Part shown: piece by piece, positions 1 through 64,000 of the stretch
How the letters are laid out: each line of letters starts with the position of its first letter
Position numbering within the stretch: position 1 is the stretch's first letter
Origin: Candidatus Comchoanobacterales bacterium
Lineage (GTDB): Bacteria; Pseudomonadota; Gammaproteobacteria; Comchoanobacterales; Comchoanobacteraceae
NCBI GenBank assembly: GCA_049889175.1
Contig: JBMHDW010000002.1
Span: forward strand, 115,172-179,171
Direction of reading: 5' to 3'
DNA length: 64,000 nt
The notes under the pieces: model-generated
What the model was told of the DNA's origin: nothing
What the model saw: only the letters and a program-made list of their open reading frames with translations
The model's database searches: none
Position numbers and translations under genes: made by a program

Positions 1-1
1 A

Positions 2-544
2 GGTATGTTATGGGCTCCTTCATATGTTCAGGCGTTTGATGTTAATGATCAATCAATTAATTATTTTAGATTAGAATCTCAGTTTGATTTTTACAAGTCA
101 TTCGACTGGCAGCAGACAATGTTAACCATGCACGCAAAAACAGTCCTTGGATATGGTGACTTAGATGGTGGTAGCTTGGATGTTATACATAGTTTTAAAG
201 CAGGTGGGCCGAATTCACTCCGTGGTTTTTATCCAGGAAGTATTGATGATAATGAACGAGGTGATGTGACTGTGGGTGGTGATTATTTATGGACGCAACA
301 TATTGATCTAAGTACAGATGTTAAGTCATTAGGTGGACGTGTTGCTGTTTATGCTGACGCCGGTTTAACAACACAAAACGTCAGTCGATTGACAGATTCA
401 GCGTGGATTAGAAAGTCAGTGGGCGTTGAGTATCAGTATACTAATTCACCTATTGGTCCTATTACTATTGGCTTTGGTTATCCCATTAACCCTAGAGATG
501 AAGACAAACTACAAAAATTTTATTTTAAGTTTGGAAAAATATAG
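2..544 (+). CDS. bamA: BamA (Omp85) outer-membrane protein assembly factor, C-terminal end only (gene starts upstream of the window)
   Basis: The frame is open to the 5' edge. The C-terminal barrel strands (...GPITIGFGYPINP...KFYFKFGKI) resemble the BamA C-terminus. The gene is followed by skp, as in the conserved bamA-skp cluster. Confidence 0.8.
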   Translation, partial: GMLWAPSYVQAFDVNDQSINYFRLESQFDFYKSFDWQQTMLTMHAKTVLGYGDLDGGSLDVIHSFKAGGPNSLRGFYPGSIDDNERGDVTVGGDYLWTQHIDLSTDVKSLGGRVAVYADAGLTTQNVSRLTDSAWIRKSVGVEYQYTNSPIGPITIGFGYPINPRDEDKLQKFYFKFGKI

Positions 545-610
545 TTTAGTACTTGTGGGAGTCTGTGACCACATGCTAGGATAAATAACACTTAAACGAA
601 AGAGGACTAT

Positions 611-1126
611 ATGCGTTTTAATAAAATAATTTCTTCTGCTATCTTATCTGGTGCTTTACTGGTGTCTGGAACAGCCCAGGCTGATGAGAAAGCCAATCAA
701 TTTGCTTTGATAGATATCAATAAGGTTGCCCAAGCGATTACTGCTTCTCCAAGCTTTAAAAGCCAAGAAGACTCGTTATCTGCTGAGTGGAAAAAGATAT
801 CTGATGCCCGTGCTGATTTACAAAAAAGAGCAACTTCATTTTCTAAGCTAACTGACGAGCAAAGAAAAACAAAGGAAAACATTGCTAAAGCTGAAGCATT
901 ACAGAAAGATAATCAGGCACAGCTTGAACTTGAGAAGTCATTCCAAGATAAGTATTTTCAACAGAAAGAAGCAAGCATGAAAAAGATGACTGACGATGTT
1001 CGCGCTAAAGTCAGTGCATTTGCGAAAAAGCAAGGCTTCAAAATGGTCTTTAATGCTGGTCAAGTATGGTATCCTGGTTCAGCTAAAGATATCACACAAG
1101 ATATTATTAAACAGTTCAACAGTTAA
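611..1126 (+). CDS. skp: Skp/OmpH periplasmic chaperone
   Basis: Signal peptide (MRFNKIISSAILSGALLVSGTAQA) followed by a Lys/Glu/Gln-rich coiled-coil body of about 170 aa. Position is directly after bamA. RBS aagagga lies upstream. Confidence 0.85.
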   Translation: MRFNKIISSAILSGALLVSGTAQADEKANQFALIDINKVAQAITASPSFKSQEDSLSAEWKKISDARADLQKRATSFSKLTDEQRKTKENIAKAEALQKDNQAQLELEKSFQDKYFQQKEASMKKMTDDVRAKVSAFAKKQGFKMVFNAGQVWYPGSAKDITQDIIKQFNS

Positions 1127-1145
1127 TTGCTTTTGGGCTATTTAA

Positions 1146-1170
1146 AGAAAGGGGGGGGGACCCCCTTTCT
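1146..1170 (+). terminator. Strong hairpin AGAAAGGGGG-GGGGA-CCCCCTTTCT containing a G9 homopolymer, between skp and fabZ
   Basis: A perfect 10-bp inverted repeat read directly in the sequence. There is no clear U-tract afterwards, so its role as an intrinsic terminator is uncertain. Confidence 0.45.
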
Positions 1171-1176
1171 CATTGA

Positions 1177-1641
1177 ATGAGTGTTAACAGTTTTATTATG
1201 ACATACAATCTTAAAGATCTAATCCCTCACCGGGAACCTTTTTTACATATTAACCGTATTATCTCTTTAACTGAGAACGATTGTGTAACTGAAAAGGATA
1301 TTGACCCTAAAGACCCAATATTTAAAGGGCATTTTCCTGATAATCCTGTCTACCCTGGGGTTCTTTCACTAGAGGCTATGGGGCAAGCTTCGGGTTGTTT
1401 GTTATCACATATGCTAGGTGATAAAACTCATTTTCTCTTTGCGTCAAGTACAGGCAATCGATTTTTCCAACCTATTTTGCCTAACGTAGGCACATTAACT
1501 GTTAAAGCAACTCTCAAGAAAAAGAGAGGCTTATTTTACTGGTTTACATGCTCAGTATCTCAAGGCGATCAAGTATTCACTTCATGTGAAATTTGTTTGG
1601 TTTTGGCTAAGAAGCATGAGTCATTATCGCATTCTCTTTAA
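1177..1641 (+). CDS. fabZ: 3-hydroxyacyl-ACP dehydratase FabZ
   Basis: Motif HFPDNPVYPGVLSLEAMGQ (FabZ hot-dog active-site region). The true start may be the Met at 1198 (MTYNLKDLIPHREPF). Confidence 0.9.
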   Translation: MSVNSFIMTYNLKDLIPHREPFLHINRIISLTENDCVTEKDIDPKDPIFKGHFPDNPVYPGVLSLEAMGQASGCLLSHMLGDKTHFLFASSTGNRFFQPILPNVGTLTVKATLKKKRGLFYWFTCSVSQGDQVFTSCEICLVLAKKHESLSHSL

Positions 1642-1647
1642 TTCATA

Positions 1648-2793
1648 ATGTCAAAAAAGTTGAATATTATGGTGTCTGCCGGAGAGTGCTCAGGAGACCT
1701 TCGAGCTGCAGAATGTATTCAATTATGGACAGTGTTAGGCGATGTTTCTTTTTTTGGGATGGGCGGGCCTGCTATGAGGTTGGCAGGCTGTGATATACAT
1801 ATCCCTATCGATGAGCACTCTTCGTTTGGCTTTTTTGAGGTTGTCATCGACTTGCCTCGTTTATACGTTAAATTATTTAAATTAAAGTCATTATTAAAGA
1901 CACATCAACCAGATTGTTTGGTCTGTGTGGATTTTCAAGCCTTTAATCTCAAGTTAGCTCGAGCAGCAAAGTCTATGGGAATTCCTGTGCTGTTTTATGT
2001 AGGTCCGCAAATCTGGGCATCTCGACCTCATCGAGCTAAGAAATATGCCAATGTTGTTGACCATTTAGCTGTTTTATTTCCATTTGAGCCTACTTTATAC
2101 AAGCGCTTGCCTGTGAAGGTATCTTACGTGGGTCACCCATTGGTTTCGGCTATTCAAAAAATACCTCATATGACTGCAGCAAGAAGCTTCTTTCAGTTCA
2201 AAAACAATGCTACTTATCTTGGTTTATTCCCTGGGAGTAGAGCCTCTGAGATTAAACGACTATTACCTGTCATGCTAGATGCAGTCAATTTATTACAGAA
2301 TCATACTAACAATCTATATATAGTTTTATCTTTGGCAGAACATTTTCCTGATGATTATTTTCGGCCTTATCTGGCAGATTTTCCTAATATTAAAGTTATC
2401 AAAGGTCAATCTCAAATGCTAATGCAAGCATGTGATGTGTTACTTATATCATCTGGTACTGCAACACTTGAGGCAGGCCTACTAAATAAACCAATGGTTG
2501 TTACATACAGGCTAAATGCCTTAAGTGAATGGCTGGCTAAAAAGTTGTTATTAACACCTTATGTTGCTTTGCCAAATGTGTTATTAAATCGCTGTGTTGT
2601 ACCTGAGTTAATTGGTAAGAAATGTTATCCACTTGCTTTAAAAAATGCATTGATGCCATTGTTAACTTCAGAAAAAACACGTCAAGACATGGTGCAAGAG
2701 CTTAGTCAACTCAATATGATTCTAGGTCAAGAAAGCAAGCCTGCTTCGATGGTTAATGTATTAAAAGAAGTTTTAAATCAAAATAGGGATTAG
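1648..2793 (+). CDS. lpxB: Lipid-A-disaccharide synthase LpxB
   Basis: N-terminus MVSAGECSGD (compare E. coli VAGETSGD), about 380 aa, GT19-like layout. It sits between fabZ and rnhB as in the canonical cluster. Confidence 0.88.
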   Translation: MSKKLNIMVSAGECSGDLRAAECIQLWTVLGDVSFFGMGGPAMRLAGCDIHIPIDEHSSFGFFEVVIDLPRLYVKLFKLKSLLKTHQPDCLVCVDFQAFNLKLARAAKSMGIPVLFYVGPQIWASRPHRAKKYANVVDHLAVLFPFEPTLYKRLPVKVSYVGHPLVSAIQKIPHMTAARSFFQFKNNATYLGLFPGSRASEIKRLLPVMLDAVNLLQNHTNNLYIVLSLAEHFPDDYFRPYLADFPNIKVIKGQSQMLMQACDVLLISSGTATLEAGLLNKPMVVTYRLNALSEWLAKKLLLTPYVALPNVLLNRCVVPELIGKKCYPLALKNALMPLLTSEKTRQDMVQELSQLNMILGQESKPASMVNVLKEVLNQNRD

Positions 2794-3414
2794 TGCTTTG
2801 AGTTGATTGATGTGATTCATAATAACCGGACGCTGACCATAGCCATAGTCAGCCCAAATGAAATCACAGTCTAATTGTTCAGCAAAGCGATAATCTACCA
2901 TAGTGTCACCAATGACTGCACGAATGGGAAATTCTTGTAAATCACAAGGTAATAGATTTTTAAATTTTTCTGCACACGGTTTGAAGGGCGCGCCAAACAT
3001 TGTTCCCAATACAGCAGAAAACCAATTTGAAATCTGGTAATGCTCAATAATGGGAATTAATGATTTTTGATTTCTATTGGATGCAATGATCAGTGTGTAA
3101 TGCTGCTTTAAGGTCTCAAGTGTGAATAATGCATCCTGATACCATTCTCCTAAATGAATTAGATCATTCAAATGAATAGTAAGATAATGATCAGCCATTA
3201 ATTTGTGTTCTTGAGTTGTATTTTCTGGGCATAGATGTTTAAGAGTTGTGGCTAAGTCATAACCTTTCTGATACAGTTGTAACAATCGTTCTGAACTGGG
3301 TTTGGGGTGGCTAAAATGGCATAGCGTTTTTTGAAAACTACTAATGACAGCTGGTTGACTGTCAAACAAAGTGCCATCAAAGTCAAAAATCAGTAAGGGT
3401 TTGGTTGTATTCAT
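2773..3414 (-). CDS. HAD-superfamily hydrolase (phosphoglycolate-phosphatase-like)
   Basis: HAD motif I LLIFDFDGTLFDS at the N-terminus and a C-terminal GD motif (AVIGDTMVDY). The start was moved to the Met at 3414 (MNTTKPLLIFDFDG). The 3' end overlaps the lpxB 3' end by 21 nt. Confidence 0.75.
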   Translation of the reverse strand: MNTTKPLLIFDFDGTLFDSQPAVISSFQKTLCHFSHPKPSSERLLQLYQKGYDLATTLKHLCPENTTQEHKLMADHYLTIHLNDLIHLGEWYQDALFTLETLKQHYTLIIASNRNQKSLIPIIEHYQISNWFSAVLGTMFGAPFKPCAEKFKNLLPCDLQEFPIRAVIGDTMVDYRFAEQLDCDFIWADYGYGQRPVIMNHINQLKALIPILI

Positions 3415-3423
3415 AAGGGTATC

Positions 3424-4020
3424 ATGACAGAAGTATTCACAGAAACCAAGCAATGTTTGTTGGGTGTTGATGAGGTGGGCCGTGGGCCATTAGCAGGTCC
3501 AGTTGTGGCGGCTGCAGTTATTTTACCAGCTGAGCATGCTCTTAACTTAACAGATTCAAAGCAATTATCTGAACGAAAAAGAGAGGCATTAGTTAGTTTG
3601 ATTCAGCAAGAAGCTGTTGCCTATGCTATTGGTGAAGCTTCAGTTGCTGAAATTGAATCACTTAATATACTGCAGGCCAGTTTACTGGCAATGAGAAGGG
3701 CCATTTTAGCCATCAAAGAACCTTTTGACGAGGTTTGGGTGGATGGTATTCACGCTCCTGATTGCGATTATCCGGTGACAACAATTATTAAAGGTGATGC
3801 TAAAGTACCTGCTATATCTGCTGCATCTATCTTAGCTAAGGTCTACCGTGATCAATTAATGATTCAAACACATCAACAATATCCTCAATATGGTTTTGAT
3901 CGACATAAAGGGTATGGCACAAAACAACATATGGATGCTTTGAAACAATTTGGACCTTGTGCATTACACCGTAAAACTTTTGCGCCAATAAGTAAATTTA
4001 TTGAAGGTAATCATGACTGA
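3424..4020 (+). CDS. rnhB: Ribonuclease HII
   Basis: GVDEVGRGPLAGPVVAAAV catalytic motif and ...SILAKVYRD...GYGT. Conserved position upstream of dnaE. Confidence 0.92.
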   Translation: MTEVFTETKQCLLGVDEVGRGPLAGPVVAAAVILPAEHALNLTDSKQLSERKREALVSLIQQEAVAYAIGEASVAEIESLNILQASLLAMRRAILAIKEPFDEVWVDGIHAPDCDYPVTTIIKGDAKVPAISAASILAKVYRDQLMIQTHQQYPQYGFDRHKGYGTKQHMDALKQFGPCALHRKTFAPISKFIEGNHD

Positions 4021-7000
4021 TTTTGTGCACTTACACGTCCATACTGAATATGCTATCCAAGATAGTATTTTGCGTATTGATGGTATGATACAAAAGGTCA
4101 AAGAGGACCAGCAAAAAGCCATTGCCATCACTGATTTGTGTAATACATATGCTTGGATTAAATGTTATAAGAAAGCGATTAGTCAAGGTGTTAAACCTAT
4201 TTTAGGTTGTGAGTTTTGGGTCAAACATCAGCAATGGACTTATCGAATTATTTTATTGTGTCGTAACATGTCAGGCTATTTATCATTGCTGAAAATAATC
4301 AGCCGATGCTATCAGGATGAATCACGAGAAGACACACCTTGGCTAGATGTATCTTGGTTAAATACTGCAGATCTTAATGACTGTATTGTGATCAGCCCAG
4401 GCCTTTATGGGTGGTTAGGATTGCCACAAGAGGATCATATAAAAGCAGCCTCCTTTTGGCATAATATAGCACCCCGTGCTTGCTATTTGGGCGTTCATTC
4501 ATTTGGTCATCATGATTTAGAGACACAGCTTACTTGGGCATCACATTGCGCGAAACAAACATCAATGCCTGTGGTAGCATTAAACGCCGTTTGCTTCTTA
4601 TCACCTGATCAGTTTGAAGCACATGAAGCTAGAGTGTGTATTGTACATGGAGATGAGTTAGGTGATGAGCGCCGAGAAAAAAATTATTTCCCCGAGCAGT
4701 ATTTGGCCACACAAGAAGATATGAAGAAGCGATTTGGTTCTTGGCCAGCATTACTTAAAAATAGTGTTGATATTGCAAAAAAATGTAATTTAGTGATGGA
4801 CTTCTCTCAAACCTTTTTGCCTGAAATAACCCCAGAAAAAGGCCAGTCTTTAAGTGTATACTTCAAACAGCATGCACATGCATGTATGCAGCAAAAATTA
4901 GGTAAAATATCTGAAGAAAAACAATACCAAGATCGGCTTAATGAAGAGATTGATATTATCACTAAGATGGGCTTTATAAGTTACTTTTTGATCGTTGCCG
5001 ATTTTATTCAGTGGGCTAAAGATCATCATATTCCAGTTGGTCCAGGGCGTGGCTCTGGTGCAGGTTCATTGGTAGCATATGTATTAAGTATTACTGAATT
5101 AGATCCTCTTGCTTATGACTTGCTTTTTGAGCGTTTTCTAAATCCTGAGCGGGTTTCTATGCCTGACTTTGATATCGATTTTTGTATGATTTCCCGTGAC
5201 AAGGTGATTGATTACGTTGCTGATCGCTATGGTAGAAATTGTGTATCTCAGATTATTACTTACGGTACTATGGCTGCAAAGGCTGTTGTTCGTGATGTTG
5301 GGCGCACATTAGGTCATCCATATGGTTTTGTGGATAAAATTGCAAAGCTGATTCCTTTTGAAGTGGGTATGACATTAACCAAAGCAATGGTTGATGAGCC
5401 CTTATTACTGGAGCGATACCAGCGTGAGCCAGATGTTAAAAAATTAATCGACCTTGCAAAACAACTAGAAGGTGTCGTCCGAAATGTTGGTCGACATGCG
5501 GGTGGAGTGGTGATAGCGCCCCAACCATTAACTCATTTTGCACCTTTATACTGTGAAGCCGACGGAAGTAATTTGGTGACACAATATGATAAAGATGATA
5601 TCGAAACAATCGGGTTAGTTAAATTTGATTTTTTAGGTCTAAGAACTTTAACCATTATTGATTGGGCTATTGAAATTGTAGCTCGGGTATATCAAGATGA
5701 CGTTGATATTGATGCTATTTCTCTTAAAGATCAGGCGAGTTACACCTTAATCCAAGTCGCAAAAACGGAAGGTGTTTTTCAGCTTGAATCACGAGGAATG
5801 AAGGAGCTCATAAAACGTTTAAAACCAGATTGTTTTGAAGATCTTGTGGCACTGGTTGCGCTTTTTCGTCCAGGGCCATTGCAATCAGGCATGGTTGATG
5901 ATTTTGTTGATAGAAAACATGGTCGTGCTAAAGTAACGTATTTACATCCAGCTTTAGCACCCATTTTACAAACCACGTATGGTGTGATTTTATACCAAGA
6001 GCAAGTTATGAAAATTGCGCAAGATCTTGCGGGCTACACACTGGGTGAAGCTGATTTGCTCCGTCGTGCCATGGGTAAGAAAAAACCCGAGGAAATGCAA
6101 AAGCAGCGTACTATCTTTATGCAAGGAGCCAAGAAAAATAATGTTGATGAAAACATTGCTGCGAATATATTTGATTTGATGGAGAAGTTTGCAGGATATG
6201 GTTTTAACAAGTCTCATTCAGCTGCTTATGCTTTAATTTCTTATCAAACTGCTTGGATAAAGGCAAAATATCCAGCTGCGTTTATGGCAGCACTGATGAC
6301 CTCTGACATGGATGTAACTGATAAATTATGGATTGCCATTCAGGCAGCTAAATCAGAAGGTTTAGTGATATTGCCTCCTTGTGTCAATCAGAGTGACTAT
6401 GCCTTTGATGTCATGCCTGATAGTTATGCCATACGGTATGGGTTGGGAGCTATTAAAGGGGTCGGAAAACAATGGGTTGAAGCCATGGTTCATGAGAGGA
6501 GGAATGGCTCATTCAGAGACTTATTGGATTTTTGTACTCGACTTGCTGAAACCAAGATGAACCGACGTATTTGTGAGGCGCTTATAAGTGCGGGCGCTTG
6601 TGATGATTTTGGTGTTGATCGAGGTATCATGATGGCATCCATTGATTCAGTATTAGCCAGACGTGATCAAATGGTTCAGCAGCGACAAAAAGGGCAGCAA
6701 GATTTATTTGCAACCGCTACACAAGAGCAGTACCATTTGGGGCATTGTGATTACGCTGATGTGCCGCCATGGTCTGCCGTTAAGCGCTGTCAGTATGAAT
6801 TTCAAGCATTGGGTGGTTACTTAAGTCAACACCCTGCCGATGTTTACCGTCAAGAAGCCCAACACATGCGGTTACCAACAATGAGGGCAATCACATCAAA
6901 AACATCTGGGCGTATTAAGTGCTCAGGCATGATTGAGTCAGTTTTATTAAGAACTCAAAAAAGTGGAAAACGTTTTATTGTGCTGACATTAGTAGATGGT

Positions 7001-7405
7001 TCAGGGAGTATCAATGCAACCTTACTAGGAGATAGGGTAAGCCTTTATCAACCTATCTTAGAGGCGCAAAAGATGGTTTATATTGAAGGAGAAGTAAAGC
7101 CGGATCATTTTACAGGAAGTGTTCGTATTTTGGTTGATCATGTGATTTCATGGGAGGCATTAAGAGCAACTTGGCAACAATGTTTAAAACTATCATTTAA
7201 AGATGGTGCTACGTTTAAACAGGATGCCATTACGCTTAAGTCTATTTTGATGCAGTACCCAGGTGATGTTGCAGTTGAACTTCACTATGGTCAAGGTCAA
7301 CAGAGGCAACGAATTGCAGTTGACTTAAAAGTTGCTTTATGTGATGCTTTGTATCAAGCTTTGGATCAAATAATAACACTTTCTCGAGAAGTTACCACTC
7401 AATAA
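4013..7405 (+). CDS. dnaE: DNA polymerase III alpha subunit
   Basis: PHP domain start FVHLHVHTEY, and GPGRGSGAGSLVAYVLSITELDP, FERFLNPERVSMPDFDIDF, LGLVKFDFLGLRTLT, FNKSHSAAYA. The ATG at 4013 has RBS gaagg five nt upstream. Confidence 0.97.
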   Translation: MTDFVHLHVHTEYAIQDSILRIDGMIQKVKEDQQKAIAITDLCNTYAWIKCYKKAISQGVKPILGCEFWVKHQQWTYRIILLCRNMSGYLSLLKIISRCYQDESREDTPWLDVSWLNTADLNDCIVISPGLYGWLGLPQEDHIKAASFWHNIAPRACYLGVHSFGHHDLETQLTWASHCAKQTSMPVVALNAVCFLSPDQFEAHEARVCIVHGDELGDERREKNYFPEQYLATQEDMKKRFGSWPALLKNSVDIAKKCNLVMDFSQTFLPEITPEKGQSLSVYFKQHAHACMQQKLGKISEEKQYQDRLNEEIDIITKMGFISYFLIVADFIQWAKDHHIPVGPGRGSGAGSLVAYVLSITELDPLAYDLLFERFLNPERVSMPDFDIDFCMISRDKVIDYVADRYGRNCVSQIITYGTMAAKAVVRDVGRTLGHPYGFVDKIAKLIPFEVGMTLTKAMVDEPLLLERYQREPDVKKLIDLAKQLEGVVRNVGRHAGGVVIAPQPLTHFAPLYCEADGSNLVTQYDKDDIETIGLVKFDFLGLRTLTIIDWAIEIVARVYQDDVDIDAISLKDQASYTLIQVAKTEGVFQLESRGMKELIKRLKPDCFEDLVALVALFRPGPLQSGMVDDFVDRKHGRAKVTYLHPALAPILQTTYGVILYQEQVMKIAQDLAGYTLGEADLLRRAMGKKKPEEMQKQRTIFMQGAKKNNVDENIAANIFDLMEKFAGYGFNKSHSAAYALISYQTAWIKAKYPAAFMAALMTSDMDVTDKLWIAIQAAKSEGLVILPPCVNQSDYAFDVMPDSYAIRYGLGAIKGVGKQWVEAMVHERRNGSFRDLLDFCTRLAETKMNRRICEALISAGACDDFGVDRGIMMASIDSVLARRDQMVQQRQKGQQDLFATATQEQYHLGHCDYADVPPWSAVKRCQYEFQALGGYLSQHPADVYRQEAQHMRLPTMRAITSKTSGRIKCSGMIESVLLRTQKSGKRFIVLTLVDGSGSINATLLGDRVSLYQPILEAQKMVYIEGEVKPDHFTGSVRILVDHVISWEALRATWQQCLKLSFKDGATFKQDAITLKSILMQYPGDVAVELHYGQGQQRQRIAVDLKVALCDALYQALDQIITLSREVTTQ

Positions 7406-7419
7406 CAATAGGAATCGAT

Positions 7420-7881
7420 ATGCCGCAAAAGTTTGATGTAATAAAAAATATTACTTTTATGATGCCCATTATGTGTTCATTTCTGATGGTTGCCTATCAT
7501 CTTGGTGAGTTTAATGATACTGTTTTTTGTTGCGGTGTTGGTTTGATTGCTATGACTGCGGGAGGAGGGAATATGTTATTTTCTGCATTTGAATCTATTG
7601 TTGGTGATAAGTCGGTTTCCACGATAGCACAATCGTGTTTCAATCACATTAAGGTTGCGTTGACACCTCTGTTTGGTGTAATTCAGCAACTGGCCTCATC
7701 TTTAAGGGATGATCCTGATGTTGAGCATTACCGTAAAGAAAGTTTAATGACAGGCGTGAGCGCAGCTGAAATATCAACAGATACAAAGAGACAGGGTTGT
7801 TTTGATAGAATAGCTTCTTGTTTAAGAGAAGACTATGCAATTGAGGATGATGGCAAACGACCTAAACATGGTTGGTTTTAG
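7420..7881 (+). CDS. Hypothetical membrane protein (orphan)
   Basis: ORF with two hydrophobic segments near the N-terminus and a tight fit between dnaE and ung. No recognisable domain. Confidence 0.45.
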
Positions 7882-8531
7882 TCCAACGTCCAATTGATAA
7901 GTGGTCGCATATTTTGGGCTAACCACTCGTTGGTTAGTTTAAAGTGGTTACAACCGATAAAACCTCGATGAGCAGATAGAGGTGATGGGTGAGGAGCACA
8001 TAAACAGAGATGCCGTTCGGCATCAATCAAAGCTTTTTTTGCTTGAGCGTGCTTTCCCCATAGCAAAAATACTAAAGGTTGAGCATGATGTGAAAGAAGA
8101 CTGATCACCCGATCAGTAAATTGCTGCCAGCCAATGCTGGCATGGGAATGGGCTTGTCCTTGTCGAACTGTCAACGTTGTATTCAGTAACAATACGCCTT
8201 GTTGAGACCATTGTTCTAAGCACCCATGTTTAGCAATAGGAATGTCTAAACTTAATTTCAGCTCTTTAAAGATGTTTTTTAAAGAGGGTGGTGCTGGGAT
8301 GCCTTTAGGCACAGAGAAGCTTAAACCATGTGCTTGGTTTGGTCCGTGGTAAGGATCTTGACCCAAAATAACCACAGATAATTTTTCCCAAGGAGTTAAT
8401 TTAAAAGCATTAAAGGTATTCTCAGTTGATGGGTAAATAATATGAGATTGCCGCTCTAATGAAACAGCATGCATTATCTTTTTGAAATAAGATTGTTCCT
8501 TTTCAGGACCAAGTATTGATGACCATGACAT
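7878..8531 (-). CDS. ung: Uracil-DNA glycosylase
   Basis: Family-1 UDG motifs [18 protein letters not shown] and HPSPLSA. Confidence 0.93.
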
Positions 8532-8641
8532 TACTTATTGTAGACAAAAATAACCGTTGAATGCAATGATTTCCACTGCAGTGCTATTGACCTTTAGCAA
8601 AGTTTGGCCTAATCTACAGAAGTTTTAAAGGAATGTAAACA

Positions 8642-9760
8642 ATGTTAATTGGTGTACCTAAAGAAGTCAAAGAAGAAGAGTATCGTGTTGGTCTAACTCC
8701 TGATAGTGTTTTGGAATTAACACAAAAAGGTCATAGTGTCTTTGTGCAGTCACAGTGTGGAGCAGGTATTGGTTTTCAAGATAATGATTATCACCATGCT
8801 GGTGCCGAAGTTTTGGAAACAGCTGAGCAAGTGTTTGCAGCTGCTGAAATGATTGTCAAAGTAAAAGAACCTCAACCACAAGAATATCATTTACTAAAGC
8901 CTCATCATTTATTATTCACTTATCTTCATTTGGCACCAGATCTACAACAAGCTAAAGGGCTTCTTGCATCAGGATGCAGTGCTATTGCCTATGAAACTGT
9001 GATTAATGATCAAGGGCAATTGCCGTTACTGACGCCAATGAGTGAAGTGGCCGGTCGATTATCCATTCAGGCTGGTGCTGTGGCATTGCAAAAGAATAAT
9101 CGAGGAAGAGGTGTATTATTAGGTGGGGTTCCTGGTGTTTCACCTGCAGAAGTATTAATTATTGGTGGTGGTGTTGTCGGTGAAAATGCTCTAATGATGG
9201 CGTTAGGTATGGGGGCTAATGTTACTGTAATGGATCGTTCTCTAGCGAAATTAAATGAGCTTGATAAGCGATATTTTGGCCGAATTAAAACTGTTTTTTC
9301 AACCTCATTAGCCATATCAGAATACAGTCAAAAGGCTGATATGATTGTTGGTGCTGTTTTGGTTGCCGGTGCAAAAGCACCAAAATTACTAACTGAAGAT
9401 GATGTTGCCAAAATGAAGCCAGGAGCTGTTTTGGTTGATGTTGCTATCGATCAAGGTGGGTGTTTTGCCACAAGCCAACCAACGACTCATAATGAACCCA
9501 CATTTATCAAACATAATGTTGTTCATTATTGTGTTGCCAATATGCCTGGATCTGTACCATTAACATCATCAAAAGCTTTAAATCATGCAACCTTACCGTA
9601 TGTAATGATGTTGGCTGATGGTGGTCTTAAAGCAGTAAAGTCTCATTACGGACTTTTACAAGGTTTTACTGTGCATCAAGGCAATATTGTTCATCCGGCA
9701 GTTGCTGATGCCTTGGGGATGGCTTATGTTGATCCGATAGAGGCTCTACAAAGTGTTTAA
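8642..9760 (+). CDS. ald: Alanine dehydrogenase
   Basis: N-terminus MLIGVPKEVKEEEYRVGLTP and NAD-binding VLIIGGGVVGENA, about 372 aa. Confidence 0.9.
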   Translation: MLIGVPKEVKEEEYRVGLTPDSVLELTQKGHSVFVQSQCGAGIGFQDNDYHHAGAEVLETAEQVFAAAEMIVKVKEPQPQEYHLLKPHHLLFTYLHLAPDLQQAKGLLASGCSAIAYETVINDQGQLPLLTPMSEVAGRLSIQAGAVALQKNNRGRGVLLGGVPGVSPAEVLIIGGGVVGENALMMALGMGANVTVMDRSLAKLNELDKRYFGRIKTVFSTSLAISEYSQKADMIVGAVLVAGAKAPKLLTEDDVAKMKPGAVLVDVAIDQGGCFATSQPTTHNEPTFIKHNVVHYCVANMPGSVPLTSSKALNHATLPYVMMLADGGLKAVKSHYGLLQGFTVHQGNIVHPAVADALGMAYVDPIEALQSV

Positions 9761-11036
9761 AGCGACATTACCTCTTTGGTTGATTGAAGATCATAAGATT
9801 AAGGATTTATCGCCCGATATTCAAACACACTTTGCGTGGACATCACCTGATCGCACTCCTGGTGATGTTGTTGTATCAACAGATGATGCGGGTCAGCCTA
9901 ATGGTGTTTGGGTTTGTGTTAAGCCTGAAATGACATTGTGGGATTTTGCTCGATTACCTAGTCTTCTTCCGAGTGATTATACTTACAGTACATGTGAGGA
10001 TGATTATTTTGATCGGCTTGTTGATGGGTGGTTATTAGCTGAAACAGGACCGTTGCGTTTGGTTCTTCCTGATTCCCATCATAGAAGATCGCATATGATG
10101 AATGCTTTTCAATTGGTTCGCTCTTGGGTGAATGAGCCGCCTAACATCATGCATTCAGAAAAATTAGCACAATCAATTGAGCTTTTGGCACAGCAATATG
10201 ATGGTTGTTATACTGAGTGGAGGGGAGCAGCGTTAAAACAAGCGTTTCCAATGGTTGATGTGGTTGGCCGCGCCTCAGAGTTTTCTCCGGTGATGACACA
10301 GGTTCAATGGGCTAAACCCAATGCGAAAAAGCTGGTCATTATTGGTAAAGGTGTATGCTTTGATTCTGGGGGTTTAGATATTAAACCTTCAACCGCTATG
10401 AAGTTAATGAAAAAGGATATGGGAGGAGCAGCCCATGCTGCAGCTTTGGCATCGTGGCTGGTGGCATCTCGTGCTGATTGGGATATTACCTTGCTGGTTC
10501 CTTGTGTTGATAATATGATTTCAGGCCGCTCATTTCGCGTTGGCGATGTACTGACTAGTCGTTCTGGTCAGACGGTTGAAGTCGGAAATACTGATGCTGA
10601 GGGGCGTTTGGTATTGGCTGATGCTCTTTCATATGCTGATACACTTTCCCCTGACTTAATCATAGATTTTGCAACGCTAACAGGAGCAGCTAGGGTTGCA
10701 CTAGGCCATGATATTCCTGCTTACTTTTCTAGTTGTGACCAATGGTCTGAACGATTGGAGGTAGCCGCTAAACAGCAAATGGATCCAGTTTGGAGAATGC
10801 CATTGTATCAACCATATCGATCTCAATTAGAGAGTAATGTTGCTGATATTCACTCAACTGGCAGCACTGGTTTAGGTGGTGCGATCACAGCAGCATTATT
10901 TTTGCAGTCATTTGTATCTCCAGAAGTGGCTTGGATGCATTTTGATGTTCATGCATACCACCTTACTGAGCGTCCAGGGCGTCCAAAGGGTGGTGGTGCT
11001 AATGCGCTAAGATCTTGTTTTTCAATGCTTGTTTAG
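9753..11036 (+). CDS. M17 leucyl aminopeptidase family protein (PepB-like size)
   Basis: M17 signature NTDAEGRLVLADAL, plus GKGVCFDSGGLDIKP and DMGGAA. GTG start overlapping the ald stop. Confidence 0.85.
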   Translation: MFKATLPLWLIEDHKIKDLSPDIQTHFAWTSPDRTPGDVVVSTDDAGQPNGVWVCVKPEMTLWDFARLPSLLPSDYTYSTCEDDYFDRLVDGWLLAETGPLRLVLPDSHHRRSHMMNAFQLVRSWVNEPPNIMHSEKLAQSIELLAQQYDGCYTEWRGAALKQAFPMVDVVGRASEFSPVMTQVQWAKPNAKKLVIIGKGVCFDSGGLDIKPSTAMKLMKKDMGGAAHAAALASWLVASRADWDITLLVPCVDNMISGRSFRVGDVLTSRSGQTVEVGNTDAEGRLVLADALSYADTLSPDLIIDFATLTGAARVALGHDIPAYFSSCDQWSERLEVAAKQQMDPVWRMPLYQPYRSQLESNVADIHSTGSTGLGGAITAALFLQSFVSPEVAWMHFDVHAYHLTERPGRPKGGGANALRSCFSMLV

Positions 11037-11080
11037 GTTTTAGGATTGCAAATAGCCATTTGTTGTGTTAGCATTTGATC

Positions 11081-13213
11081 ATGAAAAATAGTGCATTACA
11101 ACAAAATATATTATTATGGCTTGACGATATTTCTATTAAGATTAGATTAAGTGATCAAGTTGACCAAACTCTTTTGTCACAACAAAAAGTTTTGAAAAAT
11201 ATTCATGATAAGATCAATGTTAGCTCTGGTTATGGTGTTAACTTAAGACAATTTTGGCTGTCATTATTATTGGAAGAGGATATCAAATGCCCCTTTGCTG
11301 ATGTAACATTACATCAGTGGATTCAGTCTGAGCTTCAAAGTATAACGAAACATAAAGCTTATGAAGCATTAAGCATGTGGTATAAGCGTTATCAAATATA
11401 CAAAGAATGCCAAGAAAAACTGGATGACAGTGATTTTAAATGGCGGGATAAGTTGGCGTCTTGCTCCCAGAAAGAGCAATTCCAATCATTAGTTCAAAAT
11501 CAACATACAACACTTCGTGAAGCAATGATGGAATGGATAGAGCATTCTCCATCCAATCAATCACAGCAATTAAATCAACTGCTTGAGCAAAAAAATAAAA
11601 TAAAGGATGAAGGTCGCATTAAACAAATGGAGACAGCAATTCAAATTGAGAAAGATAGGCTTAATCAAGATAATTCTTCTGAAGACTTATTACTTAAGAT
11701 CTGTTTTGATGATTGGAATCAAGCTAGAGAAGTCATCAAAAGTTTAGATCAATATAAAAAGATGAAAAAGATAAAAAGAGTAAAAAATATATTTGCTCGA
11801 TTAAAAAAGAATAACCAAAAAGGTAACTACGTAACAGGTTTGCAAATGGCCGATCAACTTATCGATCGCATTTTTTATCGTATCGTTTATTCTAATGAGC
11901 CATTGCCCCAAGATCCAATGTTAGTGACTTTATCTGGAGAGTTGGTATCTTTAGGGTATTTTTTAATGAATATTGATTTTTATTTTCAGACGCCATCAAG
12001 ATTGTCTCTAACCCTCTATGATATTGAGAACCTCTTTGAGGGCATCAATTCGATAGAAGATCATCGTATTATTTTTAAGTTTCCTGACATAAACCAATTG
12101 TACCAAGAGAAAAAATGGAGACAATTGAGGTCAGCATTACTGCATGCCGATGATTTAGTCTATCAATTTAATCCAAATAATGAACAGATATTTCAGCTTG
12201 AACCTTTCTCAGACGAATCTTGGCAACATTACATGGAAATATCTGAACCTCAAAAAAATACTAGCATAGATATTCAGGGTCATATCAATGCACGTAAAAA
12301 TGAGCTCTTTTCAAATCATAAACTATTTATGTTCGATAATTTAAATGAGCACTGCGAAAATATTGCGCGCATTCTTTGTCATTCAAGTGAAGGGTTGAGT
12401 GATGAGGATAAGCGCTTACTAAGCCAATATGGGTTAATGAATAATAATACTCCAGTTGAGGATTTTAATGCATTCTTAAAATCCCACTATCTGGTAACAC
12501 AATTGTGCAAGATGCAGGAGCAACTCGAGCGTAAAGTATCGCTAACTTCATCTGATGTCATGAACTATTTTTATGAAAAAATGCAGATTAAACCACAAAG
12601 TTTTAATAAGGATATGCTTATTGTTAAGCATTTGCATTATGGGCTCACTCAACCAGAATATGGGCTAATAAGACAAAGCAGTTATTGGGATGCAATGAGT
12701 AGTTTGTATCAGAAAGTATTAGAGCAAGGTGATGATGTTCGTTTTGATTTAAGTTTGCCTAGGGTAATGAATGCTAAAGATACCTACAATCTGGGCTGTG
12801 TGGATCAGGATATTTTAGCACTATTTCATCAGTTATCTTTGAGTGTGACAACCAAAGAGGAATACGTATCTTACCAAGCGTGTATCCATGCATTATGCCA
12901 ATATCGTTGTCAGCCAAGTTGTGATCATAGCGTGACATTAGTGACTGCTGTGGCTACATTTTTTGATAAAACATCAAGTCAACTAGGTGTGTTTCAATTC
13001 ATTATCCCTTTAATTTCATTAAATATTCATTGGTCTTTTTTGGCATTGTATTGTGTTTTGAGGGTAGCAACACAGATTTATTTAGAGCAAGAATTAACTC
13101 TTTTTTACGATCCTATTTATGGGCTCAAAAAACACATTTGGTTCCATGAGTTGAAGCAAGCATTACCTGATCTAGATGACGATATCATGAATTCGTTCAA
13201 GTTAATACCTTGA
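11081..13213 (+). CDS. Large orphan protein (about 710 aa), coiled-coil-rich with C-terminal hydrophobic segments; candidate secreted effector
   Basis: Long uninterrupted ORF with no recognisable domain. Gln/Lys/Glu-rich central region. Hydrophobic stretch LGVFQFIIPLISLNIHWSFLALYCVL near the C-terminus. Confidence 0.6.
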   Translation: MKNSALQQNILLWLDDISIKIRLSDQVDQTLLSQQKVLKNIHDKINVSSGYGVNLRQFWLSLLLEEDIKCPFADVTLHQWIQSELQSITKHKAYEALSMWYKRYQIYKECQEKLDDSDFKWRDKLASCSQKEQFQSLVQNQHTTLREAMMEWIEHSPSNQSQQLNQLLEQKNKIKDEGRIKQMETAIQIEKDRLNQDNSSEDLLLKICFDDWNQAREVIKSLDQYKKMKKIKRVKNIFARLKKNNQKGNYVTGLQMADQLIDRIFYRIVYSNEPLPQDPMLVTLSGELVSLGYFLMNIDFYFQTPSRLSLTLYDIENLFEGINSIEDHRIIFKFPDINQLYQEKKWRQLRSALLHADDLVYQFNPNNEQIFQLEPFSDESWQHYMEISEPQKNTSIDIQGHINARKNELFSNHKLFMFDNLNEHCENIARILCHSSEGLSDEDKRLLSQYGLMNNNTPVEDFNAFLKSHYLVTQLCKMQEQLERKVSLTSSDVMNYFYEKMQIKPQSFNKDMLIVKHLHYGLTQPEYGLIRQSSYWDAMSSLYQKVLEQGDDVRFDLSLPRVMNAKDTYNLGCVDQDILALFHQLSLSVTTKEEYVSYQACIHALCQYRCQPSCDHSVTLVTAVATFFDKTSSQLGVFQFIIPLISLNIHWSFLALYCVLRVATQIYLEQELTLFYDPIYGLKKHIWFHELKQALPDLDDDIMNSFKLIP

Positions 13214-13249
13214 TCCTATTATCTGATTAGGCTATATTGTAGTCCTTAC

Positions 13250-13323
13250 GCGCTCGTAGCTCAGCTGGATAGAGCACCTGGCTTCGAACCAGGCGGTCGT
13301 GGGTTCGAGTCCTACCGAGCGCG
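13250..13323 (+). tRNA. tRNA-Arg (anticodon UCG)
   Basis: Hand-folded cloverleaf: acceptor GCGCTCG/CGAGCGC, D-arm GCTC/GAGC, anticodon stem CCTGG/CCAGG with loop CTTCGAA, T-arm GTGGG-TTCGAGT-CCTAC. 74 nt, CCA not encoded. Confidence 0.9.
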
Positions 13324-13324
13324 C

Positions 13325-13669
13325 TTAATCTTGTGGCGGGTATTCAGTGAGCAACAATCTTTTGTTTGGCTTGTCTTTCCATGATTCTGCATCAATAGGT
13401 GCATCTTTCATCTCAGTGATATTTATGCTTTGGCTGGATGTGGATAGCGTTTTATTAATATTCAGAAAATCATGTTGATCATCACTTAACTCGCTATCAG
13501 CAACGATAGCATCTACAGGGCACTCTGGCTCACATAATGCACAATCAATACATTCTTCAGGATTAATGACCAACATATTTTCAGTCTCATAAAAACAGTC
13601 AACAGGACAAACTTCCACACAATCTGTATGTTTACATTTAATACATTGCTCAGTTACAACATAAGTCAT
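13325..13669 (-). CDS. fdxA: 7Fe (Azotobacter-type) ferredoxin
   Basis: [28 protein letters not shown]...[12 protein letters not shown] is the classic FdxA cysteine pattern. Confidence 0.9.
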
Positions 13670-13742
13670 TATATATCCTTAATTTTGATTGATTATAACG
13701 CATTACATGCTACAATACCAAAACTTCAATCAAAGGTATACC

Positions 13743-14273
13743 ATGAATCGACAAGAAATTATTGATGCCATTCAACAAAGCATTCCGGGCGCTTCTGTGA
13801 CATTGCATTCTGATGATGATGTTCACTTTTCAGTTGAGGTTGCGTCAGAAAGTTTTAAAGACTTATCAAGAATTCAGCAGCATCAGGCTGTGTATGACGC
13901 CTTAGGGCAAGAAATGATGGGTATGCATGCATTGAGCATTCAAACCTCTTCCAAGCCGAGTCAATCCAAGCAAACCATTGAAACGACCATTCAAAATTAT
14001 ATCACGCAAGATGCTGTTGTGTTGTTTATGAAAGGTACGCCAGATGCACCGATGTGTGGTTTTTCAAGTGTTGTTGCTCAAGTGTTAAAATCAATGAATG
14101 TACCCTTTCAATCTTATAATGTTCTAGAGGATGATGCATTGAGACAGGGTATTAAAACTTTTTCAAATTGGCCCACAATACCTCAACTGTATATTAGAGG
14201 TGAGTTTGTTGGTGGTTGCGATATAGTTAAAGAGATGTACCAGTCTGGAGAACTTGAAACTGTTTTACTTTAA
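13743..14273 (+). CDS. Fusion protein: BolA/IbaG-like domain plus monothiol glutaredoxin (Grx4/GrxD-type, CGFS)
   Basis: The N-terminal half has BolA-type ...HFSVEVASESFKDLSRIQQHQAVYDAL...MHALSIQT. The C-terminal half has VVLFMKGTPDAPMCGFSS...WPTIPQLYIRGEFVGGCDIVKEMYQSGELE. ATG at 13743 with RBS aaagg. Confidence 0.88.
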   Translation: MNRQEIIDAIQQSIPGASVTLHSDDDVHFSVEVASESFKDLSRIQQHQAVYDALGQEMMGMHALSIQTSSKPSQSKQTIETTIQNYITQDAVVLFMKGTPDAPMCGFSSVVAQVLKSMNVPFQSYNVLEDDALRQGIKTFSNWPTIPQLYIRGEFVGGCDIVKEMYQSGELETVLL

Positions 14274-15622
14274 TTACTAGGCCGTCTTTGGTGGGGTATA
14301 TTTTCTTTATCTGACGAGTCAGCAGTCGTTTCTTGGGTGAGGGTTTTCGATATTTTTTTCTTATAGTTATAGCTCATCTTGGCATTTTGTTGTAATCCTT
14401 GTATTAATAATCGCTGCGATAGTCCCCCATCAATGGTTTTTATTTCTGCTGCAGTTTTGAAGCTTAATTTTTTACCGCTATTGCTTTTAATGGTTTGTTG
14501 AATGCGGTAACTACTCAATGGTGTATCGCTTTTAAGCATGGTAGCTACTTGCTCATTAAGTTTACTCAAGCGATCAACGTGTATTTGTTCGGCCCAAGAT
14601 TTAGCTATCATGATATCATCTTTAACGATCATTCCGTGTTGTGTCTCTATCCAACCTGTGACACTTTTTTGAGACAACAGAACGACTTTCTGCTTTTTAG
14701 GGTCAATACCTATGATGTTGATGTGATTTGATAATTTAGGAATCATTTGATGATGGATCCAATCTTCTTGTAATAATGTGACTGCATTTGCTGGGGTATC
14801 TAAATCTATGCTTTTAAGATAGTTTTTAATATCATTGGGTAACTTTTTTAATGATTCTTGTTGGTTGACTAGTGAAGAGCCTCGGGTTCTGTTTTGAGCT
14901 GATTTTACCAGATTGGGTTCGTTATCAGTGCTCACAACAATATACTCATCTGAGTTTTCAGGTTTATCGTTTTTTAACCAATCATCACACGAATGGAAAT
15001 GAAAACACCCTGGTTGATCGCGATCAAAAGTTTTCTCCCAAATGGGCAGAAAGTTTTCTGAGCATTCTTGTTGTATTACTGTTAATTGAGGAGATAAATG
15101 TGGCAATGACTTATATAGATTAATGCAAATTTGCGGATGCTTGGGAAAAATATGCAATAATTGATCAATAGCTTTTAAAGCTTGGTGTACCTTATGTTGT
15201 TGTTCTCTGCCATATTGAATGGCTTCATCCATTGTGCTGATCTTGTTTTGGGCGATATACTCAGGCAAAGTCATCGGGTCCTCAAATTGTACCAAAACTT
15301 GAATCAAAGATTTGAGTTGGCTGATTATCGTAGTATGTTGGTTTGATGGGTATTCTTGGAGTGTTTCAAATGCCTCAATAAGATGCTGACTTGCAAATAA
15401 TGTTTCGGTTGATTGCTGTGATTTAATGACTACGTGGGTTAATTGAAGATTTTGGTAATATTGTTTATATTTGGGTATCTTGCCATATTTGCTCTGCTTC
15501 GGATTTGAAAAATGCTCATCTGGTTTTAACAGTGCATGATTTTCTTGTAGCCAGTCCAAAGCAGAGCCAAAGTTTTGGTGTTTGATGAATTGGTAATATT
15601 CTTCTATTGTTTTATTGGCCAT
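14270..15622 (-). CDS. Orphan protein (about 450 aa); candidate effector
   Basis: Long ORF with no recognisable domain. The start was set at the Met with RBS gaggtg (MANKTIEEYYQF). Polar/basic C-terminus ...ENIPHQRRPSN. Confidence 0.55.
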   Translation of the reverse strand: MANKTIEEYYQFIKHQNFGSALDWLQENHALLKPDEHFSNPKQSKYGKIPKYKQYYQNLQLTHVVIKSQQSTETLFASQHLIEAFETLQEYPSNQHTTIISQLKSLIQVLVQFEDPMTLPEYIAQNKISTMDEAIQYGREQQHKVHQALKAIDQLLHIFPKHPQICINLYKSLPHLSPQLTVIQQECSENFLPIWEKTFDRDQPGCFHFHSCDDWLKNDKPENSDEYIVVSTDNEPNLVKSAQNRTRGSSLVNQQESLKKLPNDIKNYLKSIDLDTPANAVTLLQEDWIHHQMIPKLSNHINIIGIDPKKQKVVLLSQKSVTGWIETQHGMIVKDDIMIAKSWAEQIHVDRLSKLNEQVATMLKSDTPLSSYRIQQTIKSNSGKKLSFKTAAEIKTIDGGLSQRLLIQGLQQNAKMSYNYKKKISKTLTQETTADSSDKENIPHQRRPSN

Positions 15623-16139
15623 GTAACACCTCGATTGTTGATGGGTAATAGATTTTGAATCCATTGAGATGAATCAAGCAAAGAGGTATTATTGTCACTG
15701 CAACATTTTTTAATATGGCATATTTTAATGAATAAAAAGGCTCATAAGTAATATGCTTAAGACAAGCAGCATTTGTATTATTGTGGTGGATAACTAATGT
15801 AACCTCTTGTGTCTTCATGCTTGCGATGCTCCTCGCAGCATTTATAGACAAGAATCCCTATAAAAACATGATTTATTTTTTCTTTTTATCTCGAAGTTTG
15901 AAAATGTTTTGGTGTTTGTTTAATTCATTTAGTTGGCTTTGTGTAGGAGGGATATCCTGACGGGCCTTTTGCAGAACTCGGTCTGCAAGACTAGTGATGT
16001 TTTTCTTTAAGGTAACAAAGATGCGATTTTTCATTATTTGACTATGGCCCACCTGTAAACGATTTTCAAGAGAAAGTTTTGATTTGTGTTTTTCTTGTTT
16101 TCTGCGTGGTGCCAGTGTATGGTATGATACGGAGAAAAG

Positions 16140-19100
16140 ATGTTAAAAACAAAACAAATCCATGATCAAAGTTTACTTTCTTATGAAGCGATAGCTCAAT
16201 GCGATGCTGCATTTATCCATTGGCTTGAGACATATAATCCTAATCTAGCTGAAGAGTTAATGAATCATCGTCAAGGCAAGTTGATGAGCTCAGAGTCGTT
16301 GATTGTGTTGGCTGAAAGTTTTGAAAATTTTGTTGCGGGTCTGATGGGTATAGAACATGACTTAGCAATTAAGAGAGCTGAACTTCAAAGTGATCAGCCG
16401 ATTATGTGGATGAAATATTCATGGTGGCCAAAATACATCAGAACACAACTTAAAAAACCACCTGAGATGACTTGGGAAGAATGTTTGACTCATTGGGAAA
16501 AAAATATTGAGCAACCATTCAATGAATATGCTGTTGCTAGCTGGTGTTTGGATAACCCTGAGGCTCATTGGTGGCATGCGGCATGTGTTTGGTTGCATCA
16601 AGATGACACTAAGAGAGCATTAGTAGATCATTGGCAGCTTTTTAAACGTCCAGAAAAAATAGACTATGATGCTTTATTTAGTTATCAGAAAGAAGGACAA
16701 GATATTTCTGTAATAGACATACGAGAACGATCAGGGTTTCAGCTGACTGATAGAGGTCAAAGCTCCTTAGCAGTTAATGATGCCGTTCACTATTGTGCCT
16801 TATGTCATCAAACTAAGGTTGATTATTGTCGTTCAGGTTTTCATCAAAAAAAGGGACAACCTTCTTCAGGCTATCGGAAGAACCCACTTAATACACCTTT
16901 GCAGGGCTGTCCATTGGATGAAAAGATTTCTGAAACACATGCACTGAGGCGATCTGGAGGCATTCTTTCAGCCTTAGCCATGATTATGATGGACAACCCA
17001 CTATGCCCTGCAACAGGACATAGAATTTGTAATGATTGCATGCAATCATGTATTTATCAAAAACAAACGCCAGTGAATATTCCAGAGGTTGAAAGCCGTA
17101 TTCTCATGGATGTGCTAACATTGCCCTGGGGTATTGAGTTATATTTTTTGCTGCTTCGATGGAACCCTTTAAGGCCCAAACAATATTTGCCACAACCAGT
17201 TTCAGGTGACCATGTATTGGTTATGGGGCAAGGGCCGGCAGGCTTTACTATGGCTTATCATTTGCTGATGGCTGGTGTTCAAGTAACAGGTATGGATGGT
17301 CTAGCGATTGAGTCATTGCCTGAACATTGGTTGAATAAGCCGATTAAATCTTGGAATGATTTTGCTGAAAATTTAGAAGAACGTCCTGTTCGTGGTTTTG
17401 GTGGTGTTGCTGAATATGGAATCACAGTTAGATGGAATAAAAATTTTCTTACTTTAATCCATATGTGTCTTGCAAGAATGAAGCATTTTTCTGTGATGGG
17501 CGGTGTGCGTTTTGGTGGTACAATTACCTTGGATGATGCCAAACAACTGGGTTTTGATCATGTTGCATTGGCATTGGGTGCTGGTTTACCCAAAGAGTTA
17601 AAGATCAAAGGTTCGTTAACGCCAGGTATGAGGCAAGCTAATGATTTTCTCATGATGTTACAACTGAGTGGTGCGGTTAAAGACAAAGCCTCTGTTGACT
17701 TGCAAGTTAGAATGCCGGCTATTGTTATAGGTGGTGGTTTAACAGGTGTTGATGCTGCAACAGAATTACAAGCTTATTACTGGCATCAAATCAAACAAGT
17801 TTCTGAGCGTATAGAGGCAGTGGTCCAAGTGAGAGGGCAGAGTGCATTTTGGCAAAGTTTTTCTCCTTCTGAGCGAAGTATTTTAGAGGAAATGCAACAG
17901 CACTGGCAAGCATTTACATCAGATCGACATCACCGTCCTCGATCTGATTGGATCAAACAATGGGGTGGAGTACGCATTGTTTACAGAAAAAGAATGATTG
18001 ATTCACCAGCTTACCGAACGAATCCACATGAGTTGTATGAGGCATTACGTGAGGGGCTTATGTATGTTGAACAATTAAGCCCAGATCGAACCATACAAGA
18101 TGCCTTTGGCCATGTTAAAGCTTGCGTTTTTCAACAAACAAGATGTGAGAATGGCGTTTGGTCTGTCAGCGATGATGAAGTGACTTTAGCGGCGCGAACA
18201 ATATTGGTTGCTACCGGTGCAAGGCCTAATATTGCTTATCATTTTGAGCACCCAGGAGAGTTGAAAAAGCAAGGTGCATTCTATCAGATTTATAGCCAAG
18301 AAGATGATTCATGGCAGTCTTTTGAGCATCAGCCAGATCAAAAAGTAGCTAAAGGTGTCATGAGTAGTCAGCATGAAGGTATGATGTCTGTTAGTATTTT
18401 GGGTGATTTACATCCGCATTATCATGGTAGTGTGGTGAAAGCAATGGCTTCTGCTAAAAATCATTATGAAGATATATTAGCAACCCTACCACAAAAACCA
18501 TTTCAAGGGTTTAAAGGTCATGATATCCATGATTCTTTGAGTCCAACAATCCATAAGATTGAGCCTTTTGGATCTGGTGTGAGGGTAACCATTCATGCAA
18601 AAGCTTTTGTAGCACGCTATCAAATAGGACAGTTTTATCGATTGAGTCAGCCTGGCTCTATTCAAGGTCATATTAATTTATGGCCAGATCATGTTGATGT
18701 ATCGAGCGGATTACTCACCTTTACCTTAGATGAAATAACATATAAACGATTGAATACGGCATCATGGCAAAAAGGCATGGCAGTACATTTAATGGGGCCA
18801 AGTGGTGTTCGTATGCGTATTCCAGATGAGAAAACTGAAGTATTAATTGTTGCAGATGCTTTGCATGCATTAAAAGCAGTTGCAATGGCAAGAGCTATGA
18901 AAAAAGCCAAGCACGTGGTGTGGCTATATTTGGAGGGTGATATAGAGGATGCGGTATTATCACATCATTGGTCTGATGTATGTGATGGACTAGCAACAGA
19001 AAAACATTGGCAAATCCAGGATATAACCTATCATCCATTCATTACTCAGCAAGCCTTTTTTAGCGCGATTCTTCCAAGCTGGAGTCAACAAAAGGCAATT

Positions 19101-19457
19101 GATTTAGTCCTAACATTATCGCGATGGCCTTGGTTACGAAAAACAACAGATTTCTTAAAACAAGCACCTGGGTGCTTATCTGATAATGTCAGTATTAAGG
19201 CGGCTGTTCATGGGCCAATGCAATGTATGCTGAAAGGCATATGTGCACAATGTTTGCAGTGGCAGATTGATCCAGAAACAGGTGAGCGAAAGAAGGCAGT
19301 TTATGCTTGTTCTTGGCAGGATCAGCCGATTGACCTCATTGATTGGCAGGCATTTGATGACCGGTTTGAACAGCATGGAGCTGTGAAAAGATTGCATGAT
19401 CAGTATCATCATTTTATATCAGTTATTAATGATGATATCGAAGTAACTATAGTTTAA
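16140..19457 (+). CDS. Giant (1105 aa) Fe-S flavoprotein: GltD-like NAD(P)H oxidoreductase core with a C-terminal PyrK/ferredoxin-reductase-like module
   Basis: Cys clusters (CALCHQTKVDYC, CPLDEKISE, CPATGHRICNDCMQSC) followed by dinucleotide fold VLVMGQGPAGFTMAYHLLMAG and a second GGGLTGVDAA. The C-terminal CMLKGICAQCLQW...YACSW is a 2Fe-2S-like motif. Confidence 0.7.
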   Translation: MLKTKQIHDQSLLSYEAIAQCDAAFIHWLETYNPNLAEELMNHRQGKLMSSESLIVLAESFENFVAGLMGIEHDLAIKRAELQSDQPIMWMKYSWWPKYIRTQLKKPPEMTWEECLTHWEKNIEQPFNEYAVASWCLDNPEAHWWHAACVWLHQDDTKRALVDHWQLFKRPEKIDYDALFSYQKEGQDISVIDIRERSGFQLTDRGQSSLAVNDAVHYCALCHQTKVDYCRSGFHQKKGQPSSGYRKNPLNTPLQGCPLDEKISETHALRRSGGILSALAMIMMDNPLCPATGHRICNDCMQSCIYQKQTPVNIPEVESRILMDVLTLPWGIELYFLLLRWNPLRPKQYLPQPVSGDHVLVMGQGPAGFTMAYHLLMAGVQVTGMDGLAIESLPEHWLNKPIKSWNDFAENLEERPVRGFGGVAEYGITVRWNKNFLTLIHMCLARMKHFSVMGGVRFGGTITLDDAKQLGFDHVALALGAGLPKELKIKGSLTPGMRQANDFLMMLQLSGAVKDKASVDLQVRMPAIVIGGGLTGVDAATELQAYYWHQIKQVSERIEAVVQVRGQSAFWQSFSPSERSILEEMQQHWQAFTSDRHHRPRSDWIKQWGGVRIVYRKRMIDSPAYRTNPHELYEALREGLMYVEQLSPDRTIQDAFGHVKACVFQQTRCENGVWSVSDDEVTLAARTILVATGARPNIAYHFEHPGELKKQGAFYQIYSQEDDSWQSFEHQPDQKVAKGVMSSQHEGMMSVSILGDLHPHYHGSVVKAMASAKNHYEDILATLPQKPFQGFKGHDIHDSLSPTIHKIEPFGSGVRVTIHAKAFVARYQIGQFYRLSQPGSIQGHINLWPDHVDVSSGLLTFTLDEITYKRLNTASWQKGMAVHLMGPSGVRMRIPDEKTEVLIVADALHALKAVAMARAMKKAKHVVWLYLEGDIEDAVLSHHWSDVCDGLATEKHWQIQDITYHPFITQQAFFSAILPSWSQQKAIDLVLTLSRWPWLRKTTDFLKQAPGCLSDNVSIKAAVHGPMQCMLKGICAQCLQWQIDPETGERKKAVYACSWQDQPIDLIDWQAFDDRFEQHGAVKRLHDQYHHFISVINDDIEVTIV

Positions 19458-19514
19458 AATAACTGGTTATGTTTTTTTAAGGTTGTTATAGTAATAAATA
19501 TTTAAAGGTGTTCT

Positions 19515-20417
19515 ATGATTGAAGGATTAAAGTATATAAAGTCTGAGATAAAAAGGTGTTTTAAGATATTTCTTTTTGATAAGGCTACTAAAAATGGATC
19601 ATTATTTCTTAAGATAGATGATTGCATTTCAAGAAAACCTGCAGTTGGTTCACCTTGGGAAGAAGAGCTAACTTCATTAATCGAGAGTTATGCTCTTAAC
19701 GGCGCATCAGACTTTTTTATAGATGTTGGTGCTAATATTGGTCTGACTTCATGTCAAAACGGTAAAGCTTTTAAAAAAGTTATTTGCTTTGAGCCTAATA
19801 CACTGTGCGCTAATATACTAAAAACTAACTTAGCAATTACACTTAATAATGGTCAATATGAAGTGAATGAATTTGGTTTAGGATTGGAAGAAGGATCTTT
19901 TGATTTACATATTCCTAAAAATAATTGGGGTGGGGCTTTTATTAGGTCAGGTAGTAATGAGTATGGTGATGATTTTTTCATTAAGACCCATCAATGTTCA
20001 TTATCATCTAAAGAAAAATTTACGATTGTCAAGGTAAAATTGAAAAAAGCTTTAGATGTTTTTGAAGCATTATTTAATAACATGAAAGATCAAGGTTTTA
20101 GTAAAGGTGTTTGTAAAATTGATGTAGAGGGTTGTGAAAAGGTTGTTTTATTGGCATTGGCAAAGAAACTACCACCATCATTTGAATTAAATATTATTTT
20201 TGAAAATCATTCTGAAGCATTGGATCTTAAAGAGATAAAGGATGCTTTTGGAGGTAGGTTACATGCAAGTAAAGTGATTATGAGAGGAAAGAGAGCAAAA
20301 AAGTATTTTAATAAGAAAGTATCTTTATTGAATTTAATTAGAGTAAATGTATATGATTTTAATATTGATGAAGGTATAGTGCCTACCGGTGATATAGTAT
20401 TAGAGATTAAAAGTTAG
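19515..20417 (+). CDS. FkbM-family SAM-dependent methyltransferase
   Basis: FIDVGANIGLTS, VICFEPNTLCANILKTNL and CKIDVEGCEKVVL match the FkbM-family motif pattern. Confidence 0.75.
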   Translation: MIEGLKYIKSEIKRCFKIFLFDKATKNGSLFLKIDDCISRKPAVGSPWEEELTSLIESYALNGASDFFIDVGANIGLTSCQNGKAFKKVICFEPNTLCANILKTNLAITLNNGQYEVNEFGLGLEEGSFDLHIPKNNWGGAFIRSGSNEYGDDFFIKTHQCSLSSKEKFTIVKVKLKKALDVFEALFNNMKDQGFSKGVCKIDVEGCEKVVLLALAKKLPPSFELNIIFENHSEALDLKEIKDAFGGRLHASKVIMRGKRAKKYFNKKVSLLNLIRVNVYDFNIDEGIVPTGDIVLEIKS

Positions 20418-20648
20418 GAGGTATATATGATGGTAATGAACGAATACCGAAAAACTTTAATCATGCATAATTGAAAAACGTACACAATGATGGGATTACT
20501 CGTTGTTAATACTATCATTTGACTCGGAAGAATAGGGTGATTCTTGCTAAGAGATATTTTGCGATAAAACTTTTGTGGAACTATTCTAAGTATTAAGTTG
20601 CTTGAATGATTATTACGATTTTATTGACGCTTGCTATTTAATATTTGT

Positions 20649-21491
20649 TCAATTAAACCTGCGTCTCTTGGGGTTAGAGTGGTTTGAGCTATCTTCCGCA
20701 TGTCTTTTATTTGACGGGTTAGCTTCAGATTCTTGTGTTGGTGCTCGAGATAATTGGTCGGTATCTTGAGGTTCTGTGGTTGGGCTATTGTGTAATTGAT
20801 CTGATGATATGGGGTTAAATCTTAAGGTGGTTGATCCTATGCGTACTTCAGTAGGTCTAAGAAAAATAAATTCACCTTCAAGTATCCATAAGATAATTAA
20901 GAATAGGCCAATAGAATTTAAAGGGCTCCTGATTTGGGGCCGAGTAATGATCGGGGTATCATGATCTCTCATTGACGGTAGTCTATCTAATAATGATTGC
21001 TCATCCCAGCCAAGGGATTGAGGAGTAGGTGAGTTTGTTAGTTTTTCTATGGTACCTTCTATTCTCGATGTAATATATTCAATCATTATTTGTCTGGCCT
21101 CACCAACAGTGATAGATGCTTCACTTCTTTCTTCTAGGCCGTTAATGGCCATGGGGTTGTGAAAGTAGTGGCGAAAATGATCGTCATATTGTTCATAAGA
21201 TGCATCAGTTGCTGTTATACTGTTTTTGATTTGGATAATTTCTTCTCTAAGATCAGTTTCATTATTGTTAAAATCAAAATAAAACCTTATTACTGCTTCT
21301 ATGATTGTTCGATGGGCATTCTCGATAGTCATTGTTAAGTACCTTTTTGTGATTGAGATTGTTTGGTCATAAATTATCACAAGCGCATTATTTTGTGAAA
21401 CTTTAAATGAATCTCTATAATCTAAGTAATGTTGCTGTTGGTGATTATCGTGAGGTAGTTGCAAATCATCGTTCAATGGTTTATCATTCAA
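20649..21491 (-). CDS. Orphan protein (280 aa) with one hydrophobic segment and an NLS-like basic C-terminus
   Basis: ORF with no recognisable domain. TM-like IGLFLIILWILEGEFIFL. C-terminus ...NKRHAEDSSNHSNPKRRRFN. Confidence 0.55.
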   Translation of the reverse strand: MNDKPLNDDLQLPHDNHQQQHYLDYRDSFKVSQNNALVIIYDQTISITKRYLTMTIENAHRTIIEAVIRFYFDFNNNETDLREEIIQIKNSITATDASYEQYDDHFRHYFHNPMAINGLEERSEASITVGEARQIMIEYITSRIEGTIEKLTNSPTPQSLGWDEQSLLDRLPSMRDHDTPIITRPQIRSPLNSIGLFLIILWILEGEFIFLRPTEVRIGSTTLRFNPISSDQLHNSPTTEPQDTDQLSRAPTQESEANPSNKRHAEDSSNHSNPKRRRFN

Positions 21492-21497
21492 TGACTT

Positions 21498-21880
21498 GGG
21501 GGCGTACTTGGGTTCGACGTTGTTGATGAGTTCAAAGGTGCATGTCGAGTATGTCTTTTATCTCGTTAATCTAAAAGACAAAAAAACATAGTTGCCAAGA
21601 AAGACGTAAAAGTTGCCAACGGTAAACTAACACGTTTTGTAGCTAAAGCTGCATAATGTGCCATTCTGCTGATGTGTGCTTGTGCGCGCAGTTAGAATGG
21701 TCATTTGACACAAGCTAGCTTGACGTCTCGTCTAGCGGCTGATGGCGAAGTTCTTTATAGACTCGCAAGAAACTGGGCTGACTGCTGCCTGGTGACTTGT
21801 TAAATGCCTAAAGCAGATCTAAGCATGTAGATCCGATGAATAGTTAATGATGGACGCGGGTTCAAATCCCGCCGCCTCCA
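21498..21880 (+). ncRNA. ssrA: tmRNA (SsrA)
   Basis: 5' GGGGGCGTACTTGGGTTCGACG pairs with the 3' end. T-arm GGACGCGGGTTCAAATCCCGC, then acceptor strand CGCCTCC plus discriminator A, with G3:U70. Internal tag ORF begins after ...AAAAAACAUAGUU: GCC AAG AAA ... GCT GCA TAA (21594-21656). Confidence 0.92.
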
Positions 21881-21946
21881 ATAGTTGAGAAAGTTAGTGT
21901 TATATGTTATTGTTATTTATATTATAATCCTTTAAAGGGAGTTGCA

Positions 21947-22888
21947 ATGATAAAGCATAATAATTCACCTGAAGTTATACCCAATAATGTTGACCAAAAT
22001 GATGTTTTATACCATCAGAAAAAACTAAAGATTCAATCTTTTTTTAATCATAAAGAACAACAAAACAAAAAAAGTCATTTATCGCATCCGTGTTTAGAGA
22101 AATATCAAAGGCCAAATTGGTATCAAAGTAATGAAAATATAAGAGATTTGATCAAACTAGCAAATCAACTCCTAGTGGACTTTGAAGGTGAAAGAATTTA
22201 TGGTTTAGGGCAAAGCCCGGCTTGGATTATTAAAGCTTTAGAATTATTGATAGATAAAAGAGGAGGTTCGAAATCAATTGGTTATATACCTTTCTCTGGT
22301 CGGTTTATGGAGAAAGAAATTAAACGACCTTTTGATAATAATTTTTTTAAAACATTTTGCCATGTCAAAAAAGGCCCATGTTTTCCCAATAATCAAGCAA
22401 TAAATAATTATAGACATGTCCTCGACCAACTTGGCATGGATCCTATTAGCATTATTCAAGCATTTAAGGATAAGCATCAGAAGACAGTATTATTGGAATA
22501 TATTCAAAGTGCAGAGTCACTAGCGTCGTTTATGATTATTTTATACGAATGGGCAATAGAATTAGATAAGTTAGAGCAATTGAAAGAATGCTTCGTTGTT
22601 TGTGCTTTAGCTCAAGATTTTAATAAACTACAGCTTATTTATTTGCCTAAAGTATCATTATATATGAGAAGAATACAAGTCAAGGATACTTTAATCATTC
22701 CACTGGCTAATGGAAAAGATACGGGTCCACAATCAGATAGACTGGTTCCTAAATATTCAGCACAAGATTGGTGTAATCCTATGCATGAAATGATTAATCA
22801 TGATTTTATTAAAGGGTTGGTAGAGAAAGTAAAATGTGAAGTAGACCGCTTTGCTGTTGATGATATTGTTGCAAAAAAACAATCATGA
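21947..22888 (+). CDS. Orphan protein (313 aa); candidate effector
   Basis: ORF with RBS aaaggga immediately downstream of ssrA. No recognisable domain. Confidence 0.55.
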   Translation: MIKHNNSPEVIPNNVDQNDVLYHQKKLKIQSFFNHKEQQNKKSHLSHPCLEKYQRPNWYQSNENIRDLIKLANQLLVDFEGERIYGLGQSPAWIIKALELLIDKRGGSKSIGYIPFSGRFMEKEIKRPFDNNFFKTFCHVKKGPCFPNNQAINNYRHVLDQLGMDPISIIQAFKDKHQKTVLLEYIQSAESLASFMIILYEWAIELDKLEQLKECFVVCALAQDFNKLQLIYLPKVSLYMRRIQVKDTLIIPLANGKDTGPQSDRLVPKYSAQDWCNPMHEMINHDFIKGLVEKVKCEVDRFAVDDIVAKKQS

Positions 22889-24118
22889 CCACAGAGCCCA
22901 AAATTGCTGTTGGTATTGAGCTTGGATGACAAATAGATTAAGCCCAAAAGAGCCAGAGGTATGATAATTAACATCATAAATGACGCCAGATAGATGATCC
23001 AATGAAACACTTCTTGGTAGGGTATTAATAATACAATCAAAGTTATTTAATGAGTTTGAATGTGGTATGCCCATAAGCAATTGTTTTTGAGTGATACCAT
23101 CTTCTCGATGATAGTTAAAAAAACAAGTATGGTTGTGTTTTAATTGATGAGCTAAGAGTTGAGCCATAGAGCCAGCACCTAAAATAAGAATGCGTTGGCG
23201 AGGCCAGTCTTGAGTCAACTCATTGAGTGCAGATTGATCAGTATTGGTCCCAAGCCATTGTTGACCATCAAAGGCTAATGTATTGATAGGTCCTTGATGA
23301 TTACACCATGACGCCACTGTTTGTTTATGAGGTGATGTAATACTTAATTGATGGATTCCCAATATTTCCAATAATGGTTTGAGTTGAGCTACATATTCTG
23401 ACGATACCTCAAGTGTAATGTAAATAGCATCTTGTTGTGTTAAGCGATGATGCAAGCCATGCCAAAATGGGCCCAAACTATGATGAGCAGGATTGCCAAG
23501 TAATGCTCTTATTCTAGTATTTGTTGATATTGGGTTAAGATATCGATCTTGCAGTAATAATTGTGATGAATGTAGGCTCTGATGCCAGCCTAAATAGTCA
23601 AATGCCCCCCATTTGGGTCCTAGGATGCGTAAACTACGACCATGACAACCTGTGCCTAGAATAGTGACTTGTGAATGTTGTTTGATATAAAGCATCATGT
23701 TAAGTGCTTGATATGCACTTTGTATGGGCAATACTATTTTAACATGATCCGCCAACGGTTGTAATTGTTTCACCCAGTCGTCAATATTGTTAATGGATTC
23801 TGTGGTATGTAAGGAGCGAATGACTTTTAAGTTGGGATATTGCTGTTTGATCATTTGAACCCATGCCAGCGGAACATCATGTTCACAGTCTATCCAATCA
23901 GGCTGTATTTTTTGAATTAAATCAACAAAATATTTCAAACGCGATGGTGAAGAGGGTTCATGATGACGATATGTCAATATCGACTGACAATGTTGAAGTT
24001 GGTGCCATTGTTGAATATCATCCAGTGACTTATTGATTAAATCCATACGAAGTTCATAAGCATTAATGTCTTTAGGAAGAGGTATTTGCGGTAAATGATC
24101 AAGACAAAGAATACGCAT
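22883..24118 (-). CDS. aroDE: Bifunctional 3-dehydroquinate dehydratase (type I) / shikimate 5-dehydrogenase fusion
   Basis: The N-terminal half is AroD-like (YELRMDL, VKIVLP..., ILGTGCHGRSLRILGPKWGA). The C-terminal half is AroE-like (LLGNPAHHSLGP, SITSPHKQ, GPINTL...GTNTD, ILILGAGSMA). Confidence 0.82.
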   Translation of the reverse strand: MRILCLDHLPQIPLPKDINAYELRMDLINKSLDDIQQWHQLQHCQSILTYRHHEPSSPSRLKYFVDLIQKIQPDWIDCEHDVPLAWVQMIKQQYPNLKVIRSLHTTESINNIDDWVKQLQPLADHVKIVLPIQSAYQALNMMLYIKQHSQVTILGTGCHGRSLRILGPKWGAFDYLGWHQSLHSSQLLLQDRYLNPISTNTRIRALLGNPAHHSLGPFWHGLHHRLTQQDAIYITLEVSSEYVAQLKPLLEILGIHQLSITSPHKQTVASWCNHQGPINTLAFDGQQWLGTNTDQSALNELTQDWPRQRILILGAGSMAQLLAHQLKHNHTCFFNYHREDGITQKQLLMGIPHSNSLNNFDCIINTLPRSVSLDHLSGVIYDVNYHTSGSFGLNLFVIQAQYQQQFWALWS

Positions 24119-25151
24119 GATTTTTGATCCAATGATGAATAAAGTGTTTGCTTTGTGAGATACTTAATGAGTGAAGAAATGGTTGGCCAAAATCATGAAG
24201 TAATACCCAGGTTAAAGTTGAGCTTTGTCTCTTTTTATCATTCATACATGCGTTAATTAATAAATCTGAGCACATATTTGAAGGTGGTTTAATATTTAAA
24301 CGTTGCCATGCTTGTGTGATGGCATGCACATGTTCTTGTGGGAAGTTAAATAGTTCAGCAGAAACATGTGCGATAAAATGAAGTCCTAGTGCTACACCAA
24401 CACCGTGGGGGACGTGATAGATACTTTCAATGGCATGACCTAATGTATGACCTAAATTAAGCATTTGTCGCCGGTTATGATCATAAGGATCTGCTCTTAC
24501 AAATGATTGCTTAATTTCGAGCTGCTGTTTTATATTATCAGCGTTATGATAGTTTAAGAATGTCTCAATGGGGTCATGGTTATTCAATAAATGCAAGCTG
24601 TATTTTTCATCAGTGAGGAAAAAATGTTTATAGCACTCAATGATGCCATTACGTTTTTCAACCCAAGGAAGTGTTTGAAGAGTTTCCATCACGATTAGGG
24701 TATATTTGGGATTTGAGAAAACACCGAGTGCATTTTTAACGTCACATGCATTAATAGCTGTTTTACCACCCAATGATGCATCAACCATGGCCAAAAGCGA
24801 TGTTGGGCAGTATAGACAATCAATACCTCTTAAATACGTTGCGGCGGTAAAGCCAACAAGATCTAAAATCATGCCACCACCACAAGCGATGATTAAGTCA
24901 TGACGGCATAAGCCCAGTCGTAGCCATTGATCTTCAAGCCATGCTTTGGTGTGTCTAGATTTGCTGGTTTCACCGGCAGGGATAACAATGGTAGCTTCAG
25001 TCGTTAAGATACTCAGTTTGATGGCAATATGTTGTGTATGATGATCACATATAATAATGCTTCGAGGGTATTGTTGAATGAGATATGGCTGAGCTAAATC
25101 ATTAAAAGATCCGATGATATGTACAGTTGAGGGCAGTGAATTATCCAGCAT
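24099..25151 (-). CDS. aroB: 3-dehydroquinate synthase
   Basis: GGGMILDLVGFTAATYLRGI, GGKTAIN and LNLGHTLGHAIE motifs. Overlaps the aroDE start. Confidence 0.9.
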   Translation of the reverse strand: MLDNSLPSTVHIIGSFNDLAQPYLIQQYPRSIIICDHHTQHIAIKLSILTTEATIVIPAGETSKSRHTKAWLEDQWLRLGLCRHDLIIACGGGMILDLVGFTAATYLRGIDCLYCPTSLLAMVDASLGGKTAINACDVKNALGVFSNPKYTLIVMETLQTLPWVEKRNGIIECYKHFFLTDEKYSLHLLNNHDPIETFLNYHNADNIKQQLEIKQSFVRADPYDHNRRQMLNLGHTLGHAIESIYHVPHGVGVALGLHFIAHVSAELFNFPQEHVHAITQAWQRLNIKPPSNMCSDLLINACMNDKKRQSSTLTWVLLHDFGQPFLHSLSISQSKHFIHHWIKNHAYSLS

Positions 25152-25264
25152 ATATTGATGATGGCTATTTTTATGTCAATTTGCAAATGTGTTTCAAAAA
25201 ACAATGCTATTTGTGATATCTAAATCAAATTAATAAAAATAAATCGTGTTTTTTTTCATATATG

Positions 25265-25270
25265 TACTAT
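25265..25270 (+). promoter_or_regulatory. Putative -10 element (TACTAT within TGTACTATA) upstream of A1
   Basis: The block aaatcgtgttttttt...tgtactata recurs upstream of both family-C genes (31176, 32231), at the same roughly 30-nt distance from the ATG. Confidence 0.3.
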
Positions 25271-25300
25271 ACGTTTCATAATTAACTTTGAGGAAATAAA

Positions 25301-26119
25301 ATGGGTAAACAAATGATCATTAGATTAAGTGCGTTAATCGTAGTTATATTAATAGGTGCCGCAGGGTGGTTTTTTCTTCTAGCTGGACCTTATCAAACGG
25401 ATAATATGAAGAAAGTTGATAAGCAGTTCGATGTAGTGCATGATATTTATTATCAACTAGGTGATGGAGACTCTAAGGATCAATTCGGTTCTGTTAATAA
25501 CGGTATTCTGAGTCTTAAGCACATGTACAATCTTCAGTTTGATTGGGATGAGATCAAGCCTTTTGAGCAGAAGTTTAAAGAACGAGATGAACATATTCGT
25601 TCAATTAAAGCAAAGCAAAAAGAGCTTAAAGCCGATGGTGTAAGTGATGATAAGAAAACTCAGTTAAATAATGATATTGCAGATCTAACAAAGAAGGTAG
25701 ATCAAGTATCAAATGATTATCAAACTGCCATAGTAGGTATTGAGAGTATTGACTTGGATGATATTGACAAAGACACTTTGGGTTTGGGTTATTGTGTTTT
25801 AATATCATCATATGCGCCAATAATTTCAGTTAATCTAATAGATACTGATCAAAACGATCTTATTCAGGGTCAAAAATCTAATGCTTCCGATATACGATTG
25901 AAGGATTTAAAATATATTTAAGATGATAAAACAATAGGCGTTGACAAGATGACTGGTAAGCAATATATATCTTTATTAGATGACTGTTATACAGGTATTC
26001 AAAATTGGTATGAACTTTTTACTAAGAATAAAGGTGTGGATCCTAAAGGTGACACTTTTGATTTGAATCTATCGGATGATCAAATTCAATCATTAAAAGA
26101 TGCCATCAAAGATGAGTGA
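25301..26119 (+). pseudogene. Family-A array gene A1, interrupted by one in-frame TAA at 25919-25921
   Basis: N-terminal TM anchor (LSALIVVILIGAAGWFFLLAG) and family-A blocks (VNNGILSLKHMYNLQF..IKPFEQKFKERDEHIRSIKAKQKELK...). After the TAA the same frame continues into ...GVDKMTGKQYISLLDDC...DLNLSDDQIQSLKDAIKDE. Confidence 0.75.
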
Positions 26120-26198
26120 TGATCATGAATAAAGATATGCCCGAATACATTCGGGCATATTTTTATCACACACATTCGTTTTTATGGTCTATAAGAAA
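26117..26198 (+). promoter_or_regulatory. 82-nt intergenic cassette copy 1: intrinsic terminator hairpin (26137-26158 plus T-tract) followed by CACACA-N17-TATAAG putative promoter
   Basis: Perfect palindrome ATGCCCGAAT-AC-ATTCGGGCAT followed by ATTTTTAT, then CACACA (26167) N17 TATAAG (26190-26195). The A2 ATG lies 30 nt downstream. Near-identical copies occur at 26976 and 27782. Confidence 0.6.
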
Positions 26199-26225
26199 GA
26201 GATATTTTAATTAAGGGGTATTGAT

Positions 26226-26978
26226 ATGGATATGGGGTTTTTTGCAGTAATAATGAGTGTTTTGGGGGAGTTATATTTAACCGATGCCATGAAGGAAAAG
26301 AAAAGACAGCTTGACGTGGTAAATAATATTTATTATGAGGTTGATGAGAAGTACCAAGTAGCATTTGGAACAGTAAATAATGGTATTACGAGTCTTAAGC
26401 ACGCTTACGACCTCCAGTTCAACCTAGATGATATCAAACCTTTTGAAAAGAAGTTTAAAGAAAGAGATGAGCATCTTCGTTCAATTAAAGCAAAACAAAA
26501 AGAGCTCAAAGCCGAAGGCGTTAGTGATGACAAGAAAAGTCAGTTGAATGCTGATATTGCAGACCTTACAAAAAAGGTGAATAAAATATCGAAAGACTAT
26601 GAGACTGCAATACAAGGCATTGAAACAATTGCCCTAAGCGATGATGATAAAGGTCGTGATGGTATAGGTTATTGTATTGAGGTCATTGCTGCAAGCAGTA
26701 TGATGGGTGCTCCTGATGACTCCGGTACACTAGACGCTATGAGTGTTCTTGGTTTGACAGGTGATCTTAAATATGATGACGATAAAGGCAAGATTGGTGT
26801 TTGTACGATAACAGGTAAGCAATATGTATCATTATTTGATAGTTGTTTTTCCGCGATTGACATTGTATATGCTGGTTTAATCAAGGGTAAAGGCTTCTCT
26901 GCTGATTCAGAGGTAATTGATTTAAATCTATCGGATGATCAAATTCAATCATTAAAAGATTCCATCAAAGATGAGTGA
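26226..26978 (+). CDS. Family-A array gene A2 (250 aa)
   Basis: RBS aagggg. Contains all family-A blocks and the tail DLNLSDDQIQSLKDSIKDE. Near-identical to A3 at nucleotide level apart from a linker indel. Confidence 0.75.
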   Translation: MDMGFFAVIMSVLGELYLTDAMKEKKRQLDVVNNIYYEVDEKYQVAFGTVNNGITSLKHAYDLQFNLDDIKPFEKKFKERDEHLRSIKAKQKELKAEGVSDDKKSQLNADIADLTKKVNKISKDYETAIQGIETIALSDDDKGRDGIGYCIEVIAASSMMGAPDDSGTLDAMSVLGLTGDLKYDDDKGKIGVCTITGKQYVSLFDSCFSAIDIVYAGLIKGKGFSADSEVIDLNLSDDQIQSLKDSIKDE

Positions 26979-27057
26979 TGATCATGAATAAAGATATGCC
27001 CGAATACATTCGGGCATATTTTTATCACACACATTCGTTTTTATGGTCTATAAGAAA
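26976..27057 (+). promoter_or_regulatory. 82-nt terminator-plus-promoter cassette copy 2
   Basis: Hairpin at 26996-27017, CACACA at 27026, TATAAG at 27049-27054. The A3 ATG lies 28 nt downstream. Confidence 0.6.
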
Positions 27058-27082
27058 TTATAATATAAATTAAGGAGAAAAA

Positions 27083-27784
27083 ATGGAGATAGTTATAAAT
27101 ATATTAGCATTATTTACTGTTTATCAAACGGATCAAATGAAAGAAAAGGAAAGACAGCTTGACGTGGTATATGATATTTACAATGCGGTTGATGAGAAGT
27201 ACCAAACATCATTTGAAACAGTAAATAATGGTATTTTGAGTCTTAAGCACGCTTACGACCTCCAGTTCAACCTAGATGATATCAAACCTTTTGAAAAGAA
27301 GTTTAAAGAAAGAGACGAGCATCTTCGTTCAATTAAAGCAAAACAAAAAGAGCTAAAAGCCGAAGGCGTTAGTGATGATAAGAAAACTCAGTTAAATAAT
27401 GATATTGCAGATCTAACAAAAAAGGTGAATAAAATATCGAAAGACTATGAGACAGCAATACAAGGCATTGAAAGCATAGCCCTAAGCGATGATGATAAAG
27501 GTAGTGATGGTATAGGTTATTGTATTGAGGTCATTGCTGCAAGCAGTATGATGGGTGCTCCTGATGAATTCAGTACAGTAAGTGACGCTATGAGTGTTCT
27601 TGGTGTTGATACGATAACAGGTAAGCAATATGTATCATTATTTGATAGTTGTTTTTCCGCGATTGACACTCTATATGCTGGTTTAATCAAGAATAAAGGC
27701 TTCTCTGCTGATCAAGAGGTAATTGATTTAAATCTATCGGATGATCAAATTCAATCATTAAAAGATGCCATCAAAGATGAGTGA
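27083..27784 (+). CDS. Family-A array gene A3 (233 aa)
   Basis: RBS aaggag. Family-A blocks and tail DLNLSDDQIQSLKDAIKDE. Confidence 0.78.
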   Translation: MEIVINILALFTVYQTDQMKEKERQLDVVYDIYNAVDEKYQTSFETVNNGILSLKHAYDLQFNLDDIKPFEKKFKERDEHLRSIKAKQKELKAEGVSDDKKTQLNNDIADLTKKVNKISKDYETAIQGIESIALSDDDKGSDGIGYCIEVIAASSMMGAPDEFSTVSDAMSVLGVDTITGKQYVSLFDSCFSAIDTLYAGLIKNKGFSADQEVIDLNLSDDQIQSLKDAIKDE

Positions 27785-27863
27785 TGATCATGAATAAAGA
27801 TATGCCCGAATACATTCGGGCATATTTTTATCACACACATTCGTTTTTATGGTCTATAAGAAA
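27782..27863 (+). promoter_or_regulatory. 82-nt terminator-plus-promoter cassette copy 3 (precedes B1)
   Basis: Hairpin at 27802-27823 and TATAAG at 27855-27860. The B1 ATG lies 25 nt downstream. Confidence 0.6.
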
Positions 27864-27885
27864 GAAATATACTAATAAGGATTGT

Positions 27886-28488
27886 ATGATTAAACACATA
27901 TTAATGTTATTTTTCAGTGCTGTAACAATGCAGGCTGGATTTGCAGAACAAGAAGGTGAATGTACTAAAGTTTTATCAACAGATCTAGATAGTCGTATCA
28001 TTTATTGGGAAGATACGTTGGGTGAAGATCATGATACCAACGTTGATTCTTTCAAAGATATACATCATGGTCTCAAAAGTTTTAAATTCTTGATCAGTCT
28101 TGAAGATCCATTATGTATCAATAAAAAAGACTCAAAGGGTATGATTGGTTTAGATTATAATGATAGATATCAAGTAGCAGGGTGTATGAATATTATCAAA
28201 AAAGCCTATGATATTGCTGTAAACAACAATCTTGAATATTTACAAAGTTTGAGAAGGCATCATGACGAAATTAGGGTGATGATCAATTACGATGAAAATA
28301 CTAGACAAATGAAGGCTAGCTCAATACCTGTTGATGAAATGAGACGGTTAAAAGATTTTTGTGAGATTTCTATACAGCTACATTACTGTCAGCTGTTAAA
28401 ATCAAAAGACCAAAGTGATGACCAAAAAAAAGAAATGAAGAAAACATATCCCAACATTGAGTTTATTTGTAAGGATTATCAAAGTTAA
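27886..28488 (+). CDS. Family-B array gene B1: secreted six-Cys protein (about 200 aa)
   Basis: The start was reset to MIKHILMLFFSAVTMQAGFA (Sec-type signal peptide, RBS aagga). The six Cys are conserved with B2 (AGCMNIIKKAYDIA, FCEISIQLHYCQLL, FICKDY). Confidence 0.7.
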   Translation: MIKHILMLFFSAVTMQAGFAEQEGECTKVLSTDLDSRIIYWEDTLGEDHDTNVDSFKDIHHGLKSFKFLISLEDPLCINKKDSKGMIGLDYNDRYQVAGCMNIIKKAYDIAVNNNLEYLQSLRRHHDEIRVMINYDENTRQMKASSIPVDEMRRLKDFCEISIQLHYCQLLKSKDQSDDQKKEMKKTYPNIEFICKDYQS

Positions 28489-28577
28489 TCCAGAAGAGTG
28501 CAAGCATCCTCTTGGTTGTATTTAACTATATTAATGAGTAATAGTAATCCTAAATATATAATAAATAAAAATAAAAA

Positions 28578-28609
28578 CACACAAATGGTCTTTTTTGGTC
28601 TATAAGAAA
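28578..28609 (+). promoter_or_regulatory. Diverged copy of the CACACA-N17-TATAAGAAA putative promoter upstream of A4
   Basis: cacacaaatggtcttttttggtctataagaaa. The A4 ATG lies 29 nt downstream of TATAAG. Confidence 0.45.
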
Positions 28610-28635
28610 TAATAATATAAATTAAGGAGAAAAAA

Positions 28636-29412
28636 ATGGAAGATATCATTATAGCAGGTTTATTGGGATTGTGGATAACCTATTTTTTTTATGAAACATT
28701 TATGTTTTATGTTAATTTTTATGAAACAGATGAATGGGCGAAAAAGGAAAGTCAGGTTGCTGAAATAGTAAAAATTTCTGATCTAAATGATGATGCAACT
28801 TTTACAATAAATAGTCTTGAGGCTGCTGCTCATAACTTTTCTATTCTTGAAGCTGGGAAGTTTAAATTTGATAAGGCAAGTAATATTAGCAACATTCTTA
28901 AAAAAAGAGATGAACATCTTAGAGTGATTAATGCTAAGGAAAAAGAATTAAAGCTTGATAATATTAGTGATGATACTAAAAGTCAGTTAAATAATGATAT
29001 TGAAAGGCTTACAGGTCAAGTTGATGCGTTAACTAATGAATTTTTCACCATAGTAGAAGGTAGTCATGAAATGTCTGTATCTGATTGGAGTTTAGTAATG
29101 GTTCAAACGTGTTTGTATCCCTTGATTTGGGGAAAGAATGATGATACTAAGCATTCAAAATTGATTGAACCTGAAGAAATTAAGAGATTGGCAAGTGAAC
29201 TTGAATTATCTCCTGAGGGATTTATAGGAGTCGATGAGATAACAGGCAAGCAATATTTATTGTTATACAATAGTTGTTCTGCTAGCGTTGACTACTTATA
29301 TGATGGCATTTTGAACAACAAAGGATTTTCAGCTACAGATCAAAGTAGGATCGATTTAAACCTATCTGATGAGACAATTCAGCGATTTAAAGATGCCGTT
29401 AAAGATGAGTGA
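28636..29412 (+). CDS. Family-A array gene A4 (258 aa, diverged)
   Basis: RBS aaggag. TM anchor IIIAGLLGLWITYFFY. Blocks KKRDEHLRVINAKEKELK...QLNNDIERLT and ...ITGKQYLLLYNSC...NKGFS...DLNLSDETIQRFKDAVKDE. Confidence 0.75.
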   Translation: MEDIIIAGLLGLWITYFFYETFMFYVNFYETDEWAKKESQVAEIVKISDLNDDATFTINSLEAAAHNFSILEAGKFKFDKASNISNILKKRDEHLRVINAKEKELKLDNISDDTKSQLNNDIERLTGQVDALTNEFFTIVEGSHEMSVSDWSLVMVQTCLYPLIWGKNDDTKHSKLIEPEEIKRLASELELSPEGFIGVDEITGKQYLLLYNSCSASVDYLYDGILNNKGFSATDQSRIDLNLSDETIQRFKDAVKDE

Positions 29413-29441
29413 TTATGATCTTAAAAAAGGGTTATTTTTTT

Positions 29442-29473
29442 CACACAAAGTATCTTTTTTGGTCTATAAGAAA
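29442..29473 (+). promoter_or_regulatory. Diverged copy of the CACACA-N17-TATAAGAAA putative promoter upstream of B2
   Basis: cacacaaagtatcttttttggtctataagaaa. The B2 ATG lies 26 nt downstream. Confidence 0.45.
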
Positions 29474-29496
29474 AAGTAATGTTAATGAAGGAGTTT

Positions 29497-30132
29497 ATGA
29501 TGAGAAAATTATCAATGATTATGCTGGGATCTCTAGCGATGCATACAGGTTTTGCAGATGAAAGCTGCAATTTAGATGAAAGCTTCATTTTAGATGAAAA
29601 TGACATAACAAAACATCATGACAATAGATATGAAGTTATGGAGAAAATTTATGAAGAGATCTCACTAGATGAAGTCAAGAATGATCTTATATATATCCTG
29701 ACTGGCCATGTTAGTTTAAAATATATTATCGGTTTTGCTGAAGTTAATTGTTTAAAAGAAGATGAAGCAGACAAAATAGTCCACATATCAGATTTAGATG
29801 ACTATGGAAGGAGTTCATTAGGCTTTGCTGGCTGTATCCACATGATGAGTATGGCTCATGACATTGCCAGTGAAAAAGGATATAGATTTGTAGATGATGC
29901 AAAAAAAGTTTTTGAAGATCATAGTGAAAGTTTTGATTATCAGGAAAACATACAAATAAATGCTGACCAAGTCACAGTTAGCCAGGTAAGTAGTATTATA
30001 GAACGTTGTGCCTATTCTTTGGTGGTTAATTATTGTCATTTATTAGAAAATAAAAATTTAAGTGATGGTCATAAAAATAGTCTTAAGGAGGCACATCCTG
30101 GTATAGACAGTCTTTGTCAAAAAATGAAATAA
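29497..30132 (+). CDS. Family-B array gene B2: secreted six-Cys protein
   Basis: RBS gaaggag. Signal peptide MMRKLSMIMLGSLAMHTGFA. Cys pattern is collinear with B1 (AGCIHMMSMAHDIA, RCAYSLVVNYCHLL, SLCQKM). Confidence 0.7.
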   Translation: MMRKLSMIMLGSLAMHTGFADESCNLDESFILDENDITKHHDNRYEVMEKIYEEISLDEVKNDLIYILTGHVSLKYIIGFAEVNCLKEDEADKIVHISDLDDYGRSSLGFAGCIHMMSMAHDIASEKGYRFVDDAKKVFEDHSESFDYQENIQINADQVTVSQVSSIIERCAYSLVVNYCHLLENKNLSDGHKNSLKEAHPGIDSLCQKMK

Positions 30133-30162
30133 ACCCAATGACTCATTGAGACAAAAACAAAT

Positions 30163-30187
30163 GCCCCGATTAAACGGGGCTTTTGTT
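30163..30187 (+). terminator. Intrinsic terminator after B2
   Basis: GCCCCG-ATTAAA-CGGGGC followed by TTTTGTT. Confidence 0.7.
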
Positions 30188-30226
30188 GGATCAATAGTTT
30201 ATTAAATCACAATGTTGGAGCGTTAA

Positions 30227-31144
30227 ATGACTGATACAATGAAACTAATCAACCTACTGATAGTAGCAACTATCATTTTTGTAGGGATTTGGTACTTTTA
30301 TCCCGATCATGAAGAACGTGACCAGCCATCAAAAGATGATCAGAGTGACATACAAGATAATAAAACTCACTTTGAAAAGGTATTAGAGCGTCAGTTTGAT
30401 GCATTGGTTGATTTAAAAACAACGGATCAAAATACCAGCAATAATGTCAACGCACTGGTGTTGGGTTTGATGAATATCCAGCATATGAATCAACGTCAAT
30501 TTGAACTAGAAGATATTAAGCCCTTTAGAAAAGCATTTATTGAACAAGATGGTGATGAATTAACGTTAAAAGATAAAATCAATAAGCTTGATCACAACAA
30601 CTTAAAACCAAAAGAAAAAGATCAGCTAAATCAAGATATCGAATCGTTAACTCAAAAAATAAACCAGGTTAATCAGGATTATCTTTCAGCATTTAAAGCT
30701 ATTAAAGAGATTCAGTTAACAGAGGAAGATAAATCAGCCATGGGAATGGAACAGTGTATCTTATTGCCAGGATGGGCAGTCATATTGGAAAATGGTAATC
30801 AACTGAGTGATTCATCAAAAAAGATAAAAGATCTTAATAGCAATAATATAACGATTAATGACATCAGTTCAGTTTTAGAAGCGACAAATATTTTTAATCA
30901 TGTTAAGCATCACATATCTGAAAAGAATGACCTTAAAACAAAGCTAATGGGCGATGGTTCTTCAATAATTGTCGAGACTATTTCTGGAGAAGACTATATC
31001 ACAATCTATACATCATGTATTCAAGCAGCAGACATCATGTATCAATCATTGCTAAACAATAAAGGCATTGGAAAAGGAGTATTTCCTGTGGATTTATCTT
31101 TAACATCAGAGCAAATCGAGCAATTAAAGAGTGCAGTTAAATGA
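30227..31144 (+). CDS. Family-A array gene A5 (305 aa, most diverged, longest linker)
   Basis: TM anchor LINLLIVATIIFVGIWYF. Blocks IKPFRKAF...QLNQDIESLTQKINQVNQDY and ...ISGEDYITIYTSC...NNKGIG...DLSLTSEQIEQLKSAVK. Confidence 0.72.
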   Translation: MTDTMKLINLLIVATIIFVGIWYFYPDHEERDQPSKDDQSDIQDNKTHFEKVLERQFDALVDLKTTDQNTSNNVNALVLGLMNIQHMNQRQFELEDIKPFRKAFIEQDGDELTLKDKINKLDHNNLKPKEKDQLNQDIESLTQKINQVNQDYLSAFKAIKEIQLTEEDKSAMGMEQCILLPGWAVILENGNQLSDSSKKIKDLNSNNITINDISSVLEATNIFNHVKHHISEKNDLKTKLMGDGSSIIVETISGEDYITIYTSCIQAADIMYQSLLNNKGIGKGVFPVDLSLTSEQIEQLKSAVK

Positions 31145-31175
31145 TTTAAAAAATCATGTTTTTTATAATAATTTG

Positions 31176-31181
31176 TACTAT
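31176..31181 (+). promoter_or_regulatory. Putative -10 (TACTAT) upstream of C1
   Basis: Conserved aaaaaatcatgtttttta...tttgtactata block, shared with the C2 and A1 upstream regions. Confidence 0.3.
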
Positions 31182-31210
31182 ATAGAAGATACAAATAACA
31201 GAGGTAAATT

Positions 31211-32020
31211 ATGGTAGCAAAAAAAGATACTCACAATGATTGTTGTCAACAGCATTGTTGTTCAATGATGAAAAGAGGACTAAAGATCGCAGTAGCAGGT
31301 TTATTGTTTGTTGGTATTGGACATGCAGATGATCATTTGTCTAATGAAAAATTGACTGTAACATCGATTATGAATCAAGAATTCAATTCATATATTTAAC
31401 CAATCAACGAGATTAAAAGAGTTGAGAAAGCAAAGGATAAGCCAAAAAAAGAATTACTGGATGCCATTGATCAGATTATTAATGCCAGTAAAGGAATACA
31501 AGATATTCAACATGCTCAATTAAGACACCCCCATGTAGTTCCTGTAGTTAATGAGTTTAATGACCTAATAAAACAAGGTGTTTTAGTGAATCATGTGATT
31601 CTTATTGTTGATGAGAAAGGAAAGGAAGAAACTGATAATAAGACGTCATTAGTAAAAAACTTAAAGGAAATAATTAATAAAAGCATGACATCGCAATGGC
31701 AATATCCTATTACATACAGTGATATACAAAAGTGTCTGGATATTGAAGTCCCAGATGATTTTAAAGTAGACGTTGATGGTAGTATGGTTGAGCTGACCGA
31801 TGAAGTTAAAAAGAAGTTGGCTGATAAGAGAGTTGCGTATTATAGAGATTGGAAAACAATCTTAAATAAAGGTGATGAATTAATGTTGGGAGGTTCTTTG
31901 GGATATATTGTAAATGAATGTAATAATAGAGGTCATGCATGGACAGTTTTCATTAACAGTGATGAAATGAAAGCTCATATGACTGATTATCAGAAAGAGT
32001 TATTGAAATCAGTAAAGTGA
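31211..32020 (+). pseudogene. Family-C array gene C1, interrupted by one in-frame TAA (31397-31399) and carrying a deletion in the TM region
   Basis: Collinear with C2. GAA in C2 (HIELINEIKR) is TAA here (YI*PINEIKR). ORFs 31211-31399 and 31586-32020 are in the same frame. The GWYGYNHWF segment of C2 is missing. Confidence 0.8.
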
Positions 32021-32070
32021 TTACTGCTCTTTAAGTTAAAATACCTAAAAAGGGGGGGTAAGTATTCCTG

Positions 32071-32193
32071 ATTCAAGCAGCAGACATCATGAATCAATTA
32101 TTTCTAAACAATAAAGGCATTGGAGAAGGAGTATTTCCTGTGGATTTATCTTTAAACATCAGATCAAGTCAAGCAATTAAAGAGTGCGGTTAA
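32071..32193 (+). pseudogene. Remnant of the A5 3' end created by the tandem duplication
   Basis: attcaagcagcagacatcatg...aataaaggcattgga...tttcctgtggatttatcttta... matches 31019-31144, with substitutions and a 1-nt indel. There is no start codon. Confidence 0.85.
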
Positions 32194-32230
32194 ATAATTT
32201 TAAAAAAATCATGTTTTTTATAATAATTTG

Positions 32231-32236
32231 TACTAT
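32231..32236 (+). promoter_or_regulatory. Putative -10 (TACTAT) upstream of C2
   Basis: Same conserved block as at 31176. Confidence 0.3.
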
Positions 32237-32265
32237 ATGGAAGATACAAATAACAGAGGTAAATT

Positions 32266-33093
32266 ATGGTAGCAAAAAAAGATATTCACAATGATTGTTG
32301 TCAACAGCATTGTTGTTGTCGTTCAATGATGAAGGGCGGGCTAAAGATTGCAGCAGTAGGTCTATTGGTTGTTGGTGTTGGATATGCAGGGTGGTATGGT
32401 TATAATCACTGGTTTAATGAAACATTGACTGTAACATCGATTATGGATCAACAAATCAATTCACATATTGAACTAATCAACGAGATTAAAAGAGTTGAGA
32501 AAGCAAAGGATAAGCCAAAAAAAGAATTACTGAATACAATTGATCAGATTATTAATGCCAGTAAAGGAATACAAGATATTCAACATGCTAAATTAAGACA
32601 CCCCCATGTAGTTCCTGTAGTTAATGAGGTTAACGACTTAATAAAACAAGGTGTTGTAGTGAATCATGAGATTCTTATTGTTGATGAGAAAGGAAAGGAA
32701 GAAACTGATAATAAGACGTCATTAGTGCACGCTTTAAATGATGGAATTAATAAAAGCATGACATCGCAATGGCAATATCCTATTACATACAGTGATATAC
32801 AAAAGTGTCTGGATATTGAAGCCCCAGATGATTTTAAAGTAGACGTTGATGGTAGTATGGTTGAGCTGACCGATGAAGTTAAAAAGAAGTTGGCTGATAA
32901 GAGAGTTGCGTATTATAGAGATTGGAAAACAATCTTAAATAAAGGTGATGAATTAATGTTAAGAGATTCTTTGGATAATATTCAAGAAGAATGTAATAAA
33001 AGAACGCATGCATGGATAGTTTTCATTAACAGTGATGAAATGAAAGCTCATATGACTGATTATCAGAAAGAGTTATTGAAATCAGTAAAGTGA
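32266..33093 (+). CDS. Family-C array gene C2 (275 aa): Cys-cluster N-terminus, single TM, extracytoplasmic domain
   Basis: RBS gaggt. MVAKKDIHNDCCQQHCCC followed by TM LKIAAVGLLVVGVGYAGWYGY. C-terminal tail MTDYQKELLKSVK. Confidence 0.72.
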   Translation: MVAKKDIHNDCCQQHCCCRSMMKGGLKIAAVGLLVVGVGYAGWYGYNHWFNETLTVTSIMDQQINSHIELINEIKRVEKAKDKPKKELLNTIDQIINASKGIQDIQHAKLRHPHVVPVVNEVNDLIKQGVVVNHEILIVDEKGKEETDNKTSLVHALNDGINKSMTSQWQYPITYSDIQKCLDIEAPDDFKVDVDGSMVELTDEVKKKLADKRVAYYRDWKTILNKGDELMLRDSLDNIQEECNKRTHAWIVFINSDEMKAHMTDYQKELLKSVK

Positions 33094-33124
33094 TTACTGC
33101 TCTTTAAGTTGAAATACCAAAAAA

Positions 33125-33150
33125 GGGAGGCGTTAAGCTTCCCTTTTTTT
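33125..33150 (+). terminator. Intrinsic terminator after C2
   Basis: GGGAGGC-GTTAA-GCTTCCC (one G:U pair) followed by TTTTTTT. Confidence 0.7.
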
Positions 33151-33193
33151 ATTGTTTAGATCACGTTATAATATCATTATTTTAAGGGTAACA

Positions 33194-34312
33194 ATGAATC
33201 AATTGGGTCAATACTGTACACTAACAACGTGGGGTGAGTCTCATGGCGATGCTATTGGTGGTGTTATTGATGGATTACCCTCAGGGCTTGTTATTAATAT
33301 GGACGTTATTCATGCGGATATGCAACGGCGACGGCCAGGGCAAAGAAAAGATGTTAGTGCCCGTAAAGAACCTGATCAGTTGACCATTCATTCAGGTGTT
33401 TATCTAGGCAAAACCACGGGTGCACCATTGTCTTTCAGTATTGTGAATCAAGATGTTAGATCACAAGATTATCCTCAAAAGCTCATTCGACCTGGTCATG
33501 CTGATGCAACTTATTTAGCTAAATATGGTCATTATGATCCTCGAGGTGGTGGTCGTTCTTCTGCACGTGAAACCGCTATACGCGTCGCTGCTGCCAGTAT
33601 GATCAAACAGCTGCTTAAACCGTTGGGCATCGATGTTTGGGCGTATTTATGTCAAGTTGGACCTTTTCATATGCCTGTTTTGCAGCAGCGCCCTGAAGAT
33701 GCTCAGGATGCGCTCATCAATGGATCATTTCCTTGCCCAGATCAAAAGCTATCTCAAGATATGCAAAATCATATTCAATCGCTTAAAGAGGCTGGTAATT
33801 CTTGTGGGGGCTGTGTGGGCTTTGTGATTTCAGGCTTGCCAAAAGGTTTGGGTGAGCCGGTTTATGATAAGTTTGAGGCTAGATTAGCGCAGTCAATGCT
33901 TTCGATTCCAGCCAGTAAAGGCTTTGATATCGGTCAGGGTTTTGGCGCTGCAGCTATGACAGGCTTAGCTCATAATGATTCGCCTAACGAGCATGATGGC
34001 TTTGATAGTAATGCTGCTGGTGGTTTGTTAGGTGGTATTACCAATGGTGATCCAGTGTATGGACGAGTAGCCTTTAAGCCCACATCAAGTATCAGATTGA
34101 GTCAAAAAACTATCGATTACGATGCCAAACCAACACAATTGGTTTTGCAAGGCCGTCATGATCCATGTGTGGCTGTTCGTGCAACAGTGGTGGTTGAGGC
34201 AATGTGTTGGTTAACTATTATTGATCTTTTACAGCCTTACTGGCAACAGCAATCCATGCAAAAGATGTTAGATCAACATTCAACAGCAGTCAGCCAAGAA
34301 GGATCGCTGTAA
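33194..34312 (+). CDS. aroC: Chorismate synthase
   Basis: TTWGESHG, RRRPGQ, GGGRSSARETA and GGLLGGITNG motifs. The start was set at MNQLGQY. The 3' end overlaps the convergent aroK 3' end by 40 nt. Confidence 0.92.
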   Translation: MNQLGQYCTLTTWGESHGDAIGGVIDGLPSGLVINMDVIHADMQRRRPGQRKDVSARKEPDQLTIHSGVYLGKTTGAPLSFSIVNQDVRSQDYPQKLIRPGHADATYLAKYGHYDPRGGGRSSARETAIRVAAASMIKQLLKPLGIDVWAYLCQVGPFHMPVLQQRPEDAQDALINGSFPCPDQKLSQDMQNHIQSLKEAGNSCGGCVGFVISGLPKGLGEPVYDKFEARLAQSMLSIPASKGFDIGQGFGAAAMTGLAHNDSPNEHDGFDSNAAGGLLGGITNGDPVYGRVAFKPTSSIRLSQKTIDYDAKPTQLVLQGRHDPCVAVRATVVVEAMCWLTIIDLLQPYWQQQSMQKMLDQHSTAVSQEGSL

Positions 34313-34725
34313 CGATGTGTGGCAATGGCCATGTATTGTTCATGTCGTTGTGCCCACCAAGATGACCAATCATGAGGATAGCGACCATGGTCTTGATGTA
34401 ATCGTTCGTGTGTCCAGGACATCGGTCGGTCAAGGTAAAGGCAAAAGCGACATGATTGCTTTATCCATTGTGCATTAGGTGTGAAGAGTGGTGTGCCGCC
34501 ACCGCAATCCAAAATGCCATCTTTTGATAGGTTATGTAGTTGAAGGTTTTCTAGCCACATAAAATAGTTATCACCATACTGGCGGATTATCTCTCTTGGT
34601 GACATTTCATATGTGTTATCAAGGTGAGTAACAGGGCGTTGTAAAGTTTTGCTGAGCTGTTGGCTTAGTGTGGTCTTTCCTGATCCTGGAAAGCCAATGA
34701 TGGCGATGTATACTGATTGATCCAT
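34273..34725 (-). CDS. aroK: Shikimate kinase
   Basis: P-loop IAIIGFPGSGKTTLSQQL, about 150 aa, located between aroA and aroC. Overlaps the aroA 3' end by 61 nt. Confidence 0.75.
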   Translation of the reverse strand: MDQSVYIAIIGFPGSGKTTLSQQLSKTLQRPVTHLDNTYEMSPREIIRQYGDNYFMWLENLQLHNLSKDGILDCGGGTPLFTPNAQWIKQSCRFCLYLDRPMSWTHERLHQDHGRYPHDWSSWWAQRHEQYMAIATHRYSDPSWLTAVEC

Positions 34726-35939
34726 GTGAATGTCTCTTTAAATTGTGGAAAGCTTTTATTAATGCAATGATCGTGACTTAACGGCTTTGCATCAGCGCAG
34801 ATTGAGTTAGCTAGATGTAACATCATTGCCATACGGTGATCTTGGTAATGATCTAATGATGCATGATGTAATGCTGATGGGTAAACAACCATTGTGTCAT
34901 CATGATAATCGATTGCAGCCCCCATTAAACCGAGTTGTTGTTGAATTACCTTTGGGCGATTACATTCTTTGGTTGTTGCAATACGGATGCCAGAGAACAT
35001 GCTGGGTCCTGTATCGGCTTGAGTGGCCATTAAGGCCATTAATGGTAATAAGTCAATGCTGTCATTCAAATCTGCTTGAATGGGGTCAATGATTTTTGGC
35101 GGGATGATGCTTATTTTTTGTGCATGTATTGTTATCTTAGCCCCCATTTGTTTCAAAAGCTTGATGATGGCAGTGTCGGGTTGTGACCATTGTGATAATC
35201 TATAGGGCATTGATAGGGCTTTTTGATGTAGTATTGACCACACTAACCAGTGCCCAATCAAGCCAATATCAATGGGTAAAGAGGTCTCAAAGCCATGGGT
35301 GTTGGTTTTGGGGGTGATGCGAATTGAATCCCAGTGATCTTGAACTATCTGATGGCCAAGAAAGCGTAGCCAGTCTATGGTCATTGAAATGAAAGGGCGC
35401 TCACCAGCGTGTTGCAGATTAATCGATGAAGGCGGTTGATTAGTTAGTGCAAGAACGCATAATAAAGCGCTTATCGGCTGGCTGTCTTCGCTATGAATGG
35501 TTATCGATGTGTTAGTTAAGGGCCCATGAATACTTAAAGGTGCAAAGCCTGGATGCTCTAAATACTGTATCTGTGCACCACAATCAATTAATGTATTGAC
35601 CAAAGTGGCCATAGGGCGTGTTTGGCATGATGCATCACCCGTTATGATGGTTTTGTGGGGTTGAGTGGCAGCTAGCGCACTAACAAATCTTAATAAAATA
35701 CCCGAGTTACCAGCATCTAGTTGGCTTTTAAATGGCCAGCCATTGGGCGTTACTGTTGCTGTATTGTGACTGATTTGAATCATCAATGGATCTTTAAGCA
35801 TTGAGATTAAGGTATAGACATCATCAGATAAGGTTACAGGTGTAATGTGACTTGGTGAGTCGCAAAATAGCGCCATTAAAAGAGCCCTCAATTGATGAGA
35901 TTTTGAGATGGGCATTAAGTAATGTGGTATTTGAATCAT
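34665..35939 (-). CDS. aroA: 3-phosphoshikimate 1-carboxyvinyltransferase (EPSP synthase)
   Basis: PISKSHQLRALLMA (compare LPGSKS..NR), DHRMAMM near the C-terminus, about 425 aa. Confidence 0.85.
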   Translation of the reverse strand: MIQIPHYLMPISKSHQLRALLMALFCDSPSHITPVTLSDDVYTLISMLKDPLMIQISHNTATVTPNGWPFKSQLDAGNSGILLRFVSALAATQPHKTIITGDASCQTRPMATLVNTLIDCGAQIQYLEHPGFAPLSIHGPLTNTSITIHSEDSQPISALLCVLALTNQPPSSINLQHAGERPFISMTIDWLRFLGHQIVQDHWDSIRITPKTNTHGFETSLPIDIGLIGHWLVWSILHQKALSMPYRLSQWSQPDTAIIKLLKQMGAKITIHAQKISIIPPKIIDPIQADLNDSIDLLPLMALMATQADTGPSMFSGIRIATTKECNRPKVIQQQLGLMGAAIDYHDDTMVVYPSALHHASLDHYQDHRMAMMLHLANSICADAKPLSHDHCINKSFPQFKETFTWINQYTSPSLAFQDQERPH

Positions 35940-36046
35940 GAAAGGCAGTCTAGCGATTATTATGCACTCATGCAAGTTACGTTGCTAAAGGTTTAAAAAC
36001 CATTCATCTTGAGTTAAACTGATTTTAAGATTAAATTAAGGATGTT

Positions 36047-36244
36047 TTGCTGGAAAAAGAGTTACTACAGTTGTTGGTTTGTCCTCAAACAGGAGGTCGT
36101 TTGCTGTGGTTCCCAGATCAGGCTGAGCTTGTTTCCTTAGCAGCACGTTGTGCCTATCCTGTGAAGCAAGGCGTGCCCATTTTGCTCAAAGAGCAAGCAA
36201 GACCAATTCATCAGGAGGAATATGAGTCAATTCAACGAAGATAA
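36047..36244 (+). CDS. Trm112/YcaR-family small protein (UPF0434)
   Basis: LLVCPQTGGRL...YPVKQGVPILLKEQAR is typical of the Trm112-like family. TTG start with RBS aagga. Confidence 0.75.
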   Translation: MLEKELLQLLVCPQTGGRLLWFPDQAELVSLAARCAYPVKQGVPILLKEQARPIHQEEYESIQRR

Positions 36245-36575
36245 AACCCTTTTTACGCGTATCATTGAACGTCATATCCCTGCGGATATTGTTTATGAAG
36301 ATGAATTATGCATTGCCATTAAAGATATTATGCCTCAAGCCCCTGTTCATGTTTTATTAATTCCCAAAAAAGTCATTCCTAAGTTAAATGAAATGATTGA
36401 TGAGGATGCAGCACTAATGGGGCATCTTATGACTCGTATTCCTCAAATAACCCGATCGCTCTCATTGAGTGACTACCGTGTAGTGATTAACCACGGCGCA
36501 TCAGCAGGTCAAACAGTATTTCATCTACATATTCATATTCTCGGCGGACGCGATTTCCAATGGCCTCCAGGTTAG
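36222..36575 (+). CDS. HIT-family (HinT-like) nucleotide hydrolase
   Basis: Histidine triad HLHIHILGG, and N-terminus LFTRIIERHIPADIVYEDE. Confidence 0.88.
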   Translation: MSQFNEDKTLFTRIIERHIPADIVYEDELCIAIKDIMPQAPVHVLLIPKKVIPKLNEMIDEDAALMGHLMTRIPQITRSLSLSDYRVVINHGASAGQTVFHLHIHILGGRDFQWPPG

Positions 36576-37033
36576 TAGCGACCTTCTTTAAGTGCTTTTC
36601 CCTGATCTCGTTTCCATTCGCGTTCTTTGATATCTTGCCTTTTATCACGCTGGTTTTTACCAACGCACAATGCGATGCTGAGCTTAGCGCGTTGTTTACG
36701 TAGATGAAGGGTAAGTGGAATAATAGTTGCTTTTTTGCGAGTGACTGCGCCAAGTAATGTGTCAATTTCTTTGCGATGAAGTAATAATTTTCGGCGTCGA
36801 TTAGGTTCAGGGTTAAGATAAGCGGGTATGGTTGCTAGTGGTGTGATTTGTGATTGCAGCAACCATGCTTCATTATTCACGATGGTGACATATGATTCAG
36901 CAAGCTGACCATGTTTTTGTCGTAAACTTTTAATTTCCCATCCTTCTAAAACAATGCCGCACTCAAAGGTCTCTAACCAGTGGTAGTTGAACTTGGCTTT
37001 CCTACGGTTGTCGATCAAAATGGTGTCACTCAT
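36572..37033 (-). CDS. smpB: SsrA-binding protein SmpB
   Basis: NRRKAKFNYHWLETFECGIVLEGWEIKSLR and a basic C-terminal tail. About 153 aa. Confidence 0.92.
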   Translation of the reverse strand: MSDTILIDNRRKAKFNYHWLETFECGIVLEGWEIKSLRQKHGQLAESYVTIVNNEAWLLQSQITPLATIPAYLNPEPNRRRKLLLHRKEIDTLLGAVTRKKATIIPLTLHLRKQRAKLSIALCVGKNQRDKRQDIKEREWKRDQGKALKEGRY

Positions 37034-37094
37034 GCATGGTGTGTCTGGTTAATATGTGTTAGATTGTTTTGATCATAACGTTTTTTATTCATTT

Positions 37095-37517
37095 ATGCAA
37101 ACCATCGAACGTAAACAAATTGTGCCTTATTCCAGAGAACAAATGTATGATCTCGTTAATGATGTTGAGCGCTATCCAGAATTTATACCTTTGTGTCACC
37201 AAGGTGTTATACACGAGTGTGATTCACATCATATGTGTGCATCATTGGTTTTTGGTAGAGGCATGTTATCTGCTCAGTTGACAACCAATAATGTTTTGGC
37301 TCGACCAAGCCGAATTGAGATGAGCTTTGAATCAGGACCATTGGAAAGCCTCAAAGGGCTTTGGCAATTTACACAAGATGGCCAGCAAACACTTATTGAG
37401 TTCTCAGTTTCTTTTGAGATATCATCGGGTATGTTTATGCTAAAGCCAATGCTGACTAGTATTTTAGATACCATGGTAGCTCGATTTTGTGAGCGGGCTA
37501 AGGAAATATATGATTAA
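37095..37517 (+). CDS. ratA: RatA/Coq10-like SRPBCC protein
   Basis: VPYSREQMYDLVNDVERYPEFIPLC is typical of YfjG/RatA. The divergent-from-smpB arrangement matches E. coli. Confidence 0.8.
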   Translation: MQTIERKQIVPYSREQMYDLVNDVERYPEFIPLCHQGVIHECDSHHMCASLVFGRGMLSAQLTTNNVLARPSRIEMSFESGPLESLKGLWQFTQDGQQTLIEFSVSFEISSGMFMLKPMLTSILDTMVARFCERAKEIYD

Positions 37518-37779
37518 TGTAAAGGTGTTTTACAGTAAGGATGGCGAAAAGATACATACATGGTACGCTCACGTTAAGCCAGGTGCCACAGTTCGGATGG
37601 TGCTGCAGGATGTGCCGTGGCTTACAGAGATGCCGCAAGAGTCTATGGTTGGCATCTATGGTCATACAGCAACATTAGATACTGTATTGAATCATAATGA
37701 CCGCATTGAGCTATACGTGCCACTGATCATCGACGTTAAGGAAGCTAGGAAACTTAAGGTGGCTCAAAAGCGATCTTAA
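37510..37779 (+). CDS. rnfH: RnfH-family ubiquitin-like protein
   Basis: About 90 aa with ...NDRIELYVPLIIDVKEARK, immediately after ratA (the conserved pair). Confidence 0.75.
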   Translation: MINVKVFYSKDGEKIHTWYAHVKPGATVRMVLQDVPWLTEMPQESMVGIYGHTATLDTVLNHNDRIELYVPLIIDVKEARKLKVAQKRS

Positions 37780-37880
37780 CTATGATGAAAATAATAATGT
37801 AATGCATAAATCACTACAATAATTACAGCATAGGCTGCAAGATTAGCAATGAAGTATTGGAATGGGCCGAAATTTTTCAT
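37776..37880 (-). CDS. Small hydrophobic peptide 1 (34 aa): MKNFGPFQYFIANLAAYAVIIVVIYALHYYFHHS
   Basis: Hand-translated. It is a paralog of the adjacent 30-aa peptide, with a shared C-terminal H-x-Y-F-H-H motif and a single TM-like core. Weak RBS. Below the ORF-track cutoff. Confidence 0.4.
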   Translation of the reverse strand: MKNFGPFQYFIANLAAYAVIIVVIYALHYYFHHS

Positions 37881-37904
37881 TGAGAACTTTTAAGTTAAAT
37901 AGCA

Positions 37905-37997
37905 TTAATGATGAAAGTAATGGTGTACACCAAAAACAATCATTGCAACTATAAATGCGGTAACAATTCTTGCAATTAAATACTGATTAAAATTCAT
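37905..37997 (-). CDS. Small hydrophobic peptide 2 (30 aa): MNFNQYLIARIVTAFIVAMIVFGVHHYFHH
   Basis: Hand-translated. Good RBS AGGAG six nt upstream of the ATG. Tandem paralog of peptide 1. Confidence 0.5.
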   Translation of the reverse strand: MNFNQYLIARIVTAFIVAMIVFGVHHYFHH

Positions 37998-38023
37998 ATG
38001 AAACTCCTATTTTGTTAATATTA

Positions 38024-38159
38024 AGAGGCCGCAGGTAATCACGTGGGTTACTGGGGCGGTTGACCGGTATGACTGGGATTCTGCACCGTATGCAGCCTTC
38101 ACGCTCTATCACACTATAAGGTTTCCGCCAAGATTGTCATGTTAACAACCGCGACCTCT
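38024..38159. ncRNA. GC-rich structured element of about 135 nt (unclassified sRNA or 5' leader; strand unresolved)
   Basis: It stands out by eye as a GC-rich island in a very AT-rich 600-nt intergenic region. A closing helix pairs AGAGGCCGC with GCGACCTCT. Internal hairpins are GTAATC-ACGTG-GGTTAC and CTGCA-CCGTA-TGCAG, plus long-range GGCGG/CCGCC pairing. Confidence 0.4.
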
Positions 38160-38324
38160 GAAATCTTTATAGATCATAATTTAAAATTTGACATGAAATA
38201 ATTAAAAAATTTTCAAAAACACATTAAAAAATACGCTAAAGGTATTTTTTTGCGCGTTTAAGGGGTTTTTAATCGGGTTTGCCAGTGGAATTAAAGAAAA
38301 CTTAAGAAAAGTTTAAGGCCTGGT

Positions 38325-38353
38325 TTGACAAGTTGATAATGCAGTGAGATGAT
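38325..38353 (+). promoter_or_regulatory. Putative sigma70 promoter of the porin-like gene
   Basis: TTGACA (38325-38330), 17 nt spacer, GATGAT (38348-38353). It lies about 58 nt upstream of the ATG at 38412. Confidence 0.4.
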
Positions 38354-38411
38354 GAGCTTGCATCCAATTCTGGAAACAGAATGAATTCAAATGGTAAATA
38401 GGAGTTACGTA

Positions 38412-39638
38412 ATGTTAAATAAAAAATTAGTTGCAAGCACTGCAGCATTGTTAGCGATGCCCGCATTGTTTGGTTTAGTGAGTGTTCATGCGGGACAAGG
38501 TCCTGAAGCTTCAAAGGGCTGTGTTCCATTTGGAACGACAGGTTCGTTGAAATATGGTTTAGGCTCAACCGATAACCATGCTGATGCTGTTCATTATACC
38601 ACTGGTTCTTTGACCTTTTCTTCCACATGTGAAGATGGTGCTAGTAGTCGAGTGACATTTGGTCTTGGTGATACCGATCCAAAAGCCTCAACAGATACCA
38701 GCGCTACTTCGCTTGGAGAAAATGTTCACGTAGTGGCTGAATTTTCTGCCCCGGTTGCAGAAGGTGTTACTGTCGGCGTTACACATGTAGGAGCCGGTAT
38801 GAGTCCTAATGCTTTTGGTGAAGTGGGTGTTACTGATTATGATTCTGTAGGTAAAACTAAAACAACTAATAATGTTGTAGATTACCCAAGTTATGGAATA
38901 AATACACAAGATGGTCTTTTCTTAGTTGATGGGTTTGAAAGATCTGAGCTTGGTGTTTCTGGCCAAGTTGCTGGTGCTGTGTTAAATTTTGCACTTTCAA
39001 ATAACCACTCAGGCGATACGGATCAAGGTGTACCTAACTGGAGATTAAGCGGTGAATACGGTGTGATGGATGGCCTTACAGTTAAGGCTGGTATTGCTCA
39101 TATGGGTAAAGAACAAGAGTACTCAAGAAACGGAACTCAGAAAGCGGAAGCTGATGCTGATACTGAAATAGGTAAGAACAATACAGATGGTTCATATGCT
39201 CTGGGTGCAGAATACACTGGCTTTGATGGTATGAAAGTGACAGCGGGTTATAGACGTGATAAAATAACTAGTCGAAAATCAACTGCTGAAGGTAATACTG
39301 GTGTTGATGCAGTTGCTGCTGCTACAGCTAAAATGAATATGGATGATGTTTCAACATGGGCTCTTGGTCTTTCATTTACAGGTATTGACGGAGTCGAACT
39401 TGGAGCTGATGTTTACTTTGCAAAAGGAGCTTTTGAGAACCATGTAACAGGAGTAGGTAGTGCTGCGGCTGATGCTGTGGATACACCAGCAGAGTCTAAT
39501 GGTATGAGAGTCAATGCGAGTTATGCTGTAACTGACAATGTGACTTTAGGTGCTGTCTTTATGAATCAAGAGATGATAGTTAATGGTGGTTCTGAGAGTG
39601 CTAATTCTACTAATTTAACTCTCGGGTTTAAATTCTAG
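38412..39638 (+). CDS. Outer-membrane beta-barrel porin-like protein
   Basis: RBS taggag. Signal peptide MLNKKLVASTAALLAMPALFGLVSVHA. Gly/Thr/Ala-rich alternating strands. C-terminal ...LTLGFKF with a terminal Phe. Confidence 0.7.
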   Translation: MLNKKLVASTAALLAMPALFGLVSVHAGQGPEASKGCVPFGTTGSLKYGLGSTDNHADAVHYTTGSLTFSSTCEDGASSRVTFGLGDTDPKASTDTSATSLGENVHVVAEFSAPVAEGVTVGVTHVGAGMSPNAFGEVGVTDYDSVGKTKTTNNVVDYPSYGINTQDGLFLVDGFERSELGVSGQVAGAVLNFALSNNHSGDTDQGVPNWRLSGEYGVMDGLTVKAGIAHMGKEQEYSRNGTQKAEADADTEIGKNNTDGSYALGAEYTGFDGMKVTAGYRRDKITSRKSTAEGNTGVDAVAAATAKMNMDDVSTWALGLSFTGIDGVELGADVYFAKGAFENHVTGVGSAAADAVDTPAESNGMRVNASYAVTDNVTLGAVFMNQEMIVNGGSESANSTNLTLGFKF

Positions 39639-39679
39639 TATACCAAAGATTTCTAAGTTATTTAGATAATCATGAAAAA

Positions 39680-39702
39680 GGGAGCTTTTGCTCCCTTTTT
39701 TG
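39680..39702 (+). terminator. Intrinsic terminator after the porin-like gene
   Basis: GGGAGC-TTTT-GCTCCC followed by TTTTTTG. Confidence 0.8.
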
Positions 39703-39775
39703 TTATAGTAATAATAAAAATTTGATAATAATAATATCTCTGTTATGATAACTTCAATGATAACAGAGGATAATA

Positions 39776-40909
39776 ATGATATATTCGAAAAGAATAATAA
39801 CTTCAATGGTAATACTAGGCCTCAGTGCACCTTATATTGCACAAGCTGAAAACAACATCATGGATTTTGTAGGTGGTGAGGACTTTACATCATTGAAGAA
39901 TCTAAATAATCACGTTGGTTTTGCTGCTGATGTTACCATGACACAAAATGTGAGACAATCAGATCAACTCAATGAATACTGGACTCATTATGGTTTTAAT
40001 AAAGGTCAACTAGCGCCATCATGGATTGGAATATCATTGAATAATCTTTTCTTCTTACAGTTTGGACTTAATGATGGTGAAACTGAGAATGTTGATCATT
40101 ATGTTTATGATGATTGGTACTTTGGCGGACCTAATAATAGCTTTTATCTTCAGTTTGGGGATGATGAAACTTCTTTAATTGTTGGTAAGCATCAAAACCT
40201 CATCTCATCTGCATCTCGATACATGAAAAGTAACAACATGTATGCAATCGATAGAACCTGGGTTGATGTCCAAGGTAAATTTGGGCAAGAAAATCACTAT
40301 CTTCAAGTAAGTCAGCCTTTACTTGATGGCCAAAACGCATTTTTAACACAGTTACTTGTTGGCGATGATTCAGGTGGTATGGGCATTGAGGTCAGTGCAT
40401 CAAAAGATGCACAAGGTCATTTAGTTAATCAAGCTAGTTTTGGTCTTAATATGGCAATATCTAATCATTTAACATTATCTTCAGTTTTTTCTGCTCAGGG
40501 TGGTTACATAGCGATGAATCCATCTGTTGAGTTAATGACCAATAATACTGATCAAATACTTAATGGTGCAAGCGCATTATTAAGTATCGATTACCAAAAT
40601 GATATATTGTTTACAGGTTACAGTATTGGTGCTGCATCACAATATGACACACGAACTGGTGATAGCAATGAATTCTTTAGATCAAACTCATATATTGGGT
40701 TGGGCGATGATGAATTCAATATTACTTATTCTATTATGCAGCAGAATAATAACTGGTCAACTGAGTATCTAAATCAACAAGTGAAGTTGGGTATTGCGTT
40801 AGATGACCATTACTCATTAAACTTAGCTTATAATGATTACGCTATTGATGAACATAATGCTATTGGAAGTGGGCAAGTTTTTGAAAGCTCAATTCGATAT
40901 ACATTATAA
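39776..40909 (+). CDS. Putative outer-membrane beta-barrel protein
   Basis: Signal peptide ...MVILGLSAPYIAQA. Repeated aromatic and Gly-containing strand-like segments. No recognisable family. Confidence 0.5.
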   Translation: MIYSKRIITSMVILGLSAPYIAQAENNIMDFVGGEDFTSLKNLNNHVGFAADVTMTQNVRQSDQLNEYWTHYGFNKGQLAPSWIGISLNNLFFLQFGLNDGETENVDHYVYDDWYFGGPNNSFYLQFGDDETSLIVGKHQNLISSASRYMKSNNMYAIDRTWVDVQGKFGQENHYLQVSQPLLDGQNAFLTQLLVGDDSGGMGIEVSASKDAQGHLVNQASFGLNMAISNHLTLSSVFSAQGGYIAMNPSVELMTNNTDQILNGASALLSIDYQNDILFTGYSIGAASQYDTRTGDSNEFFRSNSYIGLGDDEFNITYSIMQQNNNWSTEYLNQQVKLGIALDDHYSLNLAYNDYAIDEHNAIGSGQVFESSIRYTL

Positions 40910-40948
40910 ATATTTGCACTTTAATGCTATATTTGTAACACTAGCAGC

Positions 40949-41656
40949 ATGAGATATTTGATTGCCACAGTTGCTTTTTTCATGCTGCCGTTACTCAGTT
41001 ATGCTGATTATTTTAATGATCTTCATGTAGGTGATGTCGGTCTGTTTCATCCTGATCATGAGACTATTCCTATGATGTTTAGTCGTGTGAATCTTAAAGA
41101 TGGACAAAATATAAAGCAAAAAACACTAGTTGGTCAATGGCCCGAAGAAAAATTAAAGGGAGTACAGTGGGATGATGGGCAGCAAAGAAAGTATGGATTC
41201 GGCCGAAACAAAAAAAATGTTTTTTTCTTACAAACTCACCAAGATGCTGTATTTTCCATGCCCATTCAATGGGATGTTGAATTACCGCTGTTTTCATTTA
41301 AAAATCGGTTTCATTCTAAGCTTAGCGCCTTGCAATCGCAATGGTTTTGGCGCGTCAATAACCATATAAGCATCTCGGAAAATGTTCGTTATGACCATCA
41401 TTGGCAAGGAAAAACAGTCTTTAAATATCGCAGTAGTCCTGTGGTGCATATTCAGCCTTCTCTAGGTCTTGAGCACGTATGGCAAGAGCATGACCAATGG
41501 CTAGGTGGTTTTGTATCACTCAATTATGTTACTAGTCCTAAGCACCAATATAGTCTTAGTGCTCATGCATCATCATTTAAGAATCACCATATGAAAGATA
41601 ATCAGTGGTATCATTATGATAGCTTATCATTCTATTCAAAGCATGTGTTAAAATAA
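40949..41656 (+). CDS. Secreted or outer-membrane hypothetical protein
   Basis: Signal peptide MRYLIATVAFFMLPLLSYA. His/Trp-rich. No recognisable family. Confidence 0.45.
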   Translation: MRYLIATVAFFMLPLLSYADYFNDLHVGDVGLFHPDHETIPMMFSRVNLKDGQNIKQKTLVGQWPEEKLKGVQWDDGQQRKYGFGRNKKNVFFLQTHQDAVFSMPIQWDVELPLFSFKNRFHSKLSALQSQWFWRVNNHISISENVRYDHHWQGKTVFKYRSSPVVHIQPSLGLEHVWQEHDQWLGGFVSLNYVTSPKHQYSLSAHASSFKNHHMKDNQWYHYDSLSFYSKHVLK

Positions 41657-41666
41657 AAATGATAAC

Positions 41667-42305
41667 CTATAAGCATTCATCATAAGCTAAGAAGTCATTG
41701 ATCGTGTTGAAATTGTGCCAAGATCCTTGGAGCAAAGAAGCATGAATAATATGCCCACCTTCGATGGCATTCTTCAATAGTCCACCTAGTGTTCGGTGAC
41801 GGAAAGTATTCACAGTTTTGGGGCTTAATATGCCTATGCCTGTATATGTCAGGTTTGGTTGTTCTAGGCTTAAATGTTGATGATGATTGATAGAGAAGTC
41901 ATGATGTTGATGTTGATGAAGCCAGATATGATCACCATGATGTTGGGGTAATGATGGCCATTCAAAAAAAACATCACCACTAATGATCCAAAATCGCTCT
42001 TGGATCAATGAAGATAGTTGTGTTAATGTGCCGCCTGTCTCCAATAAGTTATCAGCAGGCTCATCATGATAATGAATCGATAAGCCCCATTGATCACCAT
42101 CACCACAATAATCCTTAATTTGTTGACCTAGATAGCCAGGATTAAGCCATAAGTCTGTCACTCCATTGTTGGCAGCAGCTTGAAGAGTATAGCTCAAAAG
42201 TGGCTGTCCTTGGTGATTTAACAAAGGCTTTGGGGTAGCCAATGTCCACGGTCGTAAACGAGAGCCCAAGCCAGCAACAAAGACTACGGCATGTTTTACC
42301 AGCAT
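41667..42305 (-). CDS. murU: Nucleotidyltransferase, MurU-like (MurNAc-1-P uridylyltransferase)
   Basis: N-terminal AVVFVAGLGSRLRPWTLATPKPLL. Downstream of the amgK-like kinase and divergent from lptD, as in Pseudomonas. Confidence 0.6.
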   Translation of the reverse strand: MLVKHAVVFVAGLGSRLRPWTLATPKPLLNHQGQPLLSYTLQAAANNGVTDLWLNPGYLGQQIKDYCGDGDQWGLSIHYHDEPADNLLETGGTLTQLSSLIQERFWIISGDVFFEWPSLPQHHGDHIWLHQHQHHDFSINHHQHLSLEQPNLTYTGIGILSPKTVNTFRHRTLGGLLKNAIEGGHIIHASLLQGSWHNFNTINDFLAYDECL

Positions 42306-43228
42306 CCCCGCTCCTTGAATAATAATGCGGTTGAATGATGCTCGGAAAAATGAGTAAAAAGATCCTTCAAGTATGCAAACATTCTTGGTAAATATTGCAT
42401 ATACTTTGGTTTTTGATCACGGTATTTTAAACGACTAAAAATACCAAGAACTTTGATTAACCGTTGTAAAGCAATGAGGTCAATCTCATCACGTGCTAAT
42501 GATAATTGAGTTTGAGCTTGCTTTAGCCAGTTTTCTTTTTGATCTTGCGGCCAATCCATATAACAATCATAAGCTAATGATGCAACATCATACCCCTTCG
42601 GCCCCCACATCGCATCTTGAAAATCAATTAAAACCAAGTCATCTTGATAAGCCATTAAGTTGGCGCTATGAAAATCTCGATGAATGAACCCCTGATCAAA
42701 TTTAACCAATTGTTCTGCTACACTGTGTGAGAAGGCGTCAAATATTAGCGTCTCATCATGGCTTAATGCAGAAAAAGCATATCCAAAAAACCAATCCTTA
42801 CAATATTTAAATTCTTGTATGATGTGGTTCTGATTAAAAAAAGGCAGTGAGCGTGGTAATATGATCTGATTCATAGCAACTAATTGTTGCAATGTCCTAT
42901 CTAAATAATGTCCATGATCTAAAGGCCATAAATCCAAGAGTGTTTGAGTGCCTAAATCCTCAACCAACAGCCAGCCTTGTGTTTTTTCTATGGCGAAAAT
43001 TTGAGGAACATTGCATCCATTATGGGCCAATAATGTATGAATATTTAAGTATTGATCTAATGATTTAGGTTGATTGTCTTCAGCCCAAATAACTTGTCTA
43101 TCCTCAGATATTAAGCGAGTATATCGTCGATGACCAGCATCTCCTTTTAAGAGCTCTCGATGCTGTATGGGGCCAAAATTTTTATTCAACCAAATATTGC
43201 TTAACGAACAGGTTTTGTCGGTGTACAC
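42296..43228 (-). CDS. amgK: APH-fold sugar kinase, AmgK-like (anomeric MurNAc/GlcNAc kinase)
   Basis: FIHRDFHSANLM...LIDFQDAMWGPKGYDVASLAYDCY are the catalytic-loop and DFQ motifs typical of AmgK. Synteny with murU and lptD. Confidence 0.62.
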   Translation of the reverse strand: MYTDKTCSLSNIWLNKNFGPIQHRELLKGDAGHRRYTRLISEDRQVIWAEDNQPKSLDQYLNIHTLLAHNGCNVPQIFAIEKTQGWLLVEDLGTQTLLDLWPLDHGHYLDRTLQQLVAMNQIILPRSLPFFNQNHIIQEFKYCKDWFFGYAFSALSHDETLIFDAFSHSVAEQLVKFDQGFIHRDFHSANLMAYQDDLVLIDFQDAMWGPKGYDVASLAYDCYMDWPQDQKENWLKQAQTQLSLARDEIDLIALQRLIKVLGIFSRLKYRDQKPKYMQYLPRMFAYLKDLFTHFSEHHSTALLFKERGCW

Positions 43229-43246
43229 TGTAATGAACTTTCCTTA

Positions 43247-45490
43247 TTGAACTTACTTATGCTAACACGCATTGTCAATCAACTCAAATACTCTTACTGC
43301 ATACTCTGCTGCGTACCTTACGCCGTGTTTGCGTTGGATGTTTTTTCATGGGAGCCAAATGATGGGCGCTGTGGTGGGCAGTTTCTTCCTGTTAAACAAA
43401 ACTACCCACTGGAAGGAAACGATATTGAGCTTGTTGCTAGCGATCAAACCACCATTAAGCCTGGCGATCACGTCATTGATATGAGTGGTCCTGTAATGCT
43501 AACAAAAAAAGATTTATACGTTATTTCTGAGCAAGGTGTGCTGATCCATTATGAACAGGGTAAACAATGGGTGACTTTGAAAGGGCCTATTTTAATGCAA
43601 TATGGCAATCAACAGTTTGGTGCATCGAAAGGCGTTTATCATGTTGATCAACAAACCATTCAACTCCACGATGTTCAATATCGAACGAATATCCAGCATC
43701 TTGAAGATCAGCCAATTCTTTGGGGTAGTGCCAAAGAATTAACCTACGACCAAAATATTGTACTCACTGAAGCAACTTATAGCTCATGCTCTTTGGATCA
43801 ACCTACTTGGCAAATAGCCTTAAAAGAACTAAAGTTTAATCAAAAGACCAATGAGCTTGATGTTAAAGGTGCACAGTTAAAGTGGTTAGATCATACTTTA
43901 ATTCAGTTGCCTATTATCTCTGTAGATCTAACAATGCAACGCCGAAGTGGATTTTTAATGCCAAAATGGCGTTATGACGATCATCACTGGGCTATTGATA
44001 TTCCATGGTATTGGAATATCGCACCTAATACCGATGCAACATTACATGGTTTGTGGTCAGACCAATATGGTTTTGGTGGTGCTGTGTTGTGGCGCTATTT
44101 GCAACCTTGGGGCGAAGGGTCTGCTGAATTGGGTGGTTATGCTCAGTCGACAGAATTAAGTACAGGCTCATCCCACCGAAGCTGGCTTGGTCATGAGATT
44201 AAAGCAGAACGTAATCATTGGTCATTTACATCACAATATTATTGGTTGGAAGACCCTTTAATAATAAGAGATTTTGAAGTTTTTTCAGAGTTAAGTCACG
44301 ACTATAATTTGCCACAAAATTTTCAAATTGGCTATCATAATGACGATGATTTCATCCGTGTTGGTATTCATGATTATCAATTTTTATCTATTCCTAATGA
44401 TATGGATCATATTCAAAGGTATGCTTCATGGCCAAAGATATCTAGCCATGTAGAACGTCAGTTAAGTTCACAAATATTCTTGGCAAGTGATCTTGAGGCA
44501 TCATGGTTTAAACATGACACCCGTGATGAATATAGGCGTTTATACTGGCACCCACAATTCATTTGGTCACAGAATCAAGATGGTCAAGTTTGGACATTAG
44601 AAATGCTTGGTCATTTGCGTGATTATCAACAAACCAATGGAAATGATCATCAAACTGATGTCTTACCTGAGCTTTTAGCCTCTTGGCAAGCACCGCCAAT
44701 TGTTATAGATAAGCATATTATTCATCCAAGTATTGTTTATCATTATACACCTTATCATAATCAGGATAATCTTCCTTTGTTGGATACGACAACATTTAAT
44801 GTTGATGGATTATTACATCCTGATATTAATGTTTATGATGGTCATGACTTGATCTCTAATTACAATGATCTCACTGCCTCTTTAGGGTTTGGTCATCAAG
44901 ATGATGATCATTATTGGTGGGTTGATGTTGCTTTAGGGTATCGTTTTGGTGATCAACAAGTATGTATGAAAACAAGACCAGGCGTTAAGAGTCATCAATG
45001 CAATAATGTGAATCATGAGCATTGGCTACCTATATCATGGCATCATGAATGGCAGCCCACTTTATCTTGGTTAATTCAAGATCAATTAAACTACGATGCA
45101 TCATTACATAACATTCATCAAGGTTTGATACGCTTGCAATATAGCATCGATGAGCATAACAAAACAGGTATTTTTATTGCTCAAAAAAATGATGTTGTTC
45201 ATGAAATTAATGGGATAAACGTAACCGAATTATTTGATCATGCTACCATCGGTATTGATCATCATTTTGATAATAATGTACTTACTTGGGATGTGTCAGC
45301 AGAGTTATTAAACAGTGATAAAAAAGCCATCTCATACGATGTGTTATTGGGCTATCAAGGTTGTTGTTCATCATCAGGTATAAAAGTTTCACAGCGTGCT
45401 GTTGCATTGAGTGATGAATGGGATGCTTGGGCTTCTCCTAACATTGGTTTATGGATAAAATTAGATGGGTTAGGTCGATGGGGTTTTTAA
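43247..45490 (+). CDS. lptD: LPS-assembly outer-membrane protein LptD
   Basis: About 745 aa. OstA-like N-terminal domain and a large barrel (RSGFLMP, WYWNIAPNTDATL). Followed by surA-like and rsmA. The start is uncertain (TTG at 43247 or ATG at 43259). Confidence 0.85.
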   Translation: MNLLMLTRIVNQLKYSYCILCCVPYAVFALDVFSWEPNDGRCGGQFLPVKQNYPLEGNDIELVASDQTTIKPGDHVIDMSGPVMLTKKDLYVISEQGVLIHYEQGKQWVTLKGPILMQYGNQQFGASKGVYHVDQQTIQLHDVQYRTNIQHLEDQPILWGSAKELTYDQNIVLTEATYSSCSLDQPTWQIALKELKFNQKTNELDVKGAQLKWLDHTLIQLPIISVDLTMQRRSGFLMPKWRYDDHHWAIDIPWYWNIAPNTDATLHGLWSDQYGFGGAVLWRYLQPWGEGSAELGGYAQSTELSTGSSHRSWLGHEIKAERNHWSFTSQYYWLEDPLIIRDFEVFSELSHDYNLPQNFQIGYHNDDDFIRVGIHDYQFLSIPNDMDHIQRYASWPKISSHVERQLSSQIFLASDLEASWFKHDTRDEYRRLYWHPQFIWSQNQDGQVWTLEMLGHLRDYQQTNGNDHQTDVLPELLASWQAPPIVIDKHIIHPSIVYHYTPYHNQDNLPLLDTTTFNVDGLLHPDINVYDGHDLISNYNDLTASLGFGHQDDDHYWWVDVALGYRFGDQQVCMKTRPGVKSHQCNNVNHEHWLPISWHHEWQPTLSWLIQDQLNYDASLHNIHQGLIRLQYSIDEHNKTGIFIAQKNDVVHEINGINVTELFDHATIGIDHHFDNNVLTWDVSAELLNSDKKAISYDVLLGYQGCCSSSGIKVSQRAVALSDEWDAWASPNIGLWIKLDGLGRWGF

Positions 45491-64000: not shown

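Follow-up and report, generated by a model that had tools for sequence, protein, structure and literature searches.

A chlamydial-type shikimate operon, probably exchanged early and rearranged later, in a reduced gammaproteobacterium of the Comchoanobacterales

The window analysed here, a stretch of 64,000 nucleotides from contig JBMHDW010000002.1 of a Candidatus Comchoanobacterales bacterium (assembly GCA_049889175.1), contains five shikimate pathway genes, among them a fused aroDE, which are split by an array of orphan genes. This arrangement raises the question of where a gammaproteobacterium obtained such a cluster and how the cluster was broken up. The locus consists of the following parts:

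22883-24118, minus strand: aroDE, fused type I 3-dehydroquinate dehydratase/shikimate dehydrogenase, 411 aa (Pfam PF01487 and PF08501)
24099-25151, minus strand: aroB, 3-dehydroquinate synthase, 350 aa (Pfam PF01761 and PF24621)
25152-25300, no strand: AT-rich divergent spacer of 149 bp between aroB and the first array gene, read from the sequence
25301-33093, plus strand: array of nine lineage-specific ORFs, matching no Pfam family
ORFs at 25301, 26226, 27083, 28636 and 30227, plus strand: array family A, by blastp paralogy
ORFs at 27781 and 29479, plus strand: array family B, by blastp paralogy
ORFs at 31586 (truncated copy) and 32266, plus strand: array family C, by blastp paralogy
33119-33149, plus strand: intrinsic-terminator-like hairpin at the array end, 13-bp stem and T run
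33167-33172, plus strand: TATAAT, -10-like, 3' of the terminator hairpin and 5' of the aroC ATG
33194-34312, plus strand: aroC, chorismate synthase, 372 aa from the probable ATG start, the ORF call running from TTG 33152 (PF01264, 392 bits)
34273-34725, minus strand: aroK, shikimate kinase, 150 aa (PF01202, 56.1 bits; threshold 22.1)
34665-35975, minus strand: aroA, predicted EPSP synthase of chlamydial type, 436 aa (PF00275), first gene of the ancestral operon
36222-37033: hit (plus strand) and smpB (minus strand), right flank of the aro locus, identified by Pfam

ORF coordinates and Pfam matches bear out the order described in an earlier note, with aroA-aroK on the minus strand, a gap, and then aroB-aroDE with the single fused ORF. 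The array and aroC lie on the opposite strand, also as described, and the 40-nt overlap of aroC and aroK is convergent (tail-to-tail), spans 34273-34312 and takes in the final 13 codons of aroK. The 3' end of aroB overlaps the start of aroDE by 20 nt. The five genes are therefore not contiguous and co-oriented in the window, as aroC is on the other strand and 8 kb of other genes separate it from aroB. The GC content is 31-34% in the array versus 35-42% in the flanks, and aroC, with 42%, resembles aroK and aroA.

Within the AroDE ORF, the dehydroquinase is N-terminal: Pfam places DHquinase_I at residues 17-172 (PF01487, 41.6 bits; gathering threshold 22.2) and Shikimate_dh_N at residues 206-274 (PF08501, 34.6 bits; threshold 27). 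The top NCBIfam model is NF006802 (PRK09310, bifunctional), which spans residues 17-386; its score of 129.4 bits, with a cut-off of 598, marks the protein as a distant relative and not as an equivalog. The dehydrogenase half scores 67.6 bits with TIGR00507, below the cut-off of 200. Residues H104 and K127 of the dehydroquinase and K265 and D294 of the dehydrogenase align with the structures of a plant DHQ-SDH (PDB 2GPT) and a bacterial SDH (3DON). H104 and K127, which align with the SSHN and VKIA motifs of 2GPT and are invariant within the family, are the predicted general-base histidine and Schiff-base lysine, according to published work on type I dehydroquinases. Conserved in the dehydrogenase half are K265 (PHK motif), D294 (NTD motif) and the GxGG nucleotide-binding loop G314-G316. 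The family's AroDE alignment is highly divergent; a homologous-protein search with the AroDE of this genome returned itself and one relative, and many of the top 145 database-wide matches are far from any labelled sequence. The gene is present in a single copy, and because aroDE recurs as one ORF in five relatives, the fusion is no reading artefact.

The remaining enzymes diverge to different degrees. AroB reaches 272 bits with TIGR01357, short of the cut-off of 305, and AroC passes both NF003793 (402.9 bits; cut-off 321) and TIGR00033 (386.3 bits; cut-off 212). AroA stays under the cut-off of TIGR01356 (261 versus 287 bits) and passes PF00275 (196 versus 22.8); judged by these scores, it is a divergent member of the EPSP synthase family. 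AroK, encoded by the sole aroK of the genome, has 150 aa, compared with 169 aa in two relatives (G014 and G006; G and L handles denote compared genomes and loci, and G000 is the present genome) and 157 aa in a third, L096. It retains the Walker A (GFPGSGKT) and GGG motifs. The Pfam match extends over profile positions 1-108 of 159 only; like AroK of L096, the protein lacks two internal stretches and the C-terminal tail of its relatives and has a shortened LID region. The aroC start is probably ATG 33194 rather than TTG 33152, since the TTG falls inside the T-tail of the terminator hairpin, the AroC proteins of relatives start at the position of the ATG in the alignment, and the ATG is preceded by TATAAT and a ribosome-binding site.

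In four other genera of the family (G014, G006/G326, G010/G327 and the MAG L016), aroA-aroK-aroC-aroB are contiguous and co-oriented, and aroDE directly follows aroB in G014, G006 and L016, the three in which it was located. The operon adjoins hit/smpB in both annotated cases, G014 and G006, as it does in the window, and these neighbours are also kept in L096. The split arrangement is thus derived, because the four other genera keep the one-direction order. In the closer relative L096 (AroDE identity 59%), aroC is already inverted and overlaps aroK by 46 nt, and three orphan genes are present; L097, an independent assembly, shares all three features with L096. As the rearrangement is shared with a lineage at just 59% AroDE identity, it is old and predates this genome. 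Gene order across the family shows an operon that was once contiguous and was rearranged later, in line with the insertion and inversion proposed earlier; synteny supports both events and the tree position of AroC supports the inversion, and neither implies a causal link between the two. The same split without an array, which would have argued against such a link, was found in no relative, since the only one with the split, L096, carries orphan genes at this site, one of them family C-like.

The ancestral state was a single operon, aroA-aroK-aroC-aroB-aroDE, beside hit/smpB and with overlapping neighbouring genes. Along the branch shared by this genome with one other sampled lineage, aroC was inverted in place, and a small block of lineage-specific genes ended up between aroB and aroC, co-oriented with aroC. 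The position of aroC immediately downstream of the array and on its strand, here and in L096, could also mean that the original gene disappeared and that a foreign aroC arriving with the orphan genes took its place. This is very improbable, because G000 and L096 are sister to G014 in the AroA tree (98), the AroC tree and the concatenate (99), and AroB takes the same position; a tree position equal to that of AroA and AroB argues for an in-place flip of aroC and against its replacement. Its GC content, which is at the level of aroK and aroA and above that of the array, and the terminator dividing it from the array also speak against replacement. Hardly credible at all is a mis-join, despite the draft state of this metagenome-assembled genome (16 contigs, 91% complete): the same layout occurs in the two independent assemblies of the diverged relative, one of them on a 1.5-Mb contig, and in both genomes the junction is spanned by the overlapping reading frames of aroC and aroK.

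After the in-place inversion and the insertion, tandem duplication enlarged the array in this genome from about three genes to nine ORFs and about 8 kb, and the comparison of relatives shows this growth to be later than the rearrangement. At the corresponding position, L096 carries a homologue of family C (hhalign 97.7%, E = 2e-12), and no further copies of the array families were found elsewhere in the genome. The inversion junctions have no inverted repeats; the sole repeats are the palindromic terminators of the array itself. The locus would now comprise three transcription units, namely aroA-aroK, aroC alone (with the terminator and its own -10 box) and aroB-aroDE. From the gene layout, the 149-bp spacer would have to hold both a new promoter for aroB-aroDE and that of the first array gene. 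A scan for sigma-70-like promoters gave only weak matches in this spacer and no more matches in the region than in shuffled sequence.

The family as a whole provides a series of decay stages. The operon is intact in G014, G006 and L016; aroA is flipped in one genus (G011/G322); aroC is flipped and accompanied by three inserted genes in L096, and by nine inserted ORFs in this genome; in 12 of the 18 genera the aro genes are wholly lost. The Aro proteins evolve fast, with identities of 26-50% within the family.

The earlier note attributes the contiguous aroA-aroK(L)-aroC-aroB-aroDE cluster with the fused enzyme to Chlamydiae, and Chlamydiota genomes verify this. Fused AroDE is present in 97 of 100 of them, and the identical gene order occurs in L099 (MAG GCA_002773835.1) and in the small-genome chlamydial genomes L145-L147, as well as in L148, also of small size, where aroK was undetected. 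The chlamydial operon, CT366-CT370 in Chlamydia trachomatis, has the same five genes and a dehydroquinase-first AroD-AroE fusion, and shares its order and overlapping gene ends with the unrearranged members of the family. It differs in that the present host is a gammaproteobacterium with an inverted aroC and 8 kb of unrelated genes between aroC and aroB, with proteins that are 27-45% identical (tblastn) and an AroDE that is about 50-70 residues shorter. The plant DHQ-SDH (Arabidopsis, PDB 2GPT/2O7Q/2O7S, 6BMB) has the same domain order, the conserved catalytic His/Lys of the dehydroquinase and Lys of the dehydrogenase, and an alignment that crosses the domain junction, whereas the similarity is weak (E = 2.6e-9), and the plant protein exceeds the present one by about 100 residues, is plastid-targeted and has no operon context. 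The layout of E. coli-like Gammaproteobacteria covers the same enzymatic steps with scattered aroA, aroK-aroB and aroC, separate aroD and aroE, and AroA and AroC of another clade; its DAHP synthases are of class I-alpha, while that of this genome is of class I-beta.

Separate aroD and aroE genes are indeed the rule in Proteobacteria, as only eight of 201 sampled gammaproteobacterial families, this one included, have a full-length fused AroDE. Five of the seven others have the same operon (G307, G152, G219, G221 and G297), and the operon type is thus not unique to this genome. These operons, in RpoB-related hosts, are intact, and their proteins are much nearer to the chlamydial ones (AroA 37-44% and AroC 53-57% identity, tblastn). 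AroDE of the other gammaproteobacterial families scores 241-310 bits with NF006802, compared with 129 bits here, and named database relatives of the G307 protein include a 'Gammaproteobacteria bacterium' MAG and a 'Legionella sp.' MAG.

Lateral acquisition, as suggested in the earlier note, has support from several sides. In addition to the shared fusion and gene order, it is supported by AroA and AroC, which are placed away from typical Gammaproteobacteria. In a database-wide search, the AroA profile of the family retrieved its own members first, followed by a tier at 316-382 bits in which the named matches are only Chlamydiae/Parachlamydia and, after a gap, by all other matches at 232 bits or less. 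The AroA tree with other phyla joins the family to Chlamydiota by a branch with support of 100, away from typical gammas, and the mixture-model AroC tree places it with Chlamydiota by a split with support of 99. The AroB and SDH-domain trees, on the other hand, do not resolve the position of the family, and in no tree is it nested within Chlamydiota. The concatenate of AroA, AroB and AroC without further phyla is a three-way star, in which the AU test does not reject a grouping of the family with typical gammas (p = 0.114, p = 0.77); with only three clans, such tests are uninformative. Taxon sampling outside Gammaproteobacteria and Chlamydiota is thin in these trees. An affinity of AroC to Bacteroidota, which made up most matches in an alignment scan (43-50% identity), was rejected, as raw identity is misleading compared with the mixture-model tree; among the Bacteroidota-rich loci of that scan, the cluster is present in one only (L016).

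We infer a transfer of this type of operon between Chlamydiota and a group of related gammaproteobacterial families, at a time before this family diversified. An early exchange followed by aroC inversion, insertion and array growth probably describes the history of this chlamydial-type operon in a reduced gammaproteobacterium. Alternatively, the fusion and the A-K-C-B-DE operon were ancestral to Legionellales-like Gammaproteobacteria, with Chlamydiota as the recipient, or both groups inherited an older arrangement; the genes of this family would then never have been taken up laterally. In favour of such vertical descent, the RpoB tree unites all cluster-bearing gammaproteobacterial families and this family in one clan (91), the family branches off deeply by itself and outside the Chlamydiota clade, and the three-group AU test does not reject its grouping with typical gammas. 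It is nevertheless unlikely, given that the fusion occurs in 97% of Chlamydiota versus about 4% of gammaproteobacterial families, that other cluster-bearing gammas (G307, G152, G297, G221 and G145) nest inside environmental Chlamydiota in the concatenated tree (96), that the aro genes are scattered in the typical way in G023, which the RpoB tree makes the sister of cluster-bearing G221, and that the AU test on AroA with extra phyla rejects the family with typical gammas (p = 0.019). A further possibility, doubtful on present evidence, is that there were two or more acquisitions and that the family's operon stems from a different transfer than those of the other cluster-bearing gammas. A single clade of both is weakly disfavoured in the AU test (p = 0.039), and in the AroA tree the family stands beside a small-genome Chlamydiaceae-like branch, with the other gammas among environmental chlamydiae. 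This p value is marginal, however, the family's long branches make where it falls unreliable, and, because the host lineages are related by RpoB, one ancient gain followed by faster evolution explains the pattern just as simply.

The operon still belongs to a complete pathway. All seven steps from DAHP to chorismate are present, with intact, single-copy genes, and the first step is a class I-beta DAHP synthase (TIGR01361) encoded elsewhere in the genome. Among possible outlets, the analysis covered the chorismate-binding family. Its sole member in this genome resembles PabB/TrpE and has a partner resembling PabA/TrpG, the pair being encoded beside def and fmt; the PabB assignment is under the NCBIfam cut-offs, and the TrpE score is only slightly lower. 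As this is the only enzyme of the chorismate-binding family, the most likely use of the pathway is the synthesis of p-aminobenzoate and folate via the predicted PabB/PabA. Among the genomes of the bacterial family, this enzyme is found only in those that retain aro genes.

Literature searches turned up no account of a chlamydial-type aro operon in Comchoanobacterales or Legionellales, and the Comchoanobacter paper makes no mention of shikimate or chorismate. The locus is a clean case of gene transfer and operon decay and not a new kind of system, and it leaves knowledge of the enzymes themselves unchanged. A broader, rather speculative proposal is that the operon is a portable module. It would have passed repeatedly between Chlamydiota and a number of related, host-associated orders of Gammaproteobacteria that share eukaryotic hosts, Comchoanobacterales included, and in shrinking genomes it would be broken up or lost together with the PabB-type enzyme that it seems to supply; the aroK/aroC overlap (40-46 nt), kept here across deep divergence, may then couple the pathway halves via antisense transcription. 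With this finding, the genes common to chlamydiae and Legionellales-like Gammaproteobacteria come to include an entire metabolic operon, as would be expected if bacteria that inhabit the same eukaryotic cells swap genes. The family offers a staged series of operon decay in a shrinking genome, and the co-retention of the aro genes with one PabB-like enzyme hints at the products that these symbionts continue to make for themselves.

The window belongs to contig 2 of an assembly in 16 contigs (1.34 Mb, 91% complete) from Comchoanobacteraceae, a family with genome sizes of 0.7–1.9 Mb. Comchoanobacterales, the GTDB order UBA7916, consists of a single family and falls among the lineages around Coxiellales and Legionellales (PMC9418006). 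In an RpoB tree, the source genome, G000, falls inside the sample of its class. The gene map of the shikimate region drawn in the earlier note is borne out by the ORF list and by Pfam, which matched no family to any ORF of the array:

22883–24118, minus strand: aroDE, 411 aa, type I dehydroquinase and shikimate dehydrogenase in a single frame (ORF list, Pfam)
24099–25151, minus strand: aroB (ORF list, Pfam)
25301–33093, plus strand: nine array ORFs (ORF list)
ending at 34312, plus strand: aroC, downstream of the array (ORF list, Pfam)
34273–34725, minus strand: aroK, 150 aa (ORF list, Pfam)
34665–35975, minus strand: aroA (ORF list, Pfam)

The ORF coordinates confirm that aroC and aroK overlap tail-to-tail by 40 nt (34273–34312); aroB and aroDE overlap by 20 nt, and aroA and aroK by 61 nt in the reading frames as listed. 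The start of aroC needs correction: translation probably begins with the ATG at 33194 rather than the TTG at 33152. The TTG falls within the tail that follows a terminator hairpin of 13 bp (33119–33149), the ATG is preceded by a perfect TATAAT (33167–33172) and a ribosome-binding site, and the AroC proteins of relatives begin at the position of this ATG. A tmRNA gene (21498–21880), about 1 kb past the aroDE 3' end, has a predicted tag, AKKDVKVANGKLTRFVAKAA, of unusual length and rich in lysine.

Judged from their sequences, the shikimate enzymes of the locus look intact. Across the family, AroDE keeps H104 and K127 of the dehydroquinase and K265 and D294 of the dehydrogenase without exception, and these residues align with the matching motifs in the solved structures of Arabidopsis DHQ-SDH (2GPT) and a bacterial SDH (3DON). 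Among NCBIfam models, AroDE scores highest with the bifunctional NF006802, but it reaches 129 bits where the cut-off is 598 and is thus only distantly related to that model. AroK keeps the Walker A and GGG motifs and lacks two internal segments and a C-terminal tail present in other family members; the AroK of the nearest relative is likewise shortened. All five aro genes are single-copy in the assembly.

Comparison within the family shows that the split operon is a derived state. The order aroA-aroK-aroC-aroB is co-oriented and contiguous in several other genera. In the genomes G014 and G006, aroDE directly follows aroB and the operon has the same hit and smpB neighbours as the window's genes, and MAG L016 has the identical five-gene arrangement, as seen from the aro genes alone; in G326, G327 and G010, the unsplit arrangement was traced as far as aroB. 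A closer relative, L096, was found in the protein database and is known from two independent ENA assemblies, one a 1.5-Mb contig; its identity to G000 is 59% for AroDE, 65% for AroC and 82% for SmpB. There, smpB-hit-trm112-aroA-aroK is followed by aroC in inverted orientation, with a 46-nt overlap between aroC and aroK; next come three genes without annotation that point the same way as aroC, and then aroB-aroDE. Array family C has a clear homologue among these three inserted genes (blastp 2e-16; hhalign 97.7%, E = 2e-12), and the remaining two show a weak likeness to families A and B. The proposal that an insertion and an inversion took place within a once-contiguous operon is thus supported by the unsplit order in relatives and by the state of L096, and both genomes with an inverted aroC also carry inserted genes.

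G000 and L096 are sisters, with G014 as the next branch, in the AroA, AroC and concatenated trees. This position beside G014 argues against the replacement of the native aroC by a foreign copy and indicates that the gene was flipped in place. It also dates the inversion, together with the first insertion, to the branch after the G014 split, and the expansion of the array, which began with about three genes and now has nine ORFs, to a later stage in G000. No repeats are found at the inversion junctions of the window, which fits an old event. The array has a GC content of 31–34%, compared with 35–42% in the flanks, and its ORFs form three paralogous families, of which no further copies exist elsewhere in the G000 genome. 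Three identical 38-nt palindromic terminator-like hairpins (26129–26166, 26988–27025 and 27794–27831) each lie 3' of successive array genes, so the tandem duplication took in the terminators.

The operon was broken elsewhere in the family as well. In another genus, sampled by G322 (L282) and G011 (L285), aroA is flipped to the strand opposite to aroC-aroB and aroK is absent between them, which is a second, independent break; the AroA of these two genomes is 40% identical to that of a chlamydial MAG (L099, GCA_002773835.1), above other family members. In G001, whose genome is far richer in GC than the window, aroC lies 5 kb from aroB. The order there (L015, G001:C5:52001-72000) is aroC, a class I DAHP synthase gene, a pabB-like gene on the opposite strand, aroB and a 515-aa AroDE, and aroA is not seen within this interval.

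Fused AroDE and the operon are already known from chlamydiae, and the chlamydial arrangement described in the earlier note is found in the genomes sampled. The Chlamydiae MAG GCA_002773835.1 carries aroA-aroK-aroC-aroB-aroDE in one direction; three small-genome chlamydial genomes (L145–L147) have the same five-gene order, as does L148 with aroK undetected. Many environmental chlamydiae have aroB-aroA-aroK-aroC with a divergent aroDE, and the fusion is present in 97 of 100 genomes sampled across Chlamydiota. In one chlamydial locus (L141, G086:C1:1077001-1096000, approximately 9293–11971), AroDE and AroA share a single 939-aa open frame, which would amount to a fusion of three activities; no aroB was seen in its vicinity. 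Full-length fused AroDE occurs in 8 of 201 sampled gammaproteobacterial families, the G000 family counted, and five of the seven others have the same five-gene operon; three further gammaproteobacterial genomes have an aroA-(aroK)-aroC-aroB cluster with no fusion nearby. One RpoB clan (support 91) holds all cluster- or fusion-bearing gammaproteobacterial families together with the G000 family and leaves out most typical gammaproteobacteria; these families are thus probably host-associated orders close to one another. The clan also includes one typical genome, G023. In the 3.3-Mb gammaproteobacterial genome G147, the frame of the fused AroDE is interrupted by a TGA, AroA, AroB and AroC went undetected, and rpoB was matched in two pieces only, with 25 stop codons in all; an unusual genetic code, pseudogenes or faulty assembly may be the cause.

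For the other cluster-bearing gammaproteobacterial families the tree signal is clear: a concatenated AroA+AroB+AroC tree puts G307, G152, G297, G221 and G145 inside environmental Chlamydiota (support 96). The named database relatives of the G307 AroDE are a 'Gammaproteobacteria bacterium' MAG, a 'Legionella sp.' MAG, Simkania, Simkaniaceae, Rhabdochlamydiaceae and Chlamydiota. The Aro proteins of the G000 family are fast-evolving and their placement varies by gene. Trees of only three groups cannot pose the question of this family's affinity, and AU tests on them are uninformative. When its AroA profile was searched against 5.8 billion proteins, the family itself ranked first, the named members of a second tier at 316–382 bits were only Chlamydiae, Chlamydiales, Parachlamydiales and Parachlamydia, and after a gap everything else scored at most 232 bits. 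An AroA tree including Firmicutes, Elusimicrobia and others joins the family to Chlamydiota on a branch of length 1.36 (support 100), and a grouping with typical gammaproteobacteria is rejected for AroA (AU test, p = 0.019). The AroC tree has a split (support 99) between the G000 family, Chlamydiota and cluster-bearing gammaproteobacteria on one side and typical gammaproteobacteria, Nitrospirota, Bacteroidota and an Akkermansia MAG on the other, despite the raw AroC identity of the family being highest to Bacteroidota. AroB and SDH-domain trees place the family apart from typical gammaproteobacteria and fix its position no further. In no tree does it nest inside Chlamydiota, and one clade of the G000 family with the other gammaproteobacterial operons is weakly disfavoured (AU test, p = 0.039). 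These data are best read as showing an origin of the operon that is lateral and related to chlamydiae; the earlier note had suggested lateral acquisition as a possibility. Separately, in the AroC tree (L026 and L051), the protein from the complete chromosome of 'Glaciecola amylolytica THG-3.7' (Gammaproteobacteria) barely differs from its counterpart in a Fluviicola MAG (Bacteroidota) and falls inside Flavobacteriales, as does the Akkermansia MAG AroC, which points to recent transfer, mislabelling or contamination.

G000 encodes a class I-beta DAHP synthase (TIGR01361, 306 bits, above cut-off), distinct from a separately encoded KdsA, and its enzyme set for the seven-step route to chorismate is thus complete. 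Its one enzyme of the chorismate-binding family matches PabB best (275 bits; TrpE 248 bits, each under cut-off), and the gene overlaps that of a TrpG/PabA amidotransferase by about 40 nt in a co-oriented run with def and fmt outside the window (G000:C1:297311-300732). AroC is found in 9 of 31 family genomes and 6 of 18 genera, and is absent from the other 12 genera. Each of six aro-bearing genomes tested yielded a chorismate-binding enzyme and the two aro-less genomes tested yielded none, so that the pathway and the one chorismate-using enzyme tested appear to be lost together. Its gene lies inside the aro cluster in G001 and a few kb off in G006, where folE is beside aroA. As the PabB-like enzyme, the only outlet class examined, tracks the aro genes and in G001 and G006 is encoded close to them, p-aminobenzoate supply for folate is the likeliest role of the pathway.

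The split pathway genes would be transcribed in three units: aroA and aroK together, with a promoter upstream of 35975; aroC by itself, from its own -10 box behind the terminator at 33119–33149; and aroB-aroDE, from a 149-bp AT-rich spacer that it shares with the first array gene. A consensus promoter scan of the region performed no better than chance. There is no clear terminator between the converging aroK and aroC, and their transcripts should therefore overlap in antisense.

We found no literature report of the operon or the fusion in this gammaproteobacterial family or its neighbours. The inversion and insertion are ordinary rearrangements, unusually well documented here through relatives, and the presence of the operon in this family is one more case of intracellular bacteria sharing genes.

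Follow-up and report, generated by a model that had tools for sequence, protein, structure and literature searches.

We propose that the 8 kb of tandemly duplicated genes between aroB and aroC in a Candidatus Comchoanobacterales MAG form an array that is confined to one species, evolves by birth and death and encodes Sec-targeted proteins, secreted or of the envelope, which face a choanoflagellate host. We put this reading at about even chances, and its host role is deduced from sequence. The organism is a marine, obligate associate of choanoflagellates, and its order is described as obligately host-associated (PMC9418006). Within the window (the 64-kb stretch of DNA analyzed), the array comprises nine genes or gene remnants, all on the + strand and all where a sequence-only reading of the DNA had placed them; there is also one tail remnant that this reading had overlooked. 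The features are as follows.

24099-25151, - strand: aroB, flank (Pfam E 4e-36)
25301-26119, + strand: A1, family A; strong N-terminal TM segment; in-frame TAA at 25919-25921
26226-26978, + strand: A2, family A, 250 aa, intact; only a remnant of the N-terminal hydrophobic segment
27083-27784, + strand: A3, intact family A ORF, 233 aa; TM segment deleted
27886-28488, + strand: B1, family B, 200 aa; cleavable-type signal peptide ending MQAGFA/EQ; six Cys
28636-29412, + strand: A4, family A, 258 aa; core hypervariable between strains
29497-30132, + strand: B2, family B, 211 aa (alternative starts 29479 and 29500); signal peptide, six Cys
30227-31144, + strand: A5, family A, 305 aa; strong TM segment, longest linker in the family
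31211-32020, + strand: C1, family C pseudogene; in-frame TAA at 31397-31399, TM segment degraded
32071-32195, + strand: frameshifted A5-type 3' tail remnant (a sixth A tail), at the junction of a segmental duplication
32266-33093, + strand: C2, intact family C ORF, 275 aa; HNDCCQQHCCC, one TM segment and a domain of ~230 aa
33194-34312, + strand: aroC, flank (Pfam E 1.5e-117)

What defines the array families? Alignment of the five A proteins gives 32 invariant columns, including the two conserved Cys that had been read from the DNA (C147 and C190, A3 numbering). The linker, earlier estimated at about 20 to 80 aa, spans about 27 to 72 aa when measured from the first conserved Cys to TGKQY. An N-terminal anchor had been assigned to every A protein, and this is only partly the case: a clear TM segment is present in A1 and A5 only (Kyte-Doolittle 2.2-2.6), the N-terminus of A4 is aromatic and hydrophobic but without positive charges, and A2 and A3 retain hydrophobic remnants of 13-14 residues, most of the membrane anchor having been lost. 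Nor are A2 and A3 almost identical at the DNA level, as had been claimed; they are 90% identical with 60 gap columns, and at the 5' end the identity is just 39-47%. The AF2 model of A3 is all-alpha (pLDDT 76.6, pTM 0.71).

B1 and B2 share 25% identity and have six Cys each. By inspection, the B signal peptides (MIKHILMLFFSAVTMQAGFA/EQ, MMRKLSMIMLGSLAMHTGFA/DE and MRKLPLILLGSLVMHTGYS/EE, the slash marking cleavage) have a positive n-region and a hydrophobic h-region and close with GFA/E, GFA/D or GYS/E, placing small residues at -3 and -1. This canonical n-h-c organization agrees with the Sec signal peptide first ascribed to the family. Families A and B are related through a common C-terminal domain covering ~130 residues of A. 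In a Smith-Waterman comparison, A3 and B2 align with z = 7.3, a score that none of 1000 shuffles attained, and both A Cys are aligned; C2 controls have z <= 2.3. The family A HMM matches B2 at E 7e-4. With the sister-strain B' added, hhalign relates A to B at 81.5% probability; with B1 and B2 alone the match is weak (4% probability, E 0.009). Since A and B are related, the initial division into three families was wrong, and two superfamilies, A/B and C, take their place. We envision the array as a tandemly amplified, species-restricted cluster of these two unrelated orphan superfamilies. The A/B proteins would have in common a Cys-containing C-terminal helical domain. In the A-type, this may be supplemented by a membrane anchor at the N-terminus and a long, charged helical hairpin, and in the B-type by a cleavable Sec signal peptide together with four more Cys.

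In superfamily C, a single TM helix would separate a Cys/His cluster in the cytoplasm from an external domain without a recognized fold; the structure model of C2 is unusable (pLDDT 31). The Cys cluster and single TM helix attributed to both copies are intact in C2, where the HNDCCQQHCCC cluster precedes the TM segment. In C1, which is 86% identical to C2, the TM segment has suffered a 4-codon deletion and charged substitutions, and the frame is interrupted by a stop.

The exported topology proposed at the outset is consistent with sequence features, namely the B signal peptides and the one N-terminal TM segment in each of A1, A5 and C2, and SecA is encoded within the window. From the signal peptides, anchors and conserved Cys we infer an extracytoplasmic location of the array proteins. 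In a Gram-negative cell, an N-terminal anchor implies that A and C are held in the inner membrane rather than exposed on the surface of the cell. A natural in-frame fusion in a sister strain joins a B-like gene to the body of A5 (B'::A5), and the B signal peptide in place of the A5 anchor implies that both bodies lie on the same side of the membrane. The array proteins could instead be lineage-specific periplasmic or inner-membrane housekeeping proteins, serving for example as envelope support in a wall-reduced symbiont with no direct host role. The predicted inner-membrane topology of A and C, the periplasmic disulfides suggested by the conserved Cys and the reduced membrane-component pathways of the order (PMC9418006) fit such a role. 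We nevertheless regard it as improbable, for core replacement, copy-number change, pseudogenes and dN/dS near 1 would not be expected of housekeeping proteins at 97-98.5% strain identity.

How does the array vary between strains? The sister-strain flanks are 97.3% and 98.5% identical. The A4 core has 55-88% DNA identity and the B2 core 46-60%, figures that derive from two known alleles, all on short metagenome contigs. The last ~150 nt of A4 and the adjoining spacer are 98-100% identical, and both variable cores have sharp boundaries against their conserved surroundings. The pattern of conserved flanks and a variable core (46-88% overall) that had been noticed within one genome is thus seen between strains. 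In the sister strain, the mature part of B2 is substituted by a version just 37% identical, and B1 has a C-terminal truncation. Comparison with a related genome, suggested as a check by the sequence-only reading, accordingly reveals core replacement, fusion and copy-number change. Within the array, a 1,052-nt segment (31019-32070), A5 tail included, has been copied to 32071-~33125, and this segmental duplication produced the C1/C2 pair. The segmental repeat, the A2/A3 comparison and the strain comparison together bear out the ongoing duplication, gene conversion and decay that had been postulated. The birth and death seen in the array comprises duplication of segments, gene conversion acting on the repeated 3' tail and spacer, and whole-core replacement between strains, as well as in-frame fusion, TM loss and nonsense decay.

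Each gene probably constitutes its own transcription unit, in which a promoter-like motif shared across the array and a Shine-Dalgarno sequence precede the ORF and, in most cases, a hairpin terminator follows it. The candidate signals are as follows.

25263-25271, + strand: promoter-like TG[GT][TA]CTATA; further sites at 26185, 27044, 27850, 28596, 29460, 31174 and 32229
26135-26160: palindromic hairpin with T run after A1, resembling an intrinsic terminator; identical copies at 26994-27019 and 27800-27825
30163-30180: terminator-like hairpin after B2
33119-33149: terminator-like hairpin after C2

The promoter-like motif precedes all array genes but A5, lies 36-41 nt upstream of the ATG and is followed at each site by a Shine-Dalgarno sequence. 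It occurs at 9 sites per 64 kb versus 2.4 expected, and 8 of the 9 are in the array. Terminator-like sites number 14 versus 2.2 expected.

Is the array merely a decaying gene field, that is, leftover paralogues without present function that drift, with selection relaxed, while the symbiont genome shrinks? The two nonsense codons first noticed in the DNA are real (one in A1, which the MAG annotation splits into two ORFs of 206 and 56 aa, and one in C1), the TM segment is lost in A2, A3 and C1, the sister-strain B1 is truncated, and the G+C of the array is below that of the flanks. The GC3 of the array genes is similar to that of the remaining genome, so the array is resident and not a recent acquisition. 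Between recent orthologues in the two strains, dN/dS is 0.8-1.1 in the array versus 0.15-0.33 in most flanking genes. Pooled Nd:Sd is 64:15 for B1, A5 and C2 versus 74:99 for seven flanking genes (five shikimate genes, smpB and a 1105-aa oxidoreductase-like ORF; Fisher p = 1e-8). Protein change is thus accelerated in the array relative to its surroundings, which would suit proteins at a host interface; for these recent comparisons, relaxed constraint fits too. However, seven ORFs of 200-305 codons each are kept open at 32% GC, where the stop frequency is an estimated ~0.076 per codon, so chance ORFs of this length are not expected. A4 and its allele are both open despite ~190 substitutions (P < 2e-4 under neutrality); when 192 random substitutions were simulated in A4, a mean of 10.8 stops arose and 0 of 5000 runs stayed open. 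Deep paralogues have dN/dS of 0.2-0.45 and have kept their motifs and Cys, and even diverged units have retained the promoter-like motif, the Shine-Dalgarno sequences and the terminators. Finally, intact copies occur in at least four other metagenome samples, with intact C and A4 recurring in TARA, ENA and Logan, so that disruption of all copies in relatives, which would have spoken for a pseudogene field, is not what is found. In the intact copies the frames are held open by selection while the amino-acid sequence changes fast, and we assign the decaying gene field as low a probability as the housekeeping role.

All searches agree with the initial description of the families as orphans. Sub-cut-off NCBIfam scores aside, families A, B and C have no match in Pfam, NCBIfam, PHROG, PADLOC or PDB sequences. 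A full HMMER search of 1.84 billion protein representatives with the family A profile returned the array's own copies only, and word-indexed searches with B and C returned nothing beyond this species. Structure prediction of A3 followed by Foldseek, a check proposed with the initial description, yielded no fold match to the all-helical model (in PDB, nothing at E <= 0.001). Similarly, IMG/VR contains no relative and BFVD no fold match. No characterized homologue thus emerged from profile, sequence or fold searches, and in all libraries searched the array families are, as judged by sequence, limited to one species. Phage spanins (Rz/Rz1) and other phage or defense genes were rejected for want of PHROG, PADLOC, IMG/VR or BFVD matches, and B has no lipobox.

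Adjacent A and B genes might alternatively encode interacting pairs, either a membrane-active toxin of two components (ClyA/Xax-like) or a module of the toxin-immunity kind, in which A and B would co-vary because partners must match. A3-B1 and A4-B2 do alternate, and the A4 and B2 cores were exchanged together between strains while those of B1 and A5 were not. Like the ClyA and XaxAB toxins, whose elongated helical bundles contain a hydrophobic stretch and whose two related components are encoded side by side, the A proteins have a hydrophobic stretch after a long helical hairpin, and the best NCBIfam match of A1-A3 is alpha-xenorhabdolysin subunit A (E 9e-5 to 9e-4). These matches to NF033928 score 18.7-21.9 bits, however, far under the 125-bit cut-off, and A4 and A5 have none. 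XaxA, YaxA and ClyA are absent from the PDB sequence search even at E up to 10, and Foldseek gives XaxB at E 0.78 (TM 0.17), ClyA at E 1.6 and SmhB at E 1.7, with TM < 0.25. We therefore rejected membership in the alpha-xenorhabdolysin/ClyA family. Moreover, A1, A2 and A3 follow one another without a B gene in between. A polymorphic toxin/immunity module was likewise rejected: the C-terminal tail is conserved, variation resides in the N-terminal and central core and not in a C-terminal toxin domain, and neither a Pfam toxin domain nor a PADLOC match was found. Of all the explanations considered, interacting A/B pairs of this kind seem to us the least probable.

The main rival to Sec export at the host interface is that the array encodes type IVB (Dot/Icm) effectors, with A and C becoming inserted in the membrane of the host or of the vacuole, and with the conserved acidic C-terminal tail of A serving as translocation signal. 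Effectors of Coxiella and Legionella are typically orphan, coiled-coil rich, strain-variable and often pseudogenized, and the array genes resemble them in each of these respects and in low GC. No other protein segment is as well conserved as the A tail (DLNLSDDQIQSLKDAIKDE), which is acidic and modeled with low confidence in A3 (pLDDT 44-55). The last 30 residues of A1-A4 contain 7-8 D/E and have low pLDDT, a composition not diagnostic of a translocation signal; the tails of B and C are not acidic. The cytosolic CCxxHCCC of C beside its TM helix may resemble a eukaryotic palmitoylation context. In addition, a complete, expressed Coxiella-like T4BSS has been reported for the order (PMC9418006). 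Against this, B has classical cleavable Sec signal peptides and six conserved Cys, and its domain and two of these Cys recur in A; no T4BSS gene lies within the 64-kb window. The PmrA-type consensus reported by Zusman et al. 2007 consists of tandem TTAATATT-like repeats that recur every 11 bp. In this organism, which may not have PmrA, we found no PmrA-type TTAA-N7-TTAA upstream of any array gene; the two sites in the array (25907 and 27890) are both inside coding sequence. We consider type IVB effectors unlikely, but they are the alternative that we take most seriously.

Tandem, lineage-restricted genes for exported proteins are known from other host-dependent bacteria, as exemplified by Anaplasma msp2/p44, Ehrlichia omp-1/p28 and Chlamydia pmp, which likewise combine conserved ends, variable cores, inter-copy recombination and pseudogene copies. 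Those genes, however, encode beta-barrel or autotransporter outer-membrane proteins of recognized families, whereas the A model is all-alpha, the anchors are of inner-membrane type, no family matches and no expression-site mechanism is evident. A beta-barrel surface antigen of the msp2/omp-1 type was rejected on the all-helical A3 model. Chlamydial Inc clusters also consist of orphan genes of an intracellular bacterium, with an N-terminal hydrophobic segment followed by a coiled coil. Incs, in contrast, have a bilobed hydrophobic domain of ~40-60 residues and use type III secretion, whereas A1, A5 and C2 have a single segment of 20-25 residues and A2 and A3 have none. Inc identity was rejected on the missing bilobed domain, and a match to the InaC profile is noise (E 0.25).

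As Sec-exported envelope or secreted proteins, the array products would act between a choanoflagellate and the bacterium that depends on it obligately, and selection on them would be diversifying or subject to frequent change. A more specific and rather speculative extension, still clearly less probable than type IVB effectors, is that the array is a cassette-variation locus in which matched A-core/B-core pairs are swapped or fused between strains and set choanoflagellate host compatibility. Recombination could then be anchored in the A tail, spacer and promoter, which are near-identical, and in the partly conserved segments of the signal peptides, so that each strain would have its own combination of secreted and anchored helical proteins. 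If this extension were true, a relative of Coxiella would possess a protein fold family and a variable interface system that are both new.

What occupies the interval between aroB and aroC in this genome? The Comchoanobacterales are obligate, resource-dependent associates of marine choanoflagellates and possess a Coxiella-like type IVB secretion system that is complete and expressed (PMC9418006). In the MAG annotation the array proteins are hypothetical (ACON5A_02315 to ACON5A_02365, on a contig of 213,778 bp). An ORF scan reproduced every coordinate of the three families, A, B and C, that a sequence-only reading had placed in the array; no minus-strand ORF within the interval exceeds 73 aa, and the nonsense codons reported for two copies are in-frame TAA triplets in A1 and C1. 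The observation as a whole was confirmed, with corrections.

Genes of the array (ORF scan) and neighboring shikimate genes (Pfam)
22883-24118, minus strand, aroD-aroE fusion (weak domain matches, E 2e-10 and 2e-8)
24099-25151, minus strand, aroB
25301-26119, plus strand, A1, in-frame TAA at 25919-25921
26226-26978, plus strand, A2
27083-27784, plus strand, A3
27886-28488, plus strand, B1
28636-29412, plus strand, A4
29497-30132, plus strand, B2
30227-31144, plus strand, A5
31211-32020, plus strand, C1, in-frame TAA at 31397-31399
32266-33093, plus strand, C2
33194-34312, plus strand, aroC
34273-34725, minus strand, aroK
34665-35975, minus strand, aroA

The claim that these proteins carry no known domain was borne out. 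Pfam, NCBIfam, PHROGs and PADLOC gave no family match above noise for A, B or C, and PDB sequence profiles returned coiled-coil noise only (Lpp, designed bundles and InlB, with E at least 0.02). A word-indexed search of 5.8 billion proteins with A, B and C found matches in this species only, namely this MAG and near-identical or allelic copies in three metagenome assemblies, and the A profile, run with full HMMER against 1.84 billion representatives, recovered the array's own members alone. Likewise, there was no match for family A in GTDB species genomes and IMG/VR, for families A and C in JGI metagenomes, or for this aroC in GTDB genomes. The AlphaFold2 model of A3 is an all-helical bundle (pLDDT 76.6, pTM 0.71), and Foldseek, proposed earlier as a check, found no significant match to it in PDB or BFVD (best E 0.29 and 0.097, respectively; TM < 0.3); the C2 model (pLDDT 31) was unusable for fold search. 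The locus is a tandem array confined to one species and made up of two superfamilies, both orphan.

Alignment of the five A proteins revealed 32 invariant columns, among which are the family A motifs and the two Cys residues singled out earlier. Identity is 25% between B1 and B2, each with the expected six Cys, and 86% between C1 and C2. A2 and A3, described as almost identical in DNA, are in fact 90% identical; their alignment has 60 gap columns, and the first ~90 nt of the two genes are unrelated. The N-terminal anchor ascribed to each A copy holds for A1 and A5, the only ones with a strong TM segment; A2 and A3 retain a hydrophobic remnant of 13-14 residues, and the A4 N-terminus is aromatic and hydrophobic. 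In the sister strain, represented by metagenome contigs of the same species, the first A gene joins the full TM segment of A1 to an A3-like body.

The count of three families also requires revision. In Smith-Waterman comparisons with B2, A3 (z = 7.3), A5 (z = 5.3) and the A1 tail (z = 5.6) scored above C2 controls (z at most 2.3), and in 1000 shuffles the observed score was never reached. The alignment spans ~130 residues, aligns the two Cys of A with two of those in B, and matches NLSDDQIQSLKDS to NLSDGHKNSLKEA. An HMM built from A alone recovered B2 from the six-frame translation of the window (E 7e-4), and hhalign related A to B with 81.5% probability when B', the B-like gene of the sister strain, was added, versus 4% (E 0.009) with B1 and B2 alone. 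On these combined results we consider kinship between A and B probable, not proven; family C shows no relationship to either. That A and B form the two halves of a binary toxin is a less likely reading of the pair.

Repeat analysis shows that a 1,052-nt unit, extending from A5 codon ~265 (31019) into the C terminator, was duplicated in tandem to give C1 and C2, and that this event left a frameshifted A5-tail remnant (32071-32195, plus strand). Terminator-like hairpins number 14, against 2.2 expected, and the motif TG[GT][TA]CTATA lies 36-41 nt 5' of the start codon in eight of the nine genes, with one further site elsewhere in the 64 kb (9 in total versus 2.4 expected). This motif is common to the A/B and C units, which are otherwise unrelated, and, with the putative terminators, it suggests that each gene is its own transcription unit. 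A sigma-E-like reading of the GGTCTATAAG motif was rejected by inspection, there being no GGAACTT-like -35 element. The spacers carry a short ORF of 29 aa (MNKDMPEYIRAYFYHTHSFLWSIRK...), with conserved copies at 26125-26214, 26984-27070 and 27790-27885 and diverged copies near 29409-29561 and 28560-28635. Its peptide is partly kept even in the diverged copies and the sister strain. We rejected it as a gene and treat it as probably non-coding because it overlaps a terminator hairpin and the promoter-like motif.

How does the array vary between strains? Sister-strain contigs (Logan sample SRR28326305), reached through protein cluster members, are 97.3% identical to the window on the aroB side (11.3 kb) and 98.5% identical on the aroC side (4.5 kb), and the array is bounded by the same junctions in both strains. 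Within it, one 3-kb sister-strain contig is a mosaic of segments with sharp boundaries.

DNA identity between sister strain and window, by segment
B1: 90-99%
A4 core: 55-88%
A4 tail and spacer: 98-100%
B2 mature region: 46-60%
A5: 94-100%

The tail and spacer undergo concerted evolution, and core replacement is cassette-like. In addition, a ~200-nt deletion in the sister strain, with no repeat at the junction, has put B' in frame with A5 at codon ~47, so that this natural fusion carries a B signal peptide in place of the A5 anchor. Among other samples, a TARA contig is the window's own allele (99.75% identity), and two contain intact C copies with A5-tail remnants on their flanks. In Logan sample SRR31805816 (contig L003, 136-963), an intact C gene of 275 aa is identical to C2 in its N-terminal part and to pseudogene C1 in its C-terminal part; it represents either a true recombinant or an allele present in single copy, or an assembly in which the two repeats collapsed.

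Selection was examined by Nei-Gojobori estimates between window and sister strain. In the housekeeping genes of the flanks, dS is 0.02-0.08 and dN/dS, aroB excepted, 0.15-0.33; the value for aroB is 0.70, against 0.15-0.33 in the other shikimate genes, and the shikimate pathway may be under relaxed constraint. For B1, A5 and C2, dN/dS is 1.08, 0.84 and ~1.0 at dS similar to that of flanking genes, and pooled Nd:Sd is 64:15, compared to 74:99 for seven flanking genes (five shikimate genes, smpB and a 1105-aa oxidoreductase-like ORF; odds ratio 5.7, p = 1e-8). A4 has a dS of 0.45 and B2 is saturated; therefore these cores were replaced, either through recombination or because the strains kept different paralogues, rather than diverging in place. 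When 192 random substitutions were simulated in A4, a mean of 10.8 stop codons arose and 0 of 5000 frames stayed open, and deep paralogue pairs keep their motifs at dN/dS of 0.2-0.45. For these two reasons the array genes are not neutral. Protein change is accelerated while reading frames are maintained, and pure decay, despite the stops in A1 and C1, is a less likely account of the array.

The remainder of the window is ordinary chromosome (bamA, skp, fabZ, lpxB, dnaE, lptD, secA and many Pfam-less ORFs).

Further features of the window
13689-14273, plus strand, BolA-glutaredoxin fusion ORF
16140-19457, plus strand, 1105-aa ORF whose sole Pfam match is a central Pyr_redox_2 domain
21498-21883, plus strand, tmRNA gene (Rfam 176 bits, tag peptide AKKDVKVANGKLTRFVAKAA)
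36572-37033, minus strand, smpB
49102-50454, minus strand, 450-aa DNase II family ORF (PF03265, E 4e-50, a strong match in two stretches)

The tmRNA gene and smpB lie ~15 kb apart, on either side of the shikimate genes and the array. No integrase was found adjoining the tmRNA gene, which is 3.4 kb from the array with aroDE and aroB in between. A prophage or genomic island, having neither integrase nor phage match, was rejected, as was recent horizontal transfer: array GC3 (0.23-0.30) is similar to that of the remaining genome, and its low G+C is an effect of amino-acid composition, not of foreign origin. Members of the DNase II family occur mostly in eukaryotes and rarely in bacteria, and the ORF at 49102-50454 may be of host origin or of the effector type. 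Another ten ORFs, 217-712 aa long (11075-13213, 14270-15664, 20649-21491, 21947-22888, 38391-39638, 39776-40909, 40949-41656, 45451-46302, 48405-49058 and 50505-51533), lack a Pfam match at a threshold of E 1e-3 to 1e-4 and are unrelated to all three array families. Against the sister strain, dN/dS is raised in two of these ORFs, to 0.89 for 21947-22888 and 0.46 for 20649-21491.

Where might the array proteins act? B is predicted to be exported by Sec, and A and C are predicted to be membrane-anchored with their bodies outside the cytoplasm, a topology that fits the conserved Cys and the B'::A5 fusion. The main rival is that these genes encode type IVB effectors, which would suit the organism and a tail that is conserved, acidic and modelled with low confidence; the signal peptide of B and the Cys common to A and B contradict it. 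A housekeeping role in the envelope is less likely. A role at the host interface is suggested by the organism's biology and by analogy. The array is alike in kind to the variable tandem exported-protein families of other host-dependent bacteria and differs from them in that its families are without known relatives. As a putative function, the host-interaction or polymorphic role proposed earlier is plausible; "undescribed system" overstates what is shown. The evolutionary part of that proposal is well supported: the array is under birth-and-death dynamics, and to duplication, conversion and decay we add core replacement and fusion.

Finally, apart from a predicted type IVB system and proteins with repeat domains, no molecules are, to our knowledge, known at the bacterium-choanoflagellate interface. 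Should the array encode ordinary envelope proteins or decaying genes, its interest would be restricted to genome-evolution bookkeeping. Because it varies more than any other stretch found between the two strains compared, whose flanks are 97-98.5% identical, and encodes apparently exported proteins without relatives, the locus offers concrete candidates for factors of strain- or host-specific interaction. With duplication, conversion, core replacement, fusion and decay all seen together, it is also a clean natural case of a reduced genome evolving by birth and death.

Follow-up and report, generated by a model that had tools for sequence, protein, structure and literature searches.

The described systems closest to the locus reported here are the orphan paralogue arrays of Dot/Icm-bearing or obligate host-associated bacteria (Legionellales, Coxiellales, UBA7916/Comchoanobacterales), the α-helical pore-forming toxins XaxAB, YaxAB and ClyA (NF033928), and the Braun lipoprotein (Lpp). 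The order-level biology of the Comchoanobacterales is covered by PMC9418006, where the order is reported to have a T4SS of the Coxiella/Legionella type and numerous host-directed proteins. We analyzed a window of 64,000 nt from a member of this lineage, a small, marine, host-associated bacterium with a genome of 1.34 Mb. Like the orphan paralogue arrays, the array in this window consists of exported or effector-like orphans restricted to the species, with tandem duplication, gene conversion, pseudogenised copies (A1, C1), lowered G+C (31-34% vs 37-40% in the surrounding DNA) and a T4BSS in the same genome. Unlike those arrays, it sits in a shikimate gene cluster, its A and B proteins belong to no described effector or exported family, a long, putatively anchored form alternates with a short, soluble one, and five of its genes carry a private promoter cassette. 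The features are as follows, in positions of the window.

24099..25151, minus strand: aroB (3-dehydroquinate synthase), left array border (tblastn, 36-38% identity to aroB of family relatives)
25301-25921, continuing past an in-frame TAA as far as 26119, plus strand: A1, pseudogene or split gene (in-frame TAA at 25919-25921)
26117..26198, plus strand: cassette copy 1, terminator hairpin ATATGCCCGAATACATTCGGGCATAT and T-run, then CACACA-N17-TATAAG / GGTCTATAAGAAA
26226..26978, plus strand: A2, 250 aa, short N-terminal hydrophobic stretch, 85% identical to A3
26976..27057, plus strand: cassette copy 2, terminator and promoter-like motif
27083..27784, plus strand: A3, 233 aa, 12-residue hydrophobic N-terminus, helical hairpin, C-terminal domain
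27782..27863, plus strand: cassette copy 3 (A3/B1 spacer), intrinsic terminator then promoter-like motif
27886..28488, plus strand: B1, 200 aa, Cys 26, 77, 100, 159, 168, 195
28578..28609, plus strand: promoter-like motif 5' of A4 (CACACA-N17-TATAAG, GGTCTATAAGAAA)
28636..29412, plus strand: A4, 258 aa, N-terminal TM-like segment, helical hairpin, conserved C159 and C214
29442..29473, plus strand: promoter-like motif 5' of B2
29500..30132 (alternative start 29479), plus strand: B2, 210 aa from MRKLSM, Cys 23, 84, 112, 170, 179, 206
30163..30180, plus strand: intrinsic terminator 3' of B2 (fold -22 kcal/mol, z -5.07)
30227..31144, plus strand: A5, 305 aa, strong TM segment then acidic stretch, without the shared promoter motif
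31211..33093, plus strand: family C context, comprising the next three features
31211-32020, plus strand: C1, broken copy of family C
about 32062-32190, plus strand: duplicated 3'-end fragment of A5 before C2 (A match at 32071-32184)
32266-33093, plus strand: C2, intact copy of family C
33152..34312, plus strand: aroC, right array border, inverted relative to aroB and aroA

The genes A3-B1-A4-B2 alternate on the plus strand, A being the long form and B the short six-cysteine form, and both families are confined to this one locus within the genome. In family relatives aroB directly adjoins aroC, and three of them (G014, G006 and G010) have a tight colinear order aroA-(aroK)-aroC-aroB-aroDE. A word-indexed search of 5.8 billion proteins with the A and B profiles returned only the window's own proteins and one TARA scaffold, and a full HMMER search of 1.84 billion cluster representatives with the A profile returned own proteins only. 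Additionally, no relatives of A or B were found in pattern and tblastn scans of GTDB at one genome per species, in JGI metagenomes scanned with each family, or in the six-frame translations, searched by HMM, of 60 relatives and the order's full set of 31 genomes; the 90%-identity clusters are singletons. The TARA scaffold, from an independent metagenome (L001, 2091 nt), carries B1'-A4-B2 nearly base for base. Profile searches of A and B against Pfam, NCBIfam, PHROG, PADLOC and PDB sequences gave sub-threshold coiled-coil noise only. AlphaFold2 models built from shallow alignments were poor (mean pLDDT 54.9 for A4 and 56.6 for B1) and speak neither for nor against the domain architecture given below; Foldseek searches with them in PDB and BFVD yielded no match below E 0.1. 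The domain and family searches revealed no toxin, immunity or enzyme signature in A or B. Thus the proposal in the initial annotation of a toxin/immunity or enzyme/inhibitor module gains nothing from these databases.

By sequence comparison A1-A5 form one protein family, with identities of 85% for A2/A3, 59% for A1/A3, 41% for A3/A4 and 33% for A3/A5; A5 is the most diverged member, at 26-33% identity to the other A proteins. We propose an architecture of N-terminal signal-anchor, helical hairpin or coiled-coil stalk, and C-terminal helical head with one conserved Cys pair (C147 and C190 in A3). The initial annotation had A as membrane-anchored, and this description fits A1, A5 and, less clearly, A4 (best 19-residue hydropathy 2.6, 2.2 and 1.6, respectively), whereas the N-termini of A2 and A3 hold just 12-15 hydrophobic residues, short of TM length, with no window there above 1.5. 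The charges flanking the hydrophobic segment are ambiguous as to topology. A1 has a strong N-terminal TM segment and its conserved C-terminal domain resumes in the same frame past the TAA; its upstream region carries a different motif (ATCGTGTTTTTT..TGTACTATA), common to family C. A1, A2 and A5 had been called orphan copies, and these three of the five A genes do lack a B partner, but A1 is a pseudogene or split gene. As in Lpp, a membrane-tethered periplasmic stalk is predicted for A, and the A stretch QLNNDIADLTKKVNKISKDY resembles Lpp heptads. In contrast to Lpp, A has no lipobox and a large extra C-terminal domain, and the match extends over 28 residues (E 0.2-0.3).

B1 and B2 are homologues (BLASTP E 2e-20, 22-25% identity), each with six Cys, five of which align by column while the first is offset by gap placement alone. 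We placed the B1 start at ATG 27886 (MIKHIL...), matching the product in the protein collection; the GTG at 27781 was rejected, as that ORF crosses the terminator hairpin and promoter-like cassette. Signal peptides were judged by eye from the n-h-c regions and from small residues at -3 and -1. That of B1 is MIKHILMLFFSAVTMQAGFA, cleaved before EQ (n region MIKH, h region ILMLFFSAVTM, c region QAGFA, then E), and that of B2 ends in LAMHTGFA, cleaved before DE (MRK, LSMIMLGSLAM and HTGFA, then D). Because both B proteins begin with a canonical cleavable signal peptide, share six conserved Cys and come from a genome that encodes a DsbA-like protein, B is predicted to be exported; its conserved Cys lie in the mature part, as in Sec-exported, Dsb-oxidised proteins. 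As to export and the six Cys, the earlier picture of B as a soluble, secreted six-Cys protein is supported by the cleavable signal peptides and conserved Cys of both copies.

The A and B sequences point to B probably being a remote paralogue of the C-terminal two-Cys domain of A. Alignment of the two profiles with hhalign, both very shallow, gave a score of 26.5 over 86 columns (P 0.004, probability 8%), pairing Cys1 and Cys2 of A with Cys3 and Cys4 of B; this score was equalled in 1 of 400 column shuffles. The A-C and B-C profile comparisons were negative, with hhalign scores of 17.4 and 15.1, below that of A-B. Among 1168 genome ORFs of at least 100 aa, the top non-A match of the A HMM was B2 (E 0.012) and the top non-B matches of the B HMM were A2 (E 0.005) and A3 (E 0.031), so that A and B are reciprocal best non-self matches in their own proteome, with weak scores (E 0.005-0.03, 11-13 bits). 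With the C-terminal block alone, B2 ranked first and B1 third among non-A ORFs, and the N-terminal and stalk blocks of A gave no B signal in this test. Similarly, MAFFT aligns both Cys, a Y, a K and an (N)LSD..LK motif, and the predicted secondary structures agree (Cys helix, helix, short strand, long Cys helix, C-terminal helix). An N-terminal A-B similarity in HMMER alignments failed the proteome-rank test and was dropped. Taken together, B is most likely an old, shortened paralogue of the A head that has a cleavable Sec signal where A has the anchor, lacks the stalk and carries two additional Cys pairs. An unrelated 1210-aa ORF scores comparably to B, over a shorter stretch.

The A and B genes are also connected by a shared motif, beyond mere position. 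The 13-nt motif GGTCTATAAGAAA, with CACACA 17 nt upstream, occurs five times in the 1.34-Mb genome, solely before A2, A3, B1, A4 and B2, and suggests co-regulation of these genes. Both this genome-unique five-gene motif and the probable paralogy of B with the A head are new results. In three places the motif is part of an 82-nt cassette, including the A3/B1 spacer, where the terminator folds at -24.1 kcal/mol (z -6.4; matched by 0 of 200 shuffles). Because this strong intrinsic terminator lies between A3 and B1, the pair is not an operon. In the A4-B2 spacer no significant hairpin was found (RNA fold z -0.44). The five genes would probably be switched on together as separate transcripts, with A4-B2 possibly sharing one. 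The leaders of A3 and A4 are nearly identical from motif to ATG despite a coding dS above 1, and conservation of the promoter motif could be due to gene conversion instead of selection.

The A3-B1 and A4-B2 spacers are homologous, both opening with GATGAGTGAT[G/T]ATGATC followed by CACACA...GGTCTATAAGAAA. Values of dS are similar, 1.15 for A3/A4 and 1.22 for B1/B2, which suggests equally old duplications, although saturation bars strict dating. The best explanation of the order is thus that an [A-spacer-B] block was duplicated once, long ago, which suffices to give A-B-A-B. Furthermore, the 3' end of A1 together with the cassette (last ~120 nt aligned) is 96-100% identical to A2/A3, while the remainder of the gene ranges from 34 to 91%, and the A5 3' fragment before C2 makes a border-crossing duplication unit directly visible. 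Homologous spacers, a junction fragment and mosaic identity are the marks of tandem segmental duplication with concerted evolution. The preferred explanation of the whole, to which we give slightly better than even credence, is that one superfamily of exported proteins expanded in tandem within this species. An ancestral [promoter-A-spacer/promoter-B] block would have undergone one ancient duplication, from which both pairs (A3-B1 and A4-B2) descend; subsequent duplications of A alone, with gene conversion, would have produced A1 and A2 and spread the terminator/promoter cassette; and the array, with the aroC inversion, would have been inserted into an otherwise tight aroC/aroB junction.

These results bear on what the initial annotation made of the gene order. 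The order itself, A3-B1 then A4-B2 with strongly diverged second copies, is confirmed (41% identity for A3/A4, 22-25% for B1/B2, and the TARA scaffold). The argument against a single recent duplication holds as to age, given the saturated dS, but a single old block duplication is enough. The claim that A-B adjacency is maintained fares worse: there are two pairs, with similar dS and homologous spacers that fit one tandem duplication, and because such an event leaves the same pattern, the repeated order is not evidence of selected adjacency.

A working partnership between A and B is possible on the sequences at hand. One version holds that A and B form a cognate two-component extracytoplasmic module (receptor and ligand, or anchored protein with soluble cap or inhibitor), in which each B binds the A encoded directly upstream and selection keeps them adjacent. 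The order repeats despite deep divergence, A and B genes have a genome-unique promoter motif in common, no terminator intervenes in A4-B2, both proteins carry conserved Cys and export signals, and pairing of related domains would be plausible if B is an A-head paralogue. Against this, the two pairs are explained by one segmental duplication, a strong terminator parts A3 from B1, A2 and A5 are intact yet without B, and A2 is 85% identical to A3, so that B1 could not be A3-specific. We therefore regard a cognate module as unlikely. A more specific proposal is that B, as a soluble paralogue of the A head with three disulfide bonds, binds or competes with A outside the cytoplasm, the two forming a self-made anchored/soluble pair (receptor-decoy or stalk-cap) that arose by duplication within one species, is switched on by a promoter cassette of its own and serves at the host interface; we consider this combination quite unlikely. 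The bacterium would here be a choanoflagellate- or protist-associated Dot/Icm bacterium.

Delivery to the host has also to be weighed, with the A proteins and family C as membrane-targeted Dot/Icm type IVB substrates, the conserved acidic C-terminal tail of A (..LNLSDDQIQSLKDAIKDE) as translocation signal, and B an unrelated or accessory periplasmic protein. The genome encodes DotH/IcmK (PF12293, 239 bits, E 1.9e-71, at contig coordinates C1:38625-39356) and thus has the Dot/Icm system that a producer of T4BSS effectors needs; a T4SS and host-directed proteins are reported for the order (PMC9418006). The genes are orphan, fast-evolving and tandemly duplicated, and the N-terminal segments of A2-A4 are moderately hydrophobic. 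Read from the sequence, the tail of A has an acidic or polar character and a hydrophobic residue at -4, and A5 and family C have a similar C-terminal motif. However, such signals are compositional and not usually a conserved sequence motif, the extreme N-termini of A1 and A5 are strong Sec/SRP-type signal-anchors, the Cys pair that A has in common with B, a protein with a signal peptide, argues for an oxidising compartment, and no effector family was matched (SidA and InaC at E 0.17-0.25 only). Type IVB delivery is, in our judgment, decidedly improbable.

A toxin-immunity pair or a XaxAB/ClyA-type binary α-helical pore-forming toxin has only a very slight chance of being correct: the two genes are adjacent, A is helical throughout and has a long helical hairpin before a moderately hydrophobic segment, and A1-A3 match NCBIfam α-xenorhabdolysin subunit A (E 1e-4 to 9e-4, 19-22 bits), but membership of NF033928 takes the 125-bit curated cut-off over most of the 339-position model, whereas these ~21-bit matches span positions about 141-212, a coiled-coil stretch to which Lpp, flagellin and designed coiled coils match as well, and A4 and A5 gave no match. 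ClyA (E 0.31, TM 0.19) and XaxB (E 1.0, TM 0.17) do appear in the Foldseek list for the A4 model (mean pLDDT 54.9), neither significantly (E 0.3-1.0, TM 0.17-0.19), from a model too poor to speak against a ClyA-type fold of long helical tail bundle and hydrophobic head. The second XaxAB subunit is about 350 aa with the same fold, while B is a six-Cys protein of 180 aa, or 200-210 aa with its signal peptide, that has three putative disulfides and no family match, and A has a putative N-terminal anchor. Nor does a toxin-immunity module suit the locus, with no toxin or immunity domain in our searches, a terminator between A3 and B1, intact A2 and A5 without a downstream B, and a 1.3-Mb obligate associate that has little need of interbacterial toxins.

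Under the tandem-expansion explanation, A and B would both be Sec-exported and oxidised by the Dsb system, with A anchored in the inner membrane so that its head lies in the periplasm, and B either a free periplasmic protein or one that is released. B may contact the A head via their related domains, and both would belong to the envelope or host-interface proteome of a Dot/Icm-bearing obligate associate.

As lineage-specific expansions go, the array is ordinary, and the A-B order in it is not to be read as evidence for a toxin/immunity or receptor/ligand pair, since one block duplication can yield it. As a small and clear case, the locus illustrates how new exported proteins may be built in an obligate host-associated bacterium: a gene is duplicated, one copy loses its stalk and acquires disulfides, the pair is duplicated again, and a terminator/promoter cassette spreads. 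Should the five co-regulated genes prove to work at the interface with the host, this uncultured marine Comchoanobacterales-like lineage would have in them host-interaction factors specific to the species, which would be relevant to those working on protist symbiosis while overturning nothing.

The source genome (1.34 Mb in 16 contigs, 91% complete) contributes the window from its contig C2 (115172-179171; the gene C2 below is a different entity), and other genomes of the same family or order measure about 0.7-1.9 Mb (30 of 30). The array is an 8-kb block of plus-strand genes bounded by aroB and an inverted aroC, in which G+C content drops to 31-34%. It carries five long exported-protein paralogues (A1-A5), two short six-cysteine proteins (B1 and B2) and a third family, C.

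Features of the array and its borders (window positions)
24099-25151, minus strand: aroB, array border
25235-25275, 31150-31185 and 32200-32240: upstream motif of A1, C1 and C2
25301-25921, plus strand: A1, in frame past a TAA to 26119
26226-26978, plus strand: A2
27083-27784, plus strand: A3
27886-28488, plus strand: B1, 200-aa product
28636-29412, plus strand: A4
29500-30132, plus strand: B2
30227-31144, plus strand: A5
Downstream of A5, plus strand: C1 (broken) and C2 (intact), third family
33152-34312, plus strand (inverted): aroC, array border

In relatives G014, G006 and G010 the order aroA-(aroK)-aroC-aroB-aroDE is tight and colinear, and in G001 housekeeping genes and an ankyrin-repeat gene intervene from aroC to aroB. 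Here the array splits the shikimate genes (22883-35975; L022-L025) into aroA-aroK (minus), aroC (plus) and aroB-aroDE (minus). The arrangement of aroC and aroB in the relatives thus marks both the array and the inversion of aroC as specific to this lineage. The G001 interval encodes DAHP synthase, the ankyrin-repeat protein, pabA/pabB and a ComF-like gene. Another orphan flanks the shikimate cluster, a 313-aa ORF adjoining aroDE (21947-22888) that matches nothing in Pfam, NCBIfam, PHROGs or PADLOC. The same DNA is present on a Tara ocean scaffold (L001), which is identical to the window across about 1,950 nt and differs at either end; its first 115 or so nucleotides (L001:1-115, window 27990-28105), in the 5' part of B1, carry five substitutions that could represent strain variation or an assembly chimera.

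The initial annotation described an A3-B1-A4-B2 alternation of strongly diverged copies, and this was borne out. Identities among A paralogues are 85% for A2/A3, 59% for A1/A3, 41% for A3/A4 and 26-33% for A5 against the others, while B1 and B2 are 22-25% identical (BLASTP E 2e-20) with six cysteines each. Within this genome both families are confined to the array locus, and the deeply diverged A-B-A-B order is therefore real. The gene models required some correction. The GTG start first assigned to B1 (27781) runs across a terminator and a promoter-like element, and the start is the ATG at 27886 (MIKHIL...). In A1 an in-frame TAA lies at 25919-25921, and the conserved C-terminal domain (TGKQYISLLDDC…LNLSDDQIQSLKDAIKDE) reads on in the same frame. 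Three readings fit A1: pseudogene, split gene, or a variant that reflects either sequencing or the strain.

The recurrence of the A-B order had been taken as a sign that adjacency is maintained and that no single recent duplication was involved. Synonymous divergence (dS, Nei-Gojobori) is saturated in both comparisons, at 1.15 (A3/A4) and 1.22 (B1/B2), and dN is 0.54 and 0.69, respectively. Similar, saturated dS is expected if one event copied both genes. Furthermore, the A3-B1 and A4-B2 spacers both open with GATGAGTGAT[G/T]ATGATC and both contain CACACA-N17-TATAAG within GGTCTATAAGAAA, and the A3 and A4 leaders are nearly identical from the promoter-like motif through the ATG, showing that non-coding spacer DNA was duplicated along with the A and B genes. 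Another part of the array directly shows duplication units that span gene borders: a degraded fragment of the A5 3' end with the A5-C spacer precedes C2 (about 32062-32190), so the duplicated unit there was [A5 3' end - spacer - C]. Concerted evolution is also visible, since the A1 3' end and the 82-nt cassette (terminator hairpin plus promoter-like motif) are 96-100% identical to A2/A3 and the remainder of A1 only 34-91%. A-B-A-B would thus arise without selection on adjacency if an [A-spacer-B] block was duplicated once, long ago, and A alone was duplicated afterwards. The duplication was indeed not recent, but a single one suffices, and with two pairs the claim goes no further.

The two pairs also differ in organization. 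The spacers after A1, A2 and A3 each hold a perfect 11-bp hairpin with a U-run (at 26135, 26994 and 27800; -24.1 kcal/mol, z -6.4), so that a predicted intrinsic terminator separates A3 from B1, whereas the A4-B2 spacer is unstructured (fold z -0.44) and a strong predicted terminator follows B2 (30163-30180; -22 kcal/mol, z -5.1). The cassette's promoter-like elements include CACACA and GGTCTATAAG. The genome has five exact copies of the 13-mer GGTCTATAAGAAA, each with CACACA 17 nt ahead of TATAAG, and every copy lies upstream of one of the genes A2, A3, B1, A4 and B2. This common element, retained whether through selection or gene conversion, predicts co-regulation of three A and two B genes. 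It is the best evidence for a functional association of A with B, and it ties together the group rather than cognate pairs. The proposed two-component module is supported in part only, for predicted co-regulation but not for selected cognate pairing. A1, C1 and C2 have another common upstream motif, AAATC[A/G]TGTTTTTT...TGTACTATA, whose short core TGTACTATA is found about 10 more times elsewhere in the genome.

Profile-profile comparison of A with B aligned 86 columns of the C-terminal halves (score 26.5, P 0.004; both profiles are shallow), placing the conserved A cysteine pair on B Cys3 and Cys4 and Y..LL.NK on YC.LL.[SN]K. Only one of 400 column-shuffled B profiles reached this score (null mean 13.1, sd 2.4), and the control comparisons A-C and B-C scored 17.4 and 15.1. 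Among the 1168 genome ORFs of at least 100 aa, the best non-A match of the A HMM was B2 (E 0.012), and the best non-B matches of the B HMM were A2 (E 0.005) and A3 (E 0.031). The signal is restricted to the A C-terminal block: searched with that block alone, the non-A ORFs had B2 in first and B1 in third place, and there was no signal with the N-terminal or stalk block. A competing 1210-aa ORF (C13:49892-53524, minus strand) matched the A C-terminal HMM through a short hydrophobic stretch only, a chance match. This ORF has tandem '...NGLALQ[HY]A...' repeats, DUF4116-like by eye, and may encode a host-directed effector. MAFFT alignment of the excised A and B domains brings together both cysteines, the Tyr, the Lys and the (N)LSD..LK motif, and the predicted secondary-structure order matches between the C-terminal domains, albeit in poor models. 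B is therefore probably a shortened paralogue of A, in which case all A and B genes of the array would go back to one gene.

No relatives of A or B were found in 5.8 billion proteins (word-index search), in one genome per GTDB species, among JGI metagenome contigs, or in six frames of 60 relatives plus the whole order, and a full HMMER scan of 1.84 billion representatives with the A profile found none. Their 90% clusters are singletons, the Tara scaffold excepted; the nearest members of the genome's family are only about 37-40% identical in AroB. Searches of Pfam, NCBIfam, PHROGs and PADLOC gave sub-threshold matches only. The only suggestive one, of A1-A3 to alpha-xenorhabdolysin subunit A, scores 19-22 bits where the cut-off is 125, and it is confined to a coiled-coil stretch to which Lpp, flagellin and designed coiled coils are similar as well. 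PDB sequence-profile searches were empty. AlphaFold2 models were all-helical but poor (pLDDT 54.9 for A4, 56.6 for B1), and the best Foldseek match with them had an E of 0.13.

Both B proteins combine six conserved cysteines with a textbook signal peptide, whose end reads GFA|E in B1 and GFA|D in B2, and the genome encodes a DsbA-like protein, which together point to export of B to the periplasm. GspL was not detectable in the genome, and B may be released by another route. Because A heads and B have a cysteine pair in common, the oxidising compartment is most likely where the A head folds too. An N-terminal signal-anchor would hold the head at the inner membrane through a helical stalk. Membrane anchoring, proposed for A as a whole, fits A1 and A5, which have strong N-terminal TM segments, and less so A4, where it is weaker; A2 and A3 have just 12-15 hydrophobic residues, and the charges flanking the segment are ambiguous as to topology.

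A minority possibility is that A and C are Dot/Icm effectors. The conserved acidic tail at the C-terminus speaks for it, as does the type IVB secretion system that the genome encodes (DotH/IcmK, 239 bits, E 2e-71). The paper on the order Comchoanobacterales (PMC9418006) reports that its genomes are small and encode a Coxiella/Legionella-type T4SS along with numerous host-directed proteins; the DotH/IcmK gene, the genome sizes in the family or order and the Tara ocean scaffold are consistent with placing this genome there. Profile comparison detected no A-C homology despite similar C-terminal motifs: A5 ends in LTSEQIEQLKSAVK and C2 in MTDYQKELLKSVK (31100-31141 and 33052-33090), and this could be a shared sorting or partner-binding tail. 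Family C opens with a cysteine cluster, DCCQQHCCC, immediately ahead of a single TM segment (32266-32420), an uncommon arrangement among bacterial membrane proteins. C1 (within 31211-32265) is a broken copy of C2, in which a stop at 31397 is followed by a shift of frame; variants of C2 with 91-93% identity occur on short ENA and Logan contigs. The toxin/immunity or enzyme/inhibitor module suggested initially finds no support in family, profile or structure searches, and A2 and A5 are intact yet lack a B partner.

A and B are new protein families; the lineage-specific expansion that they make up is of an ordinary kind. The periplasmic B proteins and tethered A proteins would act as one co-regulated set at the envelope or the host interface, in which B might contact the A head.
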